A stretch of DNA of 64,000 nucleotides from an uncultured virus (IMG/VR IMGVR_UViG_3300037466_003063) (Duplodnaviria; Heunggongvirae; Uroviricota; Caudoviricetes), in IMG/VR virus record IMGVR_UViG_3300037466_003063; one strand, 5' to 3'. Made by a program: the position numbers and the translations under genes. Positions 1 through 64,000 of this stretch are shown here, piece after piece; within the stretch, counting starts at the first letter, position 1; every line of letters begins with the position of its first letter. Below the pieces are notes generated by a model. It did no database searches. It was not told the origin of the DNA and was given only the letters and a program-made list of their open reading frames with translations.

Positions 1-794
1 TCACGACAACGCCGCTCAGCTTGAACGGAATCGACGCAGGAACGCCGACGCTCGACACGCCGGCCTTCTCGACAATTCACGCGCTCAGTGGATCCGGTGT
101 CGACGCCGGAACCCCGACGCTCGCCTCACCGACGCTCGCTCAAGTTCACGCGCTATCGTTAACCGATACATCGGCGGGCGCTCCGCTCCTCGATGCAGCA
201 GTCGTGTCCCAGACGCACTCCTTTTCTCCGCTAGCGATCGATGCCGGCGCACCGACACTCGACTCCCCGTCCTTTTCCTCGGTCGTGACGGTTGATCTGG
301 TGCTGCTCGGCGTCGATGCCGGAATCCCTACGCTGGATGGGATGTCGTTCGCGCAGACTAATGCGCTTGGCGCTCCCGCCCTGGACGCTGGAACCCCGAC
401 GCTCGACGCGCCGTCCTTTTCTCAAGCGCATGTCTTGTTGCCGATTTCGATCGACGCTGGCTCGCCGGTTCTTTCATCCGCGGACATCGTGCAGAACCAC
501 GCGATCTCAGCGCAATCCATTGACTCGGGTGCTCCGGTGCTAGGTTCTCCCGCCTTGGGTCAGTTGCACGTCATGGCGCCCCTCTCCATTGACTCGGGCG
601 TGCCGACGCTCGGCAGTCCTGCACTGGCCGATCCGAATGTAGCGATTCCGCTCGTTCCTCTCGACATCACCGCGGGCTTCCCCGTGCTCGGCAGTCCGGT
701 GCTGCGTAGTCCTCCCGCGCTTGAAAAGCTCTGCGTTCATTCGCGTGTCCGCCGTACGCGCTTCCACCGGCTGCTGCCTCCTTTCTATCATTGA
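1..794 (+). CDS. Repeat protein with ~10 copies of a 23-aa IDAGxPxLxxPxxxQxHxL unit; 5'-truncated, probably virion-associated
   Basis: Frame is open to the window edge; periodic DAG/DSG-x-P-x-L repeats; lies directly upstream of gpW. Confidence 0.6.
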   Translation, partial: TTTPLSLNGIDAGTPTLDTPAFSTIHALSGSGVDAGTPTLASPTLAQVHALSLTDTSAGAPLLDAAVVSQTHSFSPLAIDAGAPTLDSPSFSSVVTVDLVLLGVDAGIPTLDGMSFAQTNALGAPALDAGTPTLDAPSFSQAHVLLPISIDAGSPVLSSADIVQNHAISAQSIDSGAPVLGSPALGQLHVMAPLSIDSGVPTLGSPALADPNVAIPLVPLDITAGFPVLGSPVLRSPPALEKLCVHSRVRRTRFHRLLPPFYH

Positions 795-880
795 ATGAAC
801 GGTTCAACCTGCGCTTGACAAGCTGGACTGAATTCACTAAACGGTTGCATAACCCACCATTACGTGCGATTTAGGCGCGG

Positions 881-1111
881 ATGCCCCTGTCCGCCGAAGA
901 GATCGCTGTTCTGCAGACGCGCCTCGATGAAGCGGAGGCGGCGTTCCATAAACTTATGACCGGCGCTTCGGTGGCGGAATTCCGCGACGCGAACGGCGAG
1001 CAGGTGCGCTACACGGCGGCGAACTCGGGCAAGCTCGCTCGCTACATTCAATCTCTGAAGGATCAGATCGCTGGTACGGAAAGCGGTCCTCTGAGGCCGT
1101 TCTACCTATGA
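881..1111 (+). CDS. Head-tail joining protein (lambda gpW family)
   Basis: 76 aa, EAEAAFHKLMTG..NGEQVRYTAAN..L..YI..LK pattern, overlaps the portal start (ATGA). Confidence 0.9.
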   Translation: MPLSAEEIAVLQTRLDEAEAAFHKLMTGASVAEFRDANGEQVRYTAANSGKLARYIQSLKDQIAGTESGPLRPFYL

Positions 1112-2859
1112 GCGAATTTGACGAACTGCTCAGCGGCGGTTCCCCTTCCGCGCGTGCAGCGCTCCCTGCGCCGGTCACGGTCCCACCGGTCGCAGGGAGC
1201 GATCTCGCGCTTGGGCCGATGGAAGCTGCTGACCGCGAAAACAGCGTGATCGCACTTTGGTCGTCGCCGCTGCAGTCAGCCGACGCTGACATCCTGCCCG
1301 AGAAGCAGGTGGTCGACGGCCGCGCCCGCGACATGATGCGCAACGACGCGTTCGTCCAGGGCGGCCAGCAGCTGCACAAGGACAACATCGTCGGCGCGCA
1401 CTATCTGCTGAACGCGCGCCCCTCGTCGCGCGTGCTGTTCGGTAAGCAGGACGACGCCTGGGAAGAAGCGTTTCAGGAGGAAGTCGAGGAGAAGTGGGAA
1501 CTCTATTCCGATTCTCCTGACTGTTGGGTCGACGCGGCGCGGCTGAACAATTTCACGGCGCATATCCGTCTCGCTGTCGGCGTTCATCTCCTCGGCGGCG
1601 AAGTGCTCGCGACGGCCGAGTGGATCACCGATGACGGCGCGCCCTTCTCGACGGCCATTCAGATGGTCGAGATCGACCGCCTTTGCACGCGGATGGACGA
1701 TCCATCTTCGATGATGGACCCGAACATTCGTGCCGGCGTCCGTTTCAACAGCCGCGGCGCGCCGATCGCCTACCAGATCCGCACGCAGCATTGGGCCGAC
1801 TATGGTCCGCAGCCCTTCGGCCTTCCGCAGTGGAAGGAGATTCCGATCCGCAAGCCTTGGGGCCGGATACAGGTCATTCACCTGTTCGAGTCTCAGCGCC
1901 CCGAGCAGACCCGCGGCATCACCGAGATGGCGAGCGCCCTCAAGGCGATGAAGATCACGCATACGTTCCGCGACATCCAGGTGCAGAACGCCGTGACGCA
2001 GGCGCTCTACGCCGCTGCGATCACGTCGGAGCGTCCGCCCAATGAGGTCTTCGCTGCGCTAGGCGGAGGCACCGCATCACCCGAAGCGATGCAGGCGGCG
2101 ATCGACTCTTACTGCCAAGGTTACCTCGGCTCGGTCGCCGAATATGTCAGCAGCGGCAAGGGTCTGCAGATCGACGGCGTCAAGATCCCGCGCCTCTACC
2201 CCGGCGAAAAGCTCGAACTGCTGTCTCCCGGCAGCAACGGTCCGCTCGGCACCGAGTTCGAGCAGTCGCTGCTGCGTTACATCGCGGCTGCGCTCGGCGT
2301 CAGCTACGAGCAACTGGCACGCGACTACACCAACACGAATTATTCCTCTGCCCGCGCTGCGATGGTCGAGACCTGGAAGTTCATGCAGTCGCGCAAGAAG
2401 GCGATTGCCGACCGGTTCGCCTCGCATATCTACCGCCTGTGGCTCGAAGAGGCGATGAACACAGGCCAGATCGAGGCGGTGAAGCGCCGCGGTATGCCCT
2501 CGCTCTACAGCCCGCAGAGCGGCAGCCGGTTCGGCCGTCTCAACCTCAATTTCGATGCGATCTCGCGCTGTGAGTGGATCGGCGCGTCGCGCGGCCAGAT
2601 CGACGAGCAGAAGGAAACGGAAGCGGCGATCGCCAAGATCAACGCCGGCCTGTCCACCGCAGAAGACGAACTCGCGCGGCTCGGCAAGGATTGGCGCAAG
2701 GTCTTCCGCCAGATTCAGCGCGAGCAGGAGATGCGCAAGACGCTCGGCCTCGTGCTGCCCGGTCTCGAACCGAAAGTGGCGCCAACGGCCACGCAGTCGA
2801 ACGACAACAACCCCGACGACACGCCCTCAGACACGAACAAGAAAGCGGCGAAGCAATGA
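1108..2859 (+). CDS. Portal protein, lambda family
   Basis: RARDMMRND, LLRYIAAALGVSYEQLARDYTNTNYSSAR, GQIDEQKE motifs. Confidence 0.95.
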   Translation: MSEFDELLSGGSPSARAALPAPVTVPPVAGSDLALGPMEAADRENSVIALWSSPLQSADADILPEKQVVDGRARDMMRNDAFVQGGQQLHKDNIVGAHYLLNARPSSRVLFGKQDDAWEEAFQEEVEEKWELYSDSPDCWVDAARLNNFTAHIRLAVGVHLLGGEVLATAEWITDDGAPFSTAIQMVEIDRLCTRMDDPSSMMDPNIRAGVRFNSRGAPIAYQIRTQHWADYGPQPFGLPQWKEIPIRKPWGRIQVIHLFESQRPEQTRGITEMASALKAMKITHTFRDIQVQNAVTQALYAAAITSERPPNEVFAALGGGTASPEAMQAAIDSYCQGYLGSVAEYVSSGKGLQIDGVKIPRLYPGEKLELLSPGSNGPLGTEFEQSLLRYIAAALGVSYEQLARDYTNTNYSSARAAMVETWKFMQSRKKAIADRFASHIYRLWLEEAMNTGQIEAVKRRGMPSLYSPQSGSRFGRLNLNFDAISRCEWIGASRGQIDEQKETEAAIAKINAGLSTAEDELARLGKDWRKVFRQIQREQEMRKTLGLVLPGLEPKVAPTATQSNDNNPDDTPSDTNKKAAKQ

Positions 2860-4181
2860 CGATGACGAATCCGCTCATGGCTCGTTTCGCGGGTGAGCCG
2901 GCTCTCATCGAGCCGACGCAGACCGAGCGATTCCGCGCGTGCCTCGAAGCCGTCGCTGCTTCCGAGCACGCCACCATATTGTTGACCGAGCAAGCGCAGA
3001 CCGACGAAGACTTCTGGCAATTCGACCCAAATAGCTTCCTCGCGATGCTGCGGCCGTACGTGGTCAAAGACGGCATTTTGCACATTCCTGTAAAAGGCGT
3101 GCTGCTGCACAACTTCCCTTACGCCTTCGGATCATGGGCGACGGGTTACATCTACATTCAGAAGGCGTTCGAGCGCGGCATGGCGGACGCCAACGTGAAG
3201 GCGGTTGCGCTGGTGATCGACAGCCCTGGTGGCATGGTCGCCGGCTGCTTCGATGCGCTGGACAAGATGCTCGCCGTCAAGTCGAAGCCGGTTCGCGCTT
3301 TTGCGCACGAGGCAGCTTACTCCGCAGCCTATGCGATGGCGATGGCGGCAGATCATATTGCAGTCAGCCGCACCGGCGGCGTCGGCTCAGTCGGCGTGGT
3401 TACGAGCCACATTGACCTGTCCAAGGCGCTCGACGCAGCAGGCATCAAGATCACGTTCATTCACGCGGGCAAGCACAAGGTCGACGGTAACTATACGGAA
3501 CCGCTCGCCGACGATGTCAAAGCCCGCATTCAGGCTCGCATCGACGAGCTTTACGCAGTCTTCGTGTCAGCAGTGGCACGGGGCCGTGCGATGGAGGAGC
3601 AGGCGGTTCGGGACACCGAGGCGCTAACCTACACCGCCACGCAAGCAGTATCGATTGGGTTCGCCGATTCCATCGGTTCGCTCGACGATGCGGTAGCCGC
3701 ATTCGCGGCTTTCCTGGACGACCAGTCCGACAACCAAGGAGAAGAAGCAATGGCTGAGGAAGCCAAGACTTCGGCGGTCGATCAGGCCGCTGTCGATGCC
3801 GCGCGAACGGAAGGTCAGACGACCGGACGCAGCGAGGGCGCAACCGCCGAGCGTGAGCGCATTGCCGCGATTCTCGGCTGCGATGAGGCGAAGGACCGTC
3901 CGGCCCTTGCACAGCACATCGCGATGAAGACGGCCATGTCTCCCGACGAGGCCAAGGCGATGCTCGCAGCCTCTGCGAAGGAGACCGTCGAGGCTCCGGC
4001 GCAGACCGACGACGAGGAGGAAGCCAAGGGTGACACCGGTTTCTCCGGTGCCATGTCGAAGGGCAACCCCGATGTCGGCGGCGGCAGCGGCGGCGGCAAC
4101 GAGCCGGAAGCCAAGGAGGACGGCAGCGACGTTCTCGCGCTTGCGGCGTCGGTCGGCATCAAGGGCTTCGAGAAGAAGTAA
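2856..4181 (+). CDS. S49 family prohead protease with C-terminal scaffold (lambda gpC-like)
   Basis: DSPGG, AYSAAY, GSVGV motifs; true start is ATG 2856 overlapping the portal stop. Confidence 0.92.
   Translation: MTMTNPLMARFAGEPALIEPTQTERFRACLEAVAASEHATILLTEQAQTDEDFWQFDPNSFLAMLRPYVVKDGILHIPVKGVLLHNFPYAFGSWATGYIYIQKAFERGMADANVKAVALVIDSPGGMVAGCFDALDKMLAVKSKPVRAFAHEAAYSAAYAMAMAADHIAVSRTGGVGSVGVVTSHIDLSKALDAAGIKITFIHAGKHKVDGNYTEPLADDVKARIQARIDELYAVFVSAVARGRAMEEQAVRDTEALTYTATQAVSIGFADSIGSLDDAVAAFAAFLDDQSDNQGEEAMAEEAKTSAVDQAAVDAARTEGQTTGRSEGATAERERIAAILGCDEAKDRPALAQHIAMKTAMSPDEAKAMLAASAKETVEAPAQTDDEEEAKGDTGFSGAMSKGNPDVGGGSGGGNEPEAKEDGSDVLALAASVGIKGFEKK
3750..4181 (+). CDS. Nested in-frame scaffolding protein (Nu3-like)
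   Basis: In-frame ATG at 3750 preceded by AAGGAGA; AERERIAAIL motif; same arrangement as lambda C/Nu3. Confidence 0.65.
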   Translation: MAEEAKTSAVDQAAVDAARTEGQTTGRSEGATAERERIAAILGCDEAKDRPALAQHIAMKTAMSPDEAKAMLAASAKETVEAPAQTDDEEEAKGDTGFSGAMSKGNPDVGGGSGGGNEPEAKEDGSDVLALAASVGIKGFEKK

Positions 4182-4211
4182 GCTCTCCCTCTCGCAACAA
4201 GGAACGCAACA

Positions 4212-4682
4212 ATGACGGACATCAATGCGTCTTACAAGAATGCCGGGGCGCGCGCCGTTCCTGCATTCGAGCAGCTGGACTCGTATATCGACTCCAACCT
4301 CGTCGCAGGCGCCGAGCCGGCCATCAGCCAGCCCGTGCGCATCCTGCTCGCGTCGTCGAAGACGCTTTCTCAGTTCAGCGTCGTCGGTGTCGACGCCAGC
4401 GGTCACCTGACCCTGGCGACGTACGATGCCGACCCGTCGCTGGCCGTGAAGCCGATCGGCGTGCTCATGCAGGCAGCCACCTCCGGCGCGTCGAACTCGA
4501 CCATCTACGGCGAAGTGTCGCTCAGCGGCTGCTACAACGCCGGGTCGGACGACACCGGCTCTGACAGCCCGCTGGTCTGGGATGCCACCTACGACACCCT
4601 CGCGAAGAAAACCGCAGGGCCGCTGGTGGTCGGCAATCCGGATCTCGTCTTCCGCAGCCGTCTCGGCGCCAACGCGTCGTAA
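4212..4682 (+). CDS. Head decoration protein (gpD-like)
   Basis: Size and position between protease and capsid genes. Confidence 0.8.
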   Translation: MTDINASYKNAGARAVPAFEQLDSYIDSNLVAGAEPAISQPVRILLASSKTLSQFSVVGVDASGHLTLATYDADPSLAVKPIGVLMQAATSGASNSTIYGEVSLSGCYNAGSDDTGSDSPLVWDATYDTLAKKTAGPLVVGNPDLVFRSRLGANAS

Positions 4683-4732
4683 CCTACGTTTCAACCGTAG
4701 GTTCAGACCTCAACTCTCAGGAGTAAAAGAAA

Positions 4733-5815
4733 ATGGCAAATCCGTACGAGCTTTGGCAGACTCGCCAGCTCCTCGGCGTCTTCCGCGACAGCAAGCCGGA
4801 GACGTTCTACTTCGGCCGTCTCTTCCCGAACCAGATGCTCTCCGACAGCGAGTGGATCGACTTCGAGAAGCTGCCGGTTCGCAGCCGCAAGCTGGCGCCC
4901 TTCGTGAAGCCCCTCGGCCGCGGCCATGGCGTCTTCACCGACAAGGTCGACGGTTATCGGTTCAAGCCGGCGAACGTCGTCGTCGAGGACTCCGTCGATC
5001 CGCTTCGTCCGCTGACCATGCAGCCGGGTATCGATCCGTCGATGCTCGACGTTCGTCAGCGCCTGTCGCCGATGCAGCGCCTGTCGCTCATCAAGGCGCA
5101 GATGCTGCGCGAGATGCAGCTGGCGGTCGAGCGCCGGTGGGAGTGGATGCGCGCCCGCGCGATCATCGACGGCAAGGTGACTTGCGTCTACAAGGACGGC
5201 GCTTCCGTCCTCGTCGACTTCAAGCGCGACGCCGGCCACACCGAAACGCTCACCTCGGGCAACTATTGGGGTGACACCGGTGTGTCGATCCTCGACCACG
5301 TCAAGACGATCATGGACACCATGGTCGATGCGGACTTCGGCGGCCTGCCGACCCGCATCACGATGGGCGGCGGCGTCGCCACCGTCGTGCGCAAGGACGC
5401 GGAGATTTTGGATCACCTCGACGTGAACAAGCGCGGCGGTGTTCACACCGTCGATCGCGGAATCGCGCCGAGCGACAAAATCTTCAAGTTCGGCGAACTG
5501 TTCATTGGCGGTGCCTCCGGCCACGTCATCGAACTGTGGGTCAACAACGAGACCTACACCGCCGACAACGGCACGCAGACGCGGTATCTCGGCAACAACG
5601 AGATCATCGTCGAATCGTCGCCGGAAGCGATCAACGGTTACGAGTGCTTCGGCCAGATCGTCGACAAGGATGCGCAGTATCAGGCCATCCCGATGTTCCC
5701 GAAGAACTTCGAGACCGGCGAGCGCGTCAAGGTCGAGAACCTGTCGGTCGAATCGGCTCCGCTGTTCGTACCGATCAACCCGAACGCTACCTACAAGGCG
5801 ACTGTCATCGCCTAA
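4733..5815 (+). CDS. Major capsid protein (lambda gpE family)
   Basis: RKLAPFVKP, VERRWEWM, ESAPLFVP motifs; strong SD (AGGAG). Confidence 0.95.
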   Translation: MANPYELWQTRQLLGVFRDSKPETFYFGRLFPNQMLSDSEWIDFEKLPVRSRKLAPFVKPLGRGHGVFTDKVDGYRFKPANVVVEDSVDPLRPLTMQPGIDPSMLDVRQRLSPMQRLSLIKAQMLREMQLAVERRWEWMRARAIIDGKVTCVYKDGASVLVDFKRDAGHTETLTSGNYWGDTGVSILDHVKTIMDTMVDADFGGLPTRITMGGGVATVVRKDAEILDHLDVNKRGGVHTVDRGIAPSDKIFKFGELFIGGASGHVIELWVNNETYTADNGTQTRYLGNNEIIVESSPEAINGYECFGQIVDKDAQYQAIPMFPKNFETGERVKVENLSVESAPLFVPINPNATYKATVIA

Positions 5816-5830
5816 CGGGTGACGTGAAAC

Positions 5831-5866
5831 GGAGCGGCGGGTTTGCGGATCCGCCGCTCCATCTTT
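5831..5866 (+). terminator. Hairpin after capsid gene
   Basis: GGAGCGGCGG/CCGCCGCTCC stem, weak T tail. Confidence 0.6.
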
Positions 5867-5891
5867 CCCAAACAGAAGAAGGGCCGATTTT

Positions 5892-6299
5892 ATGAGCCGC
5901 AATAAGCGTAACCAGGCAGCCGCTGCTCCTGCAGCCGCTCCAAAGGCGGACGAAGATTCATTCGACAGCCTGACCGCTGCTCCCGTTGCCGATGCCGATG
6001 GCGACGGCCACGACGATGCCACAGGTCAGTTCGTGGAGGGCAACCCTGGACGCCCGTCCGAGGAAGCCGCTGATCCTGTCACCGACGATGAGCCTGCCAC
6101 CGACGCGGAAGACGAAGCTCCCGCAGCCGAGGCGACCGAACTCGTGCCGGTCTTCGCGCTCAACCGCATCAACGGCAAGCCGGCGGAGCGCATCTTCACG
6201 CCGGACAGCATCGAGCAGCTGAACGAGCTTCGGCAGCTTGGCGCCGTTCGCAACCTCACCGCGGCTGAGGCCGCAATCTTCGGCGCTCAGAGCGAGTAG
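5892..6299 (+). CDS. Hypothetical acidic virion-region protein
   Basis: ORF in operon after capsid. Confidence 0.7.
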   Translation: MSRNKRNQAAAAPAAAPKADEDSFDSLTAAPVADADGDGHDDATGQFVEGNPGRPSEEAADPVTDDEPATDAEDEAPAAEATELVPVFALNRINGKPAERIFTPDSIEQLNELRQLGAVRNLTAAEAAIFGAQSE

Positions 6300-6302
6300 C
6301 CG

Positions 6303-6677
6303 ATGAGCCGCTTGCGCGACATCAAGCGGCAGGTGCGCGGGGACCTCCACCTTCAGGCGGCGGTTCCCGCGCTCTACATTCCCGTGCCAAACGCAACGCC
6401 GGTCGCTTGCACCGTGCGTGTTTGGCTCAAGTCCGACGAGATGACCGGCGCCGCCGCCCAGGAAGGGTCGGCGATGATGACGAATCCCGAGGACCGCCTT
6501 CGTTTCGACCTCGCCGAGTTCAGCGCGCCGCTGCGCGTGCAGACCGCAGTCGTCTCCGTGGAAGCCGGCGAGGCTTACCGCATCGACCACCTCTACCCTG
6601 CCGACCTCGGCTACCAGACCGCTCGCGTTACTCGTCTGAGCGCGTCCGAAGCTGCAGGTCTCCCCGTACCGGCATGA
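6303..6677 (+). CDS. Head-tail joining/head closure protein (gpFII-like)
   Basis: Position and size as in Chi-like phages. Confidence 0.65.
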   Translation: MSRLRDIKRQVRGDLHLQAAVPALYIPVPNATPVACTVRVWLKSDEMTGAAAQEGSAMMTNPEDRLRFDLAEFSAPLRVQTAVVSVEAGEAYRIDHLYPADLGYQTARVTRLSASEAAGLPVPA

Positions 6678-7315
6678 CCGAGTTCCGTGCTGAAAATCGA
6701 GGCGGCATCTACGTCGTCGCGGTCGAAGGTCTGTCCGCGCTGAGGGCGCTGGAGGATATTCCCGCGAACGTGAAGCGTGCGGCACTGCAGGCGGTCAACC
6801 GCACTGCCGATCGCACGCGCACCGCCGCCGCGCGCAGGATGCGCGAGCAGGTGAACTGGCGCGCGAGCTACCTCTCGCCGAGCCAAGGCCGCTTCAACGT
6901 TACCGAGCGTGCTCGTGCCGACAGCCTCGAAGCGCGCATCACCGCGCGCCAGCGGCCGACCAGCCTTGCGTCATTCAGCACCGGCACGGTCGGCGGGAAG
7001 AACGGTGTCACCGTGCAGGTGGCGCCCGGTTTCGCGAAGCTGATGAAGCGCGCCTTCCTGGTGCGGCTTCGCGTTGGCAGCCTGCCGCTCGATACACGGT
7101 CGAACCTTGGCCTAGCGATCCGCTTGAAGCCGGGTGAGCGCGTCGACAACAAGCGCGTGATGATCCCGCTGCGGAAGGGCAGCAACGTCTACCTGTTGTA
7201 CGGGCCGAGCGTCGACCAGGTGTTCCGTTCGGTCGCCGGCGAGGTCGCGCCCGACGCTGCCGAATTCCTCGAATCAGAATTCCTCCGTCTGATGGAGTTG
7301 GACCGCAATGCCTGA
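6674..7315 (+). CDS. Tail completion protein (lambda gpZ-like)
   Basis: Basic protein, AVNRTA..R, LYGPSVDQVF; start ATG 6674 overlaps the previous stop. Confidence 0.8.
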   Translation: MTEFRAENRGGIYVVAVEGLSALRALEDIPANVKRAALQAVNRTADRTRTAAARRMREQVNWRASYLSPSQGRFNVTERARADSLEARITARQRPTSLASFSTGTVGGKNGVTVQVAPGFAKLMKRAFLVRLRVGSLPLDTRSNLGLAIRLKPGERVDNKRVMIPLRKGSNVYLLYGPSVDQVFRSVAGEVAPDAAEFLESEFLRLMELDRNA

Positions 7316-7850
7316 TCCGTTCAAGCTCAAGGCGCTGAAGGCGGTGACCGCTGCGCTGAAGGAGATCACCCCGGCCAACGGCTACGTCAACGACCTGGCC
7401 GACTTCGATCCCGGCGACGGGGTGATGACTTCGCGCGTCTACCGCGGCCGTCTGTGGTTCGGCGAGAGCGACCCGATTCCGATGCTCAGCCTCCTCGAAG
7501 GGCAGGATCCTGCAGAGGACGTTGCACCGCCACCGGTCAACACACCTTCCGCTGAATATGATTGGGACCTCATCGTACAGGGTTTCGTCGACGATGATCC
7601 GGCGAACCCCACCGATCCTGCCTATACGTTGCTGGCTGATGTGCGGAAGCGCCTGCTTGCAGAGCGCAAGATACGCACGGCGCAGCACGATCCCAATCCG
7701 TTCGGCCTCGGTCTCGGGAAGAACCGCGTGGTCGATGTGCGTGTCGGTCCAGGCGTCGTTCGCCCCGCCGACGATGTGTCCGCGAAAGCCTGGTTCTGGC
7801 TGCGGTTGACCCTGCGCATCTTCGACAATGCGGAGAATCCTTATGACTAG
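7308..7850 (+). CDS. Tail terminator protein
   Basis: ITPANGY..DL and VYRGR..FG motifs; precedes the major tail gene. Confidence 0.75.
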   Translation: MPDPFKLKALKAVTAALKEITPANGYVNDLADFDPGDGVMTSRVYRGRLWFGESDPIPMLSLLEGQDPAEDVAPPPVNTPSAEYDWDLIVQGFVDDDPANPTDPAYTLLADVRKRLLAERKIRTAQHDPNPFGLGLGKNRVVDVRVGPGVVRPADDVSAKAWFWLRLTLRIFDNAENPYD

Positions 7851-7903
7851 CGTTGGGCGGATTTTCACTATAGAAGTGAAACCAAACTAAAGGAGTGACG
7901 AGA

Positions 7904-8671
7904 ATGGCAATCGGCAATCAGACGCTCGGGCGGGGCAAGGTGTATTTCTCCCTGTTCAAAACCGGCACTTACACGCCGGAAGGCTATCGCTACATCGGCA
8001 ACACGCCGTCGTTCAACGTGACGATCGACAATCAGAAGCTGGAGCACTTTTCCAGCGACGAGGGCATCCGCGTCAAGGACAAGTCGATCATCCTTGAGAC
8101 GACGCAGACCGGCAACATGTCGTGTGACGACATCCAGCTGGAGAACTTGGCGCTGTTCTTCTTCGGCGAATATCAGACGCTGTCGCAGACCTCCGCGACG
8201 GCCGAGACCGAGACCTTCACCGATGTGAAGCAGGGTCTGACCTACCAGATCGGCGTCACTGACTCGACTCCGACCGGCGTCCGCTCGCTGTCGAACGTCG
8301 TGGTCAAGGTCGGCGCTACGACCAAGGCGATCGACACGGACTACACGATCGACACCGAACTCGGCCTGCTGACCATCGTCGACGGCGGCACCATCCTCGA
8401 TCTCGATGATGTGATCGTTACCTATGACCGTGCGGCGAGGTCGCGCGATCAGGTGATCAGCGGCACCGACCAGGTCGAGGGCAGCATCCTGTTCGTCTCG
8501 GCGAATCCCGAGGGCGACAAGATGGACTACCTCATGCCGTATGTCCGCCTCGCGCCGAACGGCGACTTCGCGCTCAAGTCCGACGAGTGGCAGACGCTGA
8601 ACCTCAACGTGGAGATCCTGACGGCACCGAACCGCTCGGCGATCTACGTCGACGGTCGGCCGTACGTCTAA
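7904..8671 (+). CDS. Major tail tube protein
   Basis: LGRGKVYF, YIGNTP, LAPNGDFALK motifs; SD AAGGAG. Confidence 0.88.
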   Translation: MAIGNQTLGRGKVYFSLFKTGTYTPEGYRYIGNTPSFNVTIDNQKLEHFSSDEGIRVKDKSIILETTQTGNMSCDDIQLENLALFFFGEYQTLSQTSATAETETFTDVKQGLTYQIGVTDSTPTGVRSLSNVVVKVGATTKAIDTDYTIDTELGLLTIVDGGTILDLDDVIVTYDRAARSRDQVISGTDQVEGSILFVSANPEGDKMDYLMPYVRLAPNGDFALKSDEWQTLNLNVEILTAPNRSAIYVDGRPYV

Positions 8672-8690
8672 GCTGGAAAGGTGAGGCACG

Positions 8691-9203
8691 ATGGGACTGC
8701 GTAACCTCCCCATTCCGACGAAGACCGTGGAAGTCGCGGACGGTGTCACGTTCACCGTTCGCGGCTTCTCGCCGAATGACGCTCTTTCGATCTATCACCG
8801 CCACCGCGGAGAACTGTCGACGATGTTCGACGATCTCGTCGGCGAGGTGAAGAAGGGCGGCAAGAAGGCGAAGGCCGTCGACGTTGAACAAGTGAAGGCT
8901 TTCGGGGCCAACATGGTCAGCGGTGCGCCGCGGATTATGGCCGAGATCATCGCGATCGCTTCAGGCAGCGTTGCACCTTCTTCGACTCTCAGGGACGAAG
9001 CCGAACTGGCGCGTCTTACCGAAGAGTTCGAGGCGGATGTCGAAGCTGCGCTGAAGCTCTCTGCGGCTGTCCAGATGGACGCGCTGCAGAAGATCGGTGA
9101 CCTGTCCTTCACGCCGGAGATGCCGCCGGGAAAATTCCTCGCCGTCGTGGTAAGGCTGGCGCACAGCGCCACGGCGGCGATGACGCCTTCTTCGACAGCA
9201 TAG
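8691..9203 (+). CDS. Tail assembly chaperone (gpG-like)
   Basis: Between tail tube and tape measure genes; carries a slippery site. Confidence 0.85.
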   Translation: MGLRNLPIPTKTVEVADGVTFTVRGFSPNDALSIYHRHRGELSTMFDDLVGEVKKGGKKAKAVDVEQVKAFGANMVSGAPRIMAEIIAIASGSVAPSSTLRDEAELARLTEEFEADVEAALKLSAAVQMDALQKIGDLSFTPEMPPGKFLAVVVRLAHSATAAMTPSSTA

Positions 9204-9451
9204 AGGAATGGCTGTGGGGAATCCGGAAACAGGTCAGCCTGCTTCTGGATCACGGTCATCCCGACGCTGCCGACTACCCCATCGCTATGGTGTGGGACGA
9301 AGCGTCAATCGTGGCGGATCGCGTCAAGGGACAACTCGCGACGCAGGCGGTTCTCATTCAAGCGGCAACGGCGACAACGGGTTGGGCGGCCAGTCAGAAG
9401 ACCCACGAGCATTTCCAGGGACTGATTAAGCAACTCTCCGGAGAGAACTGA
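9128..9451 (+). other. -1 programmed frameshift (G GGA AAA, 9128-9134) giving a gpGT-like extension that ends at TGA 9449-9451
   Basis: The -1 frame is open (..WLWGIRKQVSLLLDHGHPDAADYPIAMVWDEA..) to 2 nt before the tape measure ATG. Confidence 0.88.
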
Positions 9452-9453
9452 AG

Positions 9454-12400
9454 ATGGCCGAGAACCGCAGGGACGTTAATCTAGTCATCCGCGCAAAGGA
9501 TGAAGCGTCCCGCGCCTTCGAGCAGGCCACGACGGTCCTTGAGCAGCTTGTCGGCATCAATACGAAGGTCGGCACGAGCGCTAGCAACGCTGCGTCCGAC
9601 CTCGCGAAGCTCGCCGAAATCGCCGTTACGCTCGACAAGGTCTATACGGCGGTCAACGGCTCGGCCGAGCGCGCCGCTACCGGCTTCTCGCGTCAGCAGA
9701 CAGCGATCGCCGCGCAGCGCAACGAACTGGCCGCGCTTCAGGCCCAAGCGAAGAACGCCCAGGCCGCAATCGAGCGGCTGAACGGCGCCGAGGCCGTGGT
9801 CGCCGCTGGCCGCAATCAGCAGCCGCGCCTTCAGGCACTGCAGCAGGTCACCGCCGAATATAATCGTCTGGAGCAGGCACAGCAGCGGCTCAAGTCATCG
9901 ATCGCCATTGCCGAAGCCGAACTCAACTCGCAGCGTTCGTCGCTGCAGCAGATCGGTTCTACGGCAACAGCAGTCGAGCAGGCGCAGAACCGCCTCGCCT
10001 CGACGACGCAACGTCTCACGACCGTCATGCAGAACCAGGCGAAAGCCGCGAGCGTCCTGCAGACGATCGAGCGCAACACCGGCCTCACCAACCGCGACTC
10101 CACTGATTATCAAGCGCTCGTCGGCCAAATCCATGCGGTCTCTGCGGCGCGCGACGAGGAGATCGCTCGTCTCAAGGCCGAAGAGGCTGCCACCGCAGCG
10201 GTGAGCCGCGCCAAGGAAGAACAGGCGCGCATCAACCAGTTGCTCAATGTCGGCACGGCGCAGGGCAAATCGGCGCAGGCGTCGGCCGCCGTGTTCCAGC
10301 AGGCCGATGTCGAGGCGCAGAAGAAGTTCGAGCAGACTGCGGCGCAGGCGGCGCAGGCGGCGAAGGAAGAAGAAGCAGCCATTGCCTCGCTGCGCGCCGA
10401 GATCAACCCGCTGGCGGTGGCCGAACAGCGGGCCGCAGCCGAGACGGCGAAGCTCGACGACTGGTTCAAGCGCGGCAAGATCACGCAGGTCGAATACGCG
10501 GTCGCGACGAAGAGTGTCGAGAACAGCCTGAAGCGCGCGAAAGCCGCCATGGCGGGCATCGATTCGCGCGGTCGCCCGTCACTGTTCGGCCTGAAGCCGT
10601 ACGAACTGCAGAACCTGAGCTTCCAGGTCAACGACATCATCACGCAGCTGGCTTCAGGCACATCGCTGTCGCAGACCCTCGCGCAGCAGTCGGGTCAGCT
10701 GATCCAGTTGTTCCCGCAGGTCGGCAACGCCGTGATCGCTGCGTTCAAATCGCCGCCGATCCTCGCGTTCGCTGCGGCGGTCGGCACGGTCGCGCTCGGC
10801 CTCCACGAAGTCGCTGAGGAAGCAGCACGGCTTCGCGCACTGAACGCCGTGCTGGAGTTGAATGCTGACGGAGCGTTGCACAGCGCCGAAGGACTGGCCG
10901 TCGCCTCGAAGGCGATGCAGCAATACGGCATCAGTGCAGAGGAGGCGCTGGCTGTCACGAAGACCCTCATCAAGGAGGGCTTCGACGATTCGCAGGTCGT
11001 GCAGCTTGGCGAGTCGTCTAAAATCCTGGCTGACGTTCTCGGGATCAAGGTCACCGATGCGGCGCAGCAGGTCGCCGACGCGTTCCGCGGCAGCTATGAC
11101 TCGATCAAGAAGCTCGACGACGCCACGAATTTCCTGAGCGCAGCGCAGCGTGAGCACATCAAGACCCTGTTCGAGCAGGGCAAGGTCGAGCAAGCACGGC
11201 AAGAGGCGCTGCGGATCTTCGAACAGAAGATGGAGGTCGTCGCCGATAAGATGCGCGGCCCGTGGCACGACGCAACCATCAGTCTCGGCGTCGCGTGGCA
11301 GACCTTCAAGGAAGCACTCGCAAACAACTCGGTCATGGATCAGGTTGCAGGCTCACTGGATAAGTTGGGCCGCAAGACCTCGGACCTGATCAACAAGCTC
11401 CGTGGCATCCGCGACATCACCACGGTCAACAATGAGATCAAGGATGTGCAGGAGCGCATCGACCTGCGTAACCGCGGCGGTGCCGGACTCTTCGGTCCTG
11501 GCGCAATCGATTTCGTCTCGGGTTCAACGCAGGCGAAGGACGAACAGCGGCTCAACGAACTGTTGCACGAGCGCAGCCGGATTCTCAGCGAAATCGGCAA
11601 GCAGCAGGATGCCAGCGGCAACGCATCGAAGAAGCTCAGCGAACTGCAGCAGAAGCAGAACGCCGATCTACAGGCTGCGACCGAGAAGCTGAAGGCGCAG
11701 GGCGATCTCACGAGCGACCGCACCAAGCTGCAGATCGAATATAACGAAGCGCTTCTGGAAGCACAGCGAACCTTCCCCAACTCGGCACCCGAGTTGCAGC
11801 GTCAGTATGCGCTGACCAAGCAGAAGATGCTGCAGATTCAGTTGGACAAGCAGCACGCTGCCGAGGCGAAGGCGGCTGCCGATCAGGCAGAGCGTGAGCG
11901 CAAAGAGCGTGAGCGACTGGCGAAGGACCCGATCTTCCAGTCCGTGTCGCTCATCAAGAGCTTCGAGGGTTTCTCGTCGCACGCGAAGATAGACAGCGAC
12001 GGGCGCTTCCGTGCCGGCTTTGGCTCGGACACGTTCACCCGTCAGGATGGCAGCATCGGCCAGGTCACGTCGAAGACGGTCGTCACGCTCGACGATGCAG
12101 TCCGCGATCTGGAGCGCCGCGTCGTCGAGTTCCAGAACGTCGTCAAGCAACAGATCGGCGCGGAGCGATTTGCCGAGTTCTCGGCGCGGCAGCAGGCGGC
12201 GCTGACCTCGATCGCGTACAATTATGGCAAGCTGCCCGACCGAATCGTCGAGGCGGTCAAGCATGGCACGAGCCAGCAGATCGCTACGGCGGTGCAGGGT
12301 CTCGCGGGCGACAATGGCGGCATCAACGCGAAGCGGCGCAACAAGGAAGCCGCCATCCTCGGCGTGCAGAACCTCGCGGTCGATCAGGGCGCGGAACAGG

Positions 12401-13605
12401 CGCTGGCCGACATCGAGGCCGAACGTCTCAGGGTGCAGACCGCGTTCAACGAAAAACTCAAGGAGGAGAACGACACTCGCCGGCAGGACATCGCGCAGCT
12501 GGAGGCCCAGAAGGGACTCGTCGGCGATGCGCTCCTCGCGGAGCAGAAGAAGGAGTTCGTCGCCGACGCGATCCTCAAGAAGCAGCAGGAGATCGACAAG
12601 CTCAACGCGCAGCGCGCGAATGAGGGCAAGCCGCTCATCCAGTTCACCGAGGAACAGAAGAAAGCGGTCGGGGACCTGGCTGCCACATATTTCGATCTAG
12701 CGCACGCCAAGGACGCGGCAGCGAACGCGCGCGACGCCGTTCAGCAGCCGCTGGATGCGCTGCAGGCGCAGAAGGAAGCGATTCAGGCGCAGATCGACTT
12801 CTTCCGCCAGAACGGTCAGGACGGCATGGCCGACCGCCTGCTGCCGCAACTGGATGCGATTAACAGCAAGCTGAAAGACGCGATCCAGAACATGATCAAG
12901 TTCTGGCAGTCGGTTCTCCAGGGCGCACACGGCGGAGCCGCTGCATTTGGCACCACCAACGAGGCGATCAAAGCTACGATTCTCGCTCTGCAGGGTGCCA
13001 GCGAACAGGCCGACCGCCTGACGACGTTCATGGGCCTGACGGCCGAGAGCATCGCGCACGCGTTCACCGGTGCGGCAGTCAGCGCGATCGAGAAGTTCGC
13101 CCAGGCGGTCGCGGGCGGCGCCAACGTGTTCAAGTCGCTGAAGGAAGCGTTTCTCCAGTTCGCCTCCGAATTCCTGCTGAAGATCGCCGAGATGATCCTG
13201 CAACAGATCATCTTCAACGCAGTGATGCAGGGGCTGAAGGCAATCGGCATCGGTGTACCGGTGGCGCACACCGGCGGCGTCGTCGGTCGAGACGCGCTGG
13301 CAAGTCGAACCGTTTCCCCGATGTGGTTCGCGAACGCGCGTCGCTATCACACCGGCGGCATTGCTGGTCTCAAGCCCGATGAGGTCCCCGCCATCCTCAA
13401 GCAGGGCGAGGAAGTGCTGACTGCAGCGGATCCGCGGCATCGTGCCAACGGTGGCGGCAACGGGAAGATGCCGAACATCAAGATCGTCAACGCGATCGAC
13501 GCCGGTGAGTTCGTGTCGCAGGGTATCGGCACGGCGCACGGCGAGCGCGCGATCCTCAACTGGATGCGGGGCAACGCCGGCGCGATCCGTCAGGCGCTCG
13601 GCTAA
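9454..13605 (+). CDS. Tail tape measure protein with internal GH24 lysozyme-like domain
   Basis: 1383 aa Ala/Gln-rich helical; NLSFQVNDIITQLASG; IKSFEGF..AGFG..ALTSIAYNYG..RRNKEA. Confidence 0.93.
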   Translation: MAENRRDVNLVIRAKDEASRAFEQATTVLEQLVGINTKVGTSASNAASDLAKLAEIAVTLDKVYTAVNGSAERAATGFSRQQTAIAAQRNELAALQAQAKNAQAAIERLNGAEAVVAAGRNQQPRLQALQQVTAEYNRLEQAQQRLKSSIAIAEAELNSQRSSLQQIGSTATAVEQAQNRLASTTQRLTTVMQNQAKAASVLQTIERNTGLTNRDSTDYQALVGQIHAVSAARDEEIARLKAEEAATAAVSRAKEEQARINQLLNVGTAQGKSAQASAAVFQQADVEAQKKFEQTAAQAAQAAKEEEAAIASLRAEINPLAVAEQRAAAETAKLDDWFKRGKITQVEYAVATKSVENSLKRAKAAMAGIDSRGRPSLFGLKPYELQNLSFQVNDIITQLASGTSLSQTLAQQSGQLIQLFPQVGNAVIAAFKSPPILAFAAAVGTVALGLHEVAEEAARLRALNAVLELNADGALHSAEGLAVASKAMQQYGISAEEALAVTKTLIKEGFDDSQVVQLGESSKILADVLGIKVTDAAQQVADAFRGSYDSIKKLDDATNFLSAAQREHIKTLFEQGKVEQARQEALRIFEQKMEVVADKMRGPWHDATISLGVAWQTFKEALANNSVMDQVAGSLDKLGRKTSDLINKLRGIRDITTVNNEIKDVQERIDLRNRGGAGLFGPGAIDFVSGSTQAKDEQRLNELLHERSRILSEIGKQQDASGNASKKLSELQQKQNADLQAATEKLKAQGDLTSDRTKLQIEYNEALLEAQRTFPNSAPELQRQYALTKQKMLQIQLDKQHAAEAKAAADQAERERKERERLAKDPIFQSVSLIKSFEGFSSHAKIDSDGRFRAGFGSDTFTRQDGSIGQVTSKTVVTLDDAVRDLERRVVEFQNVVKQQIGAERFAEFSARQQAALTSIAYNYGKLPDRIVEAVKHGTSQQIATAVQGLAGDNGGINAKRRNKEAAILGVQNLAVDQGAEQALADIEAERLRVQTAFNEKLKEENDTRRQDIAQLEAQKGLVGDALLAEQKKEFVADAILKKQQEIDKLNAQRANEGKPLIQFTEEQKKAVGDLAATYFDLAHAKDAAANARDAVQQPLDALQAQKEAIQAQIDFFRQNGQDGMADRLLPQLDAINSKLKDAIQNMIKFWQSVLQGAHGGAAAFGTTNEAIKATILALQGASEQADRLTTFMGLTAESIAHAFTGAAVSAIEKFAQAVAGGANVFKSLKEAFLQFASEFLLKIAEMILQQIIFNAVMQGLKAIGIGVPVAHTGGVVGRDALASRTVSPMWFANARRYHTGGIAGLKPDEVPAILKQGEEVLTAADPRHRANGGGNGKMPNIKIVNAIDAGEFVSQGIGTAHGERAILNWMRGNAGAIRQALG

Positions 13606-14808
13606 ATGTCCACCGATCCGGCAGCCGCATTCGTCTGGAGCTTCCTGCCCAATTGGCGGGAATCGTTTCAGGTGTCGCGCGAATACAAGACCGACATCTT
13701 CACGTCGCGCTCAAGGCGCGAGCAGCGTCGCGCGCTGCGTACTACGCCGCGACTGGAGTTCGGCTTTGAAGCGCTCGTCCATCTCGACGAGTGGCGCGAA
13801 TATGAAGGGCTGATGAGCTACGCGCAGAACAAGCCGTTCATCATGCCCGACTGGACGCGGCGCTCAACTCTCGCTTCTCCTGCGGTGAGCGGCGGTTCGA
13901 CCATCGTGCTCGCGGACGCGCCCTCGTGGGTCTTCGACGGCAGAGCGCTGTTCCTGTTCGACGGCCGCACCAGGCCGACGCCGGTGTATGTGGCGTCGAT
14001 GTTGGGCAGCACCGTGACGCTCGCCGACCCGCTGAGCGCTGCATGGCCTGCCGGGACGATCGTGCTGCCGGGTCCGGTCGGCCTGCTGGTCGACGAGATC
14101 GACAACAGCAGTCCCGTCAACGGCCTCGCCGTCGTCAAGGTGAACTTCAAGGTCGAGCCGGGAAGCGAACCGTATGTCGCTCCGCCGGCGGCGCCGGTGA
14201 CCTACAACGGCTTCGAGGTCTGCACGTTCAGGCCGAATTGGGCGAACTCGCTGACGCAGAACTTCATCTATCCGATGGAGCAGGTCGACTACGACCGCGG
14301 GCCGGTGGCGAACTTCTTCCCCTACGATTTCCCCTCACGGTCGCGGCGCGCCAGCTTCACGGCGATGGACGAAGCCGAAGGCCGCGAGTTCGAGGAATTC
14401 TTCGATCGGATGAAGGGGCAGCGCGGCGAATTCTACATGCCGACCGGAGTCAACGATCTGCCGCCGCTGTCGGATCTCGCGAGCGGAACTGCGACGCTGA
14501 CCGTGGCCGACACGCTGGCTGCGACCTATTACTCGAACAGCAAGGTGTTCAAGGCGCTAGCCGTGCAGATGCGTGACGGCACCTTCCACTATCGGCTCGT
14601 CAACAGCCTCGTCCCGAGCGGCGGCAATACGGTCATCACCGTCAACACCAACTGGCCCTCGACGCTCGCTGCGTCGGACATCGTGATGATCTCATGGATG
14701 CCGGTGTGGCGCTTCGCGAGCGACACGTTGACGATGGACTGGCTGACGAACTCGGTCGCGCGTCTGGACTTGCCGATGCGAACGCTCGAACAACTGACCG
14801 CGGAGTAA
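13606..14808 (+). CDS. Distal tail/baseplate protein
   Basis: PNW...EYKTDI...REQRRALRTTPR motif; follows tape measure. Confidence 0.75.
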   Translation: MSTDPAAAFVWSFLPNWRESFQVSREYKTDIFTSRSRREQRRALRTTPRLEFGFEALVHLDEWREYEGLMSYAQNKPFIMPDWTRRSTLASPAVSGGSTIVLADAPSWVFDGRALFLFDGRTRPTPVYVASMLGSTVTLADPLSAAWPAGTIVLPGPVGLLVDEIDNSSPVNGLAVVKVNFKVEPGSEPYVAPPAAPVTYNGFEVCTFRPNWANSLTQNFIYPMEQVDYDRGPVANFFPYDFPSRSRRASFTAMDEAEGREFEEFFDRMKGQRGEFYMPTGVNDLPPLSDLASGTATLTVADTLAATYYSNSKVFKALAVQMRDGTFHYRLVNSLVPSGGNTVITVNTNWPSTLAASDIVMISWMPVWRFASDTLTMDWLTNSVARLDLPMRTLEQLTAE

Positions 14809-14811
14809 CGG

Positions 14812-15672
14812 ATGCCGTTTGAACCAATCGAGGAAAGCCGTACGCTCGGCGAGCCAGTCGAACTCTACTTCTTCGTCTACGGCTCATCGGACACCGAGTA
14901 TTACGCCTACACCGATTCAGAGGAGCCGATCACGATCGATGTCGGTGCTCCTTATGGCTCGGTCGAGTTTCAGCCTCATCCGATCATGCGCGACACGGTC
15001 AAGTCGTCAGGCACGCTCGACAAGCAGTCGCTAACCGTCAGCCTGCAGCGCGACGCGGAAGTCGCTGAACTGTTCCGTGTCTACCCGCCGACGCAGCCTG
15101 TGACCGCGATTATCCGCCAGGGGCATTTCGGAGATACGGAATTCCTCGTCATCTGGACTGGTCGCGTGCTCAGCTGCAAATTCACCGACAGCGAAGCCGA
15201 ACTGACCTGCGAGCCGGTCGCCACGTCGATGAAGCGCGCCGGTCTGCGCCGCAACTACCAGTATGGCTGCCCGCACGCGCTCTACATGGGCAACGACCAG
15301 GCCGGCTGCCATGCCGACAAGGCAGCGGCGACGGTGAGCGCGACCGTTACTGCGATCAGCGGCTCCACGCTTTCGCTGTCGAGCGGCTGGAACGGCAGCT
15401 TTGCGGCCGAGAAATTCATCAACGGCATGGTCGAATGGACGACTGCGGCAGGATCGATCGAGCGGCGCACGACGCTGAACCTCAGCGGCAACGATCTGTC
15501 GCTGTCTGGAATCATCAGGAACCTGACGGTCGGAGCAACCGTGTCGGTGATCCTCGGGTGCAATCACCAACTGGACGACTGCGCTGATCTGCACAACGTC
15601 ATCGGTGACTATGGCGGCCAGTGGCTGATTCCGACGAAGTCCCCGTTCGGCTTCTACAACAACTATTACTAG
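14812..15672 (+). CDS. Tail tip protein, BR0599/DUF2163 family
   Basis: RNYQYGCPHALY..C and GCNHQLDDC..N..YGG cysteine motifs. Confidence 0.85.
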   Translation: MPFEPIEESRTLGEPVELYFFVYGSSDTEYYAYTDSEEPITIDVGAPYGSVEFQPHPIMRDTVKSSGTLDKQSLTVSLQRDAEVAELFRVYPPTQPVTAIIRQGHFGDTEFLVIWTGRVLSCKFTDSEAELTCEPVATSMKRAGLRRNYQYGCPHALYMGNDQAGCHADKAAATVSATVTAISGSTLSLSSGWNGSFAAEKFINGMVEWTTAAGSIERRTTLNLSGNDLSLSGIIRNLTVGATVSVILGCNHQLDDCADLHNVIGDYGGQWLIPTKSPFGFYNNYY

Positions 15673-15956
15673 CGGATTAAGGACAGAGCTTCGCGAGCTA
15701 TCTTCGCACAACGGCCTTCGACCTTGCGTTCAGTCCACAACTCGCGGTCGTTGGCATAAGATAGATGCGGCGTTCGTTCGGTTCGCGTATCCTCTTGCTG
15801 AATGCGTTCCAGCGCCTCCCGCATAATCTCGCTGGCTTCGGGGTTAGGGGATGCTGCGTGCATGGCGGTGTAGATTGCCTCTAGCCACTCGTTGATTTTC
15901 GACAGACTATGCGACTTCGCGGCCTTGCGCCCTGCCTCGACCATTTCATCGGTCAC
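15669..15956 (-). CDS. Chimeric hypothetical protein (moron)
   Basis: VTDEMVEAG..AIYTAM motif; shares segments with ORFs at 35.1-35.5 kb and 48.8-49.2 kb. Confidence 0.7.
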   Translation of the reverse strand: MTDEMVEAGRKAAKSHSLSKINEWLEAIYTAMHAASPNPEASEIMREALERIQQEDTRTERTPHLSYANDRELWTERKVEGRCAKIAREALSLIR

Positions 15957-15972
15957 AATCGCCTTGGGTGGG

Positions 15973-16335
15973 TCACTTGGGCGTCTCGCTTGCGGCGCTC
16001 AGGCCGCCGACGCGGTAGGCATAACAGGGGCGGCTATCTGGCAGCGTGTCGCTGAACGCGGGCAAGCAGGCGGTGCAGCCGTTGTCGTCAGTCGCGAACT
16101 CATCGTCGCCAAATAGTGGCGCTCCGCATGGTTCGCAGCATCCGCAAAACTCTTTTAGAATCTTCCGGCAGCCTAAGTTGTCACACTCGCTGATTATGCC
16201 GTCAGCAATCATCCGCTCCGTGAATCTAGCGGCTTCGTTGTAGCCGATGCCGAGTTCGTTCTTAATGGCCTGCGTTGTCATACGGCCGTTGCTCCCAACG
16301 GCTGCCCAGACGGCCTCCCCGTAACGGTCCATCAT
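15973..16335 (-). CDS. Stand-alone FtsK gamma-like winged-helix domain plus Cys-rich (Zn-finger-like) region
   Basis: TQAIKNELGIGYNEAARFTERMIADGIIS..G.RKIL matches FtsK-gamma; CxxCxxC..CxxC follows; start overlaps the upstream stop. Confidence 0.75.
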   Translation of the reverse strand: MMDRYGEAVWAAVGSNGRMTTQAIKNELGIGYNEAARFTERMIADGIISECDNLGCRKILKEFCGCCEPCGAPLFGDDEFATDDNGCTACLPAFSDTLPDSRPCYAYRVGGLSAASETPK

Positions 16336-16553
16336 TCCTGCTCCTTGTTGGATGCGCGGAGAGAAGCGATCAGCTCCTTTGCCAGCGGCGTATCGAACGT
16401 GATGCTGCCGTGGCGCTTGGTGCCTAGCCCGAGCGAGCATAGATGCCCGCCAGCCTCGAACATCCACGATCCCCAACCGTCGCATTCGCCAAGAAGCAGC
16501 GCGCGTTCGTGCTCGCTCAGCTGCTCGGCAAGCTCCAGCAATGATGGTTTCAT
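16332..16553 (-). CDS. Hypothetical protein (moron)
   Basis: SD GGAAGGA; translationally coupled to the next gene. Confidence 0.65.
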   Translation of the reverse strand: MKPSLLELAEQLSEHERALLLGECDGWGSWMFEAGGHLCSLGLGTKRHGSITFDTPLAKELIASLRASNKEQE

Positions 16554-16605
16554 CGATCCTTCCCTGCGTAATTCCCAAATCCCCTACATCTTTCAACCTA
16601 CACAG

Positions 16606-17139
16606 TCAACCCAAAGTTGAATTTAACTCACGTGCGAGCCGCTGCTGGACCGCGTTATCCTTCCGCAACGCATCGAACCGTGGCTGGACGGCGATCTGCA
16701 CCAATTCAGTGTGTCGCTCAGCATCGAACGGCAGGCCGGTAAGATATTGCCAGATGTTCGTCGCATCGAAGGGATCGAACAAGCAGCGCCAGTGATAGTG
16801 CCGCCCGTGGACGCGGTCGAGAAGTCCCGGCGCTTCGTCGTCCGGCGCCGCCTCGGGGACACCGCAGCGCTGCAGCGATTCACGAATTTCCCCGAGGGGA
16901 CGATGCAGGATGAGCTTCCGCGCCGGATGATTGTTGAGCCAATCGAGCCACATCCATGAGCCGCTGCAGCTGATACCTGCGACACGTTCGCCAGCGCGAA
17001 GCGGCACGACCTGATCCAGCCTGGAATAGTGCGTCGTCCAGAGAGGGTCGTGGACGCAGAACGTCCGGTCGGTCGTCAGCCAGTTGGCGGCCCATGTAGT
17101 CCCGCTCCGCGGCAGCCCAATCACCATGAATTCAATCAT
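16606..17139 (-). CDS. Sulfotransferase-like P-loop protein
   Basis: N-terminal FMVIGLPRSGTTWAANWL (PAPS 5'-PSB loop), HDP, ILHRP motifs. Confidence 0.7.
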   Translation of the reverse strand: MIEFMVIGLPRSGTTWAANWLTTDRTFCVHDPLWTTHYSRLDQVVPLRAGERVAGISCSGSWMWLDWLNNHPARKLILHRPLGEIRESLQRCGVPEAAPDDEAPGLLDRVHGRHYHWRCLFDPFDATNIWQYLTGLPFDAERHTELVQIAVQPRFDALRKDNAVQQRLARELNSTLG

Positions 17140-17199
17140 CGGTTGAACGTGCCACGGGCTGCTTCCAATTTCAACCCCTTGGTGTTATCTCACCTACAA

Positions 17200-17442
17200 A
17201 TGGCATTCTTCGTTCAGCTGGCGATCGCGATTGCGATGATGATCATCGCTTACGTGATCATGCCCAAGCCGAAGCCTCCGAGGCCCGAGGCGGCGAAGGA
17301 CTTGGAGGATCCGACAGCCGAAGCGGGGCGCCCGATTCCGGTCATCTTTGGGACCGTGCTGGTCAAGGGCGGCAACGTGCTGTGGTTCGGCGAGAAGTCG
17401 ATCAAGACCTACACGGTCAAGACCGACAGCGGCGGTAAGTGA
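17200..17442 (+). CDS. Small tail assembly protein
   Basis: Hydrophobic N-terminus and PTAEAGRPIPVIFGT..NVLWFG. Confidence 0.8.
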   Translation: MAFFVQLAIAIAMMIIAYVIMPKPKPPRPEAAKDLEDPTAEAGRPIPVIFGTVLVKGGNVLWFGEKSIKTYTVKTDSGGK

Positions 17443-17858
17443 TGCGCATCACGATCGACGATGCTCGGCAGGCAGGCCATTGCGTCAGCGGAGTGCGCGC
17501 CTGGGCGAGGTCTCATCCTCATCTCGACTTCCGCGACTTCCTCAAGAACGGCGTCGACAGCGATGACCTGCCGCAGGACGATGCGCTGGTTCAGCAGATC
17601 ATCGAGCGTAAGGTTCAGCGCGAACTGCTCGATGTCGACCCTGCAGAAATCAACGGGCTGACAATCACCGCTGAAGACGTGCAGGCCGCTGGCAAATGTC
17701 TCGACGGCTCGCGCGAATGGGCGCGCCTCAACGGATTCGATTTCCGCGACTTCATCAAGAACGGTGTGCCTGCGGCGCAGCTGCTTGCCACGGGCGACGC
17801 CGAAGCGCGCCTGATCGTCCGTCACGCACTCGAAAGGAACCGCAATGGGCGGCGGTAA
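17439..17858 (+). CDS. Tail-associated protein with tandem duplicated domain
   Basis: IT.DD.R.AG.C..G.R.W....DFRDF.KNGV occurs twice. Confidence 0.75.
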   Translation: MMRITIDDARQAGHCVSGVRAWARSHPHLDFRDFLKNGVDSDDLPQDDALVQQIIERKVQRELLDVDPAEINGLTITAEDVQAAGKCLDGSREWARLNGFDFRDFIKNGVPAAQLLATGDAEARLIVRHALERNRNGRR

Positions 17859-20580
17859 ATCTGGCGGAGAGCAGGAAGTCAATGAATACTACATGGCGAT
17901 GCACATGGGATTCTGCTCGGGTCCCATTGATGCGTACGTTGGCCTGCAGATCGGAGAGAAAGTCGCCTGGGAAGGTGAAGTTACCACCCAAAGCATCATC
18001 ACCGTCAGCAAGCGCGACCTCTTCGGCGGCCCCAAGAAGGAAGGCGGCGTCGCTGGCAATGTTCATTTTCTTCCTGGCGGCATAACGCAGACGCTGTCCG
18101 ATTTCCTCGCGGCCAAGCTCGGTCGCGGAACTGGCGCAAACTGCCCCGGCTTCCGAGGGCTGACCTCGTTGTTTTTCACCGGTCCGGATTTCTCTGGCGG
18201 CTCAAAGGGTCTGATCAAAGGGCGAGGTTTCTACTGGACTGCGAACAACCCGTATCTGCGCACCGTCTGGGCAGCATTCCGTCGCGCGCCGCGGGGACTC
18301 AATCCAGCTTATGCGCTGATCCCGCGCATCGGCTCGACTGGCTCCTCAACCAGCGGCTACCTGACGACGGTCAATCTCAACGCGATCACGAACGCGACGA
18401 AGATCGAAAGCGAGGCGCTGAGCACCAAGGGCATCACGATTTCCGGACTCAGCCCTGTCGATGTTCTCACGATCTCGATGCCGCTCGGGCAAACCTACAC
18501 CGCTAGCTTCAATGATCGTTATTTCGGTTTCTATTCGACTGGCTTCCGCGTCATCATGGATAGCGACCCAAGCCGCTTCTACGAATGGGTCAGCGGTCCG
18601 TACAACACCGCAGAAGAGGCTAGGGCGGCATTCCCCGGCGTAACGCTGAGCGGAGCTTCAACATACACCTTCTACATCTGGGACGACTTCGTCTCCGACA
18701 ACAGCGGCGGAGTCTCCCTCTACATCGACAAGACGAACTATAACGCGCCCGACGCCAATCCCGCGCACATGATCTACGAGTGCCTGACGAACACCGATTG
18801 GGGCATGGGCGCTCCGTCGACGATCATCGACACAGACGCATTCGAGGCAGCTGGCATCACCCTCTACGACGAGCGGCTTGGCCTGTCGATGATCTGGACG
18901 CGGCAGACGACGATCGAAGCGTTCGTCACCGAAATCCTCGACCACATCCAGGCGACCTTGTTCGTCAACCCGCGGACCGGCCTCATCACGATCAAGCTGA
19001 TGCGCGACGATTATGATGTCGCCACGCTGCGCGAGATCACGATCGACAACGCAAAGCTGTCGAACTTCCAGCGCAAGGCATGGGGCGAGATCGCCAACGA
19101 AGTCACGGTCACCTGGACGAATCCCGAGAACGAGCAGGAAGAAACCGTCACCGCGCAGGATCTCGCCGGCATCGCGACGCAGGGAACGATCATCCCGAGC
19201 GGTCGCAACTATTACGGCGTCAGGACTTCTGCGCTGGCGATGATCCTCGCATCCCGCGACCTCCGCATGTCGGCGGCACCGATCGCATCCCTGGAAGCCG
19301 AACTCGACCGCAGCGCGTGGGACTTGCTGCCAGGTGAGGTCGTCAAGGTGACATGGGCCGAGCATGGCCTGAGCAGCGTGGTGATGCGGGTCGGACCGGT
19401 CGATTATGGCAAGCCTGGTCAACCGACCATCCGTGCGTCGCTGCTCGAAGACATCTTCTCCTTCAGTTCTGCGAACTATTCGGAGCCGCCGTCGTCAGGC
19501 TGGAACAGCGGCGGTCAGGCAGCAGACGCCATGGACTATAGCCGGGTCATCACCATTCCGGCGTTCTTTGCCGCACGCCTGGGCGCAGCGGCCGATGCTG
19601 CATATCCGGAGGTCGCCGCCGGCATCCTCGCGTCGACGGACAATTCGGACGCGGTCAATTACGATGTGCTCGGCTCGGTCGTTCAGCCGGATGGAACGAC
19701 GGTCGACACGGTGCTGAGCACCAACACGATCCTCGGTCACGCGACGTTGACGGATCCATTGGTAGCCGAAGCAGAAAGCCTCGGAGTCACCTATTCCGGT
19801 CTCGTCGGTAACGTTGCTCCGGACCAGAACGTGTTCGTCTTCATCGGCGGCGATGCGACCGATGAAACGGACATGGAAGTGGGGTTGATTACGCTGAGCG
19901 GCACCGATCCGGTGTTGAAGCGCGGTCTGCTCGATACAACCCCGAAGGATTGGCCGGCAGGCACGGTGATCTGGTTCGTCTCGACTTCCTCCAGGATCAG
20001 CGACAACACCATTCGGTCTGACGGTGAAGGCGTTACCTACAAGCTGCTGATGCGCACGTCGCTCGACGTTCTCGATTCCGCCTCGGCACCGACGCTTACC
20101 GGCACGTTATTCGATCGTCCGTATCTGCCGAACCGCCCTGCAAACGTGCAGATCGACGGTGTGAGCTTCAACACGCTCGCTGATCCGGTCGACATGAGCG
20201 ATCGCGCCGATCCATGGGTGACGGTTACCTGGGCGAACCGCAACAGACTGCTCGAAGACAGTCAATTGGTCTGGTGGACCGATGCCACCATGACGCCGGA
20301 GACGGGTCAGGTGACGAAGATCCGCGTGCTGAGCCGTGACGGCGCGACGGTGCTGGCGACGCATGATGATCTTGCCGGCACGTCCTTCGACATTCCCGAT
20401 GCTTCATTCGGCACCGAGGACATCGTCATCGTCGAGGTCGGCGCGAAGCGCGTCGATTCCGATGGCACCTTTGAATCGATGCAGGCGCATCGCCTCTACG
20501 TCCGCGTCAAGGACACGACCTTCGATGAGACGATCATCACCTTCGACAACGACCTCACACCAACCTGGGATGATGACTAA
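17845..20580 (+). CDS. Central tail tip/host specificity protein (gpJ-like)
   Basis: GGPKKEGG, ANPAHMIYECLTNTDWGMG, IKLMRDDY motifs. Confidence 0.9.
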   Translation: MGGGKSGGEQEVNEYYMAMHMGFCSGPIDAYVGLQIGEKVAWEGEVTTQSIITVSKRDLFGGPKKEGGVAGNVHFLPGGITQTLSDFLAAKLGRGTGANCPGFRGLTSLFFTGPDFSGGSKGLIKGRGFYWTANNPYLRTVWAAFRRAPRGLNPAYALIPRIGSTGSSTSGYLTTVNLNAITNATKIESEALSTKGITISGLSPVDVLTISMPLGQTYTASFNDRYFGFYSTGFRVIMDSDPSRFYEWVSGPYNTAEEARAAFPGVTLSGASTYTFYIWDDFVSDNSGGVSLYIDKTNYNAPDANPAHMIYECLTNTDWGMGAPSTIIDTDAFEAAGITLYDERLGLSMIWTRQTTIEAFVTEILDHIQATLFVNPRTGLITIKLMRDDYDVATLREITIDNAKLSNFQRKAWGEIANEVTVTWTNPENEQEETVTAQDLAGIATQGTIIPSGRNYYGVRTSALAMILASRDLRMSAAPIASLEAELDRSAWDLLPGEVVKVTWAEHGLSSVVMRVGPVDYGKPGQPTIRASLLEDIFSFSSANYSEPPSSGWNSGGQAADAMDYSRVITIPAFFAARLGAAADAAYPEVAAGILASTDNSDAVNYDVLGSVVQPDGTTVDTVLSTNTILGHATLTDPLVAEAESLGVTYSGLVGNVAPDQNVFVFIGGDATDETDMEVGLITLSGTDPVLKRGLLDTTPKDWPAGTVIWFVSTSSRISDNTIRSDGEGVTYKLLMRTSLDVLDSASAPTLTGTLFDRPYLPNRPANVQIDGVSFNTLADPVDMSDRADPWVTVTWANRNRLLEDSQLVWWTDATMTPETGQVTKIRVLSRDGATVLATHDDLAGTSFDIPDASFGTEDIVIVEVGAKRVDSDGTFESMQAHRLYVRVKDTTFDETIITFDNDLTPTWDDD

Positions 20581-22095
20581 ATGGCACAGCAGATTGTCAA
20601 CCTCGGATCGACTCCGAATGACGGCACCGGCGACACGCTGCGTGACGGCGGCCAGAAGATCAACGACAACTTCACGGAACTCTATGGCTTCGTGACGGGC
20701 GTTAGCTCGTGGAAGCAGCCTGTTCGCACTGCCACGACCGCAGCATTGCCAGCGAACACTTATGCAAATGGGACGAGCGGCGTCGGCGCCACTCTGACGG
20801 GCAACGCGAACGGCGCGCTCGCCGCGCAGGACGGCGTGACCTTGGGCAGTGGCGAACGCCTCCTGGTCAAAGACGAGGCGACCTCCTCGCACAACGGCGT
20901 CTACGTGGTGACGCAGGTCGGCGACGCGTCGAACCCCTACATTCTCACCCGAGCGTCAGACTCGGATCAAGGCACCGAATTGCCTGGAGCCGCCGTCAAG
21001 GTCACAGAAGGGAGCACCAACGCCGACACCGAGTTTGTCTGCACAACTGACGGCCCCGTGACGATTGGGACGACGGCGCTAACCTTCGTGCGACCGACCG
21101 GCACTGGCTTGCAGCCTGCGAACAACCTGTCTGACGTATCGAGCAAAGTGGCTGCCAAGGACAACATCTCGATCAAAGGCGCAGACATCGCCTCGGCTGC
21201 GACGACAGACCTGTCTGCGGCCACGGGCGATTTCGTCAACATCACCGGAACCACGACGATCACGAGCTTCGGTACGGCTGCAGCTGGCGTCGAGCGGACG
21301 CTGCGCTTCACTGGAGCGCTGACGCTGACGCACAACGCGACATCGCTGATCCTGCCGACCTCGGCAAACATCACGACGGCGGCCGGAGATACGGCGCGAT
21401 TCCGCTCGCTCGGCTCGGGGAATTGGGTGTGCGTTGGTTATCAGAAGGCCAACGGGCAGGCGCTCGCTGGAAGCTCATCCGGTTCACTGACGCTGCCGAG
21501 CATTCGCTTTACCAACATTGTCGGCGGCGGTTCTACCGTCAGTCTATCTGGTGCTGTCGCCGGAGACGATTTCTATATTTTGGGTTCAGGCGGAGACGCC
21601 CCGACTATTCCAGCTGGCTGGTCGATCGTCGGTTATTCTCCGTCAAACTCCGGCTGGAACGGGTTTACGATTTACAAAAGACTGACGGCGGCTGACATCA
21701 CCGCCGGTAGCGTCACGATCAATTGGTCAGGTGGATGGACGAGGATCATGGCGGGCGTCTGCCTAGTCGGAGCCGCTAGTGGGATCAACTTTTCTCTGTT
21801 CAAAGTCGTCGCCAATTCCTTGGCATCGCTCCATAACGGCAAGGCATGGGCGATCGGCCGCGTCGAAGCAAACACGAAACTGCTCATCTTCTTGTCTTGC
21901 CGTGGCAACTCCGCGAACACGTCCGACATAGGCACGAAGCTGCAAGAATTTAGGGATACAGGCAGCGGGACAGGATCAGGTGCGCTTTGGGTCGCCGATC
22001 TCACAAGCGAGGGAATGCACGGCCCGACATTCACGTTCGGTTCTATAGGCGGTTACGAGATTCACATATTCGCTATCGCAGTACGCGGAACCTAA
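20581..22095 (+). CDS. Tail fibre/receptor-binding protein
   Basis: N-terminal NLGSTPNDGTGDTLRDGGQKINDNFTELY; RLLVKDE..NGVYV; NNLSDV; lower-GC variable C-terminus. Confidence 0.85.
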   Translation: MAQQIVNLGSTPNDGTGDTLRDGGQKINDNFTELYGFVTGVSSWKQPVRTATTAALPANTYANGTSGVGATLTGNANGALAAQDGVTLGSGERLLVKDEATSSHNGVYVVTQVGDASNPYILTRASDSDQGTELPGAAVKVTEGSTNADTEFVCTTDGPVTIGTTALTFVRPTGTGLQPANNLSDVSSKVAAKDNISIKGADIASAATTDLSAATGDFVNITGTTTITSFGTAAAGVERTLRFTGALTLTHNATSLILPTSANITTAAGDTARFRSLGSGNWVCVGYQKANGQALAGSSSGSLTLPSIRFTNIVGGGSTVSLSGAVAGDDFYILGSGGDAPTIPAGWSIVGYSPSNSGWNGFTIYKRLTAADITAGSVTINWSGGWTRIMAGVCLVGAASGINFSLFKVVANSLASLHNGKAWAIGRVEANTKLLIFLSCRGNSANTSDIGTKLQEFRDTGSGTGSGALWVADLTSEGMHGPTFTFGSIGGYEIHIFAIAVRGT

Positions 22096-22162
22096 GCAGG
22101 CTTCTCAGGCCGTCAAATCTCTGTTATCAATTTCAACCGTTTAGTGATGGAGCACTGCTACA

Positions 22163-22522
22163 GTGATTCTTTTGCTTGCCATCATTGCGATCATCTGCGC
22201 GGTGGCAGCAATAGCGGTGCTCGCCCGCACCTATAGCCTGCCGCGGCTGTGGCGCGTCGCGCTGCGCGCGGCTCCGCTGCGCATGTGGGTGCTGTTCGGT
22301 GCCGGTCCCGTGCTCACCGTCTGTGCCGGCGTGCTGGTCTACATCGTGTGGCAGGGCGGCTGGCCGATCTCGCTGCGGGACAAGCAGTTGAGCATCATCG
22401 GCGTTGCCCTGTTTGGCACCCTCGCGCTGCTCGCGCTGGTCTTCGCCAAGATCGCCGGCGCAAAGGTCAAGGGAACCGGGCCGCTCGGCACCAGCCTCGA
22501 CATCGACGGGAGCGGCCAGTGA
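22163..22522 (+). CDS. Membrane protein, holin candidate
   Basis: 3 hydrophobic segments, coupled to the endolysin gene. Confidence 0.6.
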   Translation: MILLLAIIAIICAVAAIAVLARTYSLPRLWRVALRAAPLRMWVLFGAGPVLTVCAGVLVYIVWQGGWPISLRDKQLSIIGVALFGTLALLALVFAKIAGAKVKGTGPLGTSLDIDGSGQ

Positions 22523-23220
22523 ACGTCTACGAGCTTCAGATCGAACTGGTCCGCTGCGGCACGCTCAGCCAGTCTGACATCGACGGTAAATGGGGACCGA
22601 AGACCCGCCTCGCTACCCTGGCGGCGCTGAGTAACGGCCCCGATACGCTCTGCACCGAGGCGGACTTCCAAGCGGCCGCGACCGAGCTTGGCTGCGATCC
22701 GGTCAAAGTTCGCGTTATTCACGAGGTCGAGTCGTCGGGCAATCCGTTCGTCGACGGTCGCCCCTCGATCCTGCCCGAGCCGCATCGGTTCAGCCGCGCG
22801 ACCGGTCATCAGTATGACGCGTCGCACCCGACGATCTCGTCGCTGAAGTGGAACAAGGCGCTCTATCCCAAGACGCAGGCAGCGCGGTGGGAGATGCTGC
22901 TGGACATGGTCGCGCTCAACGTCGACGCGGGCTTCGCCTCGGCGTCGTACGGCGGCTTCCAGATCCTCGGCGAGAACTTCAAGCGCTGCGGCTTCTACAG
23001 CCCGTGGGCCTTCGCGCTCGCAGAGTCGACCACTGAGGGTCACCAGCTACGGGCGTTCGTCCAGTTCATCAAGGGCGACGTGAACCTGTGGACGGCGCTG
23101 CGCCGCGGCGATTGGGTGACCGTCGCTAAGCGGTACAATGGCACCAGTTTTCGTCTTAATCGCTACGATGCACGGCTGGCGCAAGCGGAGCGCGAAATCC
23201 TGCGGAAGCGAGACCTATGA
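22519..23220 (+). CDS. Endolysin, N-acetylmuramidase (DUF3380) with PG-binding remnant
   Basis: IDGKWGPKT; VESSG..ILPEPHRF; SASYGGFQILGENF; AKRYNG. Confidence 0.92.
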   Translation: MNVYELQIELVRCGTLSQSDIDGKWGPKTRLATLAALSNGPDTLCTEADFQAAATELGCDPVKVRVIHEVESSGNPFVDGRPSILPEPHRFSRATGHQYDASHPTISSLKWNKALYPKTQAARWEMLLDMVALNVDAGFASASYGGFQILGENFKRCGFYSPWAFALAESTTEGHQLRAFVQFIKGDVNLWTALRRGDWVTVAKRYNGTSFRLNRYDARLAQAEREILRKRDL

Positions 23221-23819
23221 GTCTCGATCTCCGCACCACGGCCGAACGCCTCGCGCCAAATCCATCGAAGCATTATCTCGGTCGACTTTGTGTCCGTCGT
23301 CACGATGCCGGCAGCGGTAAATCATGGAGGCACAAGGGTCACCGAAACTGTCTCCAGTGTATGCGCGAACGGACGATGGAGTGGAAGCAGACGGGCGACA
23401 ACCGACTGCGTGCAAACCGAACCACTGCGCGTCGCGACGCAGTACGCGGAAAAGCGGTAGGTCGTGCTCAGCATCCTTTCACCATTCACATCAGCAGCAA
23501 GCGCGGTCAGGCCAAGGTCAAAAGCATTCCGTTCAATTTGACCGTTGATTGGGCGAAGATTCAATGGCGCGAGCAGCAGGGCCGCTGCTTCTGGACGCAA
23601 CAGCCGCTAGATTTCTTCGTCGGAGGCGATCGCCATCCGCTACGCCCGTCTCTTGATCGAATCATTCCGAGTCGCGGCTACGTTCAGGGCAACGTCGTAT
23701 GGTCATCGAACTTCGCCAACCGCGCGCGAGGTGAACTGGAGGCTGTCGAATTCGCGCAACTGATGCGCTCCTTCGGCTTCAAGCTCCAACTCGCACCAAT
23801 TTCCTCGGAGGCATTATGA
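23217..23819 (+). CDS. HNH-type endonuclease
   Basis: QQGRCFWT, PSLDRI....GYVQGNVVW...ANR. Confidence 0.8.
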   Translation: MSLDLRTTAERLAPNPSKHYLGRLCVRRHDAGSGKSWRHKGHRNCLQCMRERTMEWKQTGDNRLRANRTTARRDAVRGKAVGRAQHPFTIHISSKRGQAKVKSIPFNLTVDWAKIQWREQQGRCFWTQQPLDFFVGGDRHPLRPSLDRIIPSRGYVQGNVVWSSNFANRARGELEAVEFAQLMRSFGFKLQLAPISSEAL

Positions 23820-24073
23820 GACCGATCCTGCTTGTCGCGGGCGCCGCCTTGGCGTGCGTCGCCGCTGCACCGGCGCAAGCGCCGAATGTCAAGTTCAGCG
23901 ACGTGATCGCCATCTGCCGCGAAACGTTTCTGCACAACCCCGAGAGGGGCAAGCAGCAGTTCGAGGCGCTGCCCGAGAAGACGAAACCCTTCGCCGCTCT
24001 GATCTGCATCGCGTACCGTCAGGGCGCGGTCGACCTGCTGCAGGCGTCAGGCAAGGCATCTCCCGATGCCTGA
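23816..24073 (+). CDS. Small exported hypothetical protein
   Basis: Signal-peptide-like N-terminus, two further Cys. Confidence 0.6.
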   Translation: MRPILLVAGAALACVAAAPAQAPNVKFSDVIAICRETFLHNPERGKQQFEALPEKTKPFAALICIAYRQGAVDLLQASGKASPDA

Positions 24074-24530
24074 GGTCGGTATAGCATCGAAGGTCGGCAA
24101 ATGGCTGCTCGGCAAGCTGTGGCCGATCGGCGCAATCGCGGGTCTCGCGCTCAGCATCTATCTAGGGATCCAGATCATCGGTCTGAAACACGACCTCAAG
24201 ACATGCAACAACGACAAGGCGTCGCTCCAATCCCAGAATACGCAGCTGACGCGAAACCTGGCCCAGGCCCAGACGAACGTCAGCCAGTTGCAGAACGCTC
24301 TGAACCAGCAGAACGCTCAGCTGCGTAGCCTATCGGCGGAATCCACCGCCAAGCTCGACGCGCTGAGCAAAGGCGTGGAGGGAGCGAACCGCAACTCCGC
24401 CGCCACCGACCAGCGCGTGCGGAACTTCCTCTCCTACAACCCCGAAGGCGCTGACGTTTGCGCTCGCGTCCTCAAGATCGATCGCAAGTTCGTCGAGTCC
24501 CTTCTCGATGACAAGGTGACAGGCCGATGA
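24066..24530 (+). CDS. Inner-membrane spanin (Rz-like)
   Basis: N-terminal TM then Gln/Asn coiled coil. Confidence 0.75.
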   Translation: MPEVGIASKVGKWLLGKLWPIGAIAGLALSIYLGIQIIGLKHDLKTCNNDKASLQSQNTQLTRNLAQAQTNVSQLQNALNQQNAQLRSLSAESTAKLDALSKGVEGANRNSAATDQRVRNFLSYNPEGADVCARVLKIDRKFVESLLDDKVTGR

Positions 24531-24874
24531 GCGAGGGAATCCGCGACATCATGCCCGAAGGTTTGGGCGGCATATTTCGCCGCCTCTGGCGAGCGCCGCT
24601 GACCGGCTTCCTGCTGTTCGTTCTCGCCGGCTGTCACACGACTGGAGCGATCCCGCCTGAGCCGCGCATCGTCATCCAGGAGAAGGTCACTCCGGTTCAC
24701 GCGCCCTGCACGCCGTCGAACGTTGCACCTGCACCTTCCTATCCCGACACCGACGAGGCGCTGCGGAACGCTGCGGGCGCCGACGAGCGCTACAAGCTGG
24801 TCATCGCGGGTCGCGAGTTGCGTAACGCCCGTCTCGGCGTGGTCGAGCCGGTCATCGAGGGATGCCGCAAGTGA
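24527..24874 (+). CDS. Outer-membrane spanin lipoprotein (Rz1-like)
   Basis: LAGC lipobox, Pro-rich. Confidence 0.75.
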   Translation: MSEGIRDIMPEGLGGIFRRLWRAPLTGFLLFVLAGCHTTGAIPPEPRIVIQEKVTPVHAPCTPSNVAPAPSYPDTDEALRNAAGADERYKLVIAGRELRNARLGVVEPVIEGCRK

Positions 24875-25131
24875 GCGTACTGAGCCAGTTCAACAACACG
24901 TTCGAGCACATCCCTTCAGGCGTGAAGGCGAGTGCTGACATACTTTCCTTCAGCGTCATCCTCGGAACGCTGTTCAACCACCTGCCGTCGATCGCCGCAG
25001 GGCTGTCGATCGTCTGGTCGGCAATCCGCATCTACGAGACTCGCACGGTGCGCAGTCTGCTCGCGAAACTGCAGCCGCGATTCATCCGCCTGATCGCGCG
25101 CTTCCGGAGAACTCCCGACAACAGCAACTAG
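24871..25131 (+). CDS. Small membrane protein, holin-like
   Basis: D.LS..VILGTL...LPSIAA.LSIVW..IRIYET pattern. Confidence 0.6.
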   Translation: MSVLSQFNNTFEHIPSGVKASADILSFSVILGTLFNHLPSIAAGLSIVWSAIRIYETRTVRSLLAKLQPRFIRLIARFRRTPDNSN

Positions 25132-25138
25132 GAGGTCT

Positions 25139-26380
25139 ATGACCGCCGAGCCTCACATCGACCCGTTGCTCAAGCAATGGGCGACCGATCGCGAAGCCGA
25201 GATCATCGACGCCGTGAATTTCCACGGTTCAGCCCGCAAGGCCCTACCAGCACTAGGGCTGAAGGCGTATAGCAATGTGACCCGCGCGATCCGCAACGTG
25301 AAGCGGAAGGCTGCCATCGCTGGCTACTCGCCAGAGCATGACATGGATCGGACCGTCCCCGAGCCGTTCGTCGTTCGCGGCGTGTCGACCTATTATGACA
25401 AAGAGGGCGAACGCCGCGGGCAATGGGTCAAAAGCCGTCTCGATGACCAGGCGTATCAGGCGGCGGTGCAGGAGGCCATCGGTGCGTTTCTTTCGACCGT
25501 CGCGCCGCTGGCGGTCCAGCCCGCGCCCCTCGACTTTCAGGGCGACATCATTCCGTGGATCCAGATCGGCGATGCGCACATCGGGTTGCTCTGCCACGCG
25601 GCCGAGGTAGGCGAGAATTTCGACCTGAAGATCGCCGAGACGGAGCTACTGGCAGCAATCAAAATCCTGATTGATGAGCTTCCTGCCTGCGAGCGCTTGG
25701 TCATCAACGATCTCGGGGACTTCACGCATTTTGAAAACTTCAGCGGAACGACCGAGGCGAGCGGTCACGCGCTCGATTACGACACCCGCTTCCCGAAGAT
25801 GATCAAGGTCTATAGCCGCATCATGCGCGCTATCATCGATATGGCGCTCAGCAAGGCCGCTAACGTCGACGTGATCATCAACCAGGGCAACCATAGCCGC
25901 ACGAACGACATCTGGATGGCCGAGCTTCTGCGTGTCGCCTATGGCGATAGCGGGCGCGTCAACGTGCTGAACAACGATTCCGTCTTCATCGGCTATCGCA
26001 TGGGCAAGACGCTCGTCGTCGTTCACCACAGCGACAAGACCAAAGCGAAGGATCTCGTCGGCGTGATGATCACCGACTTCAGGAAGGACTTCGGTGAGAC
26101 CGAGTTTCACTACGTCGACACGGGCCACGTGCATCACAGCATGGTGATGAAAGAGCACCCGAGCATCCAGATCGAGGCGTTCAACCACCTCGCCGCGACC
26201 GACAAATGGGCCAACGACGCCGGCTACCGAGCACGCAAGTCGATCACGATCGTGCTTCGGAGCAGAACCTATGGTGAGGTAGGTCGGCGATTGCTGCCGA
26301 TTCAGGAGATCAGGGACAGACTGGCAAAGCTGCCAGTTGGAACATCAGCGCTGAAGACACGTCAGGCATTCACAGTCTAG
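25139..26380 (+). CDS. Calcineurin-like metallophosphoesterase with N-terminal HTH
   Basis: GDAHIG, LGDFTH, GNH, HH.D, GHVHH motifs. Confidence 0.8.
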   Translation: MTAEPHIDPLLKQWATDREAEIIDAVNFHGSARKALPALGLKAYSNVTRAIRNVKRKAAIAGYSPEHDMDRTVPEPFVVRGVSTYYDKEGERRGQWVKSRLDDQAYQAAVQEAIGAFLSTVAPLAVQPAPLDFQGDIIPWIQIGDAHIGLLCHAAEVGENFDLKIAETELLAAIKILIDELPACERLVINDLGDFTHFENFSGTTEASGHALDYDTRFPKMIKVYSRIMRAIIDMALSKAANVDVIINQGNHSRTNDIWMAELLRVAYGDSGRVNVLNNDSVFIGYRMGKTLVVVHHSDKTKAKDLVGVMITDFRKDFGETEFHYVDTGHVHHSMVMKEHPSIQIEAFNHLAATDKWANDAGYRARKSITIVLRSRTYGEVGRRLLPIQEIRDRLAKLPVGTSALKTRQAFTV

Positions 26381-26714
26381 TTGCGCGCGTGCCGTTGGCA
26401 CTCTCGGCGGCAGCTGCGGTGATCGCTGCAGCGGTGCAGCGGTCCTGCCCGACAAGGACATGGACGCCGATCCTGTGACAGAAGCCGATCTCGACGGCTT
26501 CATATTTGCCTACAGCGGTGATTGCGCGCATCACCTGGCCGAATGCCAGATGACAGTTCTTCAAACGCATGAATCCGATAAGCTCGTCGGCGCAGCGGCG
26601 ACCGTATGCCGTGTCGGTGGCGTAATCGCCGGTTCGTCGCGGCGCCCATAGATTTTGCTTATCGTGAACAAATGACAAGTCTGTCAGCGTGACAACTTTT
26701 GCAAGCATCCCCAT
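26370..26714 (-). CDS. Hypothetical protein
   Basis: ORF with SD GAGGGG. Confidence 0.55.
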   Translation of the reverse strand: MGMLAKVVTLTDLSFVHDKQNLWAPRRTGDYATDTAYGRRCADELIGFMRLKNCHLAFGQVMRAITAVGKYEAVEIGFCHRIGVHVLVGQDRCTAAAITAAAAESANGTRATRL

Positions 26715-27082
26715 ACCCCCTCTGACGCTCCTAATATAAACTGGTGCCGGTCGAATCGCTGCCGACCGTCGAGTCGTGATTTAGTGGACTAATTCAACTT
26801 TTTGTTCAATAGGGTTGAAGAATCGAAAAGACAAAAATTTAACTTGACGAAAGCGAATTTCGATTACTGGTTTTTCACTGCCGTCAGCACCTGCGATTCG
26901 GAAGGGATGCGCGGTCGGCTTCCTCATAGAGAAGCGGCGCATCGGCACCAGATCGGCGAGGTTGTACGTTCGACTAACATAATAGAATTCTTCGACAAAC
27001 GACGGCGTCAAGAACAGCGAATAATAGCCTTGGCACTCCTCGCGCTCGGCTTCGCGGCCGCGCGTCACGACGATACGCAACA

Positions 27083-27256
27083 TCAGTCGACTCCCGCCAG
27101 GTTACGCAGAACGGTTTCCATTCTGAACTGAACGAAGCTCGGGATTTGCTCGCCGCGTTGAAAGGCGAGGGCGGCCTCAGCTGCGAGCCTCATTTCTCCG
27201 AGGTTGAGGTCTGGACGAAGCGGACGAGCTTCAGTGATTTTCACCGGCCAGGGCAT
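27083..27256 (-). CDS. Hypothetical protein
   Basis: TGATG coupling to the methyltransferase gene. Confidence 0.55.
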   Translation of the reverse strand: MPWPVKITEARPLRPDLNLGEMRLAAEAALAFQRGEQIPSFVQFRMETVLRNLAGVD

Positions 27257-27966
27257 CAGAGCAGCGCCTCGAACTCGTCGCGTTCGGCGAGAATGTTGGA
27301 GGACAGGCGGCGGATCGGATGATATGTCGGATCGCCGACATGATCTGCGTCCCAGACGGTCCAAAGCACGTCCATGAGCGGACTGTTGCCGCGTTCCTTT
27401 TCAAGGAAGGATGGTCGCCACGTCAGCGGATAGATACGCGCCGGCGGATGGTCGTCGAACAGTTTCAAGCGCTTCGCTGCGTGCCAGTATTGCGATTTGA
27501 GCAGCATCGCCACGACGCGTGCTTGGCCGACAGCGTGCCTGATAAACTGATCGGCTACGATGAACGGTGGGTTGGTGATGATCGCGTCGTAGCCGTTTCC
27601 AGCAACGTTGCTCTTGAGGAAATCGACACCTCCGGAGCCGTAACCTGAATCCTCGCGCAGTTCTGTGGCGTCAACTTTATAGCCGCACGCAAGCAGGACT
27701 TCGGCCATCGCGCCATCGCCGCACGCCGGTTCGAGCACCGAAGAACCGACTGGCAGGATGTCCATAATGTGTGGCACCAAGCTATAGGTCACATCGGCCG
27801 GCGTCGGGTAGAAGTCGGCCGGTTTGCGCTCCCAGGTCTGCATTGCGCCGACGATCGCGGAAGCGACGTTGCTGAGCGGCGACTTAGGAATGACGCCCGA
27901 TGACTCCATCACATCGGCGGAGATGAGGTAGTCGAAGCTGTCGTTGTCCACTGCGGCGTCCATCAC
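27256..27966 (-). CDS. DNA amino-methyltransferase (m6A/m4C-type)
   Basis: DFYPTP, LEPACGDG (motif I), ITNPPF (motif IV). Confidence 0.85.
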   Translation of the reverse strand: MMDAAVDNDSFDYLISADVMESSGVIPKSPLSNVASAIVGAMQTWERKPADFYPTPADVTYSLVPHIMDILPVGSSVLEPACGDGAMAEVLLACGYKVDATELREDSGYGSGGVDFLKSNVAGNGYDAIITNPPFIVADQFIRHAVGQARVVAMLLKSQYWHAAKRLKLFDDHPPARIYPLTWRPSFLEKERGNSPLMDVLWTVWDADHVGDPTYHPIRRLSSNILAERDEFEALL

Positions 27967-28442
27967 AGCAGCGCCTCGAACTCGTCCACCGCAGCGGTCG
28001 TCATCGTGATGCTGTGGAGGTTCGGCTGCGGGTCTTTGCCCCAGATACGGTCCAACACTTCGTCGATGATCCCGTCGATCGTCTTGTCGTCGACGAAGCC
28101 GCGGCGGCTCAGAACGTATCGAATACCATCATCCACCGCCGATCCGTCGACTTCGCTCGCCTCTGTGAACTGGTGTCGGCTGTCGTCCCGATGCGCCTGG
28201 TGGATGCTTCCTTCCGTGTCCTCGCCGGCGCGCTTCCGCTCCAGCATCTTGCCGAACCTGATCCGCAGCACCTTCTCGATCGCGACGAGCGGGTCGCGGT
28301 CGTGCTCGACCGTCCATCCATCGCCGGCATTCGCCAGGTTCGCCTGATGGCCGCGCTCAGAGCCGAACCAGACATGCAGTCGCATCTTCCCCTGACCGCA
28401 GGCGAGGCGCAGTAAATCGAGGAGGTCAGGAGTGTTCGACAT
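27963..28442 (-). CDS. Hypothetical protein
   Basis: Coupled ORF in operon; ends DEFEALL. Confidence 0.7.
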   Translation of the reverse strand: MSNTPDLLDLLRLACGQGKMRLHVWFGSERGHQANLANAGDGWTVEHDRDPLVAIEKVLRIRFGKMLERKRAGEDTEGSIHQAHRDDSRHQFTEASEVDGSAVDDGIRYVLSRRGFVDDKTIDGIIDEVLDRIWGKDPQPNLHSITMTTAAVDEFEALL

Positions 28443-28711
28443 CAGAGCAGGCCAAGCGCCGCGCGATAAGTCTCTTCGAGAGCATCAGCTTCTTGACGAG
28501 CGTGCGTCTCCATTGCGCGGATGCGAATGATTTTCCGGATGGTCTTTACGTCGAAGCCATTTGCGCGAGCTTCAGCCATCACATCCTTAATGTCATCTTG
28601 GATGCCTTTGCGCTCCTCAATGAGACGTTCGGCGCGCTCAATGAAAAGCCGCAACTGGTCGGCAGCGATGACGCCTTCCGGTCCGAGTTGATTGTGTCCG
28701 AAGTCGCTCAT
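28442..28711 (-). CDS. gapR: GapR/DUF2312 nucleoid-associated protein
   Basis: AADQLRLFIER.ERL.EE.K.I.DDIKDV.AEA...GFD.K..R.II. Confidence 0.9.
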   Translation of the reverse strand: MSDFGHNQLGPEGVIAADQLRLFIERAERLIEERKGIQDDIKDVMAEARANGFDVKTIRKIIRIRAMETHARQEADALEETYRAALGLL

Positions 28712-28727
28712 CGGTGTCCCTTCTCCG

Positions 28728-29216
28728 TTAAATCTGCACCAGCGCGTGCAGGCAGTTCTCGCAGCGGTATTGCCGCGCGGTCAGCGCATCGGTGATGCGC
28801 CGGAACTCCGCGTCGTCGCTGCGCAGCTGATCGCCGCGGCTGATCGAATGGCTGATGGTGCTCGCATCGCGGCCGCCGATGAGCCGCCCCAGATCCTCGT
28901 TGCTCCAATTGAGCCGCTTCTTCGCGGCCCAGATGACAGCATGGCGGACGCGGACTGCAGCCTCGGTCTGTCGCCCCTTCGCGAGCACTTCCTGAACCGT
29001 CGTTCCGCCGAACGCCTCGACGGCGTGAGCGGCAATCGGCACAAGCGGACTGGCGACATCGCCGTGTCCAGGCAGGATGTCGAGCATCGCCTTGGTGCTC
29101 GACGCCGTCGCGCGCAGCGCCGTCGCCTCGTTGCGCAGCCCGTTCTTCTCGTACTTGTCGGCCTGGCTCTCCATAAACTTCACGATGCTGTCACGATGGT
29201 CGTAGGCGACGGTCAC
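28728..29216 (-). CDS. DnaA C-terminal-like HTH protein
   Basis: VRVRHAVIW....S.EDLGRLIGGRDASTISH. Confidence 0.75.
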   Translation of the reverse strand: MTVAYDHRDSIVKFMESQADKYEKNGLRNEATALRATASSTKAMLDILPGHGDVASPLVPIAAHAVEAFGGTTVQEVLAKGRQTEAAVRVRHAVIWAAKKRLNWSNEDLGRLIGGRDASTISHSISRGDQLRSDDAEFRRITDALTARQYRCENCLHALVQI

Positions 29217-29269
29217 TTCGGCCCTCTGTTCTTTTCTAGTGAGATTACACGCGTAAGTTGAAATTCAGA

Positions 29270-29863
29270 TCAATGCAATGGGCAAGTTGCCAGCATGCCG
29301 GCGAGTTCCTGCAGATGCTCGATGCTGCGGTCATTCCTGAGCGTCAGCATGTCGACCGCGTCCAGTTGCCCTTCGCTCGGATGCTTCTTCGGCGGGAGGA
29401 TTCCAGGGCGGAAAATCCGCACCGGAGTTCCCTGAAGCTCGAAGACCATCTCCAGTTCATTGGGAAAGCGCAGGTCATCGATGACGACCGACTGGCCGAT
29501 ATTGAAGAATGCCTCGACGCGGAGCCGTGTCAGGTGAACCCAGAGATCCTGCCGGATGCACTCGCGGCCCCATTCGGTCCCGATCGACTGCTGAATCCAG
29601 CGGCTCGTGACGCCGCCCAAGCGCTCAATCGGTTCCTCCTTGAGGTCGCCGTTGACATAGCGCTCGATGTCGGATTCCTCGATGCCGGCCTCGCGCAGGA
29701 AGGTGCGTGCCATGTTCTTCAGGGCGCTGGCGAACTTCACCAGCTTGAAGCCGTGGCGACGCTGCAGCACGTCAGCGACAACGGATTTCCCCGATCCCAT
29801 GGCCGGCGAGCAGAGCGCGATAAGGCGAGGAGAGTCGTCGGCGGAGGATTCGTCACGCGGCAT
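29270..29863 (-). CDS. Deoxynucleoside monophosphate kinase
   Basis: GSGKS P-loop, FASALK, QSIGTEWGR, DDLRFPNE, HPSE. Confidence 0.9.
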   Translation of the reverse strand: MPRDESSADDSPRLIALCSPAMGSGKSVVADVLQRRHGFKLVKFASALKNMARTFLREAGIEESDIERYVNGDLKEEPIERLGGVTSRWIQQSIGTEWGRECIRQDLWVHLTRLRVEAFFNIGQSVVIDDLRFPNELEMVFELQGTPVRIFRPGILPPKKHPSEGQLDAVDMLTLRNDRSIEHLQELAGMLATCPLH

Positions 29864-30315
29864 CAGGCATCTCCCAAGGCAGTGTCTAGTTCGGCGGCCC
29901 ATTTGCCGACGCGCTGGCCGAGTTCTTCATTGCCACGGTCGGCGAGATAGTCCCGCTGCGCCGCACGGAGACCTCGGGCTGCGGCGATGATCCACCCTAT
30001 GCTGCCTGATTTCCGCTCAGCGACAGCAGTGTAGCCTGAAACACCAGAACCGCGGTGGACGACGCCGTTCTGCTCCATGCAAGCGACGCCCATGCCGACG
30101 ATCTTGCGGAGGATGTCTAGCGCTCCTTCGCTGGCCTTCGGATCGGCGTTGCGTGACAGAATGTCCTCGGCCTCGCGCAGGTAGGATCGAATGAACGTCA
30201 GCCAGCTGCCGACCGGATGGATGCCGTTGCTCGGCGTCGTCTCCGGATTCCAGCGCGTGTCCTGGTACAAGCGCTCGCCGTCGATCGCGGCGTAGACTTC
30301 GTGGCGAGATGTCAT
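29863..30315 (-). CDS. All-alpha MazG-like/NTP pyrophosphatase-related protein
   Basis: AIDGERLYQD.RW..H....W ... LRKIVGMGVACME. Confidence 0.5.
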   Translation of the reverse strand: MTSRHEVYAAIDGERLYQDTRWNPETTPSNGIHPVGSWLTFIRSYLREAEDILSRNADPKASEGALDILRKIVGMGVACMEQNGVVHRGSGVSGYTAVAERKSGSIGWIIAAARGLRAAQRDYLADRGNEELGQRVGKWAAELDTALGDA

Positions 30316-31244
30316 TGCTGTGTCTCCGGATGAGAATGTGGAGTGTTGAAGTGCGGACAGCCTTCGTCTTTGCAGGCCAGTCCGAGGAATGTTTCGATGC
30401 GGCCGGCGATGGCGGCGTTGCGCTCGGCTTTCGCGAGCCGCGCTGCGTTCTCGCCGAGTTCGTCGGGGCTGCTTTCCGGCGCCGCAGCGCTCACCCGGCT
30501 GCGGTGACTCTCCTCATAGAAGCGGAAGATTCCCGCCGCCTCTCGCAGCAATTCCTCGGCCCCGCGCCGTCGCTCGACCTCGCGGTTGTTGGCGACGAGC
30601 AGTTCCCTGACGCGGCGATCATGCTCGCGGCGTAGCAGGGCAAGGTTCGCCATGGTGTCGTAGAAGCTGTCGAGGTCGGTGGCCGACACCGTGACGCTGA
30701 CGCTTTTCAGGCGCTTGTATGCTTCAATCACGCCGAGCGCCTGCGCCTTTGCATCGTCGAGCGCGTTATGCTCGACGCCGTAGCTCGGAATGCCGTTCTT
30801 CGGGTCGAGGCCAACAGCTTCGAGCACGGTCCTGAGATCGCGCGGCGCGCGGTAGTGCCATGGAATCACACAGACTCCCACAGCGCGGATTGCTGCTGCA
30901 AGGATTTGCTCGTCGAAATGCGGCCCGTGCGCCCAGAAACGGACGTAATCGGGGAGGTCGGCCGACTGCTCATTCCACCAGACGTAAAAATCGAGAATGC
31001 CTTGCGTGATGACCTTCTGGCCGATGCGCAGGCGGGCTTGCGCTTCCTCGCTCTGCTCCGACCACCGTTGCTCGGTCGCCGGATCCTTGGTCAGCCCGTG
31101 GAGATGGCCGCCGATGACATTGACGTAGAACTCGTCGCCGAGCGTCCCTTCGACCGGATCGAAGACGACCGCGCCGATGCTGCGGATGTCGCAGCCGGGA
31201 GTCGTTCCCCAAGTCTCCAGATCGACCATGATGTGACGGGTCAT
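30312..31244 (-). CDS. DEDDh 3'-5' exonuclease (DUF5051-like) with C-terminal extension
   Basis: MVDLET, SIGAV.FD, FDE.IL, HNALDDA. Confidence 0.85.
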   Translation of the reverse strand: MTRHIMVDLETWGTTPGCDIRSIGAVVFDPVEGTLGDEFYVNVIGGHLHGLTKDPATEQRWSEQSEEAQARLRIGQKVITQGILDFYVWWNEQSADLPDYVRFWAHGPHFDEQILAAAIRAVGVCVIPWHYRAPRDLRTVLEAVGLDPKNGIPSYGVEHNALDDAKAQALGVIEAYKRLKSVSVTVSATDLDSFYDTMANLALLRREHDRRVRELLVANNREVERRRGAEELLREAAGIFRFYEESHRSRVSAAAPESSPDELGENAARLAKAERNAAIAGRIETFLGLACKDEGCPHFNTPHSHPETQQ

Positions 31245-31555
31245 GCTGCGCTCCTCCGCGCTTGGGTTTCCCTGTGCCACTGCTCGAACAGGGCCAGCTT
31301 CGTCACGACGCGCTCGTCGATCCGGCCGAGGCTCAGATTGTTGCGGCGGATGAAGAACAGCATCGCTGCTTGTAGATCAGCGAGTTCTTCTTCGAGGCGG
31401 GTTGGCAGATGCGAACCGTCCCAATGGTCGGCGCGTCCCTCGTTACCGATGAGCTTGCCGCCGACCTGGATGACTTCGCCGCATTCCTCGATGAGCTTCG
31501 ACAGTCCCGGCCACAGGTCACCGCCGATGCTGAATTCCCCGTGTGGTCCGGTCAT
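31241..31555 (-). CDS. MazG-like nucleotide pyrophosphohydrolase
   Basis: KLIEECGEV...LEEELADL. Confidence 0.75.
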   Translation of the reverse strand: MTGPHGEFSIGGDLWPGLSKLIEECGEVIQVGGKLIGNEGRADHWDGSHLPTRLEEELADLQAAMLFFIRRNNLSLGRIDERVVTKLALFEQWHRETQARRSAA

Positions 31556-31995
31556 AACAGTTCCTCGAATTCGTCTTCCATCAGCGCGTCGAAGTCTGAT
31601 TCAGGAGGGTCCCTGAACTCTCCCTCCGGTAGCGGTTCACCCGCGTAATCGAGGTGGGGTCCCTGCAGCCCCGCAGCGAGCAGCGCAGCAGCCTCCGGAA
31701 TGTCGTATTCCGCCTTGGCGAAGGCATCGCCGAGCGCGTCGAGCACCGATTTCCCCGAGCCTTCGGCGAGGAAGACCTGATGCGGGTAGCCGTTAGCGCG
31801 CTTCTCGATCGTGAAGGCGACGCATTTGTATGTGTCGCGCCTGTCGCGGCGTTCGATGTTGTCGAAAAACAGACCGCGCTCGCCGCACGCCCTGTGGAAG
31901 CGCGGCCAATTCGGCAGCCTTCTCGCTGAGGCGACGTTCTCGTCGACCTTCCACATCATCTCAGGGATCAGCCTGTAATCGTCGCCGCGGCGCAT
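31552..31995 (-). CDS. Hypothetical protein
   Basis: ORF in operon; ends SDFDALMEDEFEELL. Confidence 0.65.
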   Translation of the reverse strand: MRRGDDYRLIPEMMWKVDENVASARRLPNWPRFHRACGERGLFFDNIERRDRRDTYKCVAFTIEKRANGYPHQVFLAEGSGKSVLDALGDAFAKAEYDIPEAAALLAAGLQGPHLDYAGEPLPEGEFRDPPESDFDALMEDEFEELL

Positions 31996-32648
31996 GAATC
32001 CCCTCCGACGACATCAGCGAGATCGGGGAACCGCGCAACCAGGATGTCGCGACAGGCTAACGCTATTTCACGATGCTCTTTCTGCGTTTTGCGGTCGCAG
32101 CGCAGATCGCAGTAATGTATCCAGCTGCGGAGCGTACCGGCCATGTAGAGGCGCGACGGTGTCATCCCTTCCGGCAGGACTGCTCGGGCGACTTCCTTGG
32201 CGATACCGAGAGCAAGAGCGCCGTCATAAGCGGTACGGGCAGCACGGGCTGCATGGCCCTGCAACTCGCACCATTTCTCCAGTAGATCATCGTCTTCACT
32301 GTTGATCGAATTCTGCCGATCCGAGTGGTCTTGAAGCCGCGCCTCACGGTAGATGAGCGCGTCTTCGACTACCGCGTAGCGCTGGCTGAACTCTTGGAAA
32401 CTAAACGACCGGTGCCGTAGGATTTGTCGAGCAATGTCGCGGGTCGTGACGATCTCTATCGTCAGACTGCACATCTCCAACGGCGACCACTCTTTCCGCT
32501 TGACGAGCGACCGCAGCAGTCGGCCGCCCGTCGCGAAGTTCTCCTGATTGGCCGTGCTGCTGACACGGGCGCAATAGGAGAGCATTCCCGACGCATCGGG
32601 AATTTCCTCGACCGCCGGCTGCGTGATGCCGATCAGCCGGACGCTCAT
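31968..32648 (-). CDS. thyX: FAD-dependent thymidylate synthase
   Basis: RQILRHRSFSFQEFSQRY, AKEVAR.VLP, TQKEHR. Confidence 0.97.
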   Translation of the reverse strand: MSVRLIGITQPAVEEIPDASGMLSYCARVSSTANQENFATGGRLLRSLVKRKEWSPLEMCSLTIEIVTTRDIARQILRHRSFSFQEFSQRYAVVEDALIYREARLQDHSDRQNSINSEDDDLLEKWCELQGHAARAARTAYDGALALGIAKEVARAVLPEGMTPSRLYMAGTLRSWIHYCDLRCDRKTQKEHREIALACRDILVARFPDLADVVGGDSCAAATITG

Positions 32649-32899
32649 CGCACGTCCCCGTTGAGCGCACGCTTCGAGTCTTCGTAGGGAGCGACTTGGC
32701 GACGATAGAGTTCGAGCTTCGCGCCTTCGAGAGCGCCGAGCACGTCGTTCATCGCCTGGTAGTTGCCGCCGTTCGCGGCGACGTAAGTCTTAGCGAGACG
32801 CGTGAAGATGTAGTTCAATTCCCCGGCGGTGCTCACTGCCGGCATTGCGTCGATCACAGCGTCTAACGCTGGCCGGTCTGCAGGATGGATATATGGCAT
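32645..32899 (-). CDS. Conserved phage hypothetical protein
   Basis: MPYI..R, GELNY..T, GALEGAKLELYRR..APYED.K...NGDV. Confidence 0.75.
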   Translation of the reverse strand: MPYIHPADRPALDAVIDAMPAVSTAGELNYIFTRLAKTYVAANGGNYQAMNDVLGALEGAKLELYRRQVAPYEDSKRALNGDVR

Positions 32900-32975
32900 C
32901 ACCGCGCCCCTATGAGTTCGAGGAACACCGCCGTGCAGGCGAGCGATACCAGCAGCAGGATTGCGCAGTGGCGCG

Positions 32976-33503
32976 TCACAGCAGGATCGCCTTGATCATG
33001 TGGACGGCATCTTCGAGCGACGGCACGCGGAAGCCGATCGCCTCGCTAAGCATCATGTGCTCGTGCGGATTTCCTTCAGGCTCCATCGCGCAAACGATTG
33101 GAGTCCGGCAGAGGTCGGCCCAGGCGACTTCCATGACCGTGCCGATCGAGACGCGTTCGGCGCCTAAGAAGTTGACCAGCAGCACATCGCAGCGCGTCGC
33201 GTCGAAGCGGTCACGCGTCATCACGCCGCGGGGCAGGGACAGCGGACCCATGTGCGCATATTCTTCGCCGGTTCCGCTGATGGCTTCGGGAAGGGACGCG
33301 AGATAATCCTTCGCCCGCATCGGGCTGAGACCCTTGATTCCGCTTACGCCGAGATCACGGATCACGTCTTCGCGCCAATCGGTGCAGCCGTTGTATGTGC
33401 AACCGGATATAGGACCAGCGAGATAGACGGTCGGCGCGCCAACGCTGTGCAGCACAACGGGTCGCAACGGATGACCTGGTTTGATTGTTTGGATGTCGGT
33501 CAT
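32976..33503 (-). CDS. Nucleoside 2-deoxyribosyltransferase/N-glycosidase family protein
   Basis: VYLAGPI, D....CD.LLV, SIGTVMEVAWA. Confidence 0.85.
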   Translation of the reverse strand: MTDIQTIKPGHPLRPVVLHSVGAPTVYLAGPISGCTYNGCTDWREDVIRDLGVSGIKGLSPMRAKDYLASLPEAISGTGEEYAHMGPLSLPRGVMTRDRFDATRCDVLLVNFLGAERVSIGTVMEVAWADLCRTPIVCAMEPEGNPHEHMMLSEAIGFRVPSLEDAVHMIKAILL

Positions 33504-33706
33504 CCCCAAAATCCTCCTTTGTAGAGCACCCACGCCTCGATCGACGGGGCGATGATCGCGAGCCAGCCGAAGCGGATCGCGACCGGCGGGTTGTTCCTGA
33601 AAAACATGGAGCGCTTGAAAGCGCGGACGGCGCGGCCGTAGAGCACTCCGGAGAATGCCGTGCTGGCGCACAGCCCGAGCGCCATCGACAGCTGCCAGGT
33701 GTTCAC
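33500..33706 (-). CDS. Small membrane protein
   Basis: Two hydrophobic segments, coupled starts/stops. Confidence 0.55.
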   Translation of the reverse strand: MNTWQLSMALGLCASTAFSGVLYGRAVRAFKRSMFFRNNPPVAIRFGWLAIIAPSIEAWVLYKGGFWG

Positions 33707-34113
33707 AGCTGCCTCACAAATGACTTCCGGTACTCGGGGTTGTTGTTCTTCGACACAGCCCCCTTGCGCCAGTCGAACACCATGGCAGGTCGCGGTAGCT
33801 TGCGGGCGATCTCGCGAACCGCCTGCTCGCGCGCCTCGAAGGCACTGATCGGGTTGCCGCCATGCTTCGACACGCGCTCAGCGCTCGCCAGCATGATCAC
33901 GGCCATGGCGGCGTCGACTGCAGCATTGATGCGACGGTTCTGGATTGGCAGGAAGCCGGTCTGCGGGTTGCTGCGCAGAAGCCGCTTACGCGCCATCTTC
34001 TCAACATGCGCTTCGCGGCACTGGCGGCGGGTCAGCGGTCCAGCGGGCCGCTTGCATTTGCGCGCCGGCGGCTGATTCAGCGCGCCATCCATGTTCGTCG
34101 TGACTGTCGTCAT
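33703..34113 (-). CDS. Hypothetical basic protein
   Basis: ORF with SD, downstream of an operator at 34144. Confidence 0.6.
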   Translation of the reverse strand: MTTVTTNMDGALNQPPARKCKRPAGPLTRRQCREAHVEKMARKRLLRSNPQTGFLPIQNRRINAAVDAAMAVIMLASAERVSKHGGNPISAFEAREQAVREIARKLPRPAMVFDWRKGAVSKNNNPEYRKSFVRQL

Positions 34114-34189
34114 TTCCCCGAGGTCCCTTCGAGTCGTGAACTATCAACCATTTGTTGAAACTTATCGCAAAAGAAAGCAAGCCTGAATC

Positions 34190-34837
34190 TCAGTAGCGTT
34201 TGCCTCCGACAGCGCGGCGGTTCTCGATCTTATGGTCGGTTCGCTGAGCGTTATACGCCCGCTTCTCCGCAACGGCCCCGTCAACGTCGAGGCCCAACCG
34301 GTCGCCGAGTTCATGGATGAGCAGCAGCGCCGCGGCGAGGCCGACTTCGTAGCCGCTGCGGCTCGGCAGCGCCTGGTCTGGTGCCATCTTCTTGCGATGC
34401 GACTCCATCGCGCGGCTGATCTGGTTGACGATCGCCATCAGGATCGTGTCGACCAGCACCGGCTCAGCGATTCTCCCGATGAATGCAAACGGAGGCACGT
34501 GGCCGCTTTCGATAAGCTCGAACGCAGCGGCCGTCAGGTCGAGATTGTCGGCGCCGCCTGCGTCGAGGATGCGGATCTTCGCGTCGGCCAGTTCGACCTC
34601 GATCATTTTGCGGTGCGGCAGCTTGTCATCGTAGAGGCCGAGCCAGTAGCCTTCCGAGGCTTCGGAGAGTTCGCTGACCATCAGCATCATCAGTTCGCCG
34701 CGGTTGCGGGTTTCGATGATCGACTGCCCGGTGTCGATGTCCGACCACCAGCCGGCGAGCACGTTGTCGCCGTGGACTTCCTGCGACAGCGGCGTGAAGT
34801 GCAGCAGCTGCGTACGGATACGCGGATTACGAAGCAT
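34190..34837 (-). CDS. MazG-like NTP pyrophosphohydrolase (internally duplicated)
   Basis: LMVSELSEA.EG..D.KLPHR...EVELAD..IRILD; AVAEKRAYN..R.DHK. Confidence 0.85.
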   Translation of the reverse strand: MLRNPRIRTQLLHFTPLSQEVHGDNVLAGWWSDIDTGQSIIETRNRGELMMLMVSELSEASEGYWLGLYDDKLPHRKMIEVELADAKIRILDAGGADNLDLTAAAFELIESGHVPPFAFIGRIAEPVLVDTILMAIVNQISRAMESHRKKMAPDQALPSRSGYEVGLAAALLLIHELGDRLGLDVDGAVAEKRAYNAQRTDHKIENRRAVGGKRY

Positions 34838-35117
34838 TCAATCGGTCCTTTCCATTGGTCATGGCAGCATTCTGACCGCCAGGTAGACGACTGCCCAACT
34901 CAGCAAAGCGAGCAATAACACCTCACGGTTGAAAGGTGAGGCATACTTGCGACCATAGTGCCGCGAAGCCTTGGATCGCGTGTTCATTTCTTCTGCTTCC
35001 ATCCTTTCGGTTTGATCGGCTGACGTTTGACGGACCGCGTGCGAAGCTCGTCGCGGATGCCCTGCAGCGTGAAGCGCTTGTCAGGATGACCGTGGAAGTG
35101 ATGATCGGCGGCGTTGT

Positions 35118-35495
35118 TCATGGCTGTTCGCCTTCGAAGCCTTCGAGCATGTGTCGAACCATCGCCTCGGCCTGCGTGTAGTCGAACAGGTTGGTGCCAA
35201 CGGGATTATGCCTGTATTCGTGAGCCGTCCCCTTATTGCCGACCGGGCAAAAGCTAACCCCTCCGTCAGGATGGAAGTCATCGGGAAGCCGCCAACCGAG
35301 GAAGCGTTCGGCCATGTGCTTGACCAGCGCCTCCCGCATAATCTCGCTGGCTTCGGGGTTAGGGGATGTGAGTTGCGCCGCAATGCGCTTCAGCCGTGCA
35401 GCTGCCTTGGTGGCGACGACATAGCCTACGTCCAATGACGCAAGCCACTCCGCATCGGTCACAATCGGTTTGGGTGTCGGAGGGGGTTGGGTCAT
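35118..35495 (-). CDS. Mosaic hypothetical protein
   Basis: Coupled ORF; shares 45 identical bp with 15809-15853. Confidence 0.7.
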   Translation of the reverse strand: MTQPPPTPKPIVTDAEWLASLDVGYVVATKAAARLKRIAAQLTSPNPEASEIMREALVKHMAERFLGWRLPDDFHPDGGVSFCPVGNKGTAHEYRHNPVGTNLFDYTQAEAMVRHMLEGFEGEQP

Positions 35496-35896
35496 TGCTG
35501 CCCCCGTGCTTTGGCGAGGGCTGCTGTTAAGCGTGAGCGGAGCCGTCCTGTTGGGGAATGAATACCGCCACGCTGCGGGAGCATTTCGAGCGCGAGTCCG
35601 CAGGCTTCGTAAAGCTCCGGTGCCGCAGCGATCAGGCAGGCGTTGGCTTCGGCATCTTGCCCAAGGATTTCGTCGGCAATTACATATTCGTTGGTGGAAT
35701 CGACGCCCGGCGCGGTATCGATGAACCATCCGAAGCCGTCGCTGTCGTTAATTGCTGCCCACGGTCCCGGCGTGAATGAAGGCGCGCCCATTATTCCTGC
35801 GGCGGCCTTGGCGTAGAGGTCGTTCGCGATAGCCACGCGCAGCGGATTGTCGCTGTCACCCTCAATCTCGCGAGCTTCGCGTTCCAATTGCTTCAT
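35492..35896 (-). CDS. Hypothetical protein with TPGPW..NA.LIAAAPEL phage domain
   Basis: Widespread phage motif. Confidence 0.7.
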   Translation of the reverse strand: MKQLEREAREIEGDSDNPLRVAIANDLYAKAAAGIMGAPSFTPGPWAAINDSDGFGWFIDTAPGVDSTNEYVIADEILGQDAEANACLIAAAPELYEACGLALEMLPQRGGIHSPTGRLRSRLTAALAKARGQQ

Positions 35897-36068
35897 CGAT
35901 TCAACCCCTCCGCACCGGCGCCATCGGCATATCGAAATGACTCTTCCGCCGCGCCTGGAAGAACAGCGGCTCACGGCGATCACCGCGGACATGCAGCCGC
36001 GCCCAGTAGTCCACGCCCTTCGCTTCGGCCCGAGCGCGGTCGCGCTCTTGTGGATACCCGCGATCATC

Positions 36069-36858
36069 GGTGGGTTTCCCCGAGAGGCATTTCAGCCCTA
36101 GTCGTTCAGCCCGTTTCAACATGACTCAGTCCCCTTGTTGATTCGCCGTAACTGTAAAACGATTCAACCGCGTGTCAACCCATAGTTGAAACAGCGGTGG
36201 GTTTCCCCGAGTGGCGATAGTTCAACTTTTTGTGGAACCTACTGCCGTTAGTGGCGTTACAGCGCGGTCCGGCAATCCCGCCGGCGAGATAGGGGAATCA
36301 CATGAAAGGTGGTCATTTCAACCGCGACCTGCGGGACATCATCGCTGATCTACAGGCCAGCGGGAACTTCAAGCATGTCCTGGTGATATCCAGCGATCAA
36401 CGCGGCGGCGCGCCGAAAATCTGGGGAACAGGCACCGAGCAGGATTCAACGCAGCTGCTGAAGCAGATCGCGCCAGAGTTCGCCGGTCTCGCCGAGCCGG
36501 TCTGACGGTCGACCGCGAGGCGGCGTGTTACATCCAGGGTTCTGGATTTATGCCCTGCAGCGCTAGACCGAGCAGCAGCGTCACGTACGCAGCAATGCTC
36601 AACAGCAGCAGGATCCCCGTCAATCTCGCGCCGGTCGCTACGGTCGGCCCTGAGACGAACGAACGCGCCGCCTCGATCGACATGAAGAACAGTAACAGCA
36701 ACGGCGCGGCGCCGAGCAGGATCATCATACGCTTTCGTTCCTCCCAATCGGCGGCATTAATCCAGATCAAACAGATTGCGCAATGGGTTTCCCCGAGAGG
36801 TGGGTTTCCCCGAGTCTGTTGACCGTGTTCATTTCCTCGGGCGGTGGGTTTCCCCGAG
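36069..36858 (+). repeat. Five direct copies of (GG)TGGGTTTCCCCGAG
   Basis: At 36069, 36196, 36784, 36799, 36843. Confidence 0.9.
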
Positions 36859-36931
36859 GCCCTGTTGCACCGCCGATCGCGCGCTCTCCTTGCCCCCAAC
36901 TCCGGAAGCGCGGTCGGCGGTGTTCCAAGGC

Positions 36932-37161
36932 GGCAGCGGCTCAGCGGGTCTCAGCGGCCGCAGCGGGTCTCCGCGCTCCCTGGCAGCGGGTCTCCGCGCG
37001 CTCCCTGGCAGCGGCTCAGCGGCCGCGCGCTCCCTGGCAGCGGGTCTCCGCGCACTCCCTGGCAGCGGCTCAGCGGCCGCAGCGGGTCTCCGCGCTCCCT
37101 GGCAGCGGCTCAGCGGCCGCAGCGGGTCTCCGCGCTCCCTGGCAGCGGCCGCAGCGGGTCT
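36932..37161 (+). repeat. Degenerate GC-rich tandem repeat, ~40-bp unit CAGCGGCTCAGCGGCCGCAGCGGGTCTCCGCGCTCCCTGG
   Basis: Sub-blocks repeated 5-6 times with deletions. Confidence 0.95.
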
Positions 37162-37180
37162 CGCACGCACAAACGAAAAC

Positions 37181-37210
37181 GGGCCGCATTACGCGGCCCG
37201 CTCCCTTTTC
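37181..37210. terminator. Hairpin ending the leftward early transcript
   Basis: GGGCCGC-attac-GCGGCCC with T run on the minus strand. Confidence 0.6.
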
Positions 37211-37400
37211 AAATCGGATCTCTGTTAGATTTAGTGGCGCGGCGGCCAAATGAATCCGGCTAGAATGACAAGCCAAAGCAGCGCCGCGGCTATGGCGACT
37301 CGTCGCGTGAACGGCTTAAGCGCCTCAGCGGCTGCAGCGCGGCCTGCGCGCGTAGACGTGAGGAGCGCAAGCGCCAGAATGATTCCGATCCCGATCAGCA

Positions 37401-37826
37401 TTAGGGAGTCGCCATTGCTTCAGCGGCGACGCCTGGAGACCATGGCGCGCCGCGCGGATCGGCGCGCAACGCGTCGCGGCAGCGGCGCGCCTCAGCTGCG
37501 AGCGCTGCCCTATGCGCCGGTTGGATTCGCCGGTAGACCTTGAGCCGATATGCGGAGTCGGACGGATCGAGCTTGCGGCCGTAAATCTTTTCAAGCTCCC
37601 TCAGCAACGATTCATATTCGGCCGGCTTGGCAGCGCGCGTTTGATTGTACCAACCGAACGTGCAACCGCTGTGCTGCCCAACATGCGCGTAGCACGTCAT
37701 TTCGCGGCCCATATAGTCAGCGGGAATCGTCGGAAAAACGGCCGTTATCTCAGCGGCCGCGCCTTCCGGTTCCCGCCGTCTGGAGCGGCGAAATATAACC
37801 GGCAATTCCTCTAGTGTGTCTATCAT
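37401..37826 (-). CDS. Conserved phage early hypothetical protein
   Basis: AVFP..CYAHVGQHS..A.P.EY..LL.EL pattern. Confidence 0.7.
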   Translation of the reverse strand: MIDTLEELPVIFRRSRRREPEGAAAEITAVFPTIPADYMGREMTCYAHVGQHSGCTFGWYNQTRAAKPAEYESLLRELEKIYGRKLDPSDSAYRLKVYRRIQPAHRAALAAEARRCRDALRADPRGAPWSPGVAAEAMATP

Positions 37827-38251
37827 AGAATCGGCTCCCCTATGTAACGCCGCGCCGTAACGATATGATGCGGCGGGAAGCCGACAACGTCGAATCCCTC
37901 GAATCCAACCGCTACGCAATCGGCCGTTTCGCGCTCAACGCTTGCAACTTCTGCAAGCTCAAACTCGAAACAATTCATAGGGTCCCGCCGCGGGTCCGCG
38001 TACGGGTCCCCTTCAAGGTCTACTAGGTCCCCAACTCTCAGTTCAGAGACCTGGACCGGTGACTCGTCTAAGTAGTCCCGCTTTCGCTTCATAATATCCC
38101 CTTCGCTTTGAGATAGGCGCCGCCAAGCCGCGCCGCGGCCATGGTTAACCCTGGAACTTGCGTCATTATTCCAACATAGATTCCGCCGGCGCTGAACGCG
38201 GCGACGATTAAGCCGGCGCTTTTGATCAGCTGCCAGCCATGGCGGAGCGCG

Positions 38252-39100
38252 CTAATTGCCATAGATTCCGCCGTCATCGCCGAAATAGAGTCCCTCGATG
38301 GACTCCCCGATATTGATTCCGCCGCTCCATTGCTTCAGCGCGTCGCTAAGTTCATCGCCGTAACCGTTCCAACGGCCATCCCAGAAACCGACTCCGCTGC
38401 CTTCCGCTTCCAATCGAGCAAAGGAACCGGCCGCTTCCCAGATGGACTCTCCGTGCGATCCTGGGACCCTGAACGACTCATCGGCTGCAGCGCGCTCGAT
38501 TATCGGCCGCAATGCCGACTCAAGCTCCGCCGCGCGTCCGATCATCGGCCGCAATGCTTCCGGCGCTATGTCATCCGGCGCGAATTGCGTCAGCCGGTCT
38601 CCGCCGCTGCGTGGATCCCATAGGGGAGGCTCGACTCCGGCTTCTGTCGCCGTTCCCAAATAGTAGCGAACGAACGGCGAAACGTCCTTTAGGAGCGCGG
38701 CCGATTCTTCCTGGTAACCGGCGCGGCGCTCCGCTCCGAATTCGGAGTCGGTGTATTGCTCAAGTTCGTCCGCGTAGAATTCGCGCCATATTTTCAGCGC
38801 CGGCGCGTCCGGATCGAACGGAGTCGCCGTCATGGCTTCCGCTATCGCTTCGCGCACATAGGCTAGACCGTCCGGCGTAAGCGGATTCTCTAGGAACGTG
38901 CCGCACGCGTCGCAATGTTGCGGCGTGTCGGCTTCCCCGCCGCCGTCTGGATAAGGTCCCTTTGGGTATGCGTCCGAGTCATAGCTCGACTCGTCCGCCG
39001 GGTCCGCCGGCGCTTCCCCGTCCGCTGCAATGGCAGCGCGGCGCGCTTCTCCGCAACTGGCGCAAAGGAGCGCCGCGCAACTCATGTATGCGTCAACCAT
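38252..39100 (-). CDS. Early hypothetical protein (CxxC motifs, G.GVGFWD C-terminal domain)
   Basis: Long ORF with junction SD. Confidence 0.75.
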   Translation of the reverse strand: MVDAYMSCAALLCASCGEARRAAIAADGEAPADPADESSYDSDAYPKGPYPDGGGEADTPQHCDACGTFLENPLTPDGLAYVREAIAEAMTATPFDPDAPALKIWREFYADELEQYTDSEFGAERRAGYQEESAALLKDVSPFVRYYLGTATEAGVEPPLWDPRSGGDRLTQFAPDDIAPEALRPMIGRAAELESALRPIIERAAADESFRVPGSHGESIWEAAGSFARLEAEGSGVGFWDGRWNGYGDELSDALKQWSGGINIGESIEGLYFGDDGGIYGN

Positions 39101-39330
39101 GCCTCAGCGCTTCCCGTTGTGATGTCCGCAAAGGCAAACAAGAGTCGGCGGATTCGGCGCAATGGCGCCGCACGAAAACCCGCCTAGCGCTCCATTGATC
39201 CGCCCGCGCTCCCATAGGTCCCGGCGCTCAGCGTTGCGAAACGGGTTTCCGCCTGGTCCGGCGCCGGCGCGGCCGTCCTCTATTCCGCGCTCCGCGGCGT
39301 AGCGATTCGTTTTCATAGCTCAGCGCTCCC

Positions 39331-40059
39331 TCAGTTGAATTGCGCGGCTAGGCGCAACTCATCTAACAACGCTTGGCCGAGACCGGCGCGGAGCTTCTGC
39401 CCAATCTCTAGGCAGGCGCGATAAATGGACTCGGCTTTGCGCGAGTCCGTGTCATAGCCATAATCCGCGGCCCAATCATCGAATCCAGCGGAGTGGAGCG
39501 CGTCCGCGTCGCGCACAAGCGATTGCATCACTTCCCCAATAGAGGGACCGGGAATCGGCCGCTGTGTCGCAACGGGCCGGCCGCTCAGCGCTACGCTTCG
39601 CGTTGCCATTTTCCCCGTCTCAATTTCGAGCGCGATTGCCTTAGCCTTGTCCGGCTTTGTATCCCATTTGCGCTTATCCGCCGGACAATAGCCGGTCCCC
39701 TGGCTGTATGACGTTGTGAGAATGTCGCGGCCGTCGCGCTTCAGCGTGACTCGCCAGTTCAGCGACTCCCATGGCTTGCCGTCCGGCCCGTTGCCTTTGG
39801 AGTTCTCCGACTGCGAATAGGGAACGAACGTTGATTCCATCGTGAGTCCGGCGCGCTCCGCAATCGCGTTGATCAGCGCTTCAACTTCCCCGCAGTCCGG
39901 TTCCACTTCCTCGACTGAATAGCCGGCGTGCTGCAGATAGTAATCGGCCGATTGGCCGCCGGCGTTATTGTGAAACCATTGGACGACTCCAACCCCTTGC
40001 GGCTCGGATTCGGCGATCCCGACTCGCTTGCCTTCCTGGCAGATTATTGCGGTTCCCAT
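39331..40059 (-). CDS. Early hypothetical protein
   Basis: FDDWAADYGYDTDSRKAESIY.AC motif common in phage early genes. Confidence 0.75.
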   Translation of the reverse strand: MGTAIICQEGKRVGIAESEPQGVGVVQWFHNNAGGQSADYYLQHAGYSVEEVEPDCGEVEALINAIAERAGLTMESTFVPYSQSENSKGNGPDGKPWESLNWRVTLKRDGRDILTTSYSQGTGYCPADKRKWDTKPDKAKAIALEIETGKMATRSVALSGRPVATQRPIPGPSIGEVMQSLVRDADALHSAGFDDWAADYGYDTDSRKAESIYRACLEIGQKLRAGLGQALLDELRLAAQFN

Positions 40060-40075
40060 TGACTCGACTCCCTCT

Positions 40076-41023
40076 TCAGACTGCGACAACCGACTCGCCG
40101 GCGCCGTCATTGAACGTTGCCACCATTTCGGCGCGCAACCCTGGATCCCATGAATAATTAGCGCTCCAGTTGTCCCGAATCTTCGCGCGCTCTTTCCGGT
40201 CCTTTTCTAGCCGTTCGAGCAACTGACTCAACTGAGACCGCAGCGCGCTGCATATTGCCGGCGATCCCTCCAGCCGGCGCGCTTTCATCTCCGCTAGCAG
40301 CTGCAGCGCTTCGCGCCTGATTTCCGCGGCTTCCTCACCGAGTCCGGCGTAGCGGCTGCCTTCCTGGAAAGCCTCATTATATTCGCGCTGAATCTCCGCG
40401 GCTTTCTCCGCGATCGAATCTGCCAAATATGCCGCATCGCGGCCCGCGTCATGGTGGCGGTTCGACTCGTAATAATCGGAGTCCGACTCCGTTCCCTCGA
40501 TCATTTCCCCGAAAGCGAGCGCCGCCGGCCCGTTGTCATCATCGGCGCGGCCGGTTGACGTGTCGCGCCAGTTGCTGCCGCGGCCGCCGCCGCTTCCCTC
40601 GCGATAGCCGACAACGTAGAGCGGCCGGCCGTTGCGGCTTGGCGGCTGATACACGGCGCCGCGGATCGTTTCCCCGTCGCCGTACTCATCGGTAAACCAA
40701 CCGAAATGACCTATTGAATCCGCCAGTTGATCAGCAAAGCCGACAAAGCGGAGTCCGATTGCGGCCGGCCGCTCTACCCAACGCAGAGTCGTTGAGCCGG
40801 ACTGAAACGGCGCGCCCATGCCGTTGCCTGGTAAGTCGAGATAGCGGCGGGTCCCGCTTTCCACGTCGCGGCGCGCCCTGGAAAGCGCTTCAGCTGCAGA
40901 AACGGGCCGGCGCCAATAGTCGCCATCGCCGCGACGCGCGTACCTATGGCCGTTTGCTTGCATCAACTGTCCCGGCTGGCGCCGCTGCCATTTGTACGCG
41001 CTTCTGAGTTCAGCGGTTATCAT
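40076..41023 (-). CDS. Early hypothetical protein
   Basis: 315 aa ORF; H.GWFTD..G.VY..P; junction SD. Confidence 0.75.
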   Translation of the reverse strand: MITAELRSAYKWQRRQPGQLMQANGHRYARRGDGDYWRRPVSAAEALSRARRDVESGTRRYLDLPGNGMGAPFQSGSTTLRWVERPAAIGLRFVGFADQLADSIGHFGWFTDEYGDGETIRGAVYQPPSRNGRPLYVVGYREGSGGGRGSNWRDTSTGRADDDNGPAALAFGEMIEGTESDSDYYESNRHHDAGRDAAYLADSIAEKAAEIQREYNEAFQEGSRYAGLGEEAAEIRREALQLLAEMKARRLEGSPAICSALRSQLSQLLERLEKDRKERAKIRDNWSANYSWDPGLRAEMVATFNDGAGESVVAV

Positions 41024-43925
41024 GGCTCAGCGCTCCCTTTTTGCTAGTCCGAAATCAGCCGGGTTGACCGATCCGCCAATCATGGGATTATCCCGCCATA
41101 GCTTCCCCGCGTCGCGATAGCCGCAACGCTCAGCAATGCAGTAAATCGAGTCGTAGTCTTCTAGCTCCTCTTTTGAGGAATAGACTTCCTGGACTCGCGC
41201 TTTCCATGATTGCGCCATTGGACTCACTTCCCCTTTTCCAGCTGCCAAGCGGGAAGCGTTACGGAGATGAACCGGGCCGCCGGTTCGATCACAAACGCGA
41301 ACGCGCACAATGCGAGCGCGGCCACGGTGATCATCTCAGCGACTCGGTTCATTCCTCGGCTCCCCTCTGTTGCCTAAGTTAAATGAACTAATCGGTTCAA
41401 CTAGTCAACTAAAAGTTGAATTATAGGATAACGCTCCGTCGCGCCGACGGTCCGTCATGGGCAGGACTCCAAGTCTTCAACGTAAAGGCGGAACGGCGGA
41501 AGCTCCGCAAAATAGTCTTCTTCTAGCTCCTCTACGCCGGCGCGCTCAGCCTCCGCGGCGATCATCCGGCGCCGTGCCTCTAGCGCCGCTTGCAGCGCTT
41601 CCCCGTTGCCTTTGACATAGTCGCGGATTGCAGCCTCAGCGGCCGCATAATCGAAACCTTCCTGCCGCTCCCCTCCGCCGTCTAAGTCATCGATCCATTG
41701 CCGCTCTAGGTCTCCGAGCGTGTAATCGGCCGGGTCCGCTAACAGAATGAATTCACGCTGAGACCTTAGCCGCTCCATGCCTTCCGCTGAGTCATCCGTT
41801 GAGTTGACGCGGTAGCGCGAAGCCGCGAGTCCTTCCCGCGTCACAAAACTGACTATTTCCGCCGGCTGGAGCGTGCCTAGCGTTTCGTCGACGAATCCGC
41901 ATGGGTCCGGCAACGGTTCCGAGGCGCGCGGTTCACGCTCCAGCGCTGCGCGCCAATAAGCCAGCGCGCTGGCAATGGTTGCGCGTTCCAGTTCATCGGC
42001 TCTAATCATCATCATTTCCCCTTCAGCAATTCCCCGAATTCATCCGTTTTCCTCGAACGGTCCGGCCGCGCCTGGATCCGTACGCATTCGCGGCAAGCGT
42101 TGGTTGACGTGTAACGCTCCCCATTGTGGCCGTACTTGCAAACCGGGCCGCTATAGAAACGCTCCCCGCGCTCCTCAGCGGCTTTGCGTGCTGCCGATTT
42201 AGGCCGCGGCATGATCCACGGCAGCGGCTAGAAGTTCGAGCGCCTTAGCGTCGCGTTCCCGTTTTGACGTGAATTCGCGCCGTATCTCTACGGCTTCGCC
42301 GGTTGCGGTTGAACGGGCCGCCTCAAATAAAACGAAGCGCCTACTGTTTGAGCCATTATAGGCACCTCTACGCAAGCCAAAGCGTTCTAGGTTTCGCGCC
42401 GATAAATCGAACCGCTGCCGTTCCCGCTTACGCTCATCGCGGACGCGCCGGTCATATGCGGCCGCTTCGCGCTTTGCGTCGCGGATAGCTCCTAACAGCG
42501 TCCGGCTTTCGCTTAGCGTCATGCCGGAATTGTCGGCCACAATGAAGCGGCGCGGACTCATCTCAATAACGTCAAAGCAACCGATTCCGGCGGCCGCTTC
42601 TTCATCTGTGACCGTGCGCGCCGTTATGACTTCATGGTGAATCATGACTAGCGCTCCCCTTTGAATTGCAGCGCGGCGCGCAAATGCCCGCGGCATTCCT
42701 CGACGGTGAGTCCGTCCGCGTACTGCCTCAGAAACCAATCGGCGAGCATCGAGTCCACGTCCGAATCGAGATAATCCGCAAAGGCTTGCGCTTCCTCGAC
42801 TCCGTCGCGGATGATCGATGATCGGTTAGCGCGGAATTCGCTTCCGCCTGGTAGCTCGTTAATCAGCACCTTGTTTCCGCTGAGACCCGCAACCGTTGCG
42901 AAGGCGCGGCTTCCACTGTGAAAGACTAGCTCTCCTACAGCGTATGACTCGCCGTCAACGTTGAATCGAAGTTCCGTCATCTCTCAGCGCTCCCCTATGA
43001 CTTCAGACATTTTGCGCGGCAGCACGCGAGTCCAATGCGTAATTGCTTGCGGCCCGTCGCGTCGTTTCCAATCGAGACATTCGGCCGCGTCTGTGCAATC
43101 AAGCAAAGTTCCATCGGCAAGCCGAATTACGTTCGCTTCATCGGCCGCGATCCCGTAGAGATTGCAGCGCCAAGTTGAGCCGAACGGCAGCGTTGGCAGC
43201 GTTTTCATGGTCTCAATTCCCCTGGTGCTGTGCGAGAATCACATAGGCGCGCCGTTCGCTCCAGCCGCGAGTCTGCAGTTCGGCGATTGCCTCAGCGTCG
43301 CTAATTTCGCCGGAGTCGTAGCGCTCCAGAATGTCCGCGTAGCTATACGGTTCAGCGTTCGGCGCTTGGAACCGCTCAAACGCGGCCATGACAAACGGGC
43401 CGGCAACTTCAGCCGCGTACGGTTCCGAGACTGAAGCTAGCTCCGTTCTCCCGTTCTCTTGCGGAACCTGGATGAATTCGGAGTCTTCATCGCCGCTCCC
43501 CGTGTCATAGTCGACGGTTACGCATTCGACAGCGACTCCAGCTGTCAGAATCGATTGCAGGACTCCGCCTTCCACTATGGCGACAATTCGGACCGGTTCA
43601 GACATGATCAGCGCTCCCCATTGAATCGGCGCGTTTTCCAGCCGCGACGCGCAGCGGCGCTCCGCTCTTTTGACTCGCGGATAGTTTCGAGCGCTGCGCG
43701 GCGGAACGCATAAGCGGAGCGCGCTTGATCAACCGCGTCCGCAGCGCCGTAACCGGCTGCCCTGGCGCGCCGGTAAGTCGGCGACTCAACTGCCTGCCTC
43801 ACTGTCAGCATGACTCATGCTCCCCTTAGAAAAACGTCCGCGCCAAAGCGATAAACCCGCAAACTAGAACGGCGATCAACATGAAAAGACCGTACATTGT
43901 TTTACCCTTTCGACTCGTGTGATTC

Positions 43926-43965
43926 TACTTAGGCAATATCGCTTAGGCAGTCAACTGAAAGTTGA
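43926..43965 (-). promoter_or_regulatory. Leftward sigma70-type promoter overlapped by operator
   Basis: TTGACT-17nt-TAAGTA on the minus strand; TCAAC-N5-GTTGA at 43951-43965. Confidence 0.75.
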
Positions 43966-43976
43966 ATTAACTCGGC

Positions 43977-44288
43977 TTAGTTGCAATGGAAGGCACGTCT
44001 TTTGAAGCCGGCGAACGTTGGCCGTCTCCTGCTATGGTGACCGCACAATCTGCAGAAGCGCGGCGCCTCTTTTCGATTCTTTAGGTGGCGCTCGAAACCG
44101 CGAGTCCCGCATTCCCATTTGTGCGCGACTGTGACTGTGCAACCCGCGGCTAGCGCTGCCTTGATCAGCGGCGATCCGCGGCCGGCTAAATGGTCCGCCA
44201 GTCGCTCCGCTACGCTCCGGCTAGTGAAACCGATATAATGACTCGCGTGCATATAAGCCGGCTCGATGTGGAGAATGTAGACGGCCAC
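43977..44288 (-). CDS. GIY-YIG-like nuclease
   Basis: VYILH..HYIGFT....RL..H..G.G. Confidence 0.75.
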   Translation of the reverse strand: MAVYILHIEPAYMHASHYIGFTSRSVAERLADHLAGRGSPLIKAALAAGCTVTVAHKWECGTRGFERHLKNRKEAPRFCRLCGHHSRRRPTFAGFKRRAFHCN

Positions 44289-46067
44289 GGCTTCACGGCT
44301 TCCGGAATCGGTTAAGCCATTTGACCGGCCGGACCGTTACGCGGTTGCGCTCCGCCAGTTGCGGCCAACGCTCAGCGGCTTTCATCATGGCGGCCGGTTG
44401 ATGATCCGCGCGAATTCGAGCTAGCCGCTTTATACGTAGTGGGCTGAGGGACTCGATTTCCCAGACTTCCCATAGCGACATTGACTCAACCCTTCCCGGC
44501 GCGTCGGCGATCCCGGCCGGCTTCCCATGCGGCGCGTTGCAGCACATGCGAGCGCGGCGGAGCGCGCAACCCTGCTAGGCCGCGGCGGTAAGAGTCGTGC
44601 AAGTAAGACGATTCGCCGTCATCCGGCCGCTCGAAAAACAGCCGATAAGTTGCCTCAGCTGCCGCGGTACGCTTCACGGCCGCCGACCGAATCGGTTGCG
44701 CTCAGCGGGCGCCCGCAATGTGTCGTTCCAGCGCGGCCCGATGATTGGCCTATGACGCGCGGCTGAGTCAGCCGCTAGTCTGTTATTTTCCTCATGCCAT
44801 TGTGCGGCCCAACGGTAGAAAGCAGCGGAACCGATGCAATTAGGGTTAGCGCTCAACGGATAACCCTGCGCACGTGCGGCCGCTCCATTGGTATAGCAAG
44901 CGGAGTCTTTCATCTCTCAGCGCTCCCCGTTCCCATTGGCCGCGGCTTCCGGATGATCCGTCAGGCCGCGCTCGATCACAGATTTGCGGCAATGCGGACA
45001 AGTCAACCGAGTCCGCCAGTCCGGCAAATGCTCGACAAGCGGCGGTTCATGGCCGTAGCGCGCACAATCGGCGGCCGGGTTGCTGCGGCGCGGTTCACGC
45101 ATAAAGCGGCGTTCAAATTCGCTCACGTTAGTAATCCGTTTCACAGTCTATTGACTCGACTATGCCTGTTTCGTCCACGTTGTACCGTGTGACAACTTCC
45201 CACGAATAGAAGTTGTCCGCTGGAACGGTGAGTCGATATTGCAACTCTTCAACGCTGACTTGTCCGAAGAAATCCCGGCCGGCGTTGATCAGCTGGACTC
45301 CGCGGTTAACCGCTTCCCCTAGCGTAGGATATTCGGAGTCGACTTCCTCAAACTCTTCAAAGTTGCCTAGCACGTCTAGCAGCGAGTCGGCGCTTTCTTC
45401 AGTCCAACCCTTTGCTTTGGCCGCTGCAACCATTTTGGCGCGCGGCATATAGCTCAGCTGGAACCGCTTCACTGAACGAACTCCCGCGCCTTTTCGCCTA
45501 GCAGGAAACGGCGCCGAATGACTCGCTCCTGGCGCTCCGCTTCGCGGATGATTGCGGCCGCATAGTCTCCGCCGGCCGCGTAGTGTTTCGGTTGTGCGTG
45601 CATCTCTCAGACTCCCTTTCCTAGCGCCATGCTGGCGAAATCGAACGGCTTGCTTAGGTCTATTTCTTGGATCCGTAGCGCCGTGCAACCGTGAACGTCT
45701 CTCAGCTGTGCAAGGTAGCGCTCAGCTTGGCCGCGGCTTGTTATCCGCTCCCCGTGCGGCGCGTCGAGCAAGAGGGACTCAGCGGCGCTCCCTGGCGCCT
45801 TTCCCCATATGACGAACTCAGCGGCCATGGTCTCAGCGCTCCCCGTTGATGCACTGATTCACCGCATAGACATCAAAGTCAGACGCGCGGGCGATAGCTT
45901 CCGCCTCATCGCGCGAGTCCGCTTCAACGGTGACCGTCTGCAGCGGCGGGTACGGGCCGCGGCGTAGGTCCCGGCCGTCTACGGCGAACGTATGCTGCGC
46001 GCCGCCGGCTTTGGGTAGATGATAACGGGTTGTCATCTCAACGAACTCCTTTTCGACTCGATGATTC

Positions 46068-46107
46068 AACTTAGGCGTTTCACTTAGGCAAGTCAACTCT
46101 AAGTTGA
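46068..46107 (-). promoter_or_regulatory. Leftward sigma70-type early promoter overlapped by operator
   Basis: TTGACT-17nt-TAAGTT on the minus strand; operator 46093-46107. Confidence 0.8.
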
Positions 46108-46114
46108 ATTCACA

Positions 46115-46197
46115 CGCATGATTCTACTTAGGCAATCCAGCTGTGCGCATCATTCTACTTAGGCAACGCCGGCGCTCGCATCATTCTACTTAGGCAA
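46115..46197 (+). repeat. Three copies of CGCATSATTCTACTTAGGCAA at 31-bp period
   Basis: ATTCTACTTAGGCAA at 46121, 46152, 46183. Confidence 0.95.
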
Positions 46198-46272
46198 GCG
46201 ATTGCAGCGCGTTCGATCAGCTGCCGCGCGTCGCTGCTAAGCCGCTGAGCTAGCGCGCCTTTTCATTTTTGC

Positions 46273-46318
46273 GGGTCCCTCTTCGACGGGGCGGCGCGGG
46301 CGGGAAGCGCTGAGCCGC
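46273..46318 (+). other. Candidate cos site (cosQ-like GGGTCCC and GAAGCGCTGAGC at 46304-46315)
   Basis: Resembles lambda cosQ GGGTCCT and (9/12) the Chi cohesive end GGTGCGCAGAGC as recalled; located where Chi-like phages have their ends. Confidence 0.55.
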
Positions 46319-46393
46319 AGAATTCGAGCCGATTCAACTTAGGCATAGGTGCTAATTTAACTTAGGCAAAGGCTGTATCGCACGAATAATACA

Positions 46394-46676
46394 GTGTGAC
46401 AGGGTGACAGGGTCGATCTGGGACCTGTCACACGATTTGCCGCAGAAATCCGCCGTTTGTGACAGGGTGACAGGGTGACAGCTTTTTCTATAGAGTGTCG
46501 AGGAGCAAAAGGGCTGAATCTGGGGCCGTACGGCAGCACCCGTGGTAGCGTGCCTAAGTAGAACGCTAAAGGAGAAGTTATTAGAAAACCGCTGTCACCC
46601 TGTCATCCTGTCACAACCCCGCAGAAAACTGCCGTTTTTCGTGTGACAGGTCCCGTGACAGGATCTGTGACAGGTC
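46394..46676. repeat. GTGACAGG iteron-like direct and inverted repeats, candidate replication origin
   Basis: About 12 copies of TGACAG/CTGTCA in tandem and inverted clusters around a central spacer. Confidence 0.7.
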
Positions 46677-46905
46677 CCCGATTCAACCGGATTCAGGGCA
46701 GAATCGACGATTCCTAAGTAGTATAGGTGCAAATTTCCGAAGTTCTGGGAAGGTTTTTTCGGGCCTGATTTGGCGCTCGATCGCCGCTGCCTAAGTCGAA
46801 TAGAAACCTCGCTGGAAACTGGTGATTTTGCAGGCCGTGAGGCTCAAGTGTTGACTCAACCGACAGTTGAAACTATGCGATTCGGAGTTGAAAAGGGGAC
46901 CAGTA

Positions 46906-49900
46906 ATGAGTCGCGAGAAGACCTACTACTTCGATGTGCGCGAAACGACTGTTCGGTCGGCTCAGGTGAACGCAAGCAGCGTCGCCGAGGCGCGGCAGAA
47001 GCTCGACGCATGGCTCGCCAGTAAAGGAGCGTCGAACGATGATGATTCGATCGTGCTCGGTGATCTGGATTCTGTCCGCATCACGTTCCGCTCGGTGCGC
47101 GACGTGAACGTTTATCCGCTGATCCCTGATGTCGATTGGCGTGAGGAAGTGATCGCGGAGCACATGGGAGAGCGGAAGTGAGCGCCAAACCGAAGCGCGC
47201 GGCCCAGAAGCCAGAGATGGACAAAACTAAGCCGCCGCTCGCGAAGCGGTGGGAAAATGCGCGGAAGCCAGGTCGAGCGAGGCTGTTCGGACTATATTGC
47301 GGCATCGGCAAGGTCATCACCGAGCGCGCCATGGAAGCGCTCGGCATTGAGCCGACGAAGAAGCGCACCGATCTCAGCGACGAGGAAGTGAGGGTCCTCA
47401 CCGAATTCCTTGAAGCCTATCTCGAAGGGAAGAAGGCGTGATGACCGATGAGGAAGAACGCGCGATCACGATCCACCGCAACGGCTTGCCGGCTGGTTAC
47501 CGCATCATCAACTTGCCGGACCTGATCGACTGGCTGCAGGGTCAGATGGCGCTCCATCAGCCGACGAACACGATTCCTGTGCCAACGGTCGACACGCTCG
47601 ACGGGCTGTGGGTCAACGTGACGACGATCGACGGCGAGCCGTTGCAGCCGCGTCCCGATAAGCTAGTCCTCGGCGCTTACTACGACGAAGCGAACAAATG
47701 GGTAACGACCGGACAGACGAACAGCGGCGCAGAATTTATGCGTTTCAGCGACGGCTCGCTCGAAGTCACCGTCAACAGCGAGTTCGAGAGCGATTCCTAC
47801 CGGCTACCAGCAGACGAGGTCGCGCAGCTGCTGGAGTTCCTGCGATGATCGGCGACCCGACGAATGCCGCTGAAGCGATCGACTATCTGCGTCGACACGG
47901 CGCTCAAGAGGGTTACGACCGCGGCGGCGACAAGATCATCGAAGCGGCTGACATCATCGCGGCCGAGATGCGAGCGCGCGACACGGTGCAGCCTGGTCAG
48001 ACCGTCTACGTGCAACTGGACACGCGCGACGGCGAGATGGTGCTGCACGCCGAGGTCACCGCAGAAGGCGGACCGCGCATCATTCTGAGGGAGGGCAGCA
48101 AGACGACGCTGCTGTTCGAGCGGAAATGAGCGGAAGAGTGCAACCGTTCAGCAGTTCCAAGCGGCTCCCCGCCGACGCAGCGGGATTGCGGCTCTGCAAG
48201 ATTTTCCCCGGCGACGATCTGCGGCTCTGCGAGCCAGTCGTGTTCACGAAGGGCAGGGCGGCCGTCGACACGGTACTGCGCCGTGCCGCGATCTCAGGGC
48301 GCGTCGAGATCGAACCAGGCAGCCCGCTTCCCGACCACTTCGCTGACATCATCGACAGCAAGGGCGACGCGGTTGGCAACGTCGCGCTCGACGCGAAGTC
48401 GTTCAAGGCGCTCAAAGAGCACTGGATGCGGTGCAAATACGAGGTGTACGAATGACGCTGCTACCCAAAGTGCAATTCGTCGCCGGCGAAGAACTCAAGA
48501 TCGGCCAGTGGGTCGCGATCAACAAGGAAGACGGCAAGCTCTACCGCGCCGTAGCGGGCAAGGACGAACGCGCCTTCTGCATTCCGCCCGAGGCGGTGTT
48601 CAAGGACGGCATTATGACGCTCCCTGAGTATCGGTGGCCGCTGAGATGAAACCCGTCGAGCAGCAGATCGCCGAGACCCGCGACTTGGGTGAGCTTCAGC
48701 GTTGGGCCGAGGCCATCCGGAAGCGGATCCGCGAGCTACGCGAAGAATTCGAGGCGACCGCCACACAGCAGCATGGAAAGGCGTAAGTTAATGCCCAACT
48801 CAGGTGATATGATTGAGCGGCGCTTGGCCGAGGAATTTGCCGCTGGCTATACGCCGGGTCGCGGGCAGTCGCTTATGGACTTGCTCGAAGAAGCATTCCT
48901 GTGGCTGCGAGAACGGTCAATCCCGGAAGCCCTCTCCTCACTTCCTCAATCAGATGATCGAGAATTGGTGGAGCGGTTATCGCGGCTTGATATGCGACAG
49001 GTTGATGCACCTGTTGTGATTGCTGAAGCGAAGTCACGCCTTCTCCAGCTATCCAGAGATGTGGATTTACTGCGAGAGGTGCTTGAGCGCATCCAGAAAG
49101 AGGACACGCGAACCGAGCGAACGCCGCACTTGTCTTATGCCGACGACCGCGAGTTGTGGACTGAACGCAAGATCGAAGGCCGTTGTGCGAAGATAGCTCG
49201 CGAAGCGCGTGCCGCAGTATCGTCTGGGACAACATGAGCATCCTCATTTCCCTGATCTCGGGCGGGGCAGCCATGCTGGCGAGCAGCTGGTTCGCTGCGA
49301 AACTCGTTCCAGAGCCGAAAAACAGCGTGCCGATTCCCCATCCGGAGCCGCCGTCGCTCTGGGAACCTGGCAGCACGGCATTCTGGCTGGATCCGGACCT
49401 ATGGAATCGCACGCCTGAGATCGACGACCGACTCGACATCTGCTGGATGCATCTCGATGGACCGATCCTGCGCCGCGAAGCCGTCGCCGGCAGACCGCTT
49501 CAGGTGATGTGGGGAACCCTGCGCCGCGAAATGCAGGTTCAGACGGTGTGGACGGACATCTACGGAAAACATCATCTGCCGCCGCCAGTTGACGGCGTAA
49601 GGCTTTGAGTTCAGGCTAATGCAATGGTGATCGCGTATATTATCGCGCTTCAATTTGCCGCCGATCCGCTCGACCAGGCGAAGGCCGCATACGAGCAGTG
49701 CGTCACTGCAGAAGCGGTTCACCTCGGTGCCGATAATCAGGAAAGCGCCGACACGATTCTTCGGGCGGTGAGGTTCAAATGCGAACCCGAGTGGCAGCAA
49801 CTGGCGGCCACGTTCCCGAGCGGCACCGGCGTGTTCATCGCGGAACAGGCACGATCGCGCGCTCTGGCGAAGTGGCATTCGGATGCGGAAGGCGCTGCGG

Positions 49901-50398
49901 TTGCGGCGTTGCTTTCAGTCCGTTTACAGCGCCAGGGGCGTAGGTAGGACTGCTTCACTGCCCCATCGCACCGGAACTGAACATCATCTCGTTGGCGATC
50001 ACGGCAATCATGCCCCATAAGAACATGACTACGACGGGCGCCACCATCCATTTTTCAGGAGGCCACTCCTCGGTGACGCGTGCGATCGTCGGGAATAAAC
50101 GTTTAAACACAACGCTTCTTAACGAAGATTAAGCAGCACGCCAACAGGGCAGAAAATTTGACCTGGATAGCAGTTGAAACTACACTCCAAAGTGGAAAGG
50201 AGTGAGATTATGCTGCAGACCGTCATCAACGATGTGATCGCCCAGGCTCGCCTGCGGATCGAGACTCGCGTGTCGACTGCCGAAGACGAAATCGTCGCCA
50301 TCGGCAAGGAGCTTTCGGCGCGTATCAGGAAGCGTGCTCTGCTTTCCGTCGCCGTCACCGCCGTCATCAGTTTCGCGCTCGGTGCGATTCTGTTTTAA
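46906..50398 (+). other. Rightward cluster of small hypothetical genes (46906-47181, 47178-47441, 47438-47848, 47845-48129, 48126-48455, 48452-48649, 48791-49237, 49234-49608, 49624-49947, 50210-50398)
   Basis: Coupled ORFs after a promoter/operator at 46851-46870. Confidence 0.7.
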
Positions 50399-50406
50399 TT
50401 GCGGTT

Positions 50407-50450
50407 TCAATAAACGGTTGACGTAGTCACGACTCGTCTGTAGTCAACCG
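50407..50450 (+). promoter_or_regulatory. Rightward promoter with operator
   Basis: TTGACG (50418) -17nt- TAGTCA (50441); TCAAT-N5-GTTGA at 50407-50421. Confidence 0.7.
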
Positions 50451-50452
50451 AA

Positions 50453-51117
50453 TCAGTCGGTGGCGACGGGAAGCATGGTAAGCCGGAGAGGGGTTGCAAA
50501 CCCTCAAAGGAGCCGCCCGAGACCCGCTTGGCCCGAGGTCTGGTTGCGATATATCGGGCAGAGAGAATCATCTTCCGGCGGCGGCCGGAACACCGACAAC
50601 GAGTTTGGGGACCGGTTACTTCCGCTCTGCAGAGAGGGAGCGATGGCCCAAATAAGCGAGGCTCTACGGCTCGCAGGACGATGCAGTTCTGCTTGCCGGA
50701 CATGCGGAGTGGCCGTGCCGCAGCTTCGACGAAGAACCCCCTCGGCGGGATCCTGCATCGGGTCGGCTGCCGAGGGGAGCGGTGACACCTGCGAGGCGGG
50801 GAGTGCTGCTGCTCTGGGATGGACGCACGGATCTGCGTTCGCCACACTAAGGAGTCGGCAGGATCCCACTCCCCTTCTCGCAGGTGAGCGCCGGCAGCGG
50901 GGTGGAGACTCAGCCTCGCAAGCGCTTAGGAGCATGACAGCCGGTAAATGCTCCCGCGAGTGGACCGTGAACGAGGGTGCTCCTGGCGTCCGACAGTCCT
51001 CATCCAGGTAGGGGAACGGCGAGTTCGGCCAAGGCGGTCTGTTGCGTCTTAGCCGGTTTCCTCGTCGGCCTCTGCTCGAAGCCCCGCCGGTCAACGCATG
51101 ACACCGGCGGGGCTTTT
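50453..51117 (+). ncRNA. Candidate large structured non-coding RNA (~660 nt)
   Basis: Promoter and terminator bracket a region with no credible ORF and more than 12 nested helices plus loop-loop complementarities. Confidence 0.7.
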
Positions 51118-51118
51118 C
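51079..51118 (+). terminator. Intrinsic terminator
   Basis: AAGCCCCGCCGGT/ACCGGCGGGGCTT followed by TT. Confidence 0.85.
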
Positions 51119-51190
51119 TGTTAGAAACCGCAGAACCAACGTAGTTGATTCGGGAAGGGACTGTCAGTGGCAGCTGATGGTCCCTTTTTT

Positions 51191-53800
51191 CTATACCCCG
51201 AACAGGTCGATCCCCATCTTGATGCGGTACGCTTCTTCATCACCGCGGTAGTAGAGCCGCTGCTGGCCGTAGGTCTTGTGCCGGTAGCGCTCGCCCCAAC
51301 AGAACCATCCCGGTACGAGCCGCATCGCGCGGCCGAGCGTCTGCGCCGCCTGCTGGTTGTACGATTTCGCGTCCGAGCCGAGGCATTCGACCCAGATTTC
51401 GACCAGGCAGGTTTCGTCGCGCGGCTTGGCCGGTCCTTCGTCGTCCATTCCGCCGGTCGACACAGGGCGATCAAGCCATGCAGCGATCCTGCCAGCGAGT
51501 GCGTCGTCCGCGGATTCGACCCGAGCAGACTCCTGCCGCCGTGCGGCAATCACCTTGGCTTCTTCGTCGTCGAGATAGAGCGGCAGCGTGCCACGTGGCT
51601 GCACCGAGCGCATCTGGCGGTAAATCGCCACCGCCTCGGCCCAAAGCTGGTCGACTTCGCGCTCCAGACGGTCGGTATCGATTTCCTCGACGTGGCAGCT
51701 GACCGGCCAGTAGCGGCGACCGCCGGTGTCGTCCTTCAGGTAGCGGTCGTCGTTGGTCGAACCGATGAAGATGCACTGCCGGTCGTACTGCTCGGCGCGG
51801 CGGTTGTAGGCGAGGCGAACCTTGTCGGTGCGGCGGCTGATGAACGCCTTGATGTGGCGAACGTCAGCGCGGGCGAAGCCGGAAAGCTCGGGGATTTCGA
51901 GGATCCATGCTCCCTGCATCAACTCGACCATCTGCTTGGCGTCCTCGAAGTCGCCGTCGAGTTCGGCGAACCAGCTTTTCGCGAGGATCGAGATGAAGGT
52001 CGATTTGCGCTTGCCCTGCAGACCTTCGAGAATCACCGCGAAGTCGAACTTGTGACCTGGCTCGAACACGCGGGTCACGCCGGCGGTGAGCATCAGCCGA
52101 GCTACAGACCGGTGGTAGGCGTCGTCGGGCGCCCCGACATATTCCACGAAAAGGCGCTCGATTCGCTCGGTTCCGTCCCACTGCAGACCGGAGAGATATT
52201 CCCGAACGGGGTGAAAGGCGTTCTTACGACCAGCGATGTTGATCGCTGCACGTAAATCTCGGTCGGGAACCTTGATCCCATAACCGCCCTGAGTTTCCGG
52301 AGCTTCGATGAGCGCCCTGATCGCATCGTCCTTGTCCTCGGTCCAGAAGTCCCCGTTGATCGTGTCCCGAAGCACCCATGACGGGCCTTCCAACTGCAGC
52401 GGCTGCTTCGCCTGGTTCTTCCGCTTCGGGTTTTTACGACCCGGCTGGCCGCGCTGCACGATTTCCTTGGTGAACTCGTTGTAGGAAGCGACGCCGCGCG
52501 TCCAGATGTCGTTCTCGACGATCAGCCGGAGGTTGTGCAGCGTCGGCTTGAGACCGCCTTCCTCGTTGAAGTGCAACAGCGACTTCCAGTCGAGCTTGAG
52601 CGCTTCGGCGCGCTCCTCGGGAGACAGGTCTAGCGCGGCGAGGTCGTCATCTTCGATGAGTTCGTCGAAGTCGCTGGATTCCCCCTCAAGCTCGTCGAAA
52701 TCGCTTGCCTCACTGCTTTTCTCAGGCGCCCGTGCAAGCTCGTCAAAGTCGCTCGCATCTCCGGCGTCATCCGAATCGAAACTATCATCGGTGGGTGCCT
52801 CCTCGAAGTCGTCGAACTGGTCGCGCAGCGCCGCGGCACGCGCATCCGCGGCCCATTGCCGAACGGTCGCCATTGTCACCGGCTGGCGGCGGTTGCGGCC
52901 GAACCCGCGCCACTTCTTGCGCATCTCACGCAAGCCAGCCTTGGTGTCGTCGAACTTCTCCGAGCGCTTCGACTGCTCGACCCAGAGATCGAAGCCGGCA
53001 TCGCTCGCACCGAACTGGTGGTGGAGCGCCTGCCCGAGCGTCACCCAATCGTGATAATCGTCTAAGCGCTCGACCGGCAGCGACTCAAGGTCGCGCTCCA
53101 TCTGACCCGGCTTGAAGGTCAGTGGCTCTCGCGTCTCGAATTCATACTCTGCGGTTTCAGCGGCGCCGAGCGATTCGATGACGTTCGCGGGAATGTGATG
53201 CACCTCGACGCCGAACAGCATCGAATCGAGGTCGAACGGCCGTTCCCAGACGTACGGTTTGCCGGTGTCGGGATGAATCGAGGGCGGCATCGCGACATGC
53301 TTGCCCGTACCGAAAAGTTCGATTTCCCAATCGTACGACCAGACCTCTTTCTTCCGGTCGTGGTCATAGCGCCGGTGCTTGCCCTCGCTGACCGCGAGCT
53401 TCTTGCCGAAGAAGGGCTTGTCGGTCGTGAAATAGAGGTGCCGTGATTCGCCGCCTGACCCTGACTGGACCGAGGGCAGCGCCTTTACATCGACACCGGG
53501 CAGCAGCTTGGCGAGCGCTTCCCGCGCTTCCTCGGCACATTCCGCGATGCGGATGTCCATGTCGATGACAAGCAGATAGTCGCCGTTGACCAGATGCGAC
53601 GGTTCACCGAGTCGCACGCCAAGATTGTTGCCGCGCGCGTGCGTCGACCGGAGCGTGTCGAGCGACGCGACGGCGCGTTCCGACCAATCGTTGCCGATCG
53701 GCCGCTTGGTGCGCGGATGCAGCCAATGACAGGCGAAGCCCGCATCGCGCAGCGGCCCGATGGCCGCGAGGACAGAATTATCGTGCGGATCGGTGCTCAT
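51191..53800 (-). CDS. Primase-helicase (Prim-Pol + PriCT-2 + VirE/SF3 ATPase)
   Basis: NLGVRLG, VIDMD, SGGESRHLYF; W..LGQALHH; GLQGKRKST; DDTGGRRYWPV. Confidence 0.93.
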   Translation of the reverse strand: MSTDPHDNSVLAAIGPLRDAGFACHWLHPRTKRPIGNDWSERAVASLDTLRSTHARGNNLGVRLGEPSHLVNGDYLLVIDMDIRIAECAEEAREALAKLLPGVDVKALPSVQSGSGGESRHLYFTTDKPFFGKKLAVSEGKHRRYDHDRKKEVWSYDWEIELFGTGKHVAMPPSIHPDTGKPYVWERPFDLDSMLFGVEVHHIPANVIESLGAAETAEYEFETREPLTFKPGQMERDLESLPVERLDDYHDWVTLGQALHHQFGASDAGFDLWVEQSKRSEKFDDTKAGLREMRKKWRGFGRNRRQPVTMATVRQWAADARAAALRDQFDDFEEAPTDDSFDSDDAGDASDFDELARAPEKSSEASDFDELEGESSDFDELIEDDDLAALDLSPEERAEALKLDWKSLLHFNEEGGLKPTLHNLRLIVENDIWTRGVASYNEFTKEIVQRGQPGRKNPKRKNQAKQPLQLEGPSWVLRDTINGDFWTEDKDDAIRALIEAPETQGGYGIKVPDRDLRAAINIAGRKNAFHPVREYLSGLQWDGTERIERLFVEYVGAPDDAYHRSVARLMLTAGVTRVFEPGHKFDFAVILEGLQGKRKSTFISILAKSWFAELDGDFEDAKQMVELMQGAWILEIPELSGFARADVRHIKAFISRRTDKVRLAYNRRAEQYDRQCIFIGSTNDDRYLKDDTGGRRYWPVSCHVEEIDTDRLEREVDQLWAEAVAIYRQMRSVQPRGTLPLYLDDEEAKVIAARRQESARVESADDALAGRIAAWLDRPVSTGGMDDEGPAKPRDETCLVEIWVECLGSDAKSYNQQAAQTLGRAMRLVPGWFCWGERYRHKTYGQQRLYYRGDEEAYRIKMGIDLFGV

Positions 53801-53841
53801 TCTTCACGTTGCGCCTTGAAAGAGATTGACGAGCAAGGCGC

Positions 53842-54141
53842 TCAGAAGAATGGGCAGAAGTCCTCGAACACTGGCGGCGCTCGATCGACCGCGGCGAGCG
53901 CGGCGACATTGTCCGGCTGATTGGCGACTCGGACCATCTCTCGCGCGTTGTCGGGAGTGACCTTGCCCTGGCGGAGCCACTTGTAGATCGCCTCGTGCGA
54001 CTTGCCGAGATCGCCTTTCAGCCTCTGCACGTCGAGCACGCCGAGGGTCGTGCGGTAGGTCGGAAAAATGCCAAGCAGCATGTTGTAAAGCGCGCCGGCG
54101 GCCCAATCGGGACGGCCGGGAATGCGGGTCTGGACGGTCAT
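53842..54141 (-). CDS. Cro-like HTH regulator
   Basis: L..DLGKSHEAIYKWLRQG; divergent from the replication operon. Confidence 0.7.
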   Translation of the reverse strand: MTVQTRIPGRPDWAAGALYNMLLGIFPTYRTTLGVLDVQRLKGDLGKSHEAIYKWLRQGKVTPDNAREMVRVANQPDNVAALAAVDRAPPVFEDFCPFF

Positions 54142-54299
54142 GGTCGCTCCTTCGTTCGCGGCGAACCTATGCGGAAGCGATGTGGAAATCAACCGTTTAG
54201 TGTTTCTGTCACCAAAGGGTTGAAACGTCGCGGCGGCTGTGCCACAAAATGCGCGACTCGCCGACATGGCCGTCACGGACCAACACGAAGGGACCATCA

Positions 54300-54869
54300 A
54301 TGAGCCTCGAAGAAAGACTCGCAGAAAACACTGCGGCGCTGAACCGCAACAGCGACCTGCTGGAGCGCGTCGTGGCCGGCCAGGAAGCCGCCATGGCGAA
54401 ACTCGAATCGAACAGCGGCAGCGGTCGCAAGCGTTCGACGAAGAAGGACGAACCGGCGGCAGGTGATTCGTCGGGAAACGCAGGCAACGAGCCTGCCGAC
54501 ACGGGATCGCAGGAGGGCGCTGCCGCAGCTGCGTCTGAACCTGAAGTCACCACGCAAACCGTCGCCGACATCGCGCAAGGCATCACCAGCGAAGCGCAGA
54601 TGAAGGAATATGTTTCGGCCTGGACCGGTGGAACCGAGGATCAGGATGAGCGTGCCAAGCGTGTCGGCTTGCTGAAGGCGATCGCCGGCAAGCTCGGCGT
54701 CTCCCCGAATTTCGCGTCACTTACGCCGCACGCCGCCAAGACGGTCTTCTTCATCGAGCGCGCGAAGGCTCTCGGTGTCGACGAAGTCGATGTGGAAGCC
54801 GCCTACGACTTCGACGGGGATCCCGCCCAAACCGTTGCCGCCGCCGCGCCGGCGAGCGACTTCGAGTAA
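54300..54869 (+). CDS. Hypothetical protein (MSLE..L.ENTAA family)
   Basis: Typical first gene of the Chi-like replication operon. Confidence 0.75.
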   Translation: MSLEERLAENTAALNRNSDLLERVVAGQEAAMAKLESNSGSGRKRSTKKDEPAAGDSSGNAGNEPADTGSQEGAAAAASEPEVTTQTVADIAQGITSEAQMKEYVSAWTGGTEDQDERAKRVGLLKAIAGKLGVSPNFASLTPHAAKTVFFIERAKALGVDEVDVEAAYDFDGDPAQTVAAAAPASDFE

Positions 54870-55206
54870 GCGGGACGGGCCGAGCGGTCGAACCAGGCGC
54901 GTCTTACCTCCCCTTCGCGCCGAGGCTTCGATCCAGTGAGGGTAACACCTCCCGGCCCAACCCGGCTCTCCGGCGACAGGCGGGTTTCCATCCCCTTGGC
55001 CCGCCTGTCACCCGAGCGCCGGATATGATGAACGCAAACCTGCCCAACAGGACCCTCGAAGACATTCTCGACATCGCGTTCGTGATGCGAGGTCTGCCGC
55101 GGCACGTTCGCGACATCAGCATTCTGGAATCGGAGAATGTCGTCGACTGTCGCGACCTGTTTCTCCGGCGGAGCCGCATGGCTGAATATCTCTGCAGCGA
55201 CGGCGC

Positions 55207-55743
55207 ATGAGCGAAGAGTGGAGAGATATTAACGGTCACGCAGGCTACCAGGTGAGCAACCTAGGTCGCGTGAGATCACTCGATCGAGTGAAAGTCTGCC
55301 GCGGTAGATGGGGGCTGTGCAAGCGTCGCCTCAAAGGTCGAATGCTAACGACGACGCGATTTCGTAATGGGTATCTCGGTATCGTGCTAGGAAGTGGCTC
55401 TAAATCTCATTTGGTACACCGTCTGGTTGCGCAAGCGTTCATTGCAAACCCGCTCGAACTTCCAGAAGTAAATCATAAAGATGGGATTAGAAGCAACAAT
55501 GTTGTCGGGAACTTGGAATGGGTAAGCAGCACCGGCAATAAATTGCATTCCTACCGAGAGTTGGGCCGGAAGCAGCACGAGTGGACAATTCCTGTCGCAC
55601 TTGTTGGCGGGTCTGAAAGATTGGAATTTCCGTCAGAGTTGGCAGCTGCAAAGCATCTCGGCGTGGACGCCGGAAGTATTCGTTCCGCCCTAAAGCGAGA
55701 TCATTGCTGCAGAGGTTGGCGCGTTGAAAGGATTGCGGCGTGA
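55207..55743 (+). CDS. NUMOD4-HNH homing endonuclease
   Basis: EEWRDI.G..GYQVSNLGRVRS; VHRLVA.AF; VNHKDG...NN...NLEW; lower GC. Confidence 0.93.
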   Translation: MSEEWRDINGHAGYQVSNLGRVRSLDRVKVCRGRWGLCKRRLKGRMLTTTRFRNGYLGIVLGSGSKSHLVHRLVAQAFIANPLELPEVNHKDGIRSNNVVGNLEWVSSTGNKLHSYRELGRKQHEWTIPVALVGGSERLEFPSELAAAKHLGVDAGSIRSALKRDHCCRGWRVERIAA

Positions 55744-56960
55744 GCGACACGCTTCGTGATCTGGAGTTATGGGAGCATTCCCCATTCGGTCCTTCTCAGG
55801 CTGAGGGTTGGTCGAATTGTCTCGATTACGTGTGGGCGAATCTCGGACTCCCCGACCTCAACTTGAAGGTGGCAGCTGAAGGAACGTTCGCGCACATCAT
55901 CTCAGACGAGTGTTTGCTACTCGGCAGCGATGCGTACGACTACATCGGTCATCGGATAAAGGTAAGCGACTGGACATTCGAGTGGACTGCTGACGACGCA
56001 GACCTGTTGCAGCCGGGAATAGACTGGATCCGCGAACAAGGCGGAATCTTCTTTGGCGAGCAACGTGTTGACGTATCGCCTTGGACGATTCCCCATCAGC
56101 ACGGCACGCTTGACCGCGCTGTTATCGTCGAGCGCGACGATGCCTGGTGGGTGATCATCGTCGATTGCAAATGGGGTAGGGGTATCCCTGTTAGTCCTGT
56201 ACGCAACAAGCAGCTGGTGCTCTACGCACTCGGCTTCTGGAAAGCGCACGCGGAAAAGATTTGTGTCGGCAAACCAGTCAAGTTCCAACTCGTCATCGAT
56301 CAACCCCGTTGCGGCGGCGGAGGCGGCTTCTGGGACACAACGCTCGGCGAACTGCGGGAAATAGGCTACTATCTGCGTGAGCGCGCGATGGCGAGCAGCA
56401 CGATGGAGAATCCGCCGCGCAATCCGACCGAAAAGGGCTGCATGTTCTGCCGCCGCAAGCTCGCCCCAGGCGGCTGTCAGCCGTACGAGGAATGGCGCGT
56501 TCGCCTGCTCGGGCTGCGGTTCAGCGACCTCGACGTTGACGTGAGCGAAGCGCCGCTGCTCGAAACGGCGATGACTCCGCGGCGCCGCTCGTATCTGCTG
56601 CAGCACAAGGCAGGCATCGAGCGCTGGCTGGACACCCATTACGATGCTGCGCTCGATGACGCGCTCGCGGGCCGCGATGCCGGAACGATGAAGGCAGTGA
56701 TCGACGGTCGCAAGGGACCGCGCGACAAGTGGAAGCATGAGGAGAGCGCCGGCGAAGTGCTCGAACAGCTTCTTGGCGACAAAAGTTTCACTAAAAAGTT
56801 GATTACTCCAAATCAGGCGTGTAAGCAGGTATCTCAAGAGGACCGGGACAAACTCGAAAATCTCATCGCCCGCGGTGAGAAGGGTCACAGCCTGGTGCCT
56901 CTGGAGGATGCTCGGCCCGCAGTGACGCGGACCGCAGCGAGCGAATTTGACGACCTCTGA
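55740..56960 (+). CDS. DUF2800 Cas4-like PD-(D/E)xK exonuclease
   Basis: HS..GPS.A..W..C, AAEGT.AH, GTLD, VD.KWGRG, N.QL.LYALG, C.FC. Confidence 0.88.
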   Translation: MSDTLRDLELWEHSPFGPSQAEGWSNCLDYVWANLGLPDLNLKVAAEGTFAHIISDECLLLGSDAYDYIGHRIKVSDWTFEWTADDADLLQPGIDWIREQGGIFFGEQRVDVSPWTIPHQHGTLDRAVIVERDDAWWVIIVDCKWGRGIPVSPVRNKQLVLYALGFWKAHAEKICVGKPVKFQLVIDQPRCGGGGGFWDTTLGELREIGYYLRERAMASSTMENPPRNPTEKGCMFCRRKLAPGGCQPYEEWRVRLLGLRFSDLDVDVSEAPLLETAMTPRRRSYLLQHKAGIERWLDTHYDAALDDALAGRDAGTMKAVIDGRKGPRDKWKHEESAGEVLEQLLGDKSFTKKLITPNQACKQVSQEDRDKLENLIARGEKGHSLVPLEDARPAVTRTAASEFDDL

Positions 56961-56973
56961 GAAGGGACCATTG

Positions 56974-57666
56974 ATGGCCGAGGAAAAGAAACAGGATCCG
57001 CGCACTTGTCAGCTGAAGATGGTGCGGTTGTCGTTCACGGACGGGCTGAAGGACAAGAAGTCTCCGGTTCGCGACGGCAAGGAGAAGCACAGCTGCAATC
57101 TGATCATCGTGCAGTCTGCTGAGGATGGCGATGCGCTGTCGAAGCAGGCAGCGGCATTGTTCGACGAAAACCAGAAGAAGATCATCGCCTGCATCAAGGA
57201 AGCAGGTGACGCTCAGTGGGGCAAGCCTGACATCTATAAGAGCATCGCCGAAGACGATCCCAAGCGGCTCTGCTTCCGCAAAGGTGAGCGCTTCAAGAAC
57301 GACGACGGCGAAATCTACAAGGGTTACGCCGGAAATTGGGGACTGTCCTGCTCTGGCCCCGGTGGCGGCAAGCATCGTCCCAAGATGTATGACCGCCACA
57401 AGCGCGACGTGGCCGAGAACGACATTCTCGATGTCTGCTACGGCGGCAGCTACGCCGATGTGATCGTGTCTTTCTACGGCACCGACGAGGGCGGCAAGGG
57501 CATCTTCTGCTCGGTCGAGGCGATCCGTTCCCGCCAGGAAGGCACACGGATCGGCGGCGGCATCAACGTCAGCGCCGACGACTTCGACGATCTCGACGAT
57601 GGCGACGCTTTCGAGGGTACGTCGTCGTCTTCGTCATCGAGCAGCAGCGACAGCGACTTCGGTTAA
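56974..57666 (+). CDS. DUF2815 ssDNA-binding protein
   Basis: VRLSF, YGGSYA, acidic/Ser-rich C-terminal tail. Confidence 0.88.
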   Translation: MAEEKKQDPRTCQLKMVRLSFTDGLKDKKSPVRDGKEKHSCNLIIVQSAEDGDALSKQAAALFDENQKKIIACIKEAGDAQWGKPDIYKSIAEDDPKRLCFRKGERFKNDDGEIYKGYAGNWGLSCSGPGGGKHRPKMYDRHKRDVAENDILDVCYGGSYADVIVSFYGTDEGGKGIFCSVEAIRSRQEGTRIGGGINVSADDFDDLDDGDAFEGTSSSSSSSSSDSDFG

Positions 57667-57703
57667 TCGAAACCGGCGGGATTCCCCCTGTTGCCCGCCG
57701 GTC

Positions 57704-57742
57704 GGGGAGGTCGCTCATGCCCCCGAGTGACCTCCCCCTTTT
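57704..57742 (+). terminator. Intrinsic terminator after SSB, preceded by a second hairpin at 57672-57702
   Basis: GGGGAGGTCGCTC/GAGTGACCTCCCC + TTTT. Confidence 0.8.
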
Positions 57743-57761
57743 GCGTCTGAGGATCCATCCC

Positions 57762-58328
57762 ATGCTCACTACAATCGAGGCAATTCCCGCGCCATGGAAA
57801 AGCGCACTTTCGGCAATCCAGAAGATCGACCTCAACGCCGTCATAGCCGGAGGCTGTCTGCGCGATCTCGATAACGGTCGCGAGGTCAAAGACATCGACA
57901 TCTTCGTGGAGGGTCGAAGCGCGGACGCGCTTTTCGGTCTGCACAGGCAACTTGTCGATGCAGGTCTCGATTGCGCGGAAATCGATCCAGAGAAAATGTA
58001 CCCGATCGGTGACGGCAACGATCTGATTGGCTGTATCGACATCACGTTCGATGAGTGTCCTCCGCTGCAAGTCATCATGGTTTATTGGCCGCTCGATCGT
58101 CTTCTGGAACGTTTCGACTTTGGCATCTGCAAGGTCTCCTTCGACGGCCAGTGTCTTACATTCCATCAGGACTATTCCGCCGACAAGCGCGAGCAGGTCT
58201 TCAGGCTGCGCCGCGAGCGGACAGGCAGCGAACTGGTCGCTTCAGTGCATCGCTTTGCGCGCCTGAATCGCAAGTACGAAAATTGGCGGTTTGAACTCTA
58301 CACGCCGGATGATTCCGACTTCTTCTGA
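57762..58328 (+). CDS. CCA-adding/poly(A) polymerase-like nucleotidyltransferase
   Basis: IAGGCLRD.....VKDIDIF; RFDFGIC. Confidence 0.85.
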   Translation: MLTTIEAIPAPWKSALSAIQKIDLNAVIAGGCLRDLDNGREVKDIDIFVEGRSADALFGLHRQLVDAGLDCAEIDPEKMYPIGDGNDLIGCIDITFDECPPLQVIMVYWPLDRLLERFDFGICKVSFDGQCLTFHQDYSADKREQVFRLRRERTGSELVASVHRFARLNRKYENWRFELYTPDDSDFF

Positions 58329-60286
58329 TGAGCGACAAACCAACTCTCATCGTCGATACCGAGAACTACCACCAGTTCTACTTCGCTGGCTTCAAGCGCC
58401 TCAGCGACGGGAAGACGGTGGGCATCGAGATGTCGCGCCGCACCCCGCGCGAGGACGATGACGCTAAGCGATCGCGCGTCCGCGGCATTCTGCTGCAGAA
58501 CCGCATCGTCACTTTCAACGGTCTCGGCTACGACCTTCCGCTGCTCTGGTACTTCGTCACCGGCGCCACGAACGAAGAACTCAAGGCAGCGAACGACCGC
58601 ATCATCAACGGACGCGTCCGCCCGTGGCAGGTCGAGGAGATGCTTGGGGTTCGTGTCCCCAAAGACCTCGACCACATCGATCTCATTGAGCCGCAGCCGA
58701 ATCCATTCGTCAGCCTGAAGACCCTCAACGGTCGTCTGCATGGTGAGCGGATGCAGGATCTTCCCGTAGACCCTGACTCGCCGCTCACCGATGAGCAGAT
58801 GGACACGCTCATCGACTACTGTCTCAACTCAGACATTCCGGCGACTGAACGGCTGTGGCACGCCTTGGCTGAGCCGATCGCGATGCGCGAGGCAATCGGC
58901 CGCGACTACAGCACTGACTTCCGTTCCAAGTCCGACGCGCAGATGGGCGAGGCGATGATCAAGCGCCGCGTCGAACAGAAGCTCGGCGAGCGCGTGCAGA
59001 AGGTCAACACGCCGCCTGGAACGACGTTCAAGTTCCCCATTCCGCCGTACATCAGCTACCAGCATCCGGACCTGGTTGCGATGCTCGAACGGCTGCGCGA
59101 GACATCGTTCTACGTCGAGCACGACGGCAAGGTCGAGCTTCCCGGCTGGCTTGACGGCAAGCACATCGCCATCGGCGAGTCGACGTACGCGATGGGCATC
59201 GGCGGGCTGCACTCGACCGAGTCCAACCGCTCGATCTACGCCGATGAGGACAGCGTGCTCGTCGATGTCGACGTGGCATCCTACTACCCGGCAATCATCA
59301 TCAATTCGGGTCTGTACCCGAAATCCCTCGGCCCCGATTTCATCGACGTATTCCGCGGCATCCGCGACGAGCGCGTCGCAGCCAAAGCGGCGAAGAACAA
59401 GACGGTCGAGGCCGGCCTGAAGATCGCGCTGAACGGCTGCTTCGGGAAGCTCGGCAGCCCGTACTCGGTGCTGTACGCGCCGCACCTGATGATCGCCACG
59501 ACGCTGACCGGTCAGCTGGCGCTCCTGATGCTCATCGATCGCGCCGAGCAGGCAGGCATCTCCGTCGTGTCGGCGAACACCGATGGCGTCGTGTTCCGCT
59601 GCCCGCGCGAGGAATGTTCATTCCCGATCGAGAAGACGCGTTTCGAGGGCGAGGGCATTCTGCGCGACATCGTCGAACAGTGGGAGCGCGACACGGGATT
59701 CGTGCTCGAAGCGACCGAGTATCTGTCGCTGCACAATTCCTCGGTGAACAGCTACATCGCGATCAAGCCGGACGGGAAGACGAAGATCAAAGGGCCGCTG
59801 CGCACGCCGCGGCACGAGGACCCGCCCGACATGCGCGCCCAACTGATGAAGAATCCGCAGGCGGAGATCGTGTCGCTGGCGGTCCAGGCGCTCATCACGA
59901 AGGGAACGCCGCTCTACGACACTATCAGCGGCTCGCGCGACATCCGCGACTTCGTGACGGTCATCAAGGTCGACGGCGGTGCGACCTGGCGTGGAGGTTA
60001 CCTCGGCAAGACCGTGCGCTTCTATTGGGCAACGGACGGCTGCGAAATCCTGCGCGCGAAGGGCCACTGGAAGACCGGCACGCACGGCAAGGTGCCGAAG
60101 ACTGACGGCTGTCGACCGCTGATGGATCTCCCCGAGGAGTTCCCGACCGACATCGATTACGACCGCTACGTCGCCGAAGCCGAGGAAGTGCTGATGGACA
60201 TCGGCTACGTGCGGCGCCCGCCGGTGATCAAGCCGCTCAGGGTCTGGAAACACTCAGCCGTGCTCTGGTGGGCGCTCGCGGCCTGA
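58328..60286 (+). CDS. DNA polymerase, family B-like
   Basis: DTE/FNGLGYD exonuclease motifs; DVASYYP; KIALNGCFGK; SANTDG. Confidence 0.93.
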   Translation: MSDKPTLIVDTENYHQFYFAGFKRLSDGKTVGIEMSRRTPREDDDAKRSRVRGILLQNRIVTFNGLGYDLPLLWYFVTGATNEELKAANDRIINGRVRPWQVEEMLGVRVPKDLDHIDLIEPQPNPFVSLKTLNGRLHGERMQDLPVDPDSPLTDEQMDTLIDYCLNSDIPATERLWHALAEPIAMREAIGRDYSTDFRSKSDAQMGEAMIKRRVEQKLGERVQKVNTPPGTTFKFPIPPYISYQHPDLVAMLERLRETSFYVEHDGKVELPGWLDGKHIAIGESTYAMGIGGLHSTESNRSIYADEDSVLVDVDVASYYPAIIINSGLYPKSLGPDFIDVFRGIRDERVAAKAAKNKTVEAGLKIALNGCFGKLGSPYSVLYAPHLMIATTLTGQLALLMLIDRAEQAGISVVSANTDGVVFRCPREECSFPIEKTRFEGEGILRDIVEQWERDTGFVLEATEYLSLHNSSVNSYIAIKPDGKTKIKGPLRTPRHEDPPDMRAQLMKNPQAEIVSLAVQALITKGTPLYDTISGSRDIRDFVTVIKVDGGATWRGGYLGKTVRFYWATDGCEILRAKGHWKTGTHGKVPKTDGCRPLMDLPEEFPTDIDYDRYVAEAEEVLMDIGYVRRPPVIKPLRVWKHSAVLWWALAA

Positions 60287-60289
60287 GCC

Positions 60290-61762
60290 GTGTTCCAGCA
60301 GAACATCCTGCTGTCGATCGCGACGTGCGCACCGCTGCCGGTCTACGAGGGAGCGCCGTTCTCCGAAGCAGCAATCCACCAGTGGTCGCTGCGTGACTAT
60401 CAGGTCGCGCTGCTCACCGAAGTCGCGCGGCTCATGGCACTCGGCTACCGGCGCATCCTCATCCAGCTGCCGACCGGCGGCGGCAAGACGCGCATGGCCG
60501 GCGCGATGCTCGGCAGCATCGATGGAACCGGCCAGTTCATCGTTCACCGCAAGGAACTGATCGACCAGACCAGCAGCACGTTCGACGAACTCGGCATTCG
60601 ACACGGCTTCATCGCCGCAGGGCGACCGGATGACTTCGCGCCGGTGATGCTGGCCGGCGTGCAAACGCTTGTGAATCGCCTCGGGCTGCCTCCGGACCTC
60701 GCGATCATCGACGAGGCGCATCACGCGACCGCGTCATCCTGGGACCGTATCATGGAGCATTACTATGACTCCTATGCCCTAGGTCTGAGCGCGACGCCGG
60801 AACGCCTCGACGGTCGCGGCCTGCAGGATCACTTCGACGTGATAGTCTGCGGCCCCTCGACCGCCTGGTTGATCGAGCACGGCTACCTGTCGCCGTACAG
60901 CTACTATGCGCCGAGCCTGCCCGACCTTACCGGAGTCCACACCGTCGCCGGCGACTTCAACCGCGGCGAACTCGCGCACGCGATGGACAAGCCGAAGCTC
61001 ATCGGCGACGTGGTCGAGCATTACTTGCAGCTGGCCTCGGGCAAGCAGGGCATCGTCTTCGGCGCGAGCCGCGAACACAGCCGCAACCTCGCCGACGCAT
61101 TCGCCTTCAACGGCGTTCGAGCGGCGCACGTCGACGGTTCCATGGGCGACAAGCAGCGCAAAAGCATTGTCGACGCGTTCCGCGAAGGAGCGCTCGACGT
61201 GATGACCAACGTCGATTTGTTCGGCGAGGGATTTGACGTGCCTGGAATCGTCTATGTCGGGCTGGCTCGACCGACGAAATCCCTCGCGCTGTTCCTGCAG
61301 CAGGTCGGCCGCGGCCTTCGCGTGATACCGGGCAAAACCGAAGCGGTCATCTGCGATCATGCCGGCAATGCGTTCCGCCACGGCCTGCCCGACGACGAGC
61401 GCGAATGGAAGCTCGAAGGCCGACCGAAGCAGGCCCGCGGCGCTCCGGCAGATGCGTTTCCCATCCGCCAGTGCGAAACTTGCTTCCGCATTTCCCCGAG
61501 CAGCGTCCGCGAGTGTCCCGGCTGCGGTGAGGAATTCCCGATTCAGGTTCGCGAGCTACGGCAGGAAGCCGGAAAGCTCACCAAGCTCGAACGCGAGGAG
61601 CTTCGCAAGGCAGCCTCTCGCCGGCGGAAAGCCGAGGAGAAGGAATGCAAGACCTATGAGCAGTTCAAGTCGCTGGCGATCGCCCGCGGCTACGATCACC
61701 CGCACGCTTGGGCGAAGATGAAAATGTCGTTCAAGAACGGCGGTTATCGCAGGAGAGTTTGA
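60290..61762 (+). CDS. SF2 DEAH helicase with Zn finger
   Basis: LRDYQ, PTGGGKT, DEAHH, SATP, EGFDVP, QQVGRGLR, CxxC. Confidence 0.95.
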   Translation: MFQQNILLSIATCAPLPVYEGAPFSEAAIHQWSLRDYQVALLTEVARLMALGYRRILIQLPTGGGKTRMAGAMLGSIDGTGQFIVHRKELIDQTSSTFDELGIRHGFIAAGRPDDFAPVMLAGVQTLVNRLGLPPDLAIIDEAHHATASSWDRIMEHYYDSYALGLSATPERLDGRGLQDHFDVIVCGPSTAWLIEHGYLSPYSYYAPSLPDLTGVHTVAGDFNRGELAHAMDKPKLIGDVVEHYLQLASGKQGIVFGASREHSRNLADAFAFNGVRAAHVDGSMGDKQRKSIVDAFREGALDVMTNVDLFGEGFDVPGIVYVGLARPTKSLALFLQQVGRGLRVIPGKTEAVICDHAGNAFRHGLPDDEREWKLEGRPKQARGAPADAFPIRQCETCFRISPSSVRECPGCGEEFPIQVRELRQEAGKLTKLEREELRKAASRRRKAEEKECKTYEQFKSLAIARGYDHPHAWAKMKMSFKNGGYRRRV

Positions 61763-62133
61763 TGAGCCGTTCAGAACGATCAATCCTCGCCGAGACGCTG
61801 TGCAAAGTATCGGCGATGCCAGAGACGCTGATCTATAGGCAGAATACGGGGCAGGCTTGGACCGGCAGACCCGTCAACGCGATGGTCGGCAGCTATCTGC
61901 GTGTTGAACCTGGCATGAAGATCCTCGCTCAGGCGCGACCGATCGACTTCGGTCTCGCAGGTGCGGGAGACGCGTGCGGAGTCAGTCGCGGTCGCGCCGT
62001 GCAGATTGAAATGAAAACTTTGACGGGTAGGCAGCGTGAAGTGCAGCAGCATTTCGAACGCGCGTGGGTCAAGGCAGGCGGCATCTACATTCTAGCTAGG
62101 GACGCTGACACTGTTGTTAACCATTTGAAATAG
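61762..62133 (+). CDS. VRR-NUC domain nuclease
   Basis: G.GD..G...IEMKT..G.Q...Q..F......GG.Y. Confidence 0.8.
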   Translation: MSRSERSILAETLCKVSAMPETLIYRQNTGQAWTGRPVNAMVGSYLRVEPGMKILAQARPIDFGLAGAGDACGVSRGRAVQIEMKTLTGRQREVQQHFERAWVKAGGIYILARDADTVVNHLK

Positions 62134-62243
62134 GCTGTTTTCAACTTTAACTTGACAAAGCAACACCAAGGCTCATATATGCTCAGGCGCAAAATGGTTT
62201 AACTTTCGTTAACGGTATTGCGCCGCAACAAGGGGAGTTTTAA

Positions 62244-63005
62244 GTGCTAATGACAACGACCACTGAAGTCCGCCCGCCGAAGCGGTCCTCTGTGGCGCCT
62301 ACAGGGAAGCCAGGGAGTCAGCTAATCCAAGCGCCGCAGGCCCGCGTCATTCGGGATCCAGCCTTTGCTCATCGCCTCGAAAGTGCGTGCGATGCGCATC
62401 CTCATGCTCCGGATAAACATCGCGGCCGCCTCGGCTGGCTGAAGGAGATGATGAAGAAGCAGGGTGTCGAGGTAAGCCACGAAACGTGCCGTAAGTGGTT
62501 TGCCGGCGAAGCTCGCCCGCGACCTGACAAGATGAACATTCTTGCCCAGGTGCTCGAAGTCGATCCTGCATGGCTTGCCATGGGTATCGATCCCGAGCTT
62601 CAGCCACACGAGCGGAAGGTGCGCAACGCGATGGCTGATGGCACCGTGAACCTGATTGCTGGCTTCGTGCAGATGGATGGCGGCTATCCGGCGTTCCCTG
62701 ATGACGATGATCCTCGGGCGAATGCGGACAATGTCGACCTCTATGCGATCATCCGTGGCGTCAATTACGGCTTTCATGTCGTACTCGGCGAGAAGACTGA
62801 TGCGGGTCTTCGGTTCCTGATTCCAGCGGCTCACACGAACGTCGTCGTACTCGGCGTCATCCGTCTTACGTCGTTTCAGATTCAGGTCTACGAGCTTCAG
62901 GGCGATGTCATCAGGAAGTTCGGCAATAATCGTGGCGGCGCGATCGAGGTGGTGGCCGAGCCATCTGATCTGCGCAAGATCGATAACTTCCGCGAGCGGC
63001 TTTAA
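62244..63005 (+). CDS. XRE-family HTH repressor-like protein
   Basis: VSHETCRKWFAGEARPRPDKM..LA..L.V...WL..G. Confidence 0.8.
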   Translation: MLMTTTTEVRPPKRSSVAPTGKPGSQLIQAPQARVIRDPAFAHRLESACDAHPHAPDKHRGRLGWLKEMMKKQGVEVSHETCRKWFAGEARPRPDKMNILAQVLEVDPAWLAMGIDPELQPHERKVRNAMADGTVNLIAGFVQMDGGYPAFPDDDDPRANADNVDLYAIIRGVNYGFHVVLGEKTDAGLRFLIPAAHTNVVVLGVIRLTSFQIQVYELQGDVIRKFGNNRGGAIEVVAEPSDLRKIDNFRERL

Positions 63006-63031
63006 GAACAAGGGGAGTTACGCGACGCGGA

Positions 63032-63063
63032 AAAGGGCGGTGGCTTCGGTTGCCGCCCTTTTT
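63032..63063. terminator. Bidirectional terminator
   Basis: AAAGGGCGG...CCGCCCTTTTT. Confidence 0.75.
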
Positions 63064-63329
63064 GTTGTGCGCTGCAGCGTCAATTCAACTTTAAGTTGAC
63101 TGAAGCGGTTGAAAGTTGTAGGTCCGATTCGTTGAGTCGATAAAGGGGAAAATGTAGGCGTGACAATGGTCTTTGCATTCACTGTGCCGAAGCCAGAAGC
63201 TGAAGCGGTCATCGTCTACCAGGATGTGTCATGGCCGATTCAGACTGAGGCCAAGGCTTACAAGCTAGCAAAGCGAGTTGGCGTCCCAGGTTTTTGGAGA
63301 CTGAAACACAGGGAGGCGCGTGATTAAGC

Positions 63330-63832
63330 ATGGTTGACGGCTGGTACGGAATCGTTCGCGACGGCGACAGCTGGCGCCCCGTCACGCCTTGCGAGAATCG
63401 CCATGCTATCGCGCTCGCCGATGCGATCGACAGCGAGGAAGCGACGCATGTCGGCTACTGGACCGGCGAGGTGTGGGAAAACATTGAGGCTCTGGAAGGG
63501 GAAGACGCGTGAAGAAGTACGACCGAGAGTCTTTCCTCGATCTCATGGCCGACAGCCCTACGCCGCTGCCTGTCATGCTCGAAGACCGACGCATGGGCAT
63601 GTGCAATCACGTAACTGACACTCACGTGCTCGTCGATGTTTACAGCGGCAATGACCATGACGCTCAGTTGCACATCCCGTTCAGCAACTTCTTGGACGTG
63701 CCGTTGCTCGGCTTGGTTGCCGGTCTGGAGGGAGTAGACCGTAGCGAAGATGCGAAGGCTCCGAAAGCAACCGGTTTTCCGTCAGAGTTTCAGGAAGCAG
63801 TTGCTGCTGTTCGTCGAGGTGAGGCAGACTAG
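63330..63832 (+). CDS. Two small hypothetical genes (63330-63512, 63509-63832)
   Basis: Coupled ORFs with SD. Confidence 0.6.
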
Positions 63833-63880
63833 TTTCAACAAACAGTTGACTTTTCAATCCGGAGTCACGAAACATGGGGA

Positions 63881-64000
63881 GTGACCAAGCCAGCCCGCTT
63901 TCGCCAGTCCGATGTGACGCGCTTCTTCAAGGGAGCCGAGAAGGCCGGCGTGCAGTTGGCCCGTGTTGAGGTGGATCCTGTTACGGGACGATTGATTGGC
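63881..64000 (+). CDS. Excisionase-like small protein, 3'-truncated
   Basis: MTKPARFRQSDVTR..KG...AG....RVEVD, the type usually found just upstream of alphaproteobacterial phage integrases. Confidence 0.55.
   Translation, partial: MTKPARFRQSDVTRFFKGAEKAGVQLARVEVDPVTGRLIG

What the first reader, a model, noticed from the sequence alone, without database searches (positions are those of the whole stretch)
50453..51117. Candidate large ornate phage ncRNA (~660 nt) with its own promoter and terminator
Seen: a sigma70-like promoter (TTGACG 50418, TAGTCA 50441) and a strong terminator (51079-51118) enclose a region whose ORFs lack an SD and look spurious. It is dense in nested helices: GTCGGTG 50456/CACCGAC 50591; GCCCGA 50531/TCGGGC 50554; TTCCGGC 50573/GCCGGAA 50584; TTTGGG 50604/CCCAAA 50647; TAAGCG 50653/CGCTTA 50923, enclosing TGCCGG 50694/CCGGCA 50891, which encloses CCCCTCGGC 50738/GCCGAGGGG 50769 and CACCTGCGAG..GGGGAGTG 50786-50805/CACTCCCC..CTCGCAGGTG 50867-50886; GGAGCAT 50929/ATGCTCC 50948; CGCGAGTGGACCG 50955/CGGTCTGTTGCG 51035; CCTGG 50982/CCAGG 51004. 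Possible long-range pairings: loop CGATGCAG 50679 with CTGCATCG 50753; GGGATCCTGC 50747 with GCAGGATCCC 50858; ACGAGG 50971 with CCTCGT 51060. Inference: a multi-domain pseudoknotted RNA comparable in size and architecture to the phage-associated GOLLD/ROOL classes. I do not recognise it as either, so it may be a new class, apparently under phage operator control.
Basis: partly seen in the sequence, partly recalled or inferred. Interest (0 to 1): 0.92.

Follow-up and report, generated by a model that had tools for sequence, protein, structure and literature searches.

The report
Orphan folded non-coding tail in phage
A 0.7-kb protein-free stretch at the end of a strain-specific gene cassette of an uncultured soil phage folds better than chance and ends in two strong stop signals, but it has no relatives anywhere, so it is a plausible yet unproven structured RNA and not a shown cousin of the giant ornate phage RNAs.

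Summary
The sequence features are real. The stretch has no codon periodicity. Its long ORFs have no relatives among 5.8 billion proteins.

The + strand folds better than dinucleotide shuffles: z -4.6 with 80 shuffles, against -2.3 for the - strand. The excess lies in 50656-51118. The 5' third is near chance. Two tandem + strand terminators end the stretch against the convergent primase gene.

It hits no Rfam family. I found no homologue in phage, plasmid, IMG/VR, metagenome or GTDB searches, nor in five related phage genomes. Covariation therefore cannot be tested.

The proposed -10 box matches consensus at 2 of 6 positions.

In 4 of 4 soil runs a co-occurring minor allele lacks or replaces 50457-50951 and 51030-51191.

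Best reading: the structured, non-coding 3' tail, or an ncRNA, of a lineage-specific accessory cassette in a ~70-kb Casjensviridae-like phage. A new ornate RNA class is possible but unsupported.

The parts
46867..50398 (+). Lineage-specific accessory cassette of about ten small ORFan genes, transcribed towards the primase gene. The candidate is its 3' end.
   Evidence: ORFs show codon-position GC periodicity. No Pfam, PHROG, NCBIfam or PADLOC hit passes a curated cutoff. In relatives L005, L006, L007 and L009 the DNA right after the primase stop matches window ~46270-46680 instead. The cassette DNA is absent from 5 of 5 related records, 4 of them at least 90% complete; the one weak 59-nt hit lies in a portal gene and was rejected.
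50158..50186 (+). Promoter-like site TTGACC-17-TACACT upstream of the 62-codon gene. It is a possible start of a transcript that runs through the candidate.
   Evidence: It is the only promoter-like site called in 49500-52000 and one of 3 called in 43000-55500, where shuffles give 2.8. This is a consensus match only.
50210..50398 (+). 62-aa ORFan protein with a hydrophobic C-terminal tail. It is the last gene before the candidate.
   Evidence: Translation. It matches only itself in 5.8 billion clustered proteins and in 1.84 billion representatives. Its mRNA 50193-50460 shows no excess folding, z +0.14.
50373..50397 (+). Weak terminator-like hairpin plus TTCTGTTTTA at the end of the 62-codon gene.
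   Evidence: It has 6 pairs including G-T. The number of such sites in the region is not above shuffles.
50416..50449 (.).
   Evidence: Sequence. As RNA it forms a hairpin of -13.9 kcal/mol, z -2.6. There is no second good copy in the window: 1 exact match, and the others carry 2-3 mismatches. The shared unitig node 50427-50456 ends here.
50453..50655 (+). 5' third of the candidate, weakly structured.
   Evidence: z is -2.07 for 50453-50600 and -1.93 for 50601-50655 on the + strand, against -1.57 and -1.27 on the - strand. Only the hairpins 50488-50505 and 50574-50589 have probability above 0.9.
50656..50919 (+). Core domain. An 8-bp closing helix encloses hairpin a (50667-50698), hairpin b (50738-50777) and the long irregular hairpin c (50780-50893, 45 pairs). 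The loops of a and b are complementary over 6 of 6 nt.
   Evidence: -151.7 kcal/mol, z -5.72 on the + strand (0 of 200 shuffles) against -2.72 on the - strand. Pair probabilities are 0.9-1.0 for hairpins a, b and c but 0.2-0.3 for the closing helices. For the kissing loops, 1 of 214 shuffles reaches 6 nt.
50920..50991 (+). Hairpin domain 4, a marginal fold with competing alternatives.
Evidence: z -1.97 (+) against -0.81 (-).
51005..51078 (+). Long hairpin domain 5: 26 pairs, 6 of them G-U.
   Evidence: -38.0 kcal/mol, z -4.17 on the + strand (0 of 200) against -2.04 on the - strand. Probabilities are 0.7-0.93.
51078..51124 (+). Intrinsic terminator T1: a 13-bp GC-rich stem followed by UUUUCUGUU.
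   Evidence: -28.3 kcal/mol, z -5.4. The U-tract is on the + strand only. A lower-depth contig in 3 of 4 runs carries the same stem with 7 loop bases missing.
51152..51197 (+). Second + strand terminator T2: a hairpin followed by UUUUUUCU, abutting the primase stop codon.
   Evidence: -24.2 kcal/mol on the + strand against -17.8 on the - strand.
51191..53800 (-). Convergent primase-helicase gene (Prim-Pol, PriCT_2, VapE-like).
   Evidence: Pfam E 4e-76 for VapE-like, 2e-17 for PriCT_2 and 3e-16 for Prim-Pol. PHROG DNA helicase/primase families.
50457..50951 (.). Block missing or replaced in a co-occurring minor allele.
   Evidence: Joint 50456->50952 ('skips 495, between: not known') appears in 4 of 4 runs, on a contig of depth 17-26. 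The main-allele contig 50427-51272 has depth 94-102 in the two runs where it was listed.
50952..51029 (.). 78-nt island shared by the minor allele, with 2 listed differences at 50997-50998.
   Evidence: tables 3 and 5.
51030..51191 (.). Second block missing or replaced in the minor allele. It holds the 3' half of domain 5 and both terminators. Similarity resumes at the primase stop codon.
   Evidence: Joint 51029->51192 appears in 4 of 4 runs. The three further differences at 51236, 51239 and 51242 all fall on third codon positions of the primase gene (frame).

Best explanation
The stretch 50399-51190 is the protein-free, transcribed 3' end of a 4.4-kb accessory cassette (46.87-51.19 kb). This roughly 70-kb Casjensviridae-like soil siphophage carries the cassette between its iteron region and the end of its primase gene. 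Its relatives have no cassette there.

Inferred mechanism. Rightward transcription starts either at the weak promoter-like palindrome at 50416-50449, or at the 50158 promoter by read-through past the 62-codon gene. It runs through the stretch and is stopped by two tandem + strand intrinsic terminators just before it would collide with the convergent primase gene.

On that RNA the 3' two-thirds (50656-51118) fold into stable hairpins. These are a three-hairpin domain with a possible loop-loop kiss, then two long hairpins, then the terminators. I take this to be a structured transcript tail, possibly released as a stand-alone ncRNA of 450-660 nt. Its likeliest job is in cis: it protects or times the decay of the cassette transcript, because long, nearly perfect duplexes are the kind of substrate RNase III cuts. 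It would also insulate the two convergent transcription units.

Shown: the stretch is non-coding, folds better than chance with a + strand bias, has + strand terminators, is an orphan, and is polymorphic in the population. Inferred: transcription, the 5' end, and any function.
For: Non-coding. Codon-position GC is flat. The + ORF has GC2 of about 0.67, against about 0.42 in real genes of this phage. The two long ORFs find only a 100% self-hit or nothing in 5.8 billion proteins. There are no family hits.

Folding. z is -4.6 on the + strand against -2.3 on the - strand. By segment, z is more negative on the + strand in 10 of 10 segments, three of which are nested in the core domain (D3). Non-overlapping segments hold 28 G-U among 221 pairs on the + strand, against 16 among 197 on the - strand. 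The neighbouring mRNA gives z +0.14, and the primase and polymerase mRNAs give +0.5 and -0.2. In a GC-corrected scan of 191 windows on both strands, the window at 50617 (+) is the most extreme of 382, at -3.55 sd.

Transcript end. T1 is -28.3 kcal/mol and T2 is -24.2, both with U-tracts on the + strand only.

Cassette context. Relatives have the iteron region directly after the primase gene (RcJoli). The cassette is absent from 5 of 5 related records.

Kissing loops: 1 of 214 shuffles matches the 6-nt loop-loop complementarity.
Against: There is no homologue, hence no covariation. There is no RNA evidence. The fold excess is modest and is exceeded elsewhere in the same genome: z -7.1 at 46288 and -6.8 at 8659. 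The 5' third folds near chance. The proposed -10 is poor. Many helices have mutually exclusive alternatives; repeated 8-mers such as CTCGCAGG and GCGAGGC can pair in several ways, so the drawn structure is uncertain. A co-occurring allele at about a fifth of the depth lacks or replaces the best-folded domain and both terminators, so the structure is not needed by every member of the population. The insulator and RNase III roles are inference only.
Confidence: 0.45

Rival explanations
1. This is a stand-alone, trans-acting, multi-domain 'ornate' RNA gene of a new class. It has its own regulated promoter (50418-50446), a 5' end near 50453 and a 3' end at T1. Tertiary contacts such as kissing loops and pseudoknots give it a defined 3D fold or oligomer, as in GOLLD and ROOL.
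For: It is about 660 nt long and matches no Rfam family. It has a strong + strand terminator and a good -35 box with 17-nt spacing. The minor allele diverges 3 nt after the proposed start, as if the unit from promoter to gene end were a swappable module. The 6-of-6 loop-loop complementarity between two high-probability hairpins is reached by 1 of 214 shuffles. The core domain has z -5.7.
Against: No homologue was found in any collection searched, so a 'class' has one member. The -10 matches consensus at 2 of 6 positions and the scan does not call it. The 5' third is near chance. The long-range helices are weak. The 13 hairpin loops of the MFE hold no GNRA tetraloop (read). The window has no tRNA genes, unlike the usual GOLLD/ROOL context (PMC5737381 passages). 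The fold is dispensable or replaced in a sister allele.
Confidence: 0.2
2. This is non-functional filler. It would be a recombination scar or decayed foreign DNA at a mosaic junction, in which only the terminators work. The other hairpins would be by-products of 65% GC and internal short repeats.
For: It is an orphan sequence in a cassette of ORFans. The whole cassette is polymorphic in the population, with many contig breaks and alternative alleles in 47.4-49.3 kb and here. The minor allele lacks or replaces most of it. Repeated 8-mers create several of the inverted repeats. Comparable z-scores occur elsewhere in the genome.
Against: 0 of 80 whole-length shuffles, and 0 of 200 shuffles for the core domain (D3), its long hairpin c and domain 5, fold as well. 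The + strand bias is consistent and G-U pairs are in excess on the + strand. The kissing-loop match is rare in shuffles. Phage genomes are under size pressure, and 0.7 kb of pure filler is uncommon (general knowledge).
Confidence: 0.2
3. This is a DNA-level element: the cohesive-end (cos) or packaging site, or a replication element made of single-strand hairpins beside the primase gene. It would not be an RNA.
For: In the closest cultured relatives (Rhodobacter phages such as RcJoli, Casjensviridae, primase 47-48% identical) the genome end lies about 0.7 kb downstream of the primase stop. Perfect inverted repeats are symmetric at the DNA level.
Against: In RcJoli the DNA between the genome end and the primase gene is an AT-rich repeat and iteron region. 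Its counterpart here is 46058-46800, with low GC, six or more copies of ACTTAGGCA, and GTGACAGG arrays, not the GC-rich candidate. The RcJoli ends show no similarity to the window. Folding is better on one strand with extra G-U pairs. The contig 50427-51272 spans the stretch without a break in 2 of 4 runs. The U-tracts make the two 3' hairpins terminators.
Confidence: 0.07
4. This is a protein-coding gene, either the 183-codon + ORF 50460-51011 or the 211-codon - ORF 50504-51139.
For: Long open frames exist on both strands. A gene caller predicted a 178-aa product on 3 public contigs (P0001).
Against: There is no codon periodicity and GC2 is about 0.67. No Shine-Dalgarno sequence precedes the GTG start. 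The only protein match is the self-hit. There are no Pfam, PHROG, NCBIfam or PADLOC hits above cutoffs. The minor allele removes or replaces most of both frames.
Confidence: 0.03

Closest known systems
ROOL and GOLLD RNAs, the large ornate RNAs often found in phages and prophages (PMC5737381, passages read; PMC12286853, abstract seen in a search listing)
   Same: The size range is similar: ROOL averages 581 nt, and this stretch is about 660 nt. It is phage-borne, non-coding, has no known function, and ends in a terminator.
   Different: It does not match their Rfam models. [quoted passage not shown] No tRNA genes are nearby. The stable part is mostly long hairpins. No covariation can be tested.
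Phage morons and accessory cassettes: promoter-gene-terminator units inserted between conserved genes (textbook knowledge from lambdoid phages; recalled, no paper read)
   Same: A lineage-specific block of ORFan genes sits between two conserved features, the iterons and the primase gene. It has promoter-like sites and strong terminators, and relatives lack it.
   Different: The last 0.7 kb of the block is non-coding and folds well, which is longer than an ordinary terminator region.
Structured 3' ends that control message decay, such as the RNase III site 'sib' downstream of lambda int and the RNase III hairpins of T7 early RNA (recalled, no paper read)
   Same: Long, irregular, nearly perfect hairpins of 26-45 pairs lie at the 3' end of an early-type operon, upstream of terminators.
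   Different: No cleavage has been shown or can be predicted here. The element is several times larger and has a branched domain.
Earlier notes of this scan on orphan or swappable structured phage RNAs (e1-5928547, e1-6040709; AI notes, unchecked here)
   Same: These are gene-free, folded stretches in soil or freshwater phages within a promoter-to-terminator frame, matching no family. In one of them the core differs completely between close relatives.
   Different: They come from different genomes. No sequence likeness to this window was found in the scan's index.

Membership tests
GOLLD RNA | Match to the Rfam covariance model at its gathering score | tested here: not met
   There were 0 matches over the whole window at gathering. 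GOLLD is not among the 6 weak local matches at E up to 10.
GOLLD RNA | Usual context: near tRNA genes, often in prophages (PMC5737381, ROOL section) | tested here: not met
   ARAGORN finds 0 tRNA or tmRNA genes in the 64-kb window. The phage context itself is met.
ROOL RNA | Match to the Rfam covariance model at its gathering score | tested here: not met
   as for GOLLD.
ROOL RNA | [quoted passage not shown] | not testable with these tools
   No homologue was found, so there is no alignment. The single-sequence MFE has 3 branch points in the core domain and weak long-range helices.
Intrinsic (Rho-independent) terminator | GC-rich hairpin immediately followed by a U-tract on the transcribed strand | tested here: met
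   T1 is 51078-51116 at -28.3 kcal/mol, followed by UUUUCUGUU. T2 is 51152-51189 at -24.2, followed by UUUUUUCU. On the - strand there are no U-tracts. The simple scanner missed T1 because its loop exceeds 8 nt.
Sigma-70-type promoter for the RNA | -35 and -10 hexamers close to consensus with a 16-18 nt spacer | tested here: inconclusive
   TTGACG matches at 5 of 6 positions and the spacer is 17 nt, but TAGTCA matches at 2 of 6 and lacks the final T. The scan does not call it. The host and its promoter rules are unknown.
Phage accessory cassette (moron-like insertion) | Present between conserved neighbours in this phage and absent at that place in relatives | tested here: met
   In L005, L006, L007 and L009 the iteron region follows the primase stop directly. 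The cassette DNA was found in 0 of 5 related records, apart from one rejected 59-nt hit.
cos site of Chi-like phages (Casjensviridae) | Genome termini with cohesive ends map inside the stretch | not testable with these tools
   Only contigs were available, not raw read ends. Indirect tests: no similarity to the RcJoli ends, and the RcJoli-like AT-rich repeat region lies at 46.06-46.8 kb instead.
Protein-coding gene | Codon periodicity and conserved homologues | tested here: not met

The most novel reading that the evidence does not exclude
The stretch is a true stand-alone structured RNA of a class not yet described. It would be a roughly 460-660-nt phage RNA whose core is held together by a loop-loop kiss. 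It would sit in a fixed promoter-to-terminator slot where closely related phages in the same soils carry a different RNA cargo, that is, a swappable RNA 'moron' rather than a protein one.
Probability: 0.2. Interest if true: 0.7.

Novelty: new member of a known kind. Interest (0 to 1): 0.3.

Why it matters
If the fold is real and functional, it would add to the growing list of large phage-borne RNAs with no known job. It would also be one that varies as a discrete module between co-existing strains, which would make gain and loss experiments natural. As it stands it is a single-lineage orphan. It shows that in GC-rich phage DNA a long ORF-free, hairpin-rich tail with good terminators can look like an ornate RNA without meeting the comparative standard. 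It is worth keeping as a candidate, but not as a discovery.

Tried and rejected
Homologue searches, all empty apart from copies of the same phage.
- blastn (distant mode) against 50,697 phage records found nothing, and against 72,556 plasmids found nothing.
- Exact 20-mer and 30-mer scans of IMG/VR each found 1 contig, 100% identical to the window.
- nhmmer and blastn against primase-anchored loci of 7 IMG/VR relatives (57-63% identity) and 11 metagenome relatives (48-68%) found only self copies.
- BLAST of the whole cassette against 5 related records gave one 59-nt hit inside a portal gene, which I rejected.
- A covariance model of the core domain scored at most 13.2 bits (E 0.36 or worse) in 19 other sources, and hit 0 of 5 related records.
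- I used the spurious ORFs as proxies for DNA likeness. Searches of 5.8 billion proteins gave a self-hit only, or nothing. IMG/VR gave a self-hit only. GTDB genome contigs gave one Enterobacter locus seeded by the search pattern itself, inside a 514-codon gene and with no DNA likeness, which I rejected.
- Neighbour anchors: the 107-aa and 62-aa cassette proteins occur only on the same IMG/VR contig. The 62-aa protein is an ORFan in both large protein sets.

Other checks.
- Sequencing runs: 11 DNA runs of soil or rhizosphere hold the stretch, and no RNA holder is listed. This says nothing about expression.
- The scan's own index has nothing near this place and no look-alike sequence.
- G001 turned out to be a fragment of the same phage that does not cover the locus.
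- I looked for DGR-type diversification. No reverse transcriptase or integrase appeared among the 59 ORFs scanned with Pfam.
- tRNA or tmRNA: none. Tandem repeats inside the candidate: none.
- I could not obtain the sequence of the minor allele. The metagenome and run tools were at their caps.
Full report
WHAT THE WINDOW IS.
The window is most of a roughly 70-kb tailed phage from soil or rhizosphere metagenomes.
- It carries a lambda-family portal, an S49 protease, an E-type major capsid protein, pre-tape-measure and tape-measure proteins, a muramidase, ThyX, and a replication block. That block holds Prim-Pol/VapE primase-helicase, an HNH endonuclease, a DUF2800 exonuclease, a Gp2.5-like SSB, a DNA polymerase and a helicase.
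- The closest cultured relatives by primase are Rhodobacter capsulatus phages such as RcJoli (Casjensviridae), at 47-48% amino-acid identity.
- An IMG/VR record of the same phage (G001, 100% identical) joins the window's right end to its left end through 5,906 further bases. This gives a circular map of 69,906 bp.
- A second IMG/VR contig is identical to the window across the locus.
- Eleven DNA runs of soil or rhizosphere hold the stretch.

THE OBSERVATION.
14 of the 16 pairs are exact complements.

The stretch is non-coding.
- GC at the three codon positions is flat (0.62-0.67), whereas the adjacent primase gene shows 0.8-0.9 against 0.36-0.45.
- In the frame of the 183-codon + ORF, GC2 is about 0.67. 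Real genes of this phage have about 0.42.
- That ORF finds only a 100%-identical self-hit among 5.8 billion proteins, and the 211-codon - strand ORF finds nothing.
- Pfam, PHROGs, NCBIfam and PADLOC give nothing above cutoffs.

FOLDING.
- The + strand MFE is -331.7 kcal/mol. With my 80 dinucleotide-preserving shuffles the mean is -297.3 +/- 7.5, giving z -4.6, and the lowest shuffle is -319.1.
- The - strand gives -288.1 and z -2.3 with 40 shuffles. The tool's 20 shuffles gave -6.2 and -2.6.
- In a GC-corrected scan of 191 windows of 665 nt on both strands, the window at 50617 (+) is the most extreme of 382, at -3.55 sd. The exact candidate is at -2.86. The best window that does not overlap it is at -3.28.

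The excess is not unique. The iteron region (46288, +) reaches z -7.1 and a stretch at 8659 (+) reaches -6.8. Ordinary coding stretches sit at +0.5, -0.2 and -0.8, and the mRNA just upstream (50193-50460) sits at +0.14.

The excess is also unevenly spread (200 shuffles each; + strand z / - strand z):
- 50453-50600: -2.1 / -1.6
- 50601-50655: -1.9 / -1.3
- 50656-50919: -5.7 / -2.7
- 50920-50991: -2.0 / -0.8
- 51005-51078: -4.2 / -2.0
- terminator: -5.9 / -4.7

The + strand has the more negative z in 10 of 10 segments, three of which are nested in the core domain. It holds 28 G-U among 221 pairs, against 16 among 197 on the - strand. This bias is what RNA-level selection on the + strand would give. 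It is modest.

STRUCTURE.
High-probability elements are:
- hairpins 50488-50505 and 50574-50589;
- hairpin a, 50667-50698;
- hairpin b, 50738-50777 (16 pairs);
- the long irregular hairpin c, 50780-50893 (45 pairs);
- the hairpin 51007-51076 (26 pairs);
- the terminator.

The helices that would close these into domains have probabilities of only 0.2-0.45.

Perfect inverted repeats of 10 nt or more number 3, against 0.31 +/- 0.56 in 200 shuffles. Several 8-mers recur and can pair in more than one way, so alternatives abound.

One tertiary proposal stands out. The 6-nt loops of hairpins a and b (GAUGCA and UGCAUC) are fully complementary, and 1 of 214 shuffles reaches a 6-nt loop-loop match. This test is post hoc and holds for both strands. 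The 10-nt GGGATCCTGC/GCAGGATCCC pairing competes with helices of probability 0.9 or more. I saw no GNRA tetraloop among the 13 hairpin loops.

ENDS OF THE UNIT.
- The 3' end is clear. T1 (51078-51116, -28.3 kcal/mol, then UUUUCUGUU) and T2 (51152-51189, -24.2, then U6) are both + strand terminators. On the - strand the same hairpins lack U-tracts. T2 abuts the stop codon of the convergent primase gene (51191).
- The 5' end is not clear. TTGACG-17-TAGTCA has a good -35 but a -10 that matches at 2 of 6 positions, and the scan does not call it. It lies in a palindrome (GGTTGAC-N20-GTCAACC) that occurs once in the window.
- The only site called nearby is TTGACC-17-TACACT at 50158, ahead of the 62-codon gene. 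That gene ends in a weak terminator-like hairpin. Read-through from that gene is therefore as likely as a separate start.

CONTEXT.
- Upstream lie about ten small + strand genes (46867-50398) with coding periodicity but no family.
- The last of them encodes a 62-aa protein with a hydrophobic tail. It is an ORFan in 5.8 billion and in 1.84 billion proteins.
- Left of the cassette is a low-GC, ORF-poor region (46058-46800) full of repeats: six or more ACTTAGGCA units, plus GTGACAGG arrays with an inverted partner.
- In four relatives with primase 57-60% identical (L005, L006, L007, L009), the DNA right after the primase stop matches this repeat region. In RcJoli, iterons and then the genome end follow the primase gene.
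- So the 4.4 kb from 46.87 to 51.19 kb, candidate included, is an insertion peculiar to this lineage. It is transcribed towards the primase gene. BLAST of the cassette against five related records (four at least 90% complete) found only a 59-nt chance match in a portal gene.

NO RELATIVES.
Rfam has no match: 0 at gathering over the window, and the best local hits are 14-17 bits at E 2-9 against gathering scores of 42-168. All homologue searches came back empty or with copies of the same phage. These were nucleotide searches, exact-word scans, primase-anchored loci, neighbour-protein anchors, ORF proxies in three collections, and a covariance model of the core domain.

POPULATION DATA (contigs, at least 80% likeness).
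- The main allele is one 846-nt contig, 50427-51272, with no differences. Its depth is 94 in X1 and 102 in X3.
- In 4 of 4 runs a second contig, of depth 17-26, shares only three pieces. These are 50427-50456; 50952-51029, with two changes at 50997-98; and 51192 onward, with changes at 51236, 51239 and 51242. All three of those last changes fall on third codon positions of the primase gene.
- In X1 the flanking contig depth (119.8) is about the sum of the three alleles (93.9 + 17.3 + 9.7).
- So a close sister lineage, diverged only at synonymous sites in the primase tail, lacks or has replaced the best-folded core (50457-50951). It also lacks or has replaced the 3' hairpin and terminators (51030-51191).
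- The tool could not say whether other letters stand in between, and I could not fetch that contig.
- A third, rarer contig keeps the T1 stem but has 7 loop bases fewer, which fits a conserved terminator function.
This would suit module exchange, but it equally suits plain deletion.
- Other parts of the cassette (47.4-49.3 kb) are also polymorphic, so the variability is not special to the candidate.

READING.
I put most weight (0.45) on a transcribed, non-coding, structured tail of an accessory cassette, possibly released as an ncRNA. Its stable long hairpins and double terminator would shape the stability of the transcript and keep it from running into the primase gene. The rivals are:
- a true stand-alone ornate RNA of a new class (0.2);
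- functionless filler in which only the terminators work (0.2);
- a DNA-level site such as cos (0.07). An earlier scan note (e1-195360) and the position of the genome end in RcJoli raised this rival. The composition, the strand bias and the location of the RcJoli-like repeat region at 46 kb make it unlikely;
- a protein gene (0.03).

COMPARISON WITH KNOWN FAMILIES.
[quoted passage not shown] GOLLD and ROOL often lie near tRNA genes and in prophages (PMC5737381, abstract and ROOL section read; PMC12286853, abstract only). Here the size and the phage setting agree. The models do not match, there are no tRNA genes in the window, and no conserved architecture can be shown. The stretch works more like a moron-type cassette end with an unusually long, folded tail.

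VERDICT.
The interpretation as a GOLLD/ROOL-like new class is not supported by anything beyond single-sequence folding. It remains a reasonable orphan ncRNA candidate of modest interest.

Noticed in passing
window 46058-46800: A low-GC (0.52-0.55), ORF-poor repeat region. It holds six or more copies of ATTCTACTTAGGCA (one more at 43916, and inverted copies at 46551, 46711 and 46788) and GTGACAGG arrays with a 31-nt inverted partner (46457-46487 / 46586-46616). RNA folding z is -7.1. It is probably the replication origin or a divergent regulatory hub. In relatives and in RcJoli it sits directly after the primase gene.
   Followed up: partly
window 15688-15823 and 49071-49206: A 136-nt inverted repeat, 90% complementary, links the tail-gene region and the accessory cassette. 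It doubles the contig depth at 49042-49275 in all four runs.
   Followed up: no
window 15809-15853 and 35324-35368: A 45-nt exact direct repeat with copies 19.5 kb apart.
   Followed up: no
window 36950-37148: A GC-rich tandem array with units of 25, 29 and 40 nt (CGCGCTCCCTGGCAGCGG...), lying inside or beside small ORFs.
   Followed up: no
window 8659-9323 (+): Strong excess folding (z -6.8 against 30 shuffles) over the pre-tape-measure gene and the gap before the tape-measure gene. This may be a frameshift or terminator structure.
   Followed up: no
window 47400-49300: The accessory cassette is microdiverse in the soil population. There are several alternative contigs with clustered SNPs and small indels (for example 47678-47734) and skipped pieces (48813-48941, 48967-49049), while the flanks show no differences.
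   Followed up: no
whole window plus record G001: The same phage's IMG/VR fragment bridges window end to window start through 5,906 nt. The map is therefore circular and about 69.9 kb, and the terminase genes probably lie in the part outside the window.
   Followed up: partly
window 30312-31280 (-) and 55207-55743 (+): The phage encodes an Rv2179c-like 3'-5' exoribonuclease (Pfam E 6.5e-37) and a free-standing NUMOD4/HNH homing-type endonuclease inside the replication block.
   Followed up: no
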